Of a stretch of DNA of 36,311 nt, positions 1-36,311 are shown in pieces. The DNA is from Actinomycetota bacterium. Its GTDB lineage: Bacteria > Actinomycetota > Actinomycetes > S36-B12 > UBA10799. Numbering within the stretch: position 1 is the stretch's first letter; each line of letters starts with the position of its first letter. The position numbers were made by a program, and so were the translations under genes. The notes beneath the pieces are model-generated. The model did no database searches. It was not told the origin of the DNA and saw nothing but the letters and a program-made list of their open reading frames with translations. Where the stretch lies: assembly GCA_030837445.1 (NCBI GenBank), contig JAUPKM010000286.1, positions 1 to 36,311 on the forward strand, read 5' to 3'.

Positions 1-1080
1 AGGGACCGCCGAGGTCAGGTGCGAGGCGACGACCGGCGCGAGCTTGGCGGCGATGGCGCGGTGACCGGCGTCGCTCGGGTGCACCGAGTCGTTGAGCAGG
101 GACCGGTCCACCCACCCTGTCGTGTCGACGTAGAAGACGTTGCGGTCGCCGTCGTCCGCAAGCACCTTCACGGCGGCCTGGGTCTGCGCGGCATAGCGTC
201 CGGCAAAGGTCCGAAGGGCGAGGATCGCCGCGCGGGGGTACTTCGCCCGCACGGTCTTCAGCAGAGTGACGTAACCGGTCTGGAAGTCCGCGGTGCCGAC
301 CCCGTGGCTGGTGTCGTTCGTGCCGAGATTGATCACGACCTCGTCGGCCTGGTAGCGGGAGAAGTCCCACTCCGCGGCGCCGTCCGTCGCGTTCGCCCTG
401 GTGAAACGCTTCTCCAGACCGACGCACGCGGTGCCCCGGGTGCTCTGAGCGGCGGTCAGTTCCCTCAGGCAGGCTCCGCCCTGGGCGATCCTGGTGTGCC
501 GGACGCCGAGCTGGTCGCCGACGAGCCAGCTGTACGACGTCAGGGCGACCTGGCTCGACGTCTGCCCCACCGTGATCGAGTCCCCGACGAACTCGACAAC
601 GCGCGGCGGAACGCGCACGGGCAGGGTGCGTGCCCCGGCGTCCAGGACGAGGCCTTGGAAGACGGCGTCCCCGGTGTACGACCCGGCGACCGTCCGGTAC
701 GACACCCGCAACGTGTGCTCGCCCGCCGCCAACGGTGACGGTGTGAGGTTCACCGTCCCGCTGACGTTCGTGAGCTGCCGGAAGGGGGCGCCGTCGATGC
801 TGTAGTAGAGGTCGATCGCCCGGCGTTGTCTCAGTTTCACCGTGGTCCCCGTGAAACCGGTCGTCAGGTAGACACCGGCCCAGCCCGGCGTGGAGGCACT
901 CGGGACGGAGGTGCTCCATCGGCCGGTGAGGATGATGTTCGGGTCGGCCGGGGTGCCGTCGCCCGTCCCGGCCCAGGACGGCGGCGCCAGAGTGAGGCCC
1001 CCGACCGCCGTGGCGGCAGCGGCGAGGACGGCCGCGACGACGGTGGTCAGGGAACGGGAGGTCCGTCGGGCAGATCTCAT
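1..1080 (-). CDS. Secreted SGNH/GDSL-family esterase (N-terminal beta-sandwich-like region + SGNH catalytic domain); C-terminal end runs off the left window edge
   Basis: Absent from the ORF track because there is no stop in the window. Hand translation of the minus strand from ATG 1080..1078 gives MRSARRTSRSLTTVVAAVLAAAATAVGG (signal peptide). It then shows EFVGDSITVG (SGNH block I Ser), VVINLGTNDT (block III) and LNDSVHPSDAGH (block V Asp/His). Confidence 0.75.
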   Translation of the reverse strand, partial: MRSARRTSRSLTTVVAAVLAAAATAVGGLTLAPPSWAGTGDGTPADPNIILTGRWSTSVPSASTPGWAGVYLTTGFTGTTVKLRQRRAIDLYYSIDGAPFRQLTNVSGTVNLTPSPLAAGEHTLRVSYRTVAGSYTGDAVFQGLVLDAGARTLPVRVPPRVVEFVGDSITVGQTSSQVALTSYSWLVGDQLGVRHTRIAQGGACLRELTAAQSTRGTACVGLEKRFTRANATDGAAEWDFSRYQADEVVINLGTNDTSHGVGTADFQTGYVTLLKTVRAKYPRAAILALRTFAGRYAAQTQAAVKVLADDGDRNVFYVDTTGWVDRSLLNDSVHPSDAGHRAIAAKLAPVVASHLTSAVP

Positions 1081-1307
1081 CGGTCACCTCGTCGTCCCCG
1101 GACGGCGGGCGTGCCGTCCTCTCGCACCCAGCGTCACCACGCAGGCGGAACGGTGTCCAGCACGCGCCCATCCTCACCAGGACGCCGCAGGTCAGCCTCG
1201 TGGCAGCGTGAAAGCGCTTCCCCCGGCTTGGCAGAGGACGATCGGCCGAGACAACCCTGGCCGGTTCGACGACTCAGGCCGGGACGTCGAACGCCGAAGT
1301 ACCTGGG

Positions 1308-2615
1308 GTGAATCGTCGACACGTCCCTCGCGTCATCGCCCCGGCCATCACGATCCCGGCCATCACGGCGTTGTTGCTCATCCCCGCCGCTCCGACGTCC
1401 GCCGGCTCCGCCCCCGTTGTCATGCCCGCCCTCGTCGGGACGCCCGCCCCCGTCGGGACGCCGCCACTTGACGCCTTCGTCACCACGATGGTGAGCAGGC
1501 TCCGCGCGAGCACCGTGAGCAGCCGCTACCTCGGCCCGGCCCTGTCAGCCTTGGTGATCAATGCGGACGACGGGTCCGTGGTCTGGCAGCACAACGGCAC
1601 CCGGGCCCGGATGCCCGCCTCCGCCCAGAAGCTCCTCACCACCTACACCGTGCTGACCTTCCTGGACCCGACCACGACGCTCGTCACCACGATCTGCCGG
1701 AGCAAGCGCTCGCCGTCCACGGTCTACGTCCGCGGCGGCGGGGACCCGTCGCTGACGCAGGCCCGGGTCAAGACCCTCGCCGCGCAAACGGCGACCGCGC
1801 TGAAGCGGGCAGGCCGCACGCGGGTGTCCCTGCACCTCGACGGCTCACTGTTCCCCGCCCCGACCGCGGCCCCCGGGTGGACGCGCGGCTATCTGCGGTC
1901 CGACGTCCAGCCGGTGAGAGGCCTGACCCTCGCCGGCTACCGGGGTACGGACGGGCGGCTCGCCGTCGGCAAGGTCCTCGTCGCCGCCCTGAAGGCGCGC
2001 GGCGTCACGGCCACCGTCGCCGGGACCGCGCGCACCCCACGCCAGTGTGCCGTCCTCGCCACGACACGCTCCGCCCTCATGACCCGTCTGGTCACCGACA
2101 TGCTCGCTCACAGCGACAACGACTACGCCGAGTTCCTGCTGCGTCATGCCGCCCTCGCCGCGGGGCGGACGCCGTCCTGGCGTGGCGCCATCGACCACCA
2201 GGCCGGACTGCTCGCCGACGCCGGGGTCCCCGTGGCCGGGTTGAAGGTGTTCGACGGATCCGGACTGTCACGGGCGAACCGCATGCCGGTCGCCACGCTG
2301 GCATCGGTCCTGCGACTGCTCCGCCAGGATCCGTTCCTGTCCGGGACCGTCTTCGCCGGGCGGGCCCTGCCGCTCGCCGGGCGGACCGGAACCCTCACCG
2401 ACCGGTTCTCCGCCCCGGCCCACGCCTGCGCCCGTGGCCTCGTCCAGGCCAAGACCGGAACCCTCGCGGACGCCGTCGCGCTCGCCGGGGTCGCCCGGGG
2501 TTCCGACGGGCGCGACCGCGTCTTCGTGTTCCTGGACAACGGCCAGCGCCGGATCAGCTCCGTCCGCTCCGCCCTCGACACGCTGGCGACGACGGTGGTC
2601 GGCTGCGTCCCCTGA
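1308..2615 (+). CDS. dacB: D-alanyl-D-alanine carboxypeptidase/endopeptidase, PBP4 (peptidase S13) family
   Basis: 435-aa ORF with a GTG start and a signal-like, Pro/Ala-rich N-terminus. SAQK (SxxK), SDN (SxN) and KTGT (KTG) motifs occur in canonical order. Confidence 0.85.
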   Translation: MNRRHVPRVIAPAITIPAITALLLIPAAPTSAGSAPVVMPALVGTPAPVGTPPLDAFVTTMVSRLRASTVSSRYLGPALSALVINADDGSVVWQHNGTRARMPASAQKLLTTYTVLTFLDPTTTLVTTICRSKRSPSTVYVRGGGDPSLTQARVKTLAAQTATALKRAGRTRVSLHLDGSLFPAPTAAPGWTRGYLRSDVQPVRGLTLAGYRGTDGRLAVGKVLVAALKARGVTATVAGTARTPRQCAVLATTRSALMTRLVTDMLAHSDNDYAEFLLRHAALAAGRTPSWRGAIDHQAGLLADAGVPVAGLKVFDGSGLSRANRMPVATLASVLRLLRQDPFLSGTVFAGRALPLAGRTGTLTDRFSAPAHACARGLVQAKTGTLADAVALAGVARGSDGRDRVFVFLDNGQRRISSVRSALDTLATTVVGCVP

Positions 2616-2627
2616 TCACGAAATGGA

Positions 2628-3575
2628 ATGCCGTCTGGCGATCGAGGTGGAATAGTCGTGGGTATGGAGCACTTCGCCGAAGTCACCGATGACGTCCAGC
2701 TGTGGGTGGAGGACGTGGGCCGCCCCGACGGCTCACCGTTGCTGCTGGTGATGGGGGCGAACGCCTCCGGTCCCACCTGGCCCGATGACCTGGTCGCCAG
2801 GCTCGTCACTCGCCACCGCGTCGTGCGGTACGACCACCGGGACACCGGCCGTTCGACCTGGGCCTTCGACACCCGTCCCTACGCCGTCACCGACCTCGCG
2901 GACGACGCCGTCGCCGTCCTCGACGCTTTGGGGATCGACCGGGCCCACGTCGTCGGGATGTCGATGGGCGGCACGCTCACACAGTTGCTGCTGCTCGACC
3001 ACCCGGATCGGCTGCTGTCCGCGACGGTGTTCGCGACGGCGGCACTCGAAGGCGCGGTGCCGGACGGCGGGGGGCCCGACGGCGGGGGGCCCGACGGCGG
3101 GGCTCCGCCCCCGTTCTCGGACATCGACCCGCGGCTGCTCGACCTGTGGGAACACCTGTCCGATCCCCGGGACCGCGAGGCGGAGATCGCCTGGAGGGTT
3201 GAGCACTGGCGTCTCCTCAACGGGCGGTCCCTGCCGTTCGATGAGGACGAGTTCCGTCGGCTGGAGGAACGCCTGATCGAGCACGCCGGACGGCACGACA
3301 ACCCCGTGGCCCACGCCAGGGCCGACCAGAGCGGTCTCGCGCGAGGATCCGAGCTGGCCCGCGTCACCGTCCCGACGCTGGTCGTCGAGGCACCGGAGGA
3401 CCCGGTCAACCCTCCGCCCGCCGCCCGGCGGATCGCCGACGCGATCCCCTCAGCCCGCCTGGTGACGATCCCGGGGATGGGTCACGCGCTCGGCAGTCCC
3501 GTCATCCCCCCGCTCGCCGAGGCGATCCTCACCCACACCGCTCAGATCGACACCGCGCCGGTCGACGAGCCGTAG
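2628..3575 (+). CDS. Alpha/beta-fold hydrolase
   Basis: GMSMGG nucleophile elbow (GxSxG) and C-terminal PGMGH (catalytic His region), with typical length. The start may instead be ATG 2664 (MEHFAEV...). It contains a PDGGG x3 insert. Confidence 0.8.
   Translation: MPSGDRGGIVVGMEHFAEVTDDVQLWVEDVGRPDGSPLLLVMGANASGPTWPDDLVARLVTRHRVVRYDHRDTGRSTWAFDTRPYAVTDLADDAVAVLDALGIDRAHVVGMSMGGTLTQLLLLDHPDRLLSATVFATAALEGAVPDGGGPDGGGPDGGAPPPFSDIDPRLLDLWEHLSDPRDREAEIAWRVEHWRLLNGRSLPFDEDEFRRLEERLIEHAGRHDNPVAHARADQSGLARGSELARVTVPTLVVEAPEDPVNPPPAARRIADAIPSARLVTIPGMGHALGSPVIPPLAEAILTHTAQIDTAPVDEP
3060..3104 (+). repeat. 15-bp tandem repeat x3 inside the hydrolase gene (encodes PDGGG PDGGG PDGGA)
   Basis: ccggacggcgggggg / cccgacggcgggggg / cccgacggcggggct read directly. 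The position is anchored by codon arithmetic (Pro145 = 3060). Confidence 0.9.
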
Positions 3576-3581
3576 CGGAAC

Positions 3582-4532
3582 TCACGATCCGAGTCTGAGC
3601 TCCACGCGGCGGTTCCGGGCACGCCCGGCCGGGTAGTCGGCGCCCTTGTCGGTCTTCTCGGCGGCGACCGGCTTGGTCTCCCCGTACCCCTGGACATCGA
3701 ACGTCCAGCCAGCACCGAGGGCTGCGGCGAGAGCAGTGTGCACGGCGGCGGCCCGCTGCTTCGACAAGGCCAGGTTCGTCTGCGGGGTACCAACTCCGTC
3801 CGTATGCCCGGAGATCGTCAGCCGCCGCTTGGGCTGAGCCTTGAGAATCCGTGTCGCGACAGCGATGGTCTGACTCGCCTTCGGCGTCAACGCAGCCTTC
3901 CCAAACGCGAACAACACATCAGTATCAAGACTGATCTGATCAGTACCAACCGTCCTGGCTGCCGCTTCCTTAAACCGCGGCAACGGCGTAAACGACCGAA
4001 GAGCCAACACCTTCACCGACCCAGCGACCGGAGCACCATCACCCTCAACCCTGATACCAGGGATCGGGTGATAGTTGTCAAAAACGAGGTCAACCGTCGC
4101 ACCACCAGGATCATCAAGAATGGCTACGATGCTCACCGCCTCACCCGGATCGATGCCCAACACCGGGAGGTGTCCACTCTGACACTTATTCTCGACACAT
4201 TTCAGATTCCCAATACGGCGAGTGAGGGGATCCATGGCAGACACCCAGATCGCCCTACTGTCGACCTGATAACGATGGGAGGAAGTATTGAACCAAGCAA
4301 CGTCTTCAGACCCGCGACTGGAGAGAGTCAAGGTGACAGCCAAGCCATTCCCCGTGCGTAACACCCGATCGACATGGATCACCGCATTGCGAAATCCGAG
4401 GGCTCCATCCCGTAACGGATCCTGCGACTCCTGGGCCCGGGCTACGGGGCCCAGCCCTGTGAAATCAATCGCAATGAGGCCGACTCCAGCCAGCAAAGCT
4501 ATCAGAGCCCGATGCCGAATTCCGGCAATCAC
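3582..4532 (-). CDS. OmpA-family peptidoglycan-binding protein (last gene of the tad-linked minus-strand cluster)
   Basis: C-terminal OmpA_C-like motif ISGHTDGVGTPQTNLALSKQRAAAVHTAL ... ARNRRVELRL. N-terminal signal/TM MIAGIRHRALIALLAGVGLIAIDF. ATGA start/stop overlap with the upstream lipoprotein gene. Confidence 0.85.
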   Translation of the reverse strand: MIAGIRHRALIALLAGVGLIAIDFTGLGPVARAQESQDPLRDGALGFRNAVIHVDRVLRTGNGLAVTLTLSSRGSEDVAWFNTSSHRYQVDSRAIWVSAMDPLTRRIGNLKCVENKCQSGHLPVLGIDPGEAVSIVAILDDPGGATVDLVFDNYHPIPGIRVEGDGAPVAGSVKVLALRSFTPLPRFKEAAARTVGTDQISLDTDVLFAFGKAALTPKASQTIAVATRILKAQPKRRLTISGHTDGVGTPQTNLALSKQRAAAVHTALAAALGAGWTFDVQGYGETKPVAAEKTDKGADYPAGRARNRRVELRLGS

Positions 4533-5227
4533 GACTGCACCGGGATTCCAGTGAAGGGCGCAAAACCCTGCACCGTCACCGTGACCGTCGTGACCTCGGG
4601 TGGGGCCGTGACGTAGGCGTAAACAGCGATCGAAGAACCGCTTTTCACATTCCGATGAAGGCCTTGCGTGCAGGCGCAGTATCCCTTGTCATCTCTCAGA
4701 ACCTGGTACTGAGTCGCCGATCCCTTCACAGTAATGGTCACGGCCGAGAACTCCTCCGGGCTTTCCCACTTCCCGTCAGCGTGGGTGCGGATATCATACC
4801 CCTCCTCCTGAACATTCCCACCAACGTAGAACCCAACGTCCGAGGAGGTATTCGTCACCGTCGCCGTCACGACAACCGAATCCTTGCTTGTTCTGTGCAC
4901 GCCGTTGAGAGTGAGCGTCCATATGCCGCTTGCCGCGCTGCCCAGAGAGGGCAAGGCCTTGGCTGTCGCCGACGCTGCAGCGGGATAGGCCGTGGCAGTC
5001 TGCCCAGGTTCGGCTGCTCTACCGGAACTCCCCACAGTTCCGGAGGCGCCCGCCGCACCCTCACCGTCCGAAGCGCTCGCGGCGTCGGACGTCGGCCCGC
5101 TGGAGGGGACCGACGTCGCTCCCCCACTCTGACACCCCGAGAGACCAAGACCAGCGAAGAGCAATACCCCCACTGTCAACGCCCTGGCTCGCCGTCCCCG
5201 GCCGGTCCCGTAACTACCCATCGCCAT
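4529..5227 (-). CDS. Secreted lipoprotein, function unknown
   Basis: Lipobox ...ALTVGVLLFAGLGLSGC, a Ser/Ala/Gly-rich linker, then a beta-rich C-terminal domain. The track ORF extends to a TTG at 5287; ATG 5227 (MAMGSYG...) gives a normal-length signal peptide. Confidence 0.65.
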   Translation of the reverse strand: MAMGSYGTGRGRRARALTVGVLLFAGLGLSGCQSGGATSVPSSGPTSDAASASDGEGAAGASGTVGSSGRAAEPGQTATAYPAAASATAKALPSLGSAASGIWTLTLNGVHRTSKDSVVVTATVTNTSSDVGFYVGGNVQEEGYDIRTHADGKWESPEEFSAVTITVKGSATQYQVLRDDKGYCACTQGLHRNVKSGSSIAVYAYVTAPPEVTTVTVTVQGFAPFTGIPVQS

Positions 5228-5291
5228 TCCCTGCCGTCGCACCGATGTCCTCCGGATCTGCTCGCCACTCTTCGCTGAGCTCTGCAAAGCG

Positions 5292-5930
5292 TCACGTCAC
5301 CAGCCACACCTCCGTGCGCAGGTCAGGCAGCCCGGCCGCCGGGATCGGGAGAGGCCCAGCAACAGGGAGACCTTCGCCGGGCAGGAGGCAACCCGAACCG
5401 CTCCGCAGGCCGAAGCGCCCCCCGTCCAGGCACAGAGGGGAGGCAATTTCAACCCTGGCCACCGCATGGGCGTAGGTGGGCTGGTCGGTCTCTGCCGTCC
5501 TCGTTGTCGAGCGCGTCCGGACCTCGAACAGCAACCCGGTGTTCTGGGCAGTGAGGCGCGTCGCCTCGATGGTTCCGGAATTCCGGGCGGCGAACCGGTG
5601 GGCCGCGTCCGTCGATCCGGCGGACAGCATCCTCGGGTCGGTGGCGAGCAGCTCCCGCAGGGCCACCGACACGTCAGGAGCGAGCCGGACCAGGTCGTAG
5701 CGGGCCCGCAGCTCCCCCTGCCAGGCGTTCGCGGCGGCGAGGGCCGCGGCATCCGCTGCGGTCCGGGTCTGGGTACGGCTGCGGACGCCGTCCCCCAGAC
5801 CGACCATCAACGCCACGGTGAGCACGACCAACCCGATGACCAGCGGGATGAGCATCAAACCAGTCACCTGGCCTTCGTCATTCCCGCATCGGGCCGCTCG
5901 CCCAGCGACCTTCTCGCCGGAAGCAGACAT
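5292..5930 (-). CDS. TadE-like pseudopilin (Rv3654c-type, secretion-neighbourhood TadE-like protein)
   Basis: NDEGQVTGLMLIPLVIGLVVLTVALMVG hydrophobic N-terminus followed by TAADAAALAAANAW, typical of actinobacterial Rv3654c-family proteins. The start is chosen at ATG 5930; the track ORF to 6083 would overlap flp. Confidence 0.6.
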   Translation of the reverse strand: MSASGEKVAGRAARCGNDEGQVTGLMLIPLVIGLVVLTVALMVGLGDGVRSRTQTRTAADAAALAAANAWQGELRARYDLVRLAPDVSVALRELLATDPRMLSAGSTDAAHRFAARNSGTIEATRLTAQNTGLLFEVRTRSTTRTAETDQPTYAHAVARVEIASPLCLDGGRFGLRSGSGCLLPGEGLPVAGPLPIPAAGLPDLRTEVWLVT

Positions 5931-5931
5931 G

Positions 5932-5969
5932 CCGGTAACGGCTCGGGGCGAATCCCGAACCGCTACCGG
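5932..5969 (-). promoter_or_regulatory. 16-bp stem-loop between flp and the downstream TadE-like gene (putative attenuator, RNA stabiliser or RBS-occluding structure)
   Basis: ccggtaacggctcggg (5932-5947) and cccgaaccgctaccgg (5954-5969). The two DNA mismatches become G-U wobbles only in the minus-strand (sense) transcript. The 3' arm ends one nt before the ATG at 5930. There is no U-tract. Confidence 0.5.
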
Positions 5970-6024
5970 CATCATGGGCACCATCAGGAGAGCCTTCTCG
6001 TACGATGCTCTGTCGCCTGTACGA

Positions 6025-6273
6025 CTACTGCGCGCCGCCGATCTGCTTGATAGCATCCGAGATCTTCGTGATGAGAGCGTCACCGAGTGTGGTGTTCTTC
6101 TTCATGGCGGCAATGACGATCGCAACGAGGGCGACGACCACGAACATGATGCCCGCGTACTCGACCGAGGCCTGCCCACGGTCGTCCGCGCGGCGGAGCC
6201 TGTCGAAGCAGCCTGCGACGTACACACTGGCCAGGGTGTGCGCGGTGATGGCCGTGCGGGTGATGGCGTCCAT
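6025..6273 (-). CDS. flp: Flp-family type IVb/IVc prepilin
   Basis: 82 aa: a long leader, then DDRG|QASVEYAGIMFVVVALVAIVIAAM (G/xxxxEY processing motif + hydrophobic helix) and a short amphipathic tail. A GAGAGGA RBS lies upstream of the ATG. Confidence 0.85.
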   Translation of the reverse strand: MDAITRTAITAHTLASVYVAGCFDRLRRADDRGQASVEYAGIMFVVVALVAIVIAAMKKNTTLGDALITKISDAIKQIGGAQ

Positions 6274-6411
6274 TGTTCGATCCTCTCGATCATCAATCGG
6301 GTCTGGGCAGGTGATCGTCCGCGACTCCCCACCTCAGCGGCGGACGGTGTCTCACCGTGCGATGGCAAGAAAGCTACGAGGACTGCCTCCGGGCGCCCTA
6401 GGGCCGCGGGA

Positions 6412-6437
6412 CCCAACCCCGGCCCAACCCCGGCCCA
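6412..6437. repeat. 11-bp tandem repeat (cccaaccccgg x2 plus a partial copy) in the flp upstream region
   Basis: Read directly in the 225-bp intergenic region between the response-regulator stop (6499) and the flp start (6273). Confidence 0.6.
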
Positions 6438-6498
6438 GTACCACCGCCACAGGTCCGCCCCAGAACGCCGGGTCACGCCACCCCCAGTCGTCCCCATA

Positions 6499-7128
6499 TC
6501 AGGCGACCCCGTGCCAGGCGGCGACGGCCTCCGCGCGGGAGCGGAAGCCGAGTTTGACGTAGATACGGTTCAGGTGGTTCTTCACTGTCTTCTCGCTGAG
6601 GAAGAGCTCCCGGGCGATCTGGCCATTGCTCAGCCCCCGGGCCACCGAACGCATCACCTCGCGCTCGCGGTCGGTGAGCTGGGTGGTGAGATGGGCCGGT
6701 GGCCCGGCATCGGCTGGCGGCGCGCTGACGCTGCTGAGCAGGATCGCCGCGACGCCGGGCCCCACGAGCAGCCCTCCGTGCGCGCAGACCCGCAAGGCTG
6801 CGACCAGGTCGCTCTCCGTGAAGGTTCCGTGGACCAGGTAGCCCCTGGCCCCGCGTTGGAGGGCCTGACGGACCAGGTCCGGCTCATCAGAATGCGTGAG
6901 CATGACGACGGCGACAGTGCCATCCAGCTCCGCCAGCACGTCGAGCCCCGACTTGAACGGCATCCGGACGTCGAGGAAGAGAGCGTCCGGTTGATGCTCG
7001 CGGCACTGCTGGAGAGCCTCCACACCGTCCGCGGCGGTCAGCACCTCGCTGACACCGTCGAGGTCGGTCAGCATGACCATCATGCCCGCCCGGATCACCG
7101 GGTTGTCGTCCGCGATCAGGACCTTCAT
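6499..7128 (-). CDS. NarL/FixJ (LuxR-type HTH) response regulator
   Basis: MKVLIADDNPVIR...ALFLDVRMP receiver domain and C-terminal LTDREREVMRSVARGLSNGQIARELFLSEKTVKNHLNRIYVKLG. ATG 7128 is preceded by GAGAGGA; the upstream part of the track ORF overlaps the kinase. Confidence 0.9.
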   Translation of the reverse strand: MKVLIADDNPVIRAGMMVMLTDLDGVSEVLTAADGVEALQQCREHQPDALFLDVRMPFKSGLDVLAELDGTVAVVMLTHSDEPDLVRQALQRGARGYLVHGTFTESDLVAALRVCAHGGLLVGPGVAAILLSSVSAPPADAGPPAHLTTQLTDREREVMRSVARGLSNGQIARELFLSEKTVKNHLNRIYVKLGFRSRAEAVAAWHGVA

Positions 7129-7138
7129 CGTCGTCCTC

Positions 7139-8482
7139 TCATCCCCGGCACACTCCCTGTGGTCTGGTCCGTCCTCGTCCCGGGCGCCGTGCCCGAAGCG
7201 CCACCACCGAGGCCCTCTCGGGGAACCCGTCCGAGAGCCCGTCATCGACGTGCAGCGGGACCACGCCGGTCGCGGCTCCGTCGACCTCAGCGGGGTCGGC
7301 GTCCGGTGATGCCGCCATCGGCACCCGGAGCGAGACGGTCGTTCCGCCACCGGGCCCGCCGCTCACCTCCAGACGGCCTTTGACCCTCGCCAGGCGCTCG
7401 TTCACCCCGACCAGCCCGAAGTGCCCCGCCCGGTACAGGGCGTGAAGGTCGGGCTCGGGCATCCCGCAGCCGTCGTCGACGACGGTGAGGGCCAGGGTGT
7501 CGTCCTCCTGTGACAGGGTGACCGTCACCCGGTGGGCCCCGGCGTGCCGGGCGATGTTCTCCAGCAGTTCCGCGACGGACTTCGCCAGCTCCTCGCGGAC
7601 CGCCAGGGACAGGTCCGGCTCCGTAGGAGGCAGGACCAACTCGGCCTCGACGCCATGAGCGGCCGACCATGCGGACACCGCCTGGTCCAGATGCTCGTAC
7701 AGCGATCCGATCGGGGTCTCCCGCAGATCGTGGATGATCCTGCGGGCCTCGGCCAGCCCGTGCTGGACCGAGGCGGCGAGCAGCTCGGCCTGTCCGCTCA
7801 ACGGGTGGTGCTCGCTCTCCAGCCGGGTCGCCAGGTTCCCGGCGATCAACCTCACCCCGTGCAGGGACTTGGCGAGCGAGTCGTGCATCTCGCGAGCCAG
7901 CCGGGCGCGTTCGGCCTCCTGGAGCCGCTGCCGTTCCAGCGCCACGTACGCCCTGCTCAGTTGCTCCCTCTGGATGATCACCTCGCGCAACCGGAGGCTG
8001 CCGAAGGCGGCGACGCCGAGCAACCCGACCCTGACCACCACGACCAGCAAACCGGCCGACGGCCCGGCGTCCGCCGTCAGGCCGGCGACGGCGAGCAGGT
8101 GCACTCCCGCGAGAACCCCCGTGGGCAGCAGCGCCCCCACCAGGCCCCGTTCGAGGCCGCCCAGGGCGATGCCTGTCGCGATGAAGACGAGGACGAGGCT
8201 GTCAGACCCGATGGTGGCGAGCACCGCGACGGCGGTGACGACGTCCAGGGCTACCTGCACCCATCCCCAGGCACCGTCGATCCGCCGGCCACGCCGGACC
8301 AGCCTGATCAGAGACGGCGTCAGCGCGAGGGTCAGGGTGATCATGTCCACAAGATGGGGTCCGGTGAACACCTGGATCGTCGAGGCGGTCGCGAGCACGG
8401 CCAGCTGGATGTCGGTGAGCATGCCGACGATCGCCGCGAGCGCGCGGTCAGCGGTGTCCGGGGCGGGGGCGGGCTCAGCCAA
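7139..8482 (-). CDS. Sensor histidine kinase (HisKA_3 / NarX-DesK type)
   Basis: Multi-TM N-terminus, H-box REMHDSLAKSLHGV, and an HATPase region ...ELLENIARHAG...DDGCGM...GHFGLVGVNERL. The start is TTG 8482 (8-nt overlap with tadC) or ATG 8422. Confidence 0.85.
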   Translation of the reverse strand: MAEPAPAPDTADRALAAIVGMLTDIQLAVLATASTIQVFTGPHLVDMITLTLALTPSLIRLVRRGRRIDGAWGWVQVALDVVTAVAVLATIGSDSLVLVFIATGIALGGLERGLVGALLPTGVLAGVHLLAVAGLTADAGPSAGLLVVVVRVGLLGVAAFGSLRLREVIIQREQLSRAYVALERQRLQEAERARLAREMHDSLAKSLHGVRLIAGNLATRLESEHHPLSGQAELLAASVQHGLAEARRIIHDLRETPIGSLYEHLDQAVSAWSAAHGVEAELVLPPTEPDLSLAVREELAKSVAELLENIARHAGAHRVTVTLSQEDDTLALTVVDDGCGMPEPDLHALYRAGHFGLVGVNERLARVKGRLEVSGGPGGGTTVSLRVPMAASPDADPAEVDGAATGVVPLHVDDGLSDGFPERASVVALRARRPGRGRTRPQGVCRG

Positions 8483-9365
8483 AGAAACTCCTGAACGTGG
8501 GCAGGTTGGCGAGCACCATCGCCGACATGATCAGGAGCATCGCTCCCGGCATGATGGTCAGGGTCACCACGAGGCTGACCTTCGGGCCGGCCTTCGCCGC
8601 CTTCTGGCGGGCCTCTTGGGCGGATTCGCGGCGGACCTCCGCGGCGATGTCCATCAGGGCCTTGGCCAGCGGCGTCCCGAGTTCCTCCGCCTGGAGCATC
8701 GCGCTGACGAAGGAGCTGAGGGACGGAACGTCGTTGCGGTCGCGCAGGGCGGTGAAAGCCGCGCGCCGGCTCATGCCGTACCGCAGGTCGTTGAGGGTGC
8801 GGCGGATCTCCTGCCCGAGCGCGCCGTCGTCCCGTTCGACAGTCCGTTCCAGGGCGGTCTGCAAGGCGAGACCCGCGCTGACGGTGACGGCGAGGATGTC
8901 GAGCATGTCGGGCAGTTGCCGGGCGATGTCATCCCGCCGGCGGCTCATCAGCGTGCGCAGCCAGATGTCCATCCAGAAGGTGCAGAGGACGACGGTCGGG
9001 ACGGCGAGGAAGGTCCTCCCCAGCAGCCACAGGACGATGCCGACGATCGCCCCGAAGACGGTGAACCCGGCCTTGCGGCGCAGGAACGTGCGGTCCGTCA
9101 TTCCCTCCGGTCGACCGGCGCGGGCCAGCTTGTCGTCGAGTTTCCTGCGGCGTTGCGGGCCGTAGAGGCTGAGCAGGAGCCGCTGGGCCCCGAGGCCCAG
9201 GCCGTCGAGGAACCGAGCGGTCAGGGGCGGTCGCGCCGGGGCCGCAGAGTCGTCGGCGAAGGAGGCTGCGACGGCCTCGAGGCGGGACGAGCGCAGCAAC
9301 GCGACGCCGGCGACAAGCACGGCTAGGGACACCGCCGCGAGCACGGCCATGATGACGACGGGCAT
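8475..9365 (-). CDS. tadC: Tad pilus inner-membrane platform protein TadC (T2SS-F family)
   Basis: MPVVIMAVLAAVSLAVLVAG... with a T2SSF-like core (LPDMLDILAVTVSAGLALQTAL ... LGTPLAKALMDIA). ATGA overlap with the tadB stop at 9365. The 629-aa track ORF N-terminus is Arg/Pro-rich out-of-context reading over tadB. Confidence 0.8.
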   Translation of the reverse strand: MPVVIMAVLAAVSLAVLVAGVALLRSSRLEAVAASFADDSAAPARPPLTARFLDGLGLGAQRLLLSLYGPQRRRKLDDKLARAGRPEGMTDRTFLRRKAGFTVFGAIVGIVLWLLGRTFLAVPTVVLCTFWMDIWLRTLMSRRRDDIARQLPDMLDILAVTVSAGLALQTALERTVERDDGALGQEIRRTLNDLRYGMSRRAAFTALRDRNDVPSLSSFVSAMLQAEELGTPLAKALMDIAAEVRRESAQEARQKAAKAGPKVSLVVTLTIMPGAMLLIMSAMVLANLPTFRSFFG

Positions 9366-10291
9366 CAGACCTCGATCCTGGTCATTCGCTTGATCACTAC
9401 GAAACCGGTGAGGAACAGGGTGAGGGACACGGCGAGCACCAGCCGTCCGATCAGAGTCCCGGCCAGCTGGTCGAGCGCGCCGGGGCTGAGCAGGTTCATC
9501 ACCAGGACGGCGACCACGCCGATCCCGGTGACGGCGTAGCCGCTGAAGATGGCGCCCGACACTGCCGTCCTGACCTCCCGGCGCAGTTCCTTGCGCAGTT
9601 CGAGGGCGTTGGCGATGTTGATCAGGGCGGATACCAGGGCCCCTCCGGAGCGGCTCTGGATCACGAGGGTCTGGACGAGGACGGACAGCTCCCGGGACGG
9701 CAGCCGTTCGACGAGTTCCTCCAACGCCTGGTCCAGGCTGCGGCCGAGGCTCAGCTGGTTCGACACGGTCCTCAGCTCGGTTCCGGCCGGGTCCTCGAGC
9801 TCGCGGGACGCCATCCCGATCGCCGACGGCAGGGCGAGTCCCGCCGAAGCCGCGTTCGACAGCACCCTCGCGACGTCGGGCAGTTGGCTGACGAAGGCCT
9901 CCAGGCGCTTCTGCCGCCGGCTCTCGATCCAGCGGTTGGCGCCCCACCAGACGGCGGCCACGAAGACGAGACCGCCGAGGATGCCGAGCAGCTTCTGGAG
10001 AAGAACCGCTCCGGCCACCCCGATCGCCAGGACCCCGGCGATGTAGTCCAGGGCGTTCCACGTCGTCCCGGCCCCGCGCAGGCGCCGTTGGACCGGCCTG
10101 CCGAACCTGCTGCGGTTCACGGCGCCGGAGAGGGAGCCGTACCAGCGCCGGAGCACCCCGGGGCGGGCCGCTCCGGCTCCGAACTCGCGGAGCTGGCGTT
10201 CCCTGGCAGCGTTGTCGATCAGGATCACCAAGGCGACCAGGACGACGCCGAGAGTGGCCATCAGCTCGACGACGATCAGTACGGAGGTCAT
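9365..10291 (-). CDS. tadB: Tad pilus inner-membrane platform protein TadB (T2SS-F family)
   Basis: 308 aa with TM segments and a T2SSF core (LPDVARVLSNAASAGLALPSAI ... GGALVSALINIA). ATGA overlap with the tadA stop. Confidence 0.85.
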   Translation of the reverse strand: MTSVLIVVELMATLGVVLVALVILIDNAARERQLREFGAGAARPGVLRRWYGSLSGAVNRSRFGRPVQRRLRGAGTTWNALDYIAGVLAIGVAGAVLLQKLLGILGGLVFVAAVWWGANRWIESRRQKRLEAFVSQLPDVARVLSNAASAGLALPSAIGMASRELEDPAGTELRTVSNQLSLGRSLDQALEELVERLPSRELSVLVQTLVIQSRSGGALVSALINIANALELRKELRREVRTAVSGAIFSGYAVTGIGVVAVLVMNLLSPGALDQLAGTLIGRLVLAVSLTLFLTGFVVIKRMTRIEV

Positions 10292-11700
10292 GCCAGCCCC
10301 GCCTGACCGTGGCCGGGGAACGGACCGTACCCGGGGACCGAACCCTTGGCTGAGTACGAACCACTCGCTGGATACGAACCGTTGGCCGAGTAGGAACCGG
10401 CCGGTGGGTAGGAGGCGAAGGCCACGGGCACGGTCTCCCCGCTGAGCAGCAGCCGGTTCTGGATCTCCTCCGGAAGCGGGTACTGGACGAACTGTCCGCG
10501 GACGATCCGGTCGGCGCCGACTGGCTCGGCCTCGAACCGCATCATCGGCACCAGCTCATAGGGCTCACGCCGCCGGGAGACGAGCGCTGAGACGTCGACG
10601 ACCCGCCGGGTCCCGTCCATACCCCGGGCGAGCTGGACGACGATGTCGACGGCCGAGTTGATCTGGTCACGGATCGTGTCGACGGGGAGGTTGAGCTCGC
10701 TCATCGAGGCCAGGGTCTCCAGGCGGCCCATCGCGTCGAGCGCCGAGTTGGCGTGCACCGTGGAAAGGGAGCCCTCGTGCCCGGTGTTCATCGCCTGGAG
10801 CATGTCCAGGGCCTCCCCGCCTCGGACCTCACCGACCACGATCCGGTCCGGCCGCATTCTCAGCGCGTTGCGGACGAGGTCGCGGATGGTGATGGCACCG
10901 CTGCCCTCGACGTTGGCCGGGCGCGACTCGAGCCGGACGACGTGCTCCTGCTGGAGGGACAGCTCGGCGGAGTCCTCGACGGTGACGATGCGTTCCCGGG
11001 CGGGGACGAGGGCGGACAGGGCGTTGAGCAGCGTGGTCTTCCCGGTGCCGGTACCGCCGGAGACGATCACGCTGAGCCGGGCACGTACGCAGGCGCTGAG
11101 CAGCATCACGGTGAGCTCGTCGATCGAGCCACGCTCGACGAGCTCGGGCAGCCGGAAGGGGCGGGGGAACCGGCGGATCGTGAGCGTCGGACCGTTGAGC
11201 GCCAGGGGCGGGATGATGACGTTGACCCGCTCCCCTGTCGACAACCTCGCGTCCACCATCGGGCTGGACTCGTCGACGCGCCGGTTCACCCGGGAGACGA
11301 TCCGGTCGATCGTCTGCATCAGGTGCTCGGTGGAGGCGAAGGCGGTGTGGTGCCGTTCCACCCGGCCGTGACGCTCGACGAACACGTCGTGCGGGCCGTT
11401 GACCATGATCTCGGTGATGCTGCTGTCGGCCAGGAGCGGCTCCAGCACGCCGAGGCCGAGGGCCTCGTCCACCACGCGGCGGATGAACACGGTCCGCTCG
11501 CGGTCCGACATCACCGGACCGTCGATCGAGAGGATCTCGCCGAGTTTGCGCTCCAGGCGTGCCCGGCGCTGCACCTCGCTCAGCCCGTGCAGGCCGTCAC
11601 GGTCGATCTCGGCGAGGAGCCGTTCGAGGTAGACGGAGACGAGGTTGACCGGTTCGCCGCGCTGCGAGCCCTCGTGACTCGCCCGGTCCCTGAGCGCCAT
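10288..11700 (-). CDS. tadA: CpaF/TadA secretion ATPase with a Tyr/Ser/Gly-rich C-terminal tail
   Basis: Walker A VSGGTGTGKTTLLNAL, Asp/His boxes (TVEDSAEL, RMRPDRIVVGEVRG, TGHEGSLSTVHA). ATG 11700 forms an ATGA overlap with the upstream TadE-like gene. Confidence 0.9.
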   Translation of the reverse strand: MALRDRASHEGSQRGEPVNLVSVYLERLLAEIDRDGLHGLSEVQRRARLERKLGEILSIDGPVMSDRERTVFIRRVVDEALGLGVLEPLLADSSITEIMVNGPHDVFVERHGRVERHHTAFASTEHLMQTIDRIVSRVNRRVDESSPMVDARLSTGERVNVIIPPLALNGPTLTIRRFPRPFRLPELVERGSIDELTVMLLSACVRARLSVIVSGGTGTGKTTLLNALSALVPARERIVTVEDSAELSLQQEHVVRLESRPANVEGSGAITIRDLVRNALRMRPDRIVVGEVRGGEALDMLQAMNTGHEGSLSTVHANSALDAMGRLETLASMSELNLPVDTIRDQINSAVDIVVQLARGMDGTRRVVDVSALVSRRREPYELVPMMRFEAEPVGADRIVRGQFVQYPLPEEIQNRLLLSGETVPVAFASYPPAGSYSANGSYPASGSYSAKGSVPGYGPFPGHGQAGLA

Positions 11701-12098
11701 CAGCTGGCCGCCGGAACGCTCGGCGCCGGGAAGTCGGCGCTCCTTGTGATGGTGATCTGGCTCAGCTCGACCACCCCGGGGAATCCCAGCGGGACCGAGA
11801 CCTCGACCGTGCTGCAGATCCCCGCGCATCCGGGGGCCGCACCGATGTCCACCCGCTTGACGTCGATCCAGTCGGGCAGCAGGGCCTGGGCGGCGGCCAC
11901 CCCGTCACCTCCACGAGAGGCCTCCCGCGCGGCGTCCCGGGCGGCCTTGCTCGTGTCCTCCACTGCCGAGGCCACCAGCAGGCCCTCGACCAGCAGGACC
12001 ACGACCACGATCAGGATCGGCAAGATCCCCACGAGCTCGATCGAGATACTGCCGCGGTCACGCCAGGCTTCGCGGTCACACCGGTGACGTCGTGTCAT
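11700..12098 (-). CDS. TadE-like pseudopilin
   Basis: 132 aa with RDRG|SISIELVGILPILIVVVVLLV (TadE-type processing motif + hydrophobic helix). ATGA overlaps at both ends. Confidence 0.75.
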   Translation of the reverse strand: MTRRHRCDREAWRDRGSISIELVGILPILIVVVVLLVEGLLVASAVEDTSKAARDAAREASRGGDGVAAAQALLPDWIDVKRVDIGAAPGCAGICSTVEVSVPLGFPGVVELSQITITRSADFPAPSVPAAS

Positions 12099-13672
12099 GG
12101 CCCCTCCTCGACCACGGCCGCCTCGGCGACGACCTCAAGCGCGTCGGCCAGACCGGGTGCCAGGGCGGGTGTCCCGACCCGGACCCGGACGGTCGCGGCA
12201 TCCGGGCGGCTCACCGTGAAGTCGTCGTCCCAGCCCGCCGGAAGGGCCTGCCGGACGATGTCGTCGAGCGACGTCCGCGCGGCACCCGACGAGTACGCGC
12301 TGACCGCCGCGGTGCGTGCCGCCTCGTCGGCGGCGTGCCGCGCGATCAGGTGCGTCGTCCCCCACAGCAGCATCTGGGCGGCGACCACGCCGAGCAGGCA
12401 CATGACGGCGACGAGGAACGGCAGTTCGATCGTCACCTGCCCGGAGTCGGTCCGTGTCCGGCTGCGGCGGCCCCTGCCCCCGGCGCCCGTCACACTCTTC
12501 GCACCCGGCTGACCCGGCTGGCCGCGGGTGGGTTCCCCGATCAGTCGCAGGGTGCGGGCAACGGCGTCCAGAGCGGCGTGGACCGGGCCGGGCCGCCCTT
12601 CGAGCAGGCCGGTGTTCAGCTGGCTCTCCAGCTTGAAGAAGCTGGCCGGGATCTGCCCCACGATGTGCAGGGGCACGATCTGCTCGGCGAGATCGGCCTG
12701 GACCTCGGCGCGGCGGCTGGTCCGGTTGAGCACGAGATGGACGTGCTCGGACGCGCGGATGCTCAATCTGCGCCACGACTCCACCGACCGCCGGGCCGCG
12801 CGGAGCGACACGACATCTGTGGTCGCCACCAGCAGGACGTCGTCGGCGACCTCCAGCGCCATCGCGGTGGTGTCGTCCAGGCGGGACCCGCAGTCGACGA
12901 CGATCAGGTCGAACTGCATGCGCAGCTGGGCGAGGATCTGGCGGACGGCAGGTGCCGTCACCTCGTCCGCCTGCTCGACGTCGTCCGGGGCGAGCACGAG
13001 GCTCAGGCCGGAGGGGTGGTCGGCGACCACCTCGCGGACGGACCGGTTGGTCAGCTCCCGTGACACCTCGGCGAGGTCGGCCACGGAACGGCGAGCGACG
13101 ACATTGGTGTAGGCGGCGACCGATCCGTTGCGCAGGTCGAGGTCGACGAGGACGACGCTGCGGGTCGGCCGCACGCAGTGCGAAGCGAGCAAGGTGGCGA
13201 GGACCGTCGTCCCGACCCCGCCCTTGGCGCCGGCAACGGCGACCACCCGGCCCCGGGTCCCCGACGACAAGCCGGTGCCCCGGATGTGCTCGCGCAGCGA
13301 GGCGCTCCACTCGGCCGCGCTGATCACGCTCGCCTTCACGCCCTCGACCGACAGGGGCTGGGCGATCACCGACCTCGCTCCGGAGATCATGGCTTGGGCG
13401 AGGACCTCGGGCCGTCCCGGCAAGGCGATCCAGACCACGGCCAGGAACGGGCGGATCCCCACCAGATCCCGGGTGAGCGCGTCGGCCGCGATGGCGGTCA
13501 TCGACTCGTCGAGGATCAGGACGTCGACGTCGTCACGGTCGGCTGCCTGCGCGGCGAGATGGGGATCGGTCACGACATCGACCAGATCGATGTCGGGGGC
13601 TTCCAGCAGGACCGTCGCGAACCGGTCTTTCAGGACCGGTGACTCGCTGACCAGAACCACACGCGCGGCCAT
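12095..13672 (-). CDS. cpaE: CpaE/TadZ-like (Ssd-type) ParA/MinD-family ATPase with a receiver-like N-domain, continuous in frame with a C-terminal TadE-like module
   Basis: N-terminal MAARVVLVSESPVLKD...DVLILDE (pseudo-receiver) and deviant Walker A VVAVAGAKGGVGTT. A GxG/Arg-rich linker follows, then DSG|QVTIELPFLVAVMCLLGVVAAQ (TadE-like). An in-frame GTG at 12493 could start a separate 132-aa product. Confidence 0.75.
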   Translation of the reverse strand: MAARVVLVSESPVLKDRFATVLLEAPDIDLVDVVTDPHLAAQAADRDDVDVLILDESMTAIAADALTRDLVGIRPFLAVVWIALPGRPEVLAQAMISGARSVIAQPLSVEGVKASVISAAEWSASLREHIRGTGLSSGTRGRVVAVAGAKGGVGTTVLATLLASHCVRPTRSVVLVDLDLRNGSVAAYTNVVARRSVADLAEVSRELTNRSVREVVADHPSGLSLVLAPDDVEQADEVTAPAVRQILAQLRMQFDLIVVDCGSRLDDTTAMALEVADDVLLVATTDVVSLRAARRSVESWRRLSIRASEHVHLVLNRTSRRAEVQADLAEQIVPLHIVGQIPASFFKLESQLNTGLLEGRPGPVHAALDAVARTLRLIGEPTRGQPGQPGAKSVTGAGGRGRRSRTRTDSGQVTIELPFLVAVMCLLGVVAAQMLLWGTTHLIARHAADEAARTAAVSAYSSGAARTSLDDIVRQALPAGWDDDFTVSRPDAATVRVRVGTPALAPGLADALEVVAEAAVVEEGP

Positions 13673-14490
13673 CAGCCCTCCGCCCCCTTCGTCGGGGAGG
13701 TCTTGGTCTTCTTCGCCGCCGAGGAGGTCTTCTTCGCCGGCTGGGGGACGGCGGCCGGAACCCTGGCGGCGGCCGGTGCGGGATACACGCCCGTTCCCGG
13801 CACCACGGCGGTCGTGTCACCGCCACCGCGCAAGGCCAGCCGGACCTTCACCGCGAAACTCTCGGCGTAGGCGACCTTCAAGGCGTCCTGGATCGGCAGG
13901 GCGAAGGTCACCGGAACGGCCTTGCCGGAACCGCTTCCGAACGAATCCGAACCGCTGCGCCGGGAAACGGTCTCCGGAAGGCCGACCTCGATGATCAGGG
14001 CGTTGGACACCCATACCTCGGCCGTCCGCTGTGTCTCGGACGGCGTCTGCTGGGTCTTCTCCGCGTCCCGGGTGACCAGGATGTCGACCCGGCTACCAGA
14101 GGCGATCTTGCCGGCCACTCCGGTCTCCGCGTCGACGAGGATCGCCACCTCGCGATAACCCCGGCCGATGCCGGGCCGGTCGACGAACATCCCCCGCTGG
14201 GCGTAGGTGCCGGTGGGGAGGTCATTCGTCGGCACGAGCCCGATCACGTCACGGGCGTCGGTGATCGCCGATTCGGGCAACCACTTCACCGGGACGTCGC
14301 GGAGCTCGACCATGTCGCTGCTGATCACCTGATAGGCACGCACCGGTTTGACCAGCGCGACCACCGAGGTCAAGTTGCCGACCTTGGCGTTGACGTCGCC
14401 GACAAACGTGACGACGGAGAAGAAGACGCTCAACGCGCCGATGGCCGCCAGGGCGATCAGTAAATAGCCGCGTCGCTGTCGAGGATTCAC
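13672..14490 (-). CDS. cpaB: Flp pilus assembly protein CpaB/RcpC (SAF-domain)
   Basis: N-terminal TM RRGYLLIALAAIGALSVFFSVV, a SAF-like segment (VVALVKPVRAYQVISSDMVELRDVP) and GSRVDILVT. The GTG 14490 start forms a GTGA overlap with the upstream ORF. Lys-rich tail. Confidence 0.75.
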   Translation of the reverse strand: MNPRQRRGYLLIALAAIGALSVFFSVVTFVGDVNAKVGNLTSVVALVKPVRAYQVISSDMVELRDVPVKWLPESAITDARDVIGLVPTNDLPTGTYAQRGMFVDRPGIGRGYREVAILVDAETGVAGKIASGSRVDILVTRDAEKTQQTPSETQRTAEVWVSNALIIEVGLPETVSRRSGSDSFGSGSGKAVPVTFALPIQDALKVAYAESFAVKVRLALRGGGDTTAVVPGTGVYPAPAAARVPAAVPQPAKKTSSAAKKTKTSPTKGAEG

Positions 14491-15395
14491 CGGACGGCGC
14501 TCCCGATCGAGTGGGCAGGGTCGCCGTGGGACATCAACTGTGTCCAGGCGGAGGACATTGCTGCGCCAGGAGGCGCAGCCGCAACGACAGGCGAAGTCTG
14601 GGACACCTGAGACGGGGGAACCGGGGTGATACCGCAGAAGGGACACACCGGTGCGGAAACGACGTTTCCGCACCACGAGCAGGGAACGACCCGGACCGTG
14701 GTCCGCAAGTGCTGCGCCAGTTCGTCGAACGTCGCGGGAACGGCAGTCGCCTCGGCCCACCGCCGCGCGCCCCGGAAGGGCCGCTCGACGGATCCGGTCC
14801 GGAAGAACTGCCGCGCGGGGTTGACCTGTTCGAGATCACGACGCCACCGCTCGGACGTCGGATCGTCCGCCGAGGCGGTCACGACAACCGCCGAATCCTT
14901 ACGGTCCCAGACCGAGGGGGTCCAATTCATCCGGACGACGCCACCTTTGTCGCCACGTCCTCCGTCATCGAGGCCCCTGGTATCGAGGCCGAACCGGATG
15001 CCGGGGATCCGGCTGAAAGCGTGTTGAACCACCGACGGCGCCGGATCCTCCAGCTGATGCACGCTGTCCACCACCGCCACCGTCGGACAGGCCGCGGTCA
15101 CCCCGGCAGCGAGGGCTGTGAGGGTGCCGGGCGGGAAGCCACCGACCCGAAGGACCGAAGCAACAACAGGGATCACCGTGGGCCGGAGAGACAGGTGAAC
15201 CATCCGGACATCCGGGCGGATACCCGCCCGTAGATACCGACGAAGCTGGACACCACCTTGTCCCGTCGACGACGTGGTACAGACGAGTGTCCCCGGAGGC
15301 ATGCCCTCCAGCAGACGGAGCAGTTCCTCCGAAGCGGATGGCAGGATGAGGCCACCGGGCACCTGCGGATCTGCGCACGCGAAGACCACCGACAT
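14487..15395 (-). CDS. Hypothetical protein with a C-terminal CxxC...CxxC zinc ribbon; first gene of the tad operon
   Basis: 302-aa ORF with CSWCGNVVSAPVCPFCG near the C-terminus. The stop overlaps the cpaB start. I recognise no family. Confidence 0.5.
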   Translation of the reverse strand: MSVVFACADPQVPGGLILPSASEELLRLLEGMPPGTLVCTTSSTGQGGVQLRRYLRAGIRPDVRMVHLSLRPTVIPVVASVLRVGGFPPGTLTALAAGVTAACPTVAVVDSVHQLEDPAPSVVQHAFSRIPGIRFGLDTRGLDDGGRGDKGGVVRMNWTPSVWDRKDSAVVVTASADDPTSERWRRDLEQVNPARQFFRTGSVERPFRGARRWAEATAVPATFDELAQHLRTTVRVVPCSWCGNVVSAPVCPFCGITPVPPSQVSQTSPVVAAAPPGAAMSSAWTQLMSHGDPAHSIGSAVR

Positions 15396-15572
15396 CCGTT
15401 GAGCCTTTCCCCATCAGGCCCGAACGGGCTCGGAACTGGTGACTTTCCCTCAGGTCCCCGGCTGCCCAGGGCAGGTCCATCTGGCAGGCTTCGAGTAAAC
15501 ACCGGCAGCACCACCCGGCGTGGCTCAATGAAACAATTGTTGATGACTGCTTAACGTAGGGGAAGGTCGACG

Positions 15573-15923
15573 TTGACCGTGTATGGTCCAGGTTCCCGAC
15601 AACTGTTCCGTAACGGACAGTACGTGGCGCCTCTTGTCATTGCGGAAACATCTCGCGAACGACGGAAGGGTTTGCTGGGCAGCGATCGGCTCGAGGGTGC
15701 TTTGTGGCTCCAGCCCTGCTCATCGGTGCATTGCGTCGGTATGCGTTACACGATCGACGTGGCCTTGCTCAACCGGCACGGGAAGGTGTTACGGGTCAAA
15801 ACACTCCGGCCGGGCAGAATGACCCTTCCATCCCTCCGTGTCCGGATCGTCGTCGAGGCCCCTGCCGGAGCCTTCGTGGAGTGGGGCATCCATCCAGGGG
15901 ATCTGCTGTCGATCGGACACTGA
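15573..15923 (+). CDS. DUF192-domain protein, divergent from the tad operon
   Basis: 116 aa (TTG start, GGGGAAGG RBS). It fits the DUF192 pattern: IAETSRERRKGLLG..., VHCVGMRYTIDVALLNRHGKV, VVEAPAGAF. Confidence 0.7.
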   Translation: MTVYGPGSRQLFRNGQYVAPLVIAETSRERRKGLLGSDRLEGALWLQPCSSVHCVGMRYTIDVALLNRHGKVLRVKTLRPGRMTLPSLRVRIVVEAPAGAFVEWGIHPGDLLSIGH

Positions 15924-15960
15924 ACGAGAAAACCTGTCATCCTTAACGATCCGACCACTC

Positions 15961-16419
15961 CTAGAACATCAGACCCGTGACGACTGCGGCGGACCCCGTT
16001 GTCAAGAAGATCACAGTGAAGAACCCCCAGTAAAGGACACCACGCCAGATCGCCGGTTTTCTCAGAGCAAAAAACCTTTCCGGATCTTTGGGGTCATACC
16101 AGGCACGCATCTCACGGCCGATCCAGTCTTTGTCGAAAAAGAACGGCACCTCTTTGGTCCAGCCGGCGAACTGGCTCTCGTCGGCAGTTGTCAGGACAAC
16201 ATAGGCATTATACTCATAGTGGCCCGCACTGTCACTGCTATCACCTACCAAGATCGCCTTTACATCCAGAACCCTTGCCCATCCTTCGACCCACCTCACC
16301 TTCCTGATAATCATCTTGATGGTTTCTGTAAAGATCTTAATTAAAGACCAGATGCCGATGCAACAGAATACTGCGCCAGCCAACACCATAATGTCGACAT
16401 GCGTCACCCAGGAATCCAT
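15961..16419 (-). CDS. DUF3592-like two-TM membrane protein (partner S1 of Flp-fusion protein 1)
   Basis: 152 aa with architecture TM - VRWVEGWARVLDV...AWYDPKDPERF - TM. The ATG directly abuts the TAG of the upstream gene (TAGATG). GC is only about 43-48% on three hand-counted lines. Confidence 0.7.
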   Translation of the reverse strand: MDSWVTHVDIMVLAGAVFCCIGIWSLIKIFTETIKMIIRKVRWVEGWARVLDVKAILVGDSSDSAGHYEYNAYVVLTTADESQFAGWTKEVPFFFDKDWIGREMRAWYDPKDPERFFALRKPAIWRGVLYWGFFTVIFLTTGSAAVVTGLMF

Positions 16420-18078
16420 CTACTTCCCCTCACAGTTCGCCAGGGAGACCGCCTGGCCGTCGTTGCGCAGGTCGTGCCCGGTGGCCGAAACCAGTGTCCG
16501 GGTGGTGGAGTTCATCGAGCCGCCCATCTCTTGTCCCGCAATCTCCAGCTCGCCCTCGGCAGCCTCCTTGCCATCGACATACGTGGAGTCCACCATGAAC
16601 GCATCGGCATCCAGTCTGGCAGTCAACGCATCCTGCTGTTCCCAGAAAGTACCTTCACCACCCCCCAACCGAGGGACGGACATTCGCGCCTGTTTCCCAG
16701 CGACGGTACCCCCGGTCGTGACGAAGAACTTGTCGAAGGCCTCACGATTAGCCTTACCCTCCGGAGTGGTGGTATCGAGGTCAAGGATCTTCGTGTACTC
16801 ATGCGCAACGATGCCCCGATCGCTGAAACTACCTTTATCCGATCCTCTGGACGCCTTGAACCCATCGCCAGAGCCAAGTCTCTTCTCGCCGGTCACCACG
16901 AGTTTCTTCGGGTTCCCCGCATCGTCGTAGGTGACCGTGTACGAATCAGAGCGCCCCGCTGATTCCTTGGAAGAAAAGAAGGGAAGACCCCCCACGGCGT
17001 TGTCCCCACCTACGGCCCGGGCCCGCGTGCCCTCAATGTCGCCCTTTACAGATCCAGTGAAGGACGACGCGACGGAATCGGGCTCACCGGTGCCCAGGCC
17101 GACCGTCATCGCTCCCTTGATCTCTACAGACGCCTTGACTTCACCCCGCAGGGGTCCCCCACCCTTGGCGATCTCATCATCACCTAACGCATTCTTGTTT
17201 CCAGTCTTGTACTTAACATCAGCCCCCGCCTCAATCGAGAAAGAGCCCTGCAGATTCAGTGCCACCAGAACCGCATCGGCGGTGTCTTTCCGCTGATCTT
17301 GAGCGCGTTTGGCCAGTTCCTGCTCACTGGGCTTGTGACCGCTGAGGAAGGGAGCAACATCGTCCTGCACCCAGTTCGAGACCCCATCGACCGCGCGGGT
17401 ACCGCCTTCCTCCGCGGTCTGCAGACCGGGGAGGATGATCTGAGCCGTCTGCTGGAATCCGCTGCGACGGTCATCGATGAAGCCCTGGGCAGCCTCCCCT
17501 CCCCCATATTCCTTCGGGAACCGGTAGACATATCCGAGATCTTGATTGAGCGAACCGCCAACCTTGAAGCCCAAAGGGATCGGGAGGTTGGGCAATTCTG
17601 CTTCGAGGCCGATCCCAGAACCTTGGGTGGTCACCACGCTGGCGCCGCCGTCACCGTATTTGGTGATGCTGTCAGCGTCCTTGCGGAACCCTTTCACGCT
17701 CTTGAACTTGACGTTGTAACCCAAGTCCCTGTCACGTTTGTGCTGGACACAGGTGACCTTGAGGTCCTTGGCGCGTTGCTCTGCGGGATTGGAACCGCAG
17801 GTGGCGCCGAAGGCCTCGCAAATCTTCGCCGCGAATACCCCACCAACCGGGGTGAGCAAACCGATCGCCGATCCGGCGACGACAACGGCGACGAACATCA
17901 CCCCGACGTATTCGAGGGAGGCCGCCCCACGATCGCCACGTCGCCAGACACGGTTCACACCCCTCGCGCCAGCAACCGCTTGATGTGGCGCAAAGAGGGT
18001 AGGGAAGGCGCGATCGGGGCTCATGACAACCAGGATCACGACCCGGTCAGGCCCCCCGCGAGAACCTCCGGGCCCCAC
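16420..18078 (-). CDS. Flp-module fusion protein 1: Flp prepilin-like leader and helix fused to about 450 aa of uncharacterised sequence
   Basis: RGDRG|AASLEYVGVMFVAVVVAGSAIGLLTPVGGVFAAKICEAFG parallels the flp product. The rest is Gly/Ser/Thr/Lys-rich with no known motif and ends ...SLANCEGK. The start is uncertain (GTG 18078 or ATG 18024). Confidence 0.7.
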   Translation of the reverse strand: MGPGGSRGGPDRVVILVVMSPDRAFPTLFAPHQAVAGARGVNRVWRRGDRGAASLEYVGVMFVAVVVAGSAIGLLTPVGGVFAAKICEAFGATCGSNPAEQRAKDLKVTCVQHKRDRDLGYNVKFKSVKGFRKDADSITKYGDGGASVVTTQGSGIGLEAELPNLPIPLGFKVGGSLNQDLGYVYRFPKEYGGGEAAQGFIDDRRSGFQQTAQIILPGLQTAEEGGTRAVDGVSNWVQDDVAPFLSGHKPSEQELAKRAQDQRKDTADAVLVALNLQGSFSIEAGADVKYKTGNKNALGDDEIAKGGGPLRGEVKASVEIKGAMTVGLGTGEPDSVASSFTGSVKGDIEGTRARAVGGDNAVGGLPFFSSKESAGRSDSYTVTYDDAGNPKKLVVTGEKRLGSGDGFKASRGSDKGSFSDRGIVAHEYTKILDLDTTTPEGKANREAFDKFFVTTGGTVAGKQARMSVPRLGGGEGTFWEQQDALTARLDADAFMVDSTYVDGKEAAEGELEIAGQEMGGSMNSTTRTLVSATGHDLRNDGQAVSLANCEGK

Positions 18079-18117
18079 CTGCTAGGCCTTCTGACCCAGG
18101 ACACACCAGCGGTCAGG

Positions 18118-18834
18118 TCATTCGTCGGACGCTGAGGAAGATTCCTGGCCGGAGGTTTCCGTCGACCCAGGTGTCACAGTGATCGAGTCGACAACTTTTT
18201 GCCACAGTGGCACGTCGAACTCCGTTGTCGTCGCCGCGAATCTGAACCCGTACTTGGGCAGTCCAGGCGTTTCGACAATCAGTTCGCGATACCGGAAGGT
18301 ACACGGCTTGAGGGGAGTACCGAGCACCGACGTCCCGCCCTCGTCCTCGTACAGGACGTCGAACCAGACCGCGTCCGTGGCTCCGGCGACTTTCACGTGC
18401 TGGGACTTTCCGATCGTGGAACCCTCCAGACCCGCACTCAACTGGGCGCGCAGGACCATCTCACGGATCTCCAAGGGCCCGACCTGCTCACGTTCGACGA
18501 AGCCCAGGAGCACGGGCGGCGGTGTGGACTGCCCGGTGAACGGGACCCCGATCTCCAAAGACGCCTTGGGAGCCATCCGCTGCGCCTCCGGACGCGGCTG
18601 CCACGTTGCCGGGAGGGCAAGAGTGAATCCCGGCCCCCGGCGGACCACCCATCCCTCCGGCACGGCGGCCTTGCTCGTGGGCACCACCGTCGCCTCGGCG
18701 ACCGGCTGGCGATGGACCTCGGTCTCCGACGAGCACCCACCCATCACCGCGATCAGCAGACTCGGCGCCGCGACGGCGATGAGCAGGCGGACGCGGGCGG
18801 ATCTCCGGCCGTTGCCGGCTGTTCGTCGGATCAT
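18118..18834 (-). CDS. Lipoprotein, LpqN/LpqT (PsbP-like) type
   Basis: ATG 18834 with a GGAGGAAG RBS. Lipobox LLIAVMGGCSSE. Motif PEGWVVRRGPGFTLALPATWQPR is typical of this lipoprotein class. Acidic Ser-rich tail. Confidence 0.6.
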   Translation of the reverse strand: MIRRTAGNGRRSARVRLLIAVAAPSLLIAVMGGCSSETEVHRQPVAEATVVPTSKAAVPEGWVVRRGPGFTLALPATWQPRPEAQRMAPKASLEIGVPFTGQSTPPPVLLGFVEREQVGPLEIREMVLRAQLSAGLEGSTIGKSQHVKVAGATDAVWFDVLYEDEGGTSVLGTPLKPCTFRYRELIVETPGLPKYGFRFAATTTEFDVPLWQKVVDSITVTPGSTETSGQESSSASDE

Positions 18835-18925
18835 GGTGCTTCCTCCAGGTGACGGTGCGCCGTCGAGCGCCGTTCGATGGTGCGGGAGGTGACTCGGGTG
18901 GGAGCGCCAGCGCGCCGAGATCTCG

Positions 18926-19390
18926 TCACATCGCCACCAGGACGACAATGCCAATAAGCACCACTGCCGCTCCCAGGAACCCCACGACCACACCCGTGTA
19001 GCCGACGCGCTCACGGGTGACCGATGGCCGGCGCAGGCTGAACCGTGAGGGATCCTCCGGGTCGTACCAAGCCGGATACTCACGGCCGACGCAGGACCGG
19101 GAGAAGCCGGACATCAGGTCACCGGTCCAGGCGGTGACCTCACGCCCATCGGCGGTTCTCACGACGGCGTAGGCGCTGCGAGAGGTGTAGGTGCTGGGGT
19201 CGATGACTCCCTGAACCTCTTTGACGATCTTGACGTCGAGGATCCTCGCTCGCCCCTCGACCCACCTCACCTCCCGGTCCTTCGTCTCCGGGACCGAGGT
19301 ACGGCCGGTCCTCGCGAAGCTGATCGCGAAGTAGACGAGCGCCGCGGCGAAGACAACCAGGAAGGTGACGCCTCCCGATGGGACATTCAT
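18926..19390 (-). CDS. DUF3592-like two-TM membrane protein (partner S2 of Flp-fusion protein 2)
   Basis: 154 aa with architecture TM - VRWVEGRARILDV...AWYDPEDPSRF - TM. It has the same TAGATG junction as S1. By eye it is about one-third identical to S1. Confidence 0.7.
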   Translation of the reverse strand: MNVPSGGVTFLVVFAAALVYFAISFARTGRTSVPETKDREVRWVEGRARILDVKIVKEVQGVIDPSTYTSRSAYAVVRTADGREVTAWTGDLMSGFSRSCVGREYPAWYDPEDPSRFSLRRPSVTRERVGYTGVVVGFLGAAVVLIGIVVLVAM

Positions 19391-21391
19391 CTACTTCCCC
19401 TCACAGTTCGCCAGAGAAACCTCCTGGCCGCCGTTGCGCATGTCGTACCCCTTGGCGTCGATCAGTGACCGGGTGGTGGAGTTCTTCGAACCGCCGATCC
19501 CGAATCCCGAGACCTTCAGATCGCCCCCGCCCTCCGTCTTGCTGTCGGCGTAGGTGGACTCGACCACGAACGCATCGGCGCTCACCCGGGCGGCCAGCGG
19601 AGCCATCCGTGTCGCGAGACTGACCGGATCACCTCCGGCGAGGGGGACGGACATCCGCGCCTGCTTCCCCCCGACATCGACTCCCGTCGTGACGAAGAAC
19701 TGGTCGAAGGCCTCACGGTTGGCCTTACCTTCCGGAGTGCTCGTGTCGAGGTCGAGGATCGTCGTGTACTCGTGCGTGTCGATCTGTTGGTTGAGCCCCT
19801 TACCTCCGATCTTGCGTCCCCCGGGCAACTGGATCCCCCCGCCGTAGCCAGCCTTGTACTCGCCGGTCATCACGAGTTTCTTCGGGTTCCCCGCGTCGTC
19901 GTAGCTGACCGTGTACGAGCCGCCGGCCCCGGCCGAACCCTTGTACGCGATGAAGGGAAGAATCCCCGAGGTGTCGTTCCCACCCGCGATCAGGGTGCCC
20001 TCCGCGTCGACCTTGACCGATCCGGTGAAGGACGAGGCGACGGAGTCGGGTTGTCCCGTGTCCAGGCCGACCGTCATGGCGCCCTTGACCTCCATCGACG
20101 CCTTGGCATCGGCGCGCAGGGCACCACCCGCGGGAACCGTCTCATCGGCCCCGGTCGACGTCTTGTTGCCGGTCTTCTGCTTGACGCCGTTCCCGGCCTC
20201 GATCCCCACGGAGCCCTGCAAGCTCATCGACACCTGGATCGCGTCCGCGGTGTTCTTCCTCTGGTCCCTCTCGCGCTCGGCAAGGTCCTGTTTGCTGGGT
20301 TTGTCCCCGCCGAAGAAGGGAATGACGTCGTCCTGCACCCAGTTCGAGACGCCGTCGGCCGCTCGAGTGGCACCCTCTTCGATGGTCTGCAACTGGGGGA
20401 CGGTGATCTGGGCCGCCTCCTGCCACCCGCTGCGACGGTCGTCGACGAAGTCCTGGGCGGCCTGGTCGCCCCCGTACTCCTGCGGGAACCGGTAGACATA
20501 CCCGAGGTCTCCGCTGATCGTGGCGTTGAGCTTGTACCCCAAAGGCAAGTTCTTGATCGAGCTGCCTCCGTCCAGACCGATCCCGCTGCCCTGGGACGTG
20601 ACCACGGTGGCACTGCCGTCACCGTATTTGGTGATGCTGTCGGCGTCCTTGCGCTGTCCTCGCACCCCTTCGAAGACGACGTTGTAGCCCAGGTCCCTGT
20701 CTCGCTTGTACTGGGTACAGGTGACCTTGAGGTCTTTGGCGCGCTGCTCGGCGGCATTGGTGCCACACGTCGTGCCGAAAGCCTCACAGATCTTCGCGGC
20801 GAACACCTCACCGACCGGAGTGAGCAGCCCTACCGCCGAGCCGACGACGACAACGGCGACGAACATCACCCCGGCGTATTCGAGGGATGCCGCCCCCACG
20901 TCGCTACGCCGGAAACGGGTGAACCGGGACAACGCCGGGTCCGGCGGCTCGGACTCACCGGGGGCGATCAGGATGGCTCCGATGCCCGCCTCGACGATCC
21001 ACCGCGGCAGCTCCCACAGAAGCCGTCCCCAACTACTGCCCGGCTCCCCCGCAAGAAAGACCAAACCGACATATACGGCCCAGGCAACAGCAGCACCGGC
21101 AACAACGCTCGCCAACGCCTCAGTACGACTCGTCGTCCCATACCGACGGCGCAACAACCGAGCCCCGAAAACCCCCGCCACAAACCGCAGAGACGTCGAC
21201 ACCAGGATGAGAACACCCAAAATCACCCCGGGTGACATCACGGACAGGATCTCTCCCGCCGCAGGCAAAACCAGCAATCCCAAAACGAAAGTGAGCCCAA
21301 GAATGATCAACCCGGTGCGCAGAGCCACCCCGACGACAATCGCCGGATGTGGCTCGAAGGCGGCACGGCCATAGGCGCGATCGGAACTCAT
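19391..21391 (-). CDS. Flp-module fusion protein 2, with an extra in-frame about 150-aa polytopic membrane extension upstream of the Flp motif
   Basis: RRSDVG|AASLEYAGVMFVAVVVVGSAVGLLTPVGEVFAAKICEAFG, then about 450 aa that are by eye about two-thirds identical to protein 1, ending SLANCEGK. Possible starts: 21508 (overlaps the neighbouring gene), ATG 21391, or TTG 20932 (short leader only). Confidence 0.7.
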   Translation of the reverse strand: MSSDRAYGRAAFEPHPAIVVGVALRTGLIILGLTFVLGLLVLPAAGEILSVMSPGVILGVLILVSTSLRFVAGVFGARLLRRRYGTTSRTEALASVVAGAAVAWAVYVGLVFLAGEPGSSWGRLLWELPRWIVEAGIGAILIAPGESEPPDPALSRFTRFRRSDVGAASLEYAGVMFVAVVVVGSAVGLLTPVGEVFAAKICEAFGTTCGTNAAEQRAKDLKVTCTQYKRDRDLGYNVVFEGVRGQRKDADSITKYGDGSATVVTSQGSGIGLDGGSSIKNLPLGYKLNATISGDLGYVYRFPQEYGGDQAAQDFVDDRRSGWQEAAQITVPQLQTIEEGATRAADGVSNWVQDDVIPFFGGDKPSKQDLAERERDQRKNTADAIQVSMSLQGSVGIEAGNGVKQKTGNKTSTGADETVPAGGALRADAKASMEVKGAMTVGLDTGQPDSVASSFTGSVKVDAEGTLIAGGNDTSGILPFIAYKGSAGAGGSYTVSYDDAGNPKKLVMTGEYKAGYGGGIQLPGGRKIGGKGLNQQIDTHEYTTILDLDTSTPEGKANREAFDQFFVTTGVDVGGKQARMSVPLAGGDPVSLATRMAPLAARVSADAFVVESTYADSKTEGGGDLKVSGFGIGGSKNSTTRSLIDAKGYDMRNGGQEVSLANCEGK

Positions 21392-21470
21392 GCCGCCAGA
21401 ATCACGACCCGGCCAGACCCTCCGCGAGAGCCGCCGGACCCCACCGGATGGGCCTTCGGGCCCAGGACGC

Positions 21471-22511
21471 TCAGGCTCCGCGGACCCCTCCGGCGGGAAC
21501 GCCACCATCAGCCGCCGGGGAGAACGGCAGGAGCCGGTCGAGCAGATCCTGCATGGTCACCAGGCCCAGCAGGGCTCCGCCGTCCATGACGATCACGAAC
21601 TGGCTGCGGCGCCGGCGCATCGTGGCGAGCGCGGGGTAGACGCGGTCGGCGGCGTCCAGGGTGAGGACGGGTCGCATCAGGTCCTCGGCGGTCGTGCCGG
21701 AGGTGACGTCGAGAGCGTCACGGACGTGGACCACGCCGACGACGTCGGTGCCACGGCGCACGACCAGACGCAGGTGGCCGCTGTCGCGCGCGACCCGCCG
21801 GATCCGCGCGGCGTCGTCGCCCAGGGCGACCCCGGCCAGCGACGACCGCCGGACGACATCACGCAGGGTGACGTCGTCGAGTTCGAGCACGGTGAGGAGC
21901 TGGGCCCTCCGCGTCTCCTCCAGGGCACCGACCTCGGCCGAGTGGTCCACGAGGGCTTGAAGGGTCTGGGGGGTGTGGCCGACGGCCACCTCGTCGACCG
22001 GTTCGACGCCGACCCACCGCAGGCAGGCGTTGGCGAGCCCATTGAGGCCCCTCAGCAAGGGGCGAGTCAGGATCATGAACACCCGCATCGGGACGGCGAG
22101 CAGGATCGCCGCCCGCTCCGGGTGGGCGATGGCCCACGACTTGGGAGCCATCTCGCCGACGACGAGGTGGACGAAGGTCACCGCGACGAGGGCGAGCAGA
22201 AAGGCGACGACGTCAGCGGTGCCGGTCGGCATCCCCCACGCCTCGAAGAGCGGCAGCAGGACGTCGTGGACGGCGGGTTTCGCCACCGCCCCGAGGCCGA
22301 GGGTGCACAGGGTGATCCCCAACTGCGACCCGGCGAGCAGAAGGGACAGGTCCCGGGAGCTTCGCAGGGCGACCCGGGCCGCCGCACTGTCCTGCGCGGC
22401 CCGCTCCAACCGGTGACGGCGCGCGGCGATCATGGCGAACTCCACCGCCACGAAGAGGGCGCTCAGCACGATCAGGCCCGTGGCCACCGAGAACGCCAGC
22501 AGAGGCGACAT
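21471..22511 (-). CDS. DUF21 (CNNM) + CBS-pair membrane protein (hemolysin-like / CorB family)
   Basis: N-terminal LSALFVAVEFAMIAARRHRLE and LLAGSQLGITLCTLGLG (DUF21), followed by CBS-pair-like segments. Confidence 0.8.
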   Translation of the reverse strand: MSPLLAFSVATGLIVLSALFVAVEFAMIAARRHRLERAAQDSAAARVALRSSRDLSLLLAGSQLGITLCTLGLGAVAKPAVHDVLLPLFEAWGMPTGTADVVAFLLALVAVTFVHLVVGEMAPKSWAIAHPERAAILLAVPMRVFMILTRPLLRGLNGLANACLRWVGVEPVDEVAVGHTPQTLQALVDHSAEVGALEETRRAQLLTVLELDDVTLRDVVRRSSLAGVALGDDAARIRRVARDSGHLRLVVRRGTDVVGVVHVRDALDVTSGTTAEDLMRPVLTLDAADRVYPALATMRRRRSQFVIVMDGGALLGLVTMQDLLDRLLPFSPAADGGVPAGGVRGA

Positions 22512-22514
22512 GTC

Positions 22515-23942
22515 CTACTCCCCCTCCGGGTTTCCGGCGTCCGACGGCACCGGGGCGGGGACATGGCGCAGACGCACCGTCTCGGGCACCCGGCGTTGCA
22601 CGGACTGCACGGTGATCTCCAGCCGTCTCGGGGCGTCGTCGTCCTCGTCCGCTCCGGGTGGGGGCGACAGGTCGACGAGGACGGCGTCGCCAGGATCAGG
22701 CAGGCGCCCCAGCACGGCGATGACCAGTCCTCCGACGGTGTTGTAGTGCCCGTGGGGCAGGTCGTGGTCGATCAGCCGCTCCACCTCGTCGATGTGCGTC
22801 GACCCGGGAACGACCCACCCCCGGCTCGGGAGCGACGGGACCGACGGTGCCAGGCCCGGTGATGCCAGGCCCGGTGATGCCAGGTCCGCCACCGCCGGAT
22901 CGTGTTCATCCGTGATCTCTCCGACCAGTTCCTCGGCGATGTCCTCGACGGTGAGGATGCCCGCCAGGCCGCCGTATTCGTCAAGGACGCAGGCGAACTC
23001 CTCACCGGCCTCCCGCAACTGCTGGAGCGCGTCCGTCAGCCTCACCGTGTCAGGCATCAGCAACGCGGGCCGCATGAGATCGCCAGCGGTTCGCCCGTGC
23101 AGGTCGGCCACCTCCCGGTACAGAACGTCCCGCAGGACCACCACGCCGAGGACGTCGTCCACGCTCTCGCCGACGACGGGGTACCGCGAGTGCGCCCGCC
23201 CCATCCGGCGCAGCAGCCGTAAGGCTGGCTCGTCGACGGGCACCGTCGCCACGCGCGGTCGCGGAATCATCGCCTCCCGGGCACTGCGATCGCCGAAGTC
23301 CAACATCCGGTCCAGCAGCAGGGACAGGTGGGCAGGCAGGTCGCCGCTGTCCCGGGACTCATCGATGATCGCTTCGAGATCACGGGCGGTGACGGCCTGT
23401 TCGACGTCGTGGACCGGTTCGATCCGGACGAGGCGGAGCAACAGGTTGGAGGCGCCGTCGAACACCCGCACCACCGGGCCGAACACGGCGAGGTACAGGG
23501 ACGTCGACCGGGCCAGCCACCGCGCCGTCGGCTCGGGCCTGGCGATCGCGAGGTTCTTCGGAACCAGCTCACCGAACACCATTTGGACGACGGTCGCCAC
23601 CACCAGGGCCAGGAGCATGCCCGCCGCCGCACCGATCCCGGCCGGAATCCCCGTCAACCCCAGCAGCTCGGTGAGCCCTCGACCGATCATCGGTTCGGCC
23701 AGGTAACCGACGATCAGCCCGGTGACCGTGATCCCCAGTTGCGCCCCGGAGAGCATGAACGACGTCCGCCCGGTCACCGCCAGGGCCCGGCGCGCGCTCA
23801 CGTCACCGGTCTCCGCGGCTGCCCGCAGCCGGGCCCGGTCCACCGCCATGTACCCGAACTCCTGCGCGACGAAGTAGGCCGTCAACCCGGTGATCAGCAT
23901 GACCACGACGATCCCGGCGACGACGCCGCCCAGGGCACCCAT
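22515..23942 (-). CDS. DUF21 (CNNM) + CBS-pair + CorC/HlyC C-terminal domain protein
   Basis: ATG 23942 (MGALGGVVAGIVVVML...). FVAQEFGYMAVDR and MLSGAQLGITVTGL (DUF21), a CBS pair, and a C-terminal GWVVPGSTHIDEVERL...GGLVIAVLGRLP transporter-associated domain. Confidence 0.8.
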   Translation of the reverse strand: MGALGGVVAGIVVVMLITGLTAYFVAQEFGYMAVDRARLRAAAETGDVSARRALAVTGRTSFMLSGAQLGITVTGLIVGYLAEPMIGRGLTELLGLTGIPAGIGAAAGMLLALVVATVVQMVFGELVPKNLAIARPEPTARWLARSTSLYLAVFGPVVRVFDGASNLLLRLVRIEPVHDVEQAVTARDLEAIIDESRDSGDLPAHLSLLLDRMLDFGDRSAREAMIPRPRVATVPVDEPALRLLRRMGRAHSRYPVVGESVDDVLGVVVLRDVLYREVADLHGRTAGDLMRPALLMPDTVRLTDALQQLREAGEEFACVLDEYGGLAGILTVEDIAEELVGEITDEHDPAVADLASPGLASPGLAPSVPSLPSRGWVVPGSTHIDEVERLIDHDLPHGHYNTVGGLVIAVLGRLPDPGDAVLVDLSPPPGADEDDDAPRRLEITVQSVQRRVPETVRLRHVPAPVPSDAGNPEGE

Positions 23943-24087
23943 CAGGTCTTCCTCGTTCCCGTCGACACGTGACCAGTCTGACGGTTGACCACGCAGCGAT
24001 GTTCCCGGGCACCCTCCGCAGCGTCCCCTGTTCTGGTGGCATCCTCGGGCGCCGTCCCGGCAGGTTCCCTGGGCTCGATCCCGTACG

Positions 24088-24555
24088 GTGATCTCCATGG
24101 TGACCATGGACACCTGCTACACCTGCGCGCAGGAGCGGCTCTTCGACCGTCTACCGATCAGGGAACGGATCGCCCACGACGATCACTGGCGGGTGGCCCA
24201 CGCGACCGGTACCTCCCTGGAGGCCTGGCTGATCCTCATGCCCCGCCGTCACGTCACAACGATCGCCGAGCTGTCGGACGCCGAGGCGGGGCTCCTCGGT
24301 ACCTGGCAGGTACGGCTCTCCCGGGCCCTCCACGCGGTGACCGGCTGCGAGAAGACCTACGTCGTCCAGTTCGCCGAGGCCCCGGGCTTCGCCCACGTCC
24401 ACTTCCACGTCGTCCCGAGATCGCCGGACCACCCCTACGACAGGCGTGGCCCGGCGATCTTCTCCTACCTGGGGTGTCCCCCGGACAAGCAGGTGAGCCC
24501 GCGGCGGATGGACCTGCTCGGGGCGCAGCTCCGCTCCTCGCTGGGCCCCCACTGA
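24088..24555 (+). CDS. HIT (histidine triad) family protein
   Basis: HVHFHVVPR histidine-triad motif and an N-terminal CxxC (CYTC). The start may be ATG 24106. Confidence 0.7.
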   Translation: MISMVTMDTCYTCAQERLFDRLPIRERIAHDDHWRVAHATGTSLEAWLILMPRRHVTTIAELSDAEAGLLGTWQVRLSRALHAVTGCEKTYVVQFAEAPGFAHVHFHVVPRSPDHPYDRRGPAIFSYLGCPPDKQVSPRRMDLLGAQLRSSLGPH

Positions 24556-24579
24556 ACCAGGCCTCGGCTGAACCGAAGC

Positions 24580-25812
24580 TCAGCTGTAGCGGAGGTCGTA
24601 GCTCTTCGTCGTGAACGTCAGGCCGCCGGGAGCACCGGTGATCTCGTAACCGAACTGCTGCTGGCCGAGCGTCACGTCGCCCCACCAGCCGTTCGTCTTC
24701 AGCCACGTGAACAACGCGAGGAGATCGACAGTCCCGGACGTCGTGTCCGAGGTGCGGACGAACGAGTAGACGGCGTTGGAGCCGTTCGACCCCCGATAGA
24801 TGTTCCAGGTGTGGCCGCCGGCGGAGACGTTCGACGCGCTCGGGACCGCGCCGTTCGCGTCGTAGCTGCCCGCGATCGGACCGACCGCGCCCGCTTTGTT
24901 CATCCACACCATCACCTCGTAGGCGTTGTTGTCCGCCCACAGGTCATAAGCCGTCGAGTACGAGCCGCCGCTCGGCACCGAGACGTCGAAACTGCTGGTG
25001 AGGCTCTTCATCGAACTGAGTTTGCGGTTCAGGGTCAGCGAGGCGTTCGGGTACGACTTGACGCCGCTCGTCTCCGGATGGGTCGCGACCACCCTCCAGT
25101 TGCTGTGACCGTTCGCGCACAGCTGCTGGGTCCCGGCGCCGCCGCCCCAGATGTTGTTGTACAGCGTGTAGGAGCCGTCGGTGATCTTCGCCCACTGGTC
25201 CGACGAGCACTGCGCCCAGCTCCCGGCCGGACCGGTCGTCGACGCCGTCGCGGTGGTCGGCGCCGTCGTCCTGGTCGTCGCGGTCGTCCTGGCCGTCGCG
25301 GTCGTCGACGAGGAGGCACTCCCGCCGCCGTTGCCGCCGCTGCTGCTCCCGCAGGTGATGCCGTTCAGGGCGTACCGGGCGGGAGCCGGATTCGTCGTCC
25401 CCGTGGTCGTGCCGTGCACCCCGAACGACGTGGTGGTGCCCGAGGCGATCGACCCGTTGTAGTCGGCGTTCTTCGCCGTCACGGAGGACCCCTGCTGAAC
25501 GACCGTCGCGTTCCACGCCGAGTCGATCTTCTGGTCCCCGGGATACGTCCAGGTCAGCGTCCAGCCGTTGACGGCGGTCCCGGAGTTGGTGATCGTCACG
25601 TTCGCCACGAACCCGCCGGGCCACTGGGAGACCACCGCGTGGTCGACCCGGCAGGACACGGCGGCCGAGGCCGGGCTGCTCGCCGCGAGGCCGACAGGGA
25701 CTCCGATCGCGAGCGCCACGGTGCCAGCCACGAGAAGCCACCGGGAACGCCGTCCGGAAGATCGCCACCCGGTGGACCGGCGTCCGGACACGTGCGCAGC
25801 GGATAGATTCAT
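24580..25812 (-). CDS. Secreted endo-beta-1,4-glucanase: N-terminal CBM2 + Thr/Ala-rich linker + GH12 catalytic domain
   Basis: The signal peptide is followed by CRVDHAVVSQWPGGFVANVTITN...ALNGITC (CBM2 with flanking Cys) and a TTATARTTATTRTTAPTTATA linker. The GH12 region shows YEVMVWM, WNIY and QFGYEI. Start ATG 25812. Confidence 0.85.
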   Translation of the reverse strand: MNLSAAHVSGRRSTGWRSSGRRSRWLLVAGTVALAIGVPVGLAASSPASAAVSCRVDHAVVSQWPGGFVANVTITNSGTAVNGWTLTWTYPGDQKIDSAWNATVVQQGSSVTAKNADYNGSIASGTTTSFGVHGTTTGTTNPAPARYALNGITCGSSSGGNGGGSASSSTTATARTTATTRTTAPTTATASTTGPAGSWAQCSSDQWAKITDGSYTLYNNIWGGGAGTQQLCANGHSNWRVVATHPETSGVKSYPNASLTLNRKLSSMKSLTSSFDVSVPSGGSYSTAYDLWADNNAYEVMVWMNKAGAVGPIAGSYDANGAVPSASNVSAGGHTWNIYRGSNGSNAVYSFVRTSDTTSGTVDLLALFTWLKTNGWWGDVTLGQQQFGYEITGAPGGLTFTTKSYDLRYS

Positions 25813-25980
25813 GAACAACTCCAGGAGTACTCGGTGCTCACCACGAGCCGCCCACCGCACCGTCGTTCTCGTCCCGCCCTGCCTGACAGGGAAGGCGCGA
25901 TGGAGGGCTCCTCACACCCAGGTGTCGCCACCGAACCCGGTCAAGGTTGCTTTTCCGGCCCAGTAGATCCGTCGCACCAA

Positions 25981-26735
25981 CCCGAACGAGCCTCAGGCGA
26001 CCGAGTCGAGCCTGCGAGGCCGTTGGGGACGACGGCCGTGGTCATCCAGTGTTGGCCGGTCTGCACATGTCGCAGGCGGACCCACTTGCCGACCCGGACG
26101 GCGAACTCGGCCCGGGGGAACGCAGCGGCGTCCCGGACGACGAATCCCTCACTCGTCCGTGGGCCACGGCAGTTTCGCCAGACGCCGAGCAGATGCGCCT
26201 CGCTGACGAACGGACCCCGGTACAGGACAGGGACGAGCGCGAGACCGAGCAGCGCGCACCACTCCACAACGTCTCCCTCCACGCCCTCGGGGAACTCGCC
26301 CGCACCGGATCGGCGAGCGCGAGCACACCGAACCGGTCCGGCCGGTCCGCGCCGACGTCGTCCAGGACCAGACGGGCGTAGCCGACCCTGTCCTCGACGT
26401 CCCGGACGTCGTCACAGACACGGCCCCGGGCGTCGCAGTCCCACAGCGCCGCGAGCAGCCGGGGATCGGTGTCGTGCGTCATCCGCAGCGCCGCTCCCCG
26501 CAACAGGCGGTCTGCGGCATAGGCCCACATATGGTCACGGATCAACGCCTGCGTCCCGGCGAACGCCCCGAGCGGCAGGCAGGCCACCTCGGGATGGGTG
26601 TGGGCGATCTCGCCGAACAGGGCTGCACCGGCCAGGTCGTGCCCCCGCAGGGCGTTGGCGATCGCATCCACGCCGACGATCGTGCCTGTCCTCCCCCGTC
26701 GGCGGCCAGCGGTTTGTCACAGGTCTCGGTCGAGG
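25981..26735 (-). pseudogene. Decayed, internally deleted copy of the HD/kinase + RNA-ligase operon (paralogue of 33692..35721)
   Basis: Three colinear blocks match the intact copy at high nucleotide identity: about 25981-26273 with 33741-34027, about 26268-26647 with 35051-35430, and 26640-26735 with 35690-35785. The ligase KxDG region, the whole P-loop kinase domain and the HD motif are missing. Track ORFs 25941..26282 and 26042..26671 are the remnants. Confidence 0.85.
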
Positions 26736-27143
26736 TCCTTGACGAGCATGAGGAGACTCGTTGAGATCAAATCGCTACCAGGCGCGACACGGGCGGAGTC
26801 GATGATCCCTGCGACGACCGGCGAGGCACCCGGAAGTGGAATCCCGCAGAGCGGTGGCCGTCAGCAGCGTGCCGAACTGGTCCGGCGTGACCAGGTCCCA
26901 GCGAAACGGCAGACTCCCGGTGGCCTCCTCCACGCCCGCCATTCTGGCAGGAACCCCAACGCTTTCGTCAGGGCTGGAGCCAGCCATGATCCCGGCGCCA
27001 GCACTGCATCAGTCCAGAGCCCGCCTTCCCCCACCCCACCACGCAGGGTCACCGCGCAGCAGACGCCTCGCCGCGTCCAGAACGGCCAGATGAGGATGCA
27101 CCTCCTGCATCGGACGCGGAGGGCTGGGGTAGGCGCCGCCGTG

Positions 27144-27713
27144 TCAGGGGCGGTCGCCCTGAAGAATCTGCTGGATGTCCCACAGGTGGTGGAAGGCGTC
27201 GTGGCAGTTGTTGCGGGCCACATCCTCAGCGCGCTGTCGGCCCCTCCCCGCGTGATCCAGTTCGATGGCCTCGTGCAGCGCCGGACGAAGGACGCTGATC
27301 CACTCGCCCACAGCTTGGGAGGTCGACCAGACGACGGCAGCCAAGGGGAGAGCCGAGTAACCCCGCGCCACCGCAAGAGCATCCGGGTCGTATCCACCCA
27401 CATGGGGCTGTCCGGTGAGCCGCACGGCCTGCACCCGCTCCGCCCATTGACGCAGGTTGTCGCCGATGTGGCCCACGTACTCGACGACCGACCAGCCACC
27501 GCTTCCACGGCGCTTCAGCCCATCGGGCGGCAACGCGGCGGCATCCAACAACGACGACAGCCGCGAGATCCACATGATGGCGTCTTCGGGTGTCAACAAC
27601 CAGTCGAACCCGCACTCGCGGCAGGGACTGCCGTACCGGTCCGCACCCCAGGACTCCACGCCGCCACCGTACCTGCCAGGGCCATCGCAGCCGACCCGCC
27701 CGGCTCGCGGCAT
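27144..27713 (-). CDS. DinB-family (DinB_2-like) protein
   Basis: C-terminal 189 aa of the track ORF: CRECGFDW..., VEYVGHIGDNLRQWAERV, NNCHDAFHHLWDI (His-rich metal-site pattern of the DinB fold). The upstream 190 aa of the ORF is Arg/Ser/Pro-rich and overlaps the GmrSD 3' end. Confidence 0.5.
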   Translation of the reverse strand: MPRAGRVGCDGPGRYGGGVESWGADRYGSPCRECGFDWLLTPEDAIMWISRLSSLLDAAALPPDGLKRRGSGGWSVVEYVGHIGDNLRQWAERVQAVRLTGQPHVGGYDPDALAVARGYSALPLAAVVWSTSQAVGEWISVLRPALHEAIELDHAGRGRQRAEDVARNNCHDAFHHLWDIQQILQGDRP

Positions 27714-27825
27714 GACCGGACGCCATGCCGTACCCGCCTGCGGCATCCCCCTGTGTGAGGTCGGCCTCGGTCGAAGTGCCTTGCCACTCCGACATGGACT
27801 CCACGTGGGCCGGCGGCCTGCTTCG

Positions 27826-30123
27826 TCAGCGGCACCCGCGTGCGCTTCTCCATCGCGTCGCGAACTCCTCGCTGACCGCCCAGTACCAGTCGGATCCGAT
27901 CTTGGTGTATTCGACAGGTGGGTTGGCTCTCCCAAAGCTCCCCCGGGCCTTGAGCGTGAGGGCACCGAGGGCAGATGGTGCGTGCCGTGCCGACTGGAAC
28001 ACGCCTGCCGCGAGGAAATCGGCGTTGCGCCACCACTTGCCCGGCTCCGCGGACAGCGTGTCGAGAACGGTCCGCATCGATTCGCCAGCCTCTGTCGCGA
28101 GGCGTTCGACGTCGAGGCCGGACCAGGGCTTCGCGTCGAGTTCTCCGATCGGCAGTGCCGTGGCGGCCTCGCTCGCAGCCTCGTGAACTTCAAGATCGGG
28201 ACCCGGCCATACCTCGCAGATCGCCGTAGCCAGCGCCGCGGAGCGCTCGCGCACGTCTTCTTCGGTCCAAGCGTCGAGATGACCATCGAGGATCTTCTTG
28301 TTCAGGACCAGCAGGCTGAACTTCTCGAGGAGTCTCCGCTTCCCGACACCCGGGAGGCCGCCGTCCGTAATCCCCGACGCATCGGCGTCAGTCCAGGGGC
28401 GGTTCGAGAGCGAACCGTTGAGCGACTTCGTGACCAGCGTGAGGTTGCCGATGGTGTTGACGAGTACGTCGCGTTGTGCCGCAGCCTCCGGACCGAGTCT
28501 CGGCTCAGGGTCCCAGTGCGCGCGCCAGCCTTGAGGCATTACATGTTCGATCTCGAGCGCAGGAGGGAGGGTCACCGCCTCGTGCATCGAGTTCTGACCT
28601 CGCCAGTGCTGCTCCACGGCGCCGAGCACTACGCGGAGTCGGTCCTGCCGGAGATTGCCATACAACCGGCTCGACGGGAGCGAGGCGGTAAGCCGCGCAT
28701 CGGACGGCCAGATCCGCGTCTCGGCGGTCTGCTGCGACAGGAAGGTCACGATCTGCTCGCCGGCTTGCTCGGGCTCTGAGTCATCGAGCATCTTGAGCGT
28801 CGCGACGGCGAACTTGTTCATATCTTTCGTCGGCATCCTTAACAGAGTGCGACGGATCACCCAGCTCTCTAACGACTCGAGGCCCGTACGCATCTGACCG
28901 ACGGGGATACCATGGTTCTTGGACAACAACCAGAGGAATACCGGGGTAGTGACGGCAAGTTCGAGCCGTTCAATGACTCGCGAGTAGTACCGTCCCTCCG
29001 GGGTATTCTCGTCGAGCTGCGCAAGGTTGCGATAGGTATCCGCATCGCGGCGAAGTTCCGCCAGAAAACCGTCCGCGGCCGCCACGTTGTTCATACGCGG
29101 CTCGGCATACTCTACAAAAACCCGAAAAGTGTGTTCGGCCTTGAGTTCCTCCTGACGACGCATCGTCAACCAGTACTGTAAGAAAATGTCGATGCGTGAC
29201 CGACTGAGCCTGCCCTGGCGGATCTCTTCACGCCACCACACGCCGTCGAACTCGGCCCATCGGCGCTCAGCCCACGCCGTGACGTCAGCACCGAGCCTCT
29301 CGCCCTTGCGGAACACCCAGTTCTTGACGAGGTCGGCCTTGAGCAGAGGCGTCCCCCGGTCGTTGAGCGTCTCGAAGATCAACTGAGCGTCGTCATGACC
29401 GGCCAGGTTGATGGCCACCAGAACCAGACGGTCCTCAAGGGTCGAGCTCAGCGCCTCAACACGCAGCGCCTCGTCACCAGGGGGTATCACGCCGTCTTCG
29501 TCTGCGACGCCACCGATCCACCGCTCAGCCTCTTGCTTGAAGAAGCGATGTGCGTCGATGATTCGATGCTCGCCCGACCACTCGCCAGCATGGTCCATCG
29601 CATATTCGAACGCGCCCCGGTCGGCCTGCGAGGGCCACAGCTTGAAGCGCTCGCGTTTCCCCATGAACTTTGTTGCCGCGTTGAGAATCAACCCTCCGAG
29701 CGACTCAGCGACGTCGTCATGGCCGCGGCGTTCAACGACCTCTTGCGCCGCATCGAGAAGCAACTGAATCGTCATCATTCGCTGCTGACCGTCAATGACG
29801 TCATGCCGCGTCACATCACCTGCGACCGGCTTTCTCGACTCGTAAACAACGGCCCCGAGGAAATGGTGGCCCTCCGGAACCGCATCAGGATCCGCAGACT
29901 TCGCGGCAATGTAGTCCTCGGCGACCCGCACGACATCGTCCCAGAGAGGCGCCCACTGGTCTTCCTCGCTCCACACATACGGGCGCTGGAACGCCGGGAT
30001 CTCATAGTGCTCCTTGCCCCCAAAGAGATCACGCGGGCTCAGTGCATTGGCCTCCAACGCCAACCTCCTACACCTGTCGTACCACAGACGGACGGTCGAG
30101 GTCATCTTCTCATCGACGCTCAT
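27826..30123 (-). CDS. GmrSD-type DUF262 + DUF1524 nuclease (putative modification-dependent type IV restriction enzyme) with an extra about 170-aa C-terminal region
   Basis: DUF262 motifs YEIPAFQRPYVWS and VIDGQQRMMTIQLLLD. DUF1524 His-Me-type motifs LEIEHVMPQGW ... VNTIGNLTLVTKSLNGSLSNRPW. Local GC falls to about 52% (line 29101). Confidence 0.85.
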   Translation of the reverse strand: MSVDEKMTSTVRLWYDRCRRLALEANALSPRDLFGGKEHYEIPAFQRPYVWSEEDQWAPLWDDVVRVAEDYIAAKSADPDAVPEGHHFLGAVVYESRKPVAGDVTRHDVIDGQQRMMTIQLLLDAAQEVVERRGHDDVAESLGGLILNAATKFMGKRERFKLWPSQADRGAFEYAMDHAGEWSGEHRIIDAHRFFKQEAERWIGGVADEDGVIPPGDEALRVEALSSTLEDRLVLVAINLAGHDDAQLIFETLNDRGTPLLKADLVKNWVFRKGERLGADVTAWAERRWAEFDGVWWREEIRQGRLSRSRIDIFLQYWLTMRRQEELKAEHTFRVFVEYAEPRMNNVAAADGFLAELRRDADTYRNLAQLDENTPEGRYYSRVIERLELAVTTPVFLWLLSKNHGIPVGQMRTGLESLESWVIRRTLLRMPTKDMNKFAVATLKMLDDSEPEQAGEQIVTFLSQQTAETRIWPSDARLTASLPSSRLYGNLRQDRLRVVLGAVEQHWRGQNSMHEAVTLPPALEIEHVMPQGWRAHWDPEPRLGPEAAAQRDVLVNTIGNLTLVTKSLNGSLSNRPWTDADASGITDGGLPGVGKRRLLEKFSLLVLNKKILDGHLDAWTEEDVRERSAALATAICEVWPGPDLEVHEAASEAATALPIGELDAKPWSGLDVERLATEAGESMRTVLDTLSAEPGKWWRNADFLAAGVFQSARHAPSALGALTLKARGSFGRANPPVEYTKIGSDWYWAVSEEFATRWRSARGCR

Positions 30124-30371
30124 GGCAAGTCCTCACCTGGAGCACAATCGGCCCCGTCCGCGTCGCAGCCACCAAGCAGGTGCCTTAAGACTTCGGCGGA
30201 GTCGTGCCCGTTCACGACCGCGAGATGGGCGGCGTAGAAGGGCTTGGCTGGCGCCGCCGCCGTTCCGACCCCGGGCGGCGGAGAGGTCGCGCCGAACTCG
30301 AGGGCGGCGTCCAGCGCGACCTCGTCCAGGACGTCCGATCGGTGCCGGCCTTGGAGCGCCGCGTCCACCAA
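30120..30371 (-). CDS. Small hypothetical ORF overlapping the GmrSD start (ATGA)
   Basis: 83 aa with a GTG start and high third-position GC in its first two thirds. The stop overlaps the GmrSD ATG. No recognisable family. Confidence 0.3.
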   Translation of the reverse strand: MVDAALQGRHRSDVLDEVALDAALEFGATSPPPGVGTAAAPAKPFYAAHLAVVNGHDSAEVLRHLLGGCDADGADCAPGEDLP

Positions 30372-30399
30372 CCGGCGCTGAAGGCCCCTGGCCGGGCTG

Positions 30400-30813
30400 T
30401 CAGGGCAGCCGGAGGGTCTCTACGGCTTGGCCTGTGATGCTGGCGATCAGGTCGAAGTCCTTGTCATTGTGGAGCACGGTCAGCCCCGATCGTTCGGCGA
30501 CTGCGGCGATGAGGAGATCGGGTATGGAGGGTGCCCGGTGCATGCCACGATCGGCCAGGGCTTGCTGGACCTCGACGGCGCGCCGCTCGGCGGCTGGCGT
30601 CATGCATTCCACGGGGAGCAGTGAGAGCGGGGGCCGTTGTGATGACGCGCGCAGCTCGGGGCCGGACCGGGCCGAGAACCCGACCTCCAACAGGGTCACC
30701 GTGGTGACGTGCAGCAGGCCGCGACTGATGCGGTCGGCCCAGGCCTGGGCATCCGGGCTGGCCGAAAGCCGGACCAAGGCCGACTTGTCGACCAGCCACG
30801 CCGTCAGCGCCAC
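30400..30813 (-). CDS. vapC: Type II toxin, PIN-domain ribonuclease VapC
   Basis: 137 aa with PIN acidic residues in context: [26 protein letters not shown]. It overlaps the upstream antitoxin gene by 10 nt. Confidence 0.85.
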
Positions 30814-31022
30814 GCGTCGTCCATGACAGCAGGGTCGGCGAGGTCGGAGAAGATGTCCTCGAAGCTGGCCAGCTCAGCCACGGTGACGCTGTGGCCGGTC
30901 CGGGCGGTGGCCTGGGTGAGGATCCGGCGGAGGTACTCGCTCCGCGACAGGCCGAGGCGCTCGGCATCGGCGTCGAGCGCGGACACCACGTTCTCAGGGA
31001 TGTCCCTGACGAGTAGGTTCAT
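30804..31022 (-). CDS. vapB: Type II antitoxin, ribbon-helix-helix VapB/FitA-like
   Basis: [35 protein letters not shown] (RHH). The track ORF begins at GTG 31031; ATG 31022 is more likely. Confidence 0.8.
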
Positions 31023-31039
31023 CTCAACCACCTCCCATG

Positions 31040-31058
31040 CGATATCTCACGATATCAC
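31040..31058. promoter_or_regulatory. Direct repeat of CGATATC(T/A)C containing two GATATC palindromes, just upstream of vapB (candidate antitoxin operator)
   Basis: cgatatctc a cgatatcac read directly. The position is anchored by the +ORF ATG at 31037. Confidence 0.3.
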
Positions 31059-31494
31059 TCCGCAGTCAGTGGGCACCAACAACGCAGGACCTGGACCGCA
31101 GGCGCCGGATCGTGCCAGCCAGCCGCGATACCTGTCATCCGATAGGCACCACGTCGGAAGAATCTTGTCTTCATAACCACTGGCATCTTCCTGATCCTTC
31201 ACACCTTCACCCTGACCAGGCATGACAAAAGGGTCAGGAAGATGACCCACCTGATTCGTGGTGCTTTATCCGATTGGATCGTCGCGGAGTCCGCCCTTTC
31301 CGCACCCCTCGCACTGTTGACAGCGCCTGACCCAGCCGTGTCCACCCCAAGCACACTCCGATACGGACGGGCCGCTCCCCCGACACGAGACTCGCGGCAT
31401 GATCGGGCGAGCGTAGCCACCCTCACCGTGGCAGAAGCGGACGATGCTTCTCGTGGACTACGTGCAGAGCTTGGTCCGACCGTGAGCCCCGGCG

Positions 31495-31995
31495 TCAGCC
31501 ACTGGACCGGATGGACAGCGTCACGTGCTCGGTGAACTTCCTCGGCTCGCGCTGGATGTCCACGAGCAAGGTACCCGTCGGCACGTGGGCTACCCGCTTG
31601 TTCTCGAGATCGCCGATGGCCAGCCGACCTGAGGGGCAGTCCAGTTGCCCAGTGAACTCCGCCGGGGTGTCAAGTTCCCGACCGACGACGGTCACCGTGA
31701 CCTGCGCCGGCGGGATCGGCTCGTTCGGGTCGGTGTCTTCGGGGATCTCGACGTCCGCACCGTGAAGGACGGGGACCGCGATCATGGTCGTCGAGGCGCT
31801 GATGTCATCGTCGCCGGTGATGTCCGGGATCTCGACGTCAGCCTCGGCGTCGTAGATCGTCAACAAGCCCCATACGAACGGCTGTATCCAGCGCTGGTCG
31901 TCGACGGCCCCGAGCAGCTTCATAACGATCTCGCACGCTACCTCACGTCGCACTGTTGCGAACAGGGCCGCCAGCTTCACACGCGGCCTCGTCAC
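31495..31995 (-). CDS. Hypothetical acidic protein with an internal ADVEIP(D/E) repeat
   Basis: 166-aa ORF containing EADVEIPDITGDDD and GADVEIPEDTDPNE. No recognisable family. The start is uncertain (M1 or M25). Confidence 0.4.
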   Translation of the reverse strand: MTRPRVKLAALFATVRREVACEIVMKLLGAVDDQRWIQPFVWGLLTIYDAEADVEIPDITGDDDISASTTMIAVPVLHGADVEIPEDTDPNEPIPPAQVTVTVVGRELDTPAEFTGQLDCPSGRLAIGDLENKRVAHVPTGTLLVDIQREPRKFTEHVTLSIRSSG

Positions 31996-32250
31996 ACCGA
32001 GGCGTCTCGCGGCAGTTCCGGACGGCGCTTACGCCGCGACGCTGAGCTCGTGGATCGGCCTGTCAGCCTCGACGGCACGGACGCTTCGCCGGAGGTGCTC
32101 AGGCAGTCGGTTCCGATGCTGATGCTATGTCGCGCGAGGGCGCTTCATCGTTCGACATCAGGTAGGAATCACCTGCCGGGCCGCTCATCTGGCGCGGCCC
32201 CAGAGACATGGACGTGCGCATCCGCTCGGTGGCATCTCCGGATGCTGACA

Positions 32251-33543
32251 TCAATCGGCGGTGATGTTCGACGGGGTGGGTCGCCATAGATGGTCGATCG
32301 GCATGACGTGGATGCGGTCGGACTGGGTGTACGTGCGCCGGCCGGTGGTGAGAACGATTCCGGCGCGGAACCGGGATCCGAGGGCGTCGCGTAGTTGTCG
32401 GAGGCCGGATACGTCTGTGCCAGCAATCCTCTGGTTCGCCTTGACCTCGAAGGCGAGGACTTGTCCGTCGTCGAACTCCGCGACGAGGTCGACCTCCGTC
32501 CCGTCGCTGGTCCGCCAGTGCCCGAGCGTGATCTGCTCGTCGAGCCAGGACGCCTGTTTGCGTAGTTCGCCGACCACGAAGGTCTCCAGCAGGTTTCCGA
32601 AGTCGGTGAGCGCGGCCGGATCCAGGGTTGCGAGCCTGGATGGGGTGAGACGCAGCAGCCGGGCTGCCAGGCCCGAGTCGACCAGGTGGACCTTCGGTCG
32701 CACGCTCACCCGCGAACGCAAGGTCTTACCCCAGCCCGGCAGGCGGACCACCAGGAAGAGGTCCTCCAGCAACCGCAGGTGAGCCTCTGCGGTCTTGCGT
32801 TCCACACCGATAGCTTCCGCAACCTTGGTGATGTTGAGTAACTGCCCGGTCTGGGAGGCCAGGCGGGTCAGCAGTTCCACGAGCGACTGTCGCTGACGCA
32901 CCCTGCTCAGTTCGAGGGCGTCCCGCTCGACGGACTGGCGGACGAAGTCGTCGAACCAGCGCGCCCGGGCCGTCTGTGACCGGCGCACGGCAAGGGGAAG
33001 CCCACCTGCGCAGACCCTGGCGGCATAGTCCTCGCGAGTAGTGTCCGAGGCAGGATGCCGGGCCACGACCTGGTCGGGTTCTGCGCGGAGGGCCTCCAGG
33101 AAGTTCTCATTGCTGGCTTCGAGTTCCCCTTGCGACAACGGCCAGATCGTGACGGTGTGGAGCCTGCCGGTCAAAGCCTGCGCCGTCGAGGGCAGCGCGT
33201 CCTGACGGGTCGAACCGGTGATCACGGCGAGGCCGGGACGGCTGCCTTCGCGGTTCAGGCGCGTCTTGATCGCATCCAGAACCTCCGGGACCCGTTGGTA
33301 CTCGTCGATGCACAGCGGAGCCTTGCCAGCGATGACCGCCCCAAGGTTCCCTGCGACCGCATCCCGCACCTCGATGTCGTCCAGGTCGATCACCTCGACG
33401 CCGTACTCGTGCGCCAGAATCCGCAACACGGTCGACTTGCCCACCGACCGTGGCCCGTGCAGGGCGATGACCGGTTCTTCCGTCACCAAGCGCGTCAAGA
33501 CCCCGCTCACACGCCTCGCGATCAACCCCGACTCTGCCGACAT
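32251..33543 (-). CDS. AAA-family ATP-binding protein (AAA_14 + DUF4143 architecture)
   Basis: 430 aa with Walker A LHGPRSVGKST and Walker B-like CIDEYQRV. The C-terminal region (WRTSDGTEVDLV...FEVK) is typical of the DUF4143 restriction-endonuclease-like fold. Confidence 0.8.
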   Translation of the reverse strand: MSAESGLIARRVSGVLTRLVTEEPVIALHGPRSVGKSTVLRILAHEYGVEVIDLDDIEVRDAVAGNLGAVIAGKAPLCIDEYQRVPEVLDAIKTRLNREGSRPGLAVITGSTRQDALPSTAQALTGRLHTVTIWPLSQGELEASNENFLEALRAEPDQVVARHPASDTTREDYAARVCAGGLPLAVRRSQTARARWFDDFVRQSVERDALELSRVRQRQSLVELLTRLASQTGQLLNITKVAEAIGVERKTAEAHLRLLEDLFLVVRLPGWGKTLRSRVSVRPKVHLVDSGLAARLLRLTPSRLATLDPAALTDFGNLLETFVVGELRKQASWLDEQITLGHWRTSDGTEVDLVAEFDDGQVLAFEVKANQRIAGTDVSGLRQLRDALGSRFRAGIVLTTGRRTYTQSDRIHVMPIDHLWRPTPSNITAD

Positions 33544-33576
33544 GAGATCAAACTACCAGACGTGAGCCACCTGATC

Positions 33577-33640
33577 ACCCAAACATGAGCACACGAACTA
33601 TACTTATCTGAGGCAGTCAACTACCCAAACATGAACACAC
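33577..33640. repeat. Two copies of an 18-bp direct repeat (acccaaacatga[g/a]cacac), 46 bp apart, upstream of the AAA/DUF4143 gene
   Basis: The copies lie at 33577-33594 and 33623-33640 with one mismatch, in a locally AT-richer 148-bp intergenic region. The position is anchored by the ATG at 33543. Confidence 0.7.
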
Positions 33641-33691
33641 TCATTTCGGCAGATTCGTGATCATCCGACCACCTGCCAACGCAGCCACCGG

Positions 33692-34426
33692 CTACCCACC
33701 GCGACCACATCCCAGCCAAGTCACCGGCCAGCTGACCCCACTCGAACGAGTGGGACTTGACGAGGGGGCGAGGCCGTTGGGGACGACGGCCGTGGTCATC
33801 CAGTGCTGGCCGGTCTGCACATGTCCCGGGCGGACCCACTTGCCGACCCGGACGGCGAACTCCACCCGGGGAAACGCAGCGGCGTCCCTGACGACGAAAC
33901 CCTCGCTCGTTCGTGGGTCGCGACGGTCCCGCCAGACGTCGAGCAGATGTGCCTCGCTGACGAACGGTCCCCGGTACAGGACGGGGACGAGCGTCAGGCC
34001 GAGCAGCGCACACCACTCCACCGTGTCGTCCCAGGACAGGCAGGCGTCGTTCTGCCAGACGCCGAACACGAGAAAGTAGGTCGGCAGATCGTCATAGCCG
34101 ATGGAATGCCTCGCGTAGAGATTCTCCCCGCAGATCCGCATCCCCGCCGGCAGCTCGGGGTGAAGGGTGGACGCGAGGGCACGGACCCACGACCGCGACG
34201 GGTGCGGCCCCGAATCGGTACTGCGGGCATGCACATACCCATGCTGACCATCGGGCCCGGCGAGGGTGCCGATCGTGGTGTTCTCGCCGTCCATTTTCTC
34301 GGTGAGCACGATCTGACGGCCCGCGAGCAGGTCGCCGGCCGCGAGGACGACGTCATCGGCGGCGGCCCCCGGCGAGGAGGGGAGGTGAGGGGTCCGCGGG
34401 TACTTCACCCGCTCGGCGCTGGTCAT
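33692..34426 (-). CDS. RNA ligase family protein (nucleotidyltransferase superfamily)
   Basis: ATG 34426 (MTSAERVKYPRTPHLP...). Motif I LTEKMDGEN (KxDG lysine), motif IV-like EGFVVRD, motif V-like VGKWVR. ATGA overlap with the upstream gene. Confidence 0.8.
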   Translation of the reverse strand: MTSAERVKYPRTPHLPSSPGAAADDVVLAAGDLLAGRQIVLTEKMDGENTTIGTLAGPDGQHGYVHARSTDSGPHPSRSWVRALASTLHPELPAGMRICGENLYARHSIGYDDLPTYFLVFGVWQNDACLSWDDTVEWCALLGLTLVPVLYRGPFVSEAHLLDVWRDRRDPRTSEGFVVRDAAAFPRVEFAVRVGKWVRPGHVQTGQHWMTTAVVPNGLAPSSSPTRSSGVSWPVTWLGCGRGG

Positions 34427-35721
34427 CGCCGCCGTGCCTCCGCTACCCGGCCGGTCCAGGTGGCGGCCGTCACCGGCGCCAGGCGGGCCGCTTCGTCGCT
34501 TGTCAGCCAGCGGGTGACCGGGGCGTAGTCCCACATGGCCCCGCCTGGTTCGACGACGGTGAGGGTCTGGTACTCGTCCGGAGTGGGCCAGCGCAGCGCA
34601 CGGGTCATCGCGGCGACCCGTCCGTCCGGGACGGCGTCAGCGGACGGCCGGGTTCGCTGGCGGTCGAGCGCCAGGGCTAACCGCCCGTGGAAGTACGCCG
34701 CGTGCACTGCCGCTCCGTACCGCCCGGCGTAGGCGACGAGCACGTCACGGGTCGTGCGGACCAGGTGGGTCGCGTCGACGCAGATGTCCGCCCCACGAGC
34801 CAGCAACGTCGGGATCAGGGACAGCACCTGGGACGTCGCCGCCCGCCGGTCACGGCGGCGGGACCCCTCGGCGGACAGCACGACCCCGTCGGTCGCCGGT
34901 TGCCACACCTCGCGAGCCCACGTCGACTTGCCGAGTCCGGGCAGCCCGATCGTGTACGTCAGGCTGCCACCCATGGAGTGCCGCTCCGCGGCGGCCAACG
35001 CGGCCGCTGCCGCTCCGACGTCCGTGATCTCGCCGTTCGCCACGGCGCGGAACACCTCCCTCCACGCCCTCGGGGAACTCGCCCGCGCCGGATCGGCGAG
35101 CGCGAGCACCCCGAACCGGTCCGGCTGTTCCGCGCCGACGTCGTCCAGGACCAGACGGGCGTAGCCGACCCTGTCCTCGACGTCACGGACGTCGTCACAG
35201 ACGCGGCCCCGGGCGTCGCAGTCCCACAGCGCGGCGAGCAGCCGGGGATCGGTGTCGTGCGTCATCCGCAGCGCCGCTCCCCGCGACAGGCGGTCCGCGG
35301 CATAGGCCCACATGTGGTCACGGATCAATGCCTGCGTCCCGGCCCGCGCCCCGAGCGGCAGGTCTGCCACGACGGGATGGGTGTGGGCGATCTCGCCGAA
35401 CAGGGCTGCCCCGGCCAGGTCGTGCCCCCGGGAGGCGTAGACGCCGTCCGCGACCCGGGTGGTGGTCGCCGGCTTGCCGGCGTCGTGCAGCAGCGCGGCG
35501 AGACGCAAGGTCGAGGCCTGCACGGGGTCCCCGCCGTCACGGAGGTAGGCCTCCGCCCGTTCGCAGGCGAGGTCGTAGACCCATTCCGTGTGCGTGGCGA
35601 CGTCTCCCTCGGCGTGGAACGCCACGCTCTGCGGGCACCCGCGCAGGGCGGAGAGCGGTCCGCGCGTCTCCGCCCCGAGGTCCACGGCCTGCCCCCGCAG
35701 GGCGTTGGCGATCGCATCCAC
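34423..35721 (-). CDS. HD-domain phosphohydrolase fused to a P-loop (AAA_33/polynucleotide-kinase-like) kinase
   Basis: GTG start. N-terminal FHAEGDVATHTEW ... LLHDAGKP (H...HD metal site). C-terminal IGLPGLGKSTWAREV Walker A with ICVDATH downstream. Confidence 0.75.
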   Translation of the reverse strand: MDAIANALRGQAVDLGAETRGPLSALRGCPQSVAFHAEGDVATHTEWVYDLACERAEAYLRDGGDPVQASTLRLAALLHDAGKPATTTRVADGVYASRGHDLAGAALFGEIAHTHPVVADLPLGARAGTQALIRDHMWAYAADRLSRGAALRMTHDTDPRLLAALWDCDARGRVCDDVRDVEDRVGYARLVLDDVGAEQPDRFGVLALADPARASSPRAWREVFRAVANGEITDVGAAAAALAAAERHSMGGSLTYTIGLPGLGKSTWAREVWQPATDGVVLSAEGSRRRDRRAATSQVLSLIPTLLARGADICVDATHLVRTTRDVLVAYAGRYGAAVHAAYFHGRLALALDRQRTRPSADAVPDGRVAAMTRALRWPTPDEYQTLTVVEPGGAMWDYAPVTRWLTSDEAARLAPVTAATWTGRVAEARRR

Positions 35722-35764
35722 GTCGACGATCGTGCCGGTCCTCCCCCACCACCGGCCAACGGTT

Positions 35765-36165
35765 TACCATCGGCACGCGATCGAGACCGGAATCATCGAG
35801 CGGCTCTACGACGTCGACTGGGGAGTCACTCAAGCGCTGATCGCAGAGGGGTTGAGTTCCGAGGTCGCAGCACGGGAGGGCGGTATCGAAGAGGGCGCGC
35901 TGGAGACGATCAGGGCGCAATTCGAGGCATTGGAGTTCCTGTCGGAGACGACGAGCGACACGGACGCCGACGATTCCGATGTCAGTGCCTTCCTCATCCG
36001 TCAGCTTCACGTGACTATCTGCCGCGCTCAGGCCACTCACGATGCTGTCGACCAGTTCGGGCGGCTGGTCCGCAGCCCGCTGCGTCCAGGTCTTCTCTTC
36101 TGTCCTCCTGAGCAGGCCGACAGCGAGATCGCGCGGCTCGTCGAGCTGTACCGCGGACTTCTACA
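35765..36165 (+). pseudogene. Fic/DOC-like gene fragment (both ends missing)
   Basis: This + frame has high third-position GC: HAIETGIIERLYDVDWGVTQALIAEG ... FLIRQLHVTICRAQATHDAVDQFGRLVRSPLRPG ... CPPEQADSEIARLVELYR. It resembles the N-terminal and middle parts of actinobacterial Fic-family proteins as I recall them. No start codon context and no HPFxxGNGR motif follow. Confidence 0.3.
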
Positions 36166-36311
36166 CCAACATCACCGGTGGCACCTGGTGGGCGAGTCTG
36201 CGGCTCACCGTACTGGGGCAGAAACTCAGGTACGTCGCCGTCCTTCAGAAGGTCGGTCACGGTGAGACAGGTGTCCTCGCGCTGACGATCTTCGCGGAAG
36301 CGGTGACGGAC

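Follow-up and report, generated by a model that had tools for sequence, protein, structure and literature searches.

The window, by which we mean the whole 36,311-nucleotide stretch of actinobacterial DNA that was analyzed, carries a tad locus adjoined, as the initial annotation had stated, by two gene cassettes. Pfam matches place a Tad assembly operon encoding CpaB/RcpC, TadZ, TadE (11700-12098), TadA, TadB and TadC at 8475..14760 on the minus strand, and the locus also includes a TadG-like gene (PF13400, 5292-6083) and a genuine small Flp prepilin (6025..6273, minus strand; DDRG|QASVEYAGIMFVVVALVAIV), which has weak DUF4244 and Flp_Fap matches and a predicted mature form of 49 aa. CpaB/RcpC is present without a secretin in this locus, and no prepilin peptidase gene was found within the window. 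Each cassette, also on the minus strand, consists of a large gene (A or B) followed by a gene for a small membrane protein, and a lipoprotein gene separates the two.

Large gene A (16420..18024) encodes a 534-aa precursor composed of a 33-aa leader, a Flp module, a Cys loop and a beta-rich domain, while large gene B (19391..21391), whose product is also 666 aa long in the NCBI annotation (P0158), has a module of four transmembrane segments (4-TM) ahead of the same three elements; copy A lacks this module. The ORFs originally reported at 16420..18078 and 19391..21508, containing RGDRG|AASLEYVGVMFVAVVVAGSAIG and SDVG|AASLEYAGVMFVAVVVVGSAVG, respectively, are present, and cleavage after the Gly would leave the 501 and 500 residues that had been predicted. 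The start of copy A required correction: it most likely lies at ATG 18024, because that ATG, together with some 80 nt of upstream sequence, is homologous to the annotated start of B, and both the ATG and the 5′ leader are homologous to those of the related locus L006 as well. The conserved 5′ leaders of A (18025..18102, minus strand; a GGGUC-AGAA-GGCCU hairpin, then a second stem) and B (21392..21468, minus strand) are 84-90% identical in nucleotide sequence, versus 71-80% across the coding region; no covariation was seen in the RNA fold of the leaders, and they had no Rfam match. The mature proteins, estimated earlier to be about two-thirds identical, share 66.0% of residues (330/500), and their dN/dS of 0.34 indicates purifying selection on both copies and argues that the resemblance of the cassettes reflects homology and not chance. 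Copy A is the duplicate from which the 4-TM module was lost. The large gene is also duplicated and diverged in the related locus L001.

An invariant Flp-type processing site, G|AASLEY, is encoded in both large ORFs and is followed by a hydrophobic helix, a second Flp helix and then a Cys-x6-Cys loop. The Flp module of A (AASLEYVGVMFVAVVVAGSAIGLLTPVGGVFAAKICEAFGATCG) is encoded at 17791..17925 on the minus strand, next to the Gly(-1) codon at 17926-17928, and that of B (AASLEYAGVMFVAVVVVGSAVGLLTPVGEVFAAKICEAFGTTCG), loop included, at 20759..20893 on the same strand; in an AF2 model of copy A the module forms helices at residues 3-25 and 27-39. When 22 large-protein N-termini were compared by hhalign with 12 actinobacterial Flp pilins, using the small Flp of the window as template, the match had a probability of 98.9% (E = 2.1e-17) over 48 columns covering the leader end, the transmembrane helix and the second helix, as expected of the complete Flp module that had been proposed. 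The family profile matched Flp pilins of 70-82 aa among 1.8 billion proteins (E = 1e-8 to 1e-5), and among 5.8 billion proteins the N-module profile recovered Flp pilins with E values down to 6e-12, including one with a PF04964 match and one named in UniRef as a Flp family type IVb pilin. The Pfam test suggested in the initial annotation formally failed, in that the Flp_Fap, TadE and Tad models had no match on the N-terminal 90 aa of the large proteins, but the genuine Flp of the window also falls below the cut-off (15.2 versus 32.2 bits), so that the test does not discriminate. Judged by these profile alignments, the N-modules are true Flp modules, homologous to actinobacterial Flp pilins.

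The residues expected to serve processing and assembly are the best-conserved positions in proteins that are just ~20% identical overall. In the aligned Flp modules, G(-1), E(+5), Y(+6) and the two Cys do not vary, and across 100 sequences conservation of G(-1) is 90% or higher. The anticipated GxxxxEY-type leader, scored as G-x4-[EDQ]-x with an uncharged 18-mer after it, was found in 101 of 115 full-length relatives, with E at +5 in 96 and Y at +6 in 88. The TadE of the locus itself has E-L at +5/+6, which argues that the large proteins, with E-Y, are of the Flp type and not of the TadE type.

The remainder of each large protein is a linker and a beta-rich C-domain (A, 16420..17790; B, 19391..20758; both minus strand), which in the AF2 model of copy A (pLDDT 81.6, pTM 0.77) has some 14 long strands together with a helical insert and two more helices; for B, in which the ~440-aa domain ends in ANCEGK followed by TAG, the same fold is presumed from its paralogue. 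The strands are amphipathic and rich in Gly, Ser and Thr, and their faces are only moderately hydrophobic, with no aromatic girdle. Foldseek searches of the C-domain against the PDB returned only outer-membrane barrels at poor TM-scores (0.20-0.27); the domain as modeled matches no solved fold, and barrel-only neighbors at such scores lend no positive support to an adhesin head. As first noted, no catalytic motif is apparent: domain searches detected no toxin or enzyme domain in the C-domain, and no Pfam, NCBIfam or PDB family was matched. The way the modeled sheet curves around helices points to a binding domain more than to an enzyme. The four Cys reported as conserved are present in both copies, do not vary among 30 relatives and show conservation of 90% or more among 100; in the C-domain of A one precedes strand 1 and one lies at the C-terminus, and the set is consistent with an exported, disulfide-bonded domain. 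The extreme C-terminus is conserved across the aligned relatives, not polymorphic, as had been observed for the two copies.

The small partners, A (152 aa; 15961..16419) and B (154 aa; 18926..19390), both on the minus strand, are TM-beta-TM proteins with two terminal hydrophobic segments and an AWYDPxDPxRF motif. Their description as DUF3592-like is upheld by PF12158 scores just short of the cut-off of 25.3 bits (A, 16.6 bits, E = 0.013; B, 24.7 bits, E = 3.9e-5), and their identity, put at about one-third, measures 34.9%. Both TAG-ATG junctions between large and small genes read tgtgaggggaagTAGATG, and the 27 nt spanning them (ctggcgaactgtgaggggaagtagatg) are the same in both copies, as reported. 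The bicistronic cassette holds for the window and not as a general rule: in 4 of 11 loci (L002, L003, L005 and L007) the large gene has no DUF3592 gene next to it. Steadier companions are the 4-TM module and the lipoprotein. The latter (238 aa, MIRRTAGNGRRSARVRLLIAVAAPSLLIAVMGG|C...; 18118..18834, minus strand) has homologues in L001-L006, L009 and L011, next to the large gene in each case, and L012 has a lipoprotein at the equivalent position. Its earlier label, "LpqN-like," is unsupported, because the protein has a lipobox but no Pfam match, PF10738 (LpqN) included, and matches LppU at 14 bits only.

What had been taken for a long leader peptide in copy B proved, from relatives and from ORFs of other genomes, to be a conserved 166-aa membrane module (20894..21391, minus strand) that ends in RFTRFRRSDVG, with the Gly(-1) codon at 20894-20896. 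It is fused to the large protein in six relatives (P0002, P0004, P0010, P0025, P0028 and P0077) and is a separate ORF in eight loci (L001-L005, L007, L012 and L013). Its hydropathy shows three strong and one weak transmembrane segments and a basic cytoplasmic loop; if the weak fourth segment spans the membrane, the topology of B would be compatible with cleavage at the cytoplasmic face. We know of no precedent for a 166-aa polytopic leader among prepilin peptidase substrates.

The large proteins have few close relatives, none of them named (11 among 5.8 billion proteins), a profile search gathered ~190 clusters of relatives, and a literature search found no paper on such proteins, in keeping with the first impression that they were undescribed. 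Each of the 11 informative loci adjoins tad genes. The large gene stands a few kilobases upstream of cpaB-tadZ-tadE-tadA-tadB-tadC in the same orientation in L001-L007 and occupies the Flp/OmpA end of the locus in L008, L011 and L013; it is stable, syntenic and mostly single-copy across at least three actinobacterial orders. By the evidence of all 11 loci, the large genes are a conserved adjunct of this type of tad locus. The same Flp + C-x6-C module is carried by calpain proteases of other actinobacteria (P0113 and P0127) and, in P0135, by a PT-HINT + Tox-REase-2 toxin (a HINT-nuclease), whose gene, at the end of an equivalent tad locus, is followed immediately by an acidic ORF of 122 aa, placed as an immunity gene would be.

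We propose, at a probability of about one-half, that the products of the large genes are modular minor pilins of the Flp class (type IVc), which the Tad pilus displays. From the demonstrated Flp homology, conserved processing motif, tad synteny and co-conserved partners, we infer cleavage, pilus incorporation, a tip location and roles for the partners as follows. The precursor would be inserted in the membrane with its basic leader, which in B is the whole 4-TM module, on the cytoplasmic side. A TadV-type prepilin peptidase, for which the window has no gene, would cut after the invariant Gly, and the new N-terminus, AASLEY... with Glu at +5, would allow the Flp helix to dock, as that of an ordinary Flp subunit does, in the neighboring Tad machine. 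Because the subunit would bear a ~440-aa disulfide-stapled, beta-rich head, it is expected at the pilus tip or sparsely along the fiber, where the head may form the surface through which the pilus interacts. Acting as dedicated membrane partners, the 4-TM module, the lipoprotein and, in loci that have one, the DUF3592-like protein would hold or escort the bulky subunit before assembly. Against a 500-residue pilin, known Flp filament subunits have no globular domain, and to our knowledge pilin biology does not explain a need for three kinds of membrane partner. The initial annotation had wavered between such pilins and exported effectors with a membrane partner; its Flp modules, its tad adjunct and its lack of a known family stand, while the DUF3592 cassette is not general and the immunity idea is weakened, because the partner is absent in 4 of 11 loci.

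In the effector alternative, which we consider unlikely, the Flp module is a trafficking tag, the Tad machine extracts the protein from the membrane and either releases it or presents it to a neighboring cell, the beta-rich domain acts on a target membrane or envelope, and the DUF3592-like, 4-TM or lipoprotein partner protects the producer. The idea is kept alive by P0135, with its nuclease toxin on the same N-module and the acidic ORF behind it, and the calpain versions fit it as well. So do the amphipathic strands with membrane beta-barrels as sole Foldseek neighbors, and the much faster divergence of the small partner (35% versus 66% identity for the large protein). An effector sits poorly, however, with strand faces that lack an aromatic girdle, a C-domain without a detected toxin or enzyme domain, a conserved C-terminus, a stable and syntenic gene in at least three orders, and a DUF3592 gene too often absent for obligatory immunity.

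The large protein might instead be a fixed structural part of a monoderm Tad machine, docked by its Flp-like helix to the platform or fiber base, with the beta-domain, 4-TM protein, lipoprotein and OmpA-type peptidoglycan binders forming an envelope-spanning collar or conduit in place of the secretin complex, which single-membrane bacteria lack. In diderm bacteria, RcpC is a periplasmic conduit beneath the secretin (PMC12307814). CpaB/RcpC without a secretin, the constant place of the gene, which heads the cpaB-tadZ-tadA operon in the company of membrane and lipoprotein partners, the recurrent fusion to a 4-TM protein, which suggests a stable complex, and the barrel-like 3Di character of the predicted fold all accord with this. 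We nevertheless find it doubtful: conserved G(-1), E(+5) and Y(+6) point to processing and filament-type packing, not to a static anchor; the N-module bears a toxin or protease in other species; and the gene, which has diverged after duplication in both the window and L001 and is found at one end of the locus or the other depending on the order, behaves more like that of an accessory or variable subunit than like that of a core part. Least probable by far is an uncleaved surface protein with a Tad-independent function and a signal-anchor kept from an ancestral pilin, for cleavage is a prediction, no prepilin peptidase gene was found nearby and the Flp segment of B comes fifth among the hydrophobic segments of a polytopic protein, but a mere anchor would neither keep Gly(-1), Glu(+5) and Tyr(+6) near-invariant at such low overall identity nor remain beside tad genes in every informative locus.

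The proposed minor pilins share with the Flp1/PilA-type major pilins of Tad pili a leader ending in Gly, Glu at +5, Tyr at +6, a ~20-aa hydrophobic helix with a short second helix, encoding in a tad locus and profile-profile homology, but mature Flp is ~45-60 aa without a further domain, as against 500 aa here, the short leader is replaced in copy B by a membrane module of 166 aa, and the large proteins of the window have no PF04964 match. Large Tad minor pilins have been proposed as pilus tips for Myxococcus and pathogens (PMC12075869). These TadG/KilN-type "Tips" are likewise large prepilin-like proteins encoded with tad genes, with a C-terminal domain of unknown fold and disulfides proposed to lie at the distal end of the pilus; they differ in their TadE/F/G-type N-termini, pilin-like beta-domain and heterotrimers, whereas the large proteins of the window are Flp-type, match neither PF07811 nor PF13400, and occur besides the window's own TadE and TadG-like genes. 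Polymorphic toxin systems (PMC3482391) also join an N-terminal trafficking module to a C-terminal cargo with a small gene downstream, and P0135, with the same N-module, is a bona fide toxin of this kind, whereas the large proteins of the window have a conserved C-terminus and no toxin domain; the 2012 catalogue of toxin trafficking modes in that paper does not mention pilin, Flp or prepilin. Some archaeal proteins that are not pilins, such as the sugar-binding proteins of the Sulfolobus bindosome, are large and have a prepilin-type N-terminus (class III signal peptide); a prepilin-like peptidase processes them, and a type IV filament-related system holds them at the surface. That likeness crosses domains of life, and those proteins have other cargo and are not Flp-type.

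The modular type IV pilins exemplified by Streptococcus sanguinis PilB and PilC (PMC8179133) resemble the proposed minor pilins in having a bulky functional module grafted via a short linker, expected tip display and one pilin module with several cargos. They differ in being type IVa pilins that bear the IPR012902 motif and adopt a globular pilin fold, as opposed to the minimal Flp hairpin here, and in their vWA or lectin cargo, as opposed to an unannotated beta-rich domain; the survey that described them used the IPR012902 motif alone and does not mention Flp or Tad (PMC8179133). The occurrence of one Flp + C-x6-C module on calpain and PT-HINT/Tox-REase-2 cargos is the cut-and-paste pattern of modular type IV pilins. 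The large proteins of the window, in which a complete Flp pilin makes up the first 50 mature residues, would extend the idea of a pilin with a grafted cargo domain to the smallest pilin class.

Two paralogous large genes, A and B, lie on the minus strand beside the tad locus, 4.6 kb and 7.6 kb from tadA, respectively, and each runs into a small gene on the same strand. Gene B occupies 19391..21391 from its NCBI-annotated start (open frame to 21508) and is followed by small gene B (18926..19390); gene A occupies 16420..18024 (open frame to 18078) and is followed by small gene A (15961..16419). The anatomy that the initial annotation had read by eye in these cassettes was reproduced in nearly every particular. 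Each copy carries one G/AASLEY motif (slash, predicted prepilin cleavage site), the predicted mature proteins have 501 and 500 residues, the large proteins are 66% and the small proteins 35% identical, four Cys are conserved in both copies, both gene junctions read CEGK-TAG-ATG within 27 identical nucleotides, and the WYDPxDPxRF signature is found in both small proteins. The exception is the minus-strand lipoprotein gene between the cassettes (18118..18834), which had been called LpqN-like: it has no Pfam match at E<=1, hence none to Lpp-LpqN (PF10738), and an NCBIfam LppU match of 14 bits only. Its lipobox, ...VMGG/C, can be read directly.

Past small gene A lies a convergent DUF192 gene (PF02643; 15573..15923, plus strand), and then, on the minus strand, an open reading frame of 302 aa with a C-terminal CxxC...CxxC zinc ribbon (14487-15395), immediately upstream of cpaB, and the tad operon cpaB-tadZ-tadE-tadA-tadB-tadC (8475..14760). 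The cpaB frame (13672-14760, minus) overlaps the zinc-ribbon frame by about 270 nt. In minus-strand order, a histidine kinase and a response regulator lie between tadC and the small flp gene (6025..6273, minus), and beyond flp come a TadG-like gene, a lipoprotein gene, and an OmpA-family gene. The longest TadG-like frame (5292-6083, minus; PF13400 at residues 71-120) overlaps the flp frame (6025-6273) by about 59 nt, so the true TadG-like start must be internal. Elsewhere in the window, two minus-strand stretches (27826-30123 and 32251-35721) contain a GmrSD-type restriction endonuclease gene (PF03235 and PF07510) and, further along, genes for a DUF4143/AAA_14 ATPase, an HD plus AAA_33 protein, and an RNA ligase (PF09414); the group resembles a defence or repair cluster and has no relation to the large Flp proteins.

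The large proteins had no match to Pfam or NCBIfam models, either at full length or over the N-terminal 88-90 aa. The Flp_Fap, TadE, and Tad models thus failed to recognize these N-termini, and PF04964 (Flp_Fap) gave nothing even at E<=10. This model proved insensitive for the clade, since the genuine Flp pilin of the window also falls below its cutoff (15.2 versus 32.2 bits); weak PF04964 matches occurred in 2 of 100 relatives. Profile comparison was more informative. When 22 N-terminal modules were aligned with 12 actinobacterial Flp pilins by hhalign, the match had 98.9% probability (E, 2.1e-17) over 48 columns that run from the last part of the leader through the hydrophobic and second helices. 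A 13-member family profile searched against 1.84 billion representatives retrieved actinobacterial Flp pilins of 70-82 aa (E, 1e-8 to 1e-5; profile positions 20-78), and a profile of the N-module alone, searched against 5.8 billion proteins, reached Flp pilins down to E 6e-12, among them one with a PF04964 match and one named in UniRef as an Flp family type IVb pilin. The latter search, which was word-indexed, returned small Flp pilins only and gave no census of cargo types. In BLASTP of the window Flp against protein A, composition correction masked the hydrophobic stretch and limited the alignment to 17 residues around the cleavage site (E, 0.004); profile methods were needed.

The residues on which prepilin processing centers tell the same story. 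Gly(-1), Glu(+5), and Tyr(+6) do not vary among 13 aligned sequences, and the pattern G-x4-[EDQ]-x followed by an uncharged 18-mer is present in 101 of 115 full-length relatives, with Glu at +5 in 96 of these and Tyr at +6 in 88; most of the full-length relatives lacking the motif look like mis-called starts. Across 100 sequences (about 20% identity), the only positions conserved at 90% or more are Gly(-1) and the four Cys. The TadE of the locus has E-L at +5/+6 where the large proteins have E-Y, which marks the latter as Flp-type. No match to TadE-like (PF07811) or Tad (PF13400) models was found in the large proteins, whereas the same library detected the locus's own TadE (30.5 bits) and TadG-like gene (26.9 bits), and the large proteins contain no vWA domain. 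Alignment by hhalign, reciprocal profile retrieval, and the conserved G/E/Y thus agree, at the level of sequence, that the N-terminus is a complete Flp pilin module, as the initial annotation had claimed. With Flp/Fap prepilins the large proteins share Gly(-1), Glu(+5), Tyr(+6), a hydrophobic stretch of about 20 residues, and tad linkage; they differ in that Flp/Fap prepilins have a short leader and a mature length of about 40-60 aa, whereas A and B mature to 501 and 500 aa and the leader of B is 166 aa. No Peptidase_A24 gene was present among the window ORFs scanned.

Comparing the two copies revealed how these leaders came to differ. A repeat search matched about 95 nt around the A start (18006..18102) to the B start region (21373..21468) at 84-90% identity, above the 71-80% nucleotide identity of the coding sequences. 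This homology fixes the start of A at the ATG at 18024, so that A begins MSPDRAF..., homologous to the MSSDRAY... of B, and has a leader of 33 aa, about the length of the leader of the locus Flp (33 aa). It also shows that A is a B-type gene minus about 398 nt, the piece lacking being the first 165 residues of B. NCBI annotates B as a protein of 666 aa (P0158) that includes this piece, a four-segment membrane (4-TM) module with three strong and one weak hydrophobic segments by hydropathy and a basic RRRYGTTSRTE loop. The module is fused to the large protein in six relatives (P0002, P0004, P0010, P0025, P0028, and P0077) and is a separate ORF adjoining the large gene in eight related loci (L001-L005, L007, L012, and L013). 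Provided that the weak fourth segment is membrane-spanning, the RFTRFRRSDVG junction of B would be cytoplasmic, the side on which prepilin peptidase cuts. The idea that the module is itself a hidden prepilin peptidase was rejected: a conserved Asp pair is lacking, its segments number only four, and it did not match A24.

Absence of A from the protein-database matches raised the possibility that it is a pseudogene, which we dismissed: its frame is intact, and dN/dS between the large copies is 0.34, a sign that selection maintains the two. L006, the contig most closely related to the window (TadA 90% identical), has a B-type cassette only, and cassette A is thus an extra copy inserted between the lipoprotein gene and the DUF192 gene. 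Cassette A (15961-18024) also stands apart in composition, with GC contents of 0.61 and 0.51 and GC3 of 0.71 and 0.65, against GC3 of 0.86 and 0.82 in cassette B; for cassette B together with the tad genes, GC3 spans 0.82-0.89. Cassette A could be a long-standing duplicate evolving under other constraints, or it could have come from a relative.

Upstream of both large genes is a 5' leader of about 80 nt (18025-18102 and 21392-21468, minus) whose conservation exceeds that of the coding sequence; it is predicted to form two stems, GGGCC-CGAA-GGCCC and a longer one. The orthologue on L006 is preceded by the same leader (L006:9925-10000). The region had no match in Rfam and displayed no covariation in three sequences (both window copies and L006). 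The leader could serve in regulation or processing.

The region of about 440 residues that follows the Flp module and its C-x6-C loop is predicted to be rich in beta structure. AlphaFold2, run with a 30-sequence alignment, gave a model (pLDDT, 81.6; pTM, 0.77) in which the Flp helices (3-25 and 27-39) lead, after a short helix, into four long strands; a helical insert of 70 residues then precedes about eight further long strands, and two helices with short hairpins separate these from the final two long strands. The topology is that of a long up-and-down meander. In the model, an invariant Cys at mature position 60 lies just before the first strand and an invariant Cys at 499 after the last, positions that suggest a disulfide tying both ends of the domain together. 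The initial annotation had recognized no catalytic or adhesin motif here. In Foldseek searches, no solved structure shared the global fold of the C-domain. Matches of two models to the PDB were to outer-membrane barrels only: FadL and TodX (E, 1e-9 and 1.5e-6), then autotransporter beta-domains and CymA (E, 7e-5 and weaker). Membership in these barrel families was rejected on the poor quality of the superpositions (query-normalized TM, 0.20-0.27; rmsd, 16-25 Å; 6-10% identity) and on the character of the strands, which have one polar face and another only moderately hydrophobic. With 15% Gly, the predicted sheet fits better wrapped round its own helices than as a lipid-facing barrel. The actinobacterial host lineages are presumed to have a single membrane. 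Foldseek against BFVD returned nothing at E<=1e-3, and PDB sequence searches with alignment profiles A1 and A4 gave nothing significant. The sole non-barrel hint for the head, a lead rather than a finding, is a weak profile match of 56 residues to the insect juvenile-hormone-binding protein 2rck, which has a TULIP fold (E, 0.003; 19.5 bits), at A4 positions 281-336 (mature protein A, ~281-336). PADLOC reported nothing, and neither it nor Pfam or NCBIfam revealed an enzyme or toxin motif in the C-domain.

Close relatives are few, 11 in 5.8 billion proteins; a profile search recovered 189 clusters at E<=1e-3, of which 26 reach E<=1e-30. Members from named genera (Luteipulveratus, Ornithinimicrobium, Actinomadura, Spirillospora, and Angustibacter) are all annotated as hypothetical proteins, and JGI labels two family members as Flp pilins. 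The proximity to tad genes first remarked in the window extends to all 11 loci with enough flanking sequence. In seven (L001-L007), the large gene comes first in a co-directional string of partner genes, followed by the zinc-ribbon gene and cpaB-tadZ-tadE-tadA-tadB-tadC; L008, L011, and L013 instead have it where the tad locus ends in Flp and OmpA genes; and in L012, a distant relative is divergent and adjoins cpaB.

The small partners each have two terminal TM segments and score 24.7 and 16.6 bits on PF12158 (DUF3592), just under the 25.3 cutoff; their orthologues in L006, L008, and L011 have precomputed PF12158 matches of varying strength. A DUF3592-like gene adjoins the large gene in the window (twice), L001 (twice), L004, L006, L008, and L011 and is nearby in L013, but there is no room for one beside the large gene in L002, L003, L005, and L007. 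The bicistronic cassette therefore stands for the window and fails as a family rule; the large gene is accompanied more regularly by the 4-TM module and the lipoprotein. The zinc-ribbon ORF, which has no Pfam match, is kept immediately upstream of cpaB in L001-L007 and looks like an unnamed component of this type of actinobacterial tad operon. The association of a DUF192 gene with the large gene or the tad locus is conserved as well: it is seen in the window, L001, L003-L006, L010, L012, and L013, often with the DUF192 gene on the opposite strand.

Three distant matches share with the family the N-module alone, including its K-I-C-x-A-x-G-x-x-C-G loop. P0135 (552 aa; L010:8001-9659) joins the Flp and C-x6-C module to a coiled linker, a PT-HINT domain, and a Tox-REase-2 nuclease; its gene, at the end of a tad locus, comes directly after the OmpA gene and just ahead of a 122-aa acidic ORF (L010:9673-10041) in the position of an immunity gene. 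P0113 (471 aa) and P0127 (483 aa; L014:4324-5775) join a Flp-type N-module to a calpain-type cysteine protease (PF00648; E, 6.5e-22 and 3.5e-29), contig L014 being too short to show tad linkage. Pilins are absent from a 2012 catalogue of the ways in which polymorphic toxins are trafficked (PMC3482391). The window proteins themselves do not match a polymorphic toxin system: no toxin domain was detected in them, their C-terminus is conserved, and the DUF3592 gene is absent in four loci.

These observations support a model, to which we assign a probability of about 0.5, in which the large proteins are modular Flp-class minor pilins: a TadV-type peptidase would process the precursor, the Tad pilus would display the product, and the membrane partners would act as escorts. 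Cleavage, incorporation into the pilus, location at the tip, and the roles of the partners are each inferred here. Conservation at the processing and assembly positions, completeness of the Flp module, strict linkage to tad genes, and exchange of cargo on one pilin module are in keeping with the modular-pilin concept (PMC8179133) and also with a recent proposal that large minor pilins sit at Tad pilus tips (PMC12075869). The window module, however, is of the Flp class, which neither paper covers. The architecture of a pilin with a grafted module resembles that of PilB/PilC-type modular pilins, and the Flp and C-x6-C module likewise has several cargos, although PilB/PilC-type grafts also occur outside pilus biology, whereas the cargo domain of the window is known only in this context.

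Among the alternatives, that the large proteins are effectors exported by the Tad machine gains from the toxin-bearing relative, but with a conserved C-terminus and a facultative partner we consider it unlikely. We give a similarly low weight to the proposal that they are a fixed envelope component of the monoderm Tad machine, and consider it very improbable that they serve as uncleaved anchors. A broader reading, offered tentatively, is that the Flp hairpin of about 50 residues and the C-x6-C loop constitute a portable Tad-targeting tag in Actinobacteria that loads bulky cargo onto or through the pilus, the known cargos being the beta-rich head, calpain proteases, and a HINT-released nuclease toxin. 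In fused forms such as B, the cut made by prepilin peptidase would then fall inside a polytopic precursor of five segments, and a single polypeptide would yield both a pilin and a 4-TM partner protein; to our knowledge, no leader like the polytopic one of B has been described for this peptidase class.

Textbooks treat Flp pilins as the minimal pilins, and functions gained by Tad fibres are attributed to minor pilins of the TadE/F/G type. Modular pilins and large Tad minor pilins are already known; no description was found, in the literature searched, of an Flp pilin with a 440-residue head, a fused 4-TM leader, and a dedicated set of partners. Defining the family, which is without a Pfam or NCBIfam model and is "hypothetical protein" at NCBI, would improve the annotation of many actinobacterial tad loci. 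The fused leader bears on how far substrates of prepilin peptidase may depart from the short leader. A conserved Flp family with so large a head would extend modular-pilin tinkering to type IVc pili, and its members would be a concrete candidate for what monoderm Tad pili touch. Delivery of toxins by pili becomes conceivable in Actinobacteria, and, if the Flp module is indeed a portable tag, the actinobacterial Tad system would also display or deliver effectors.
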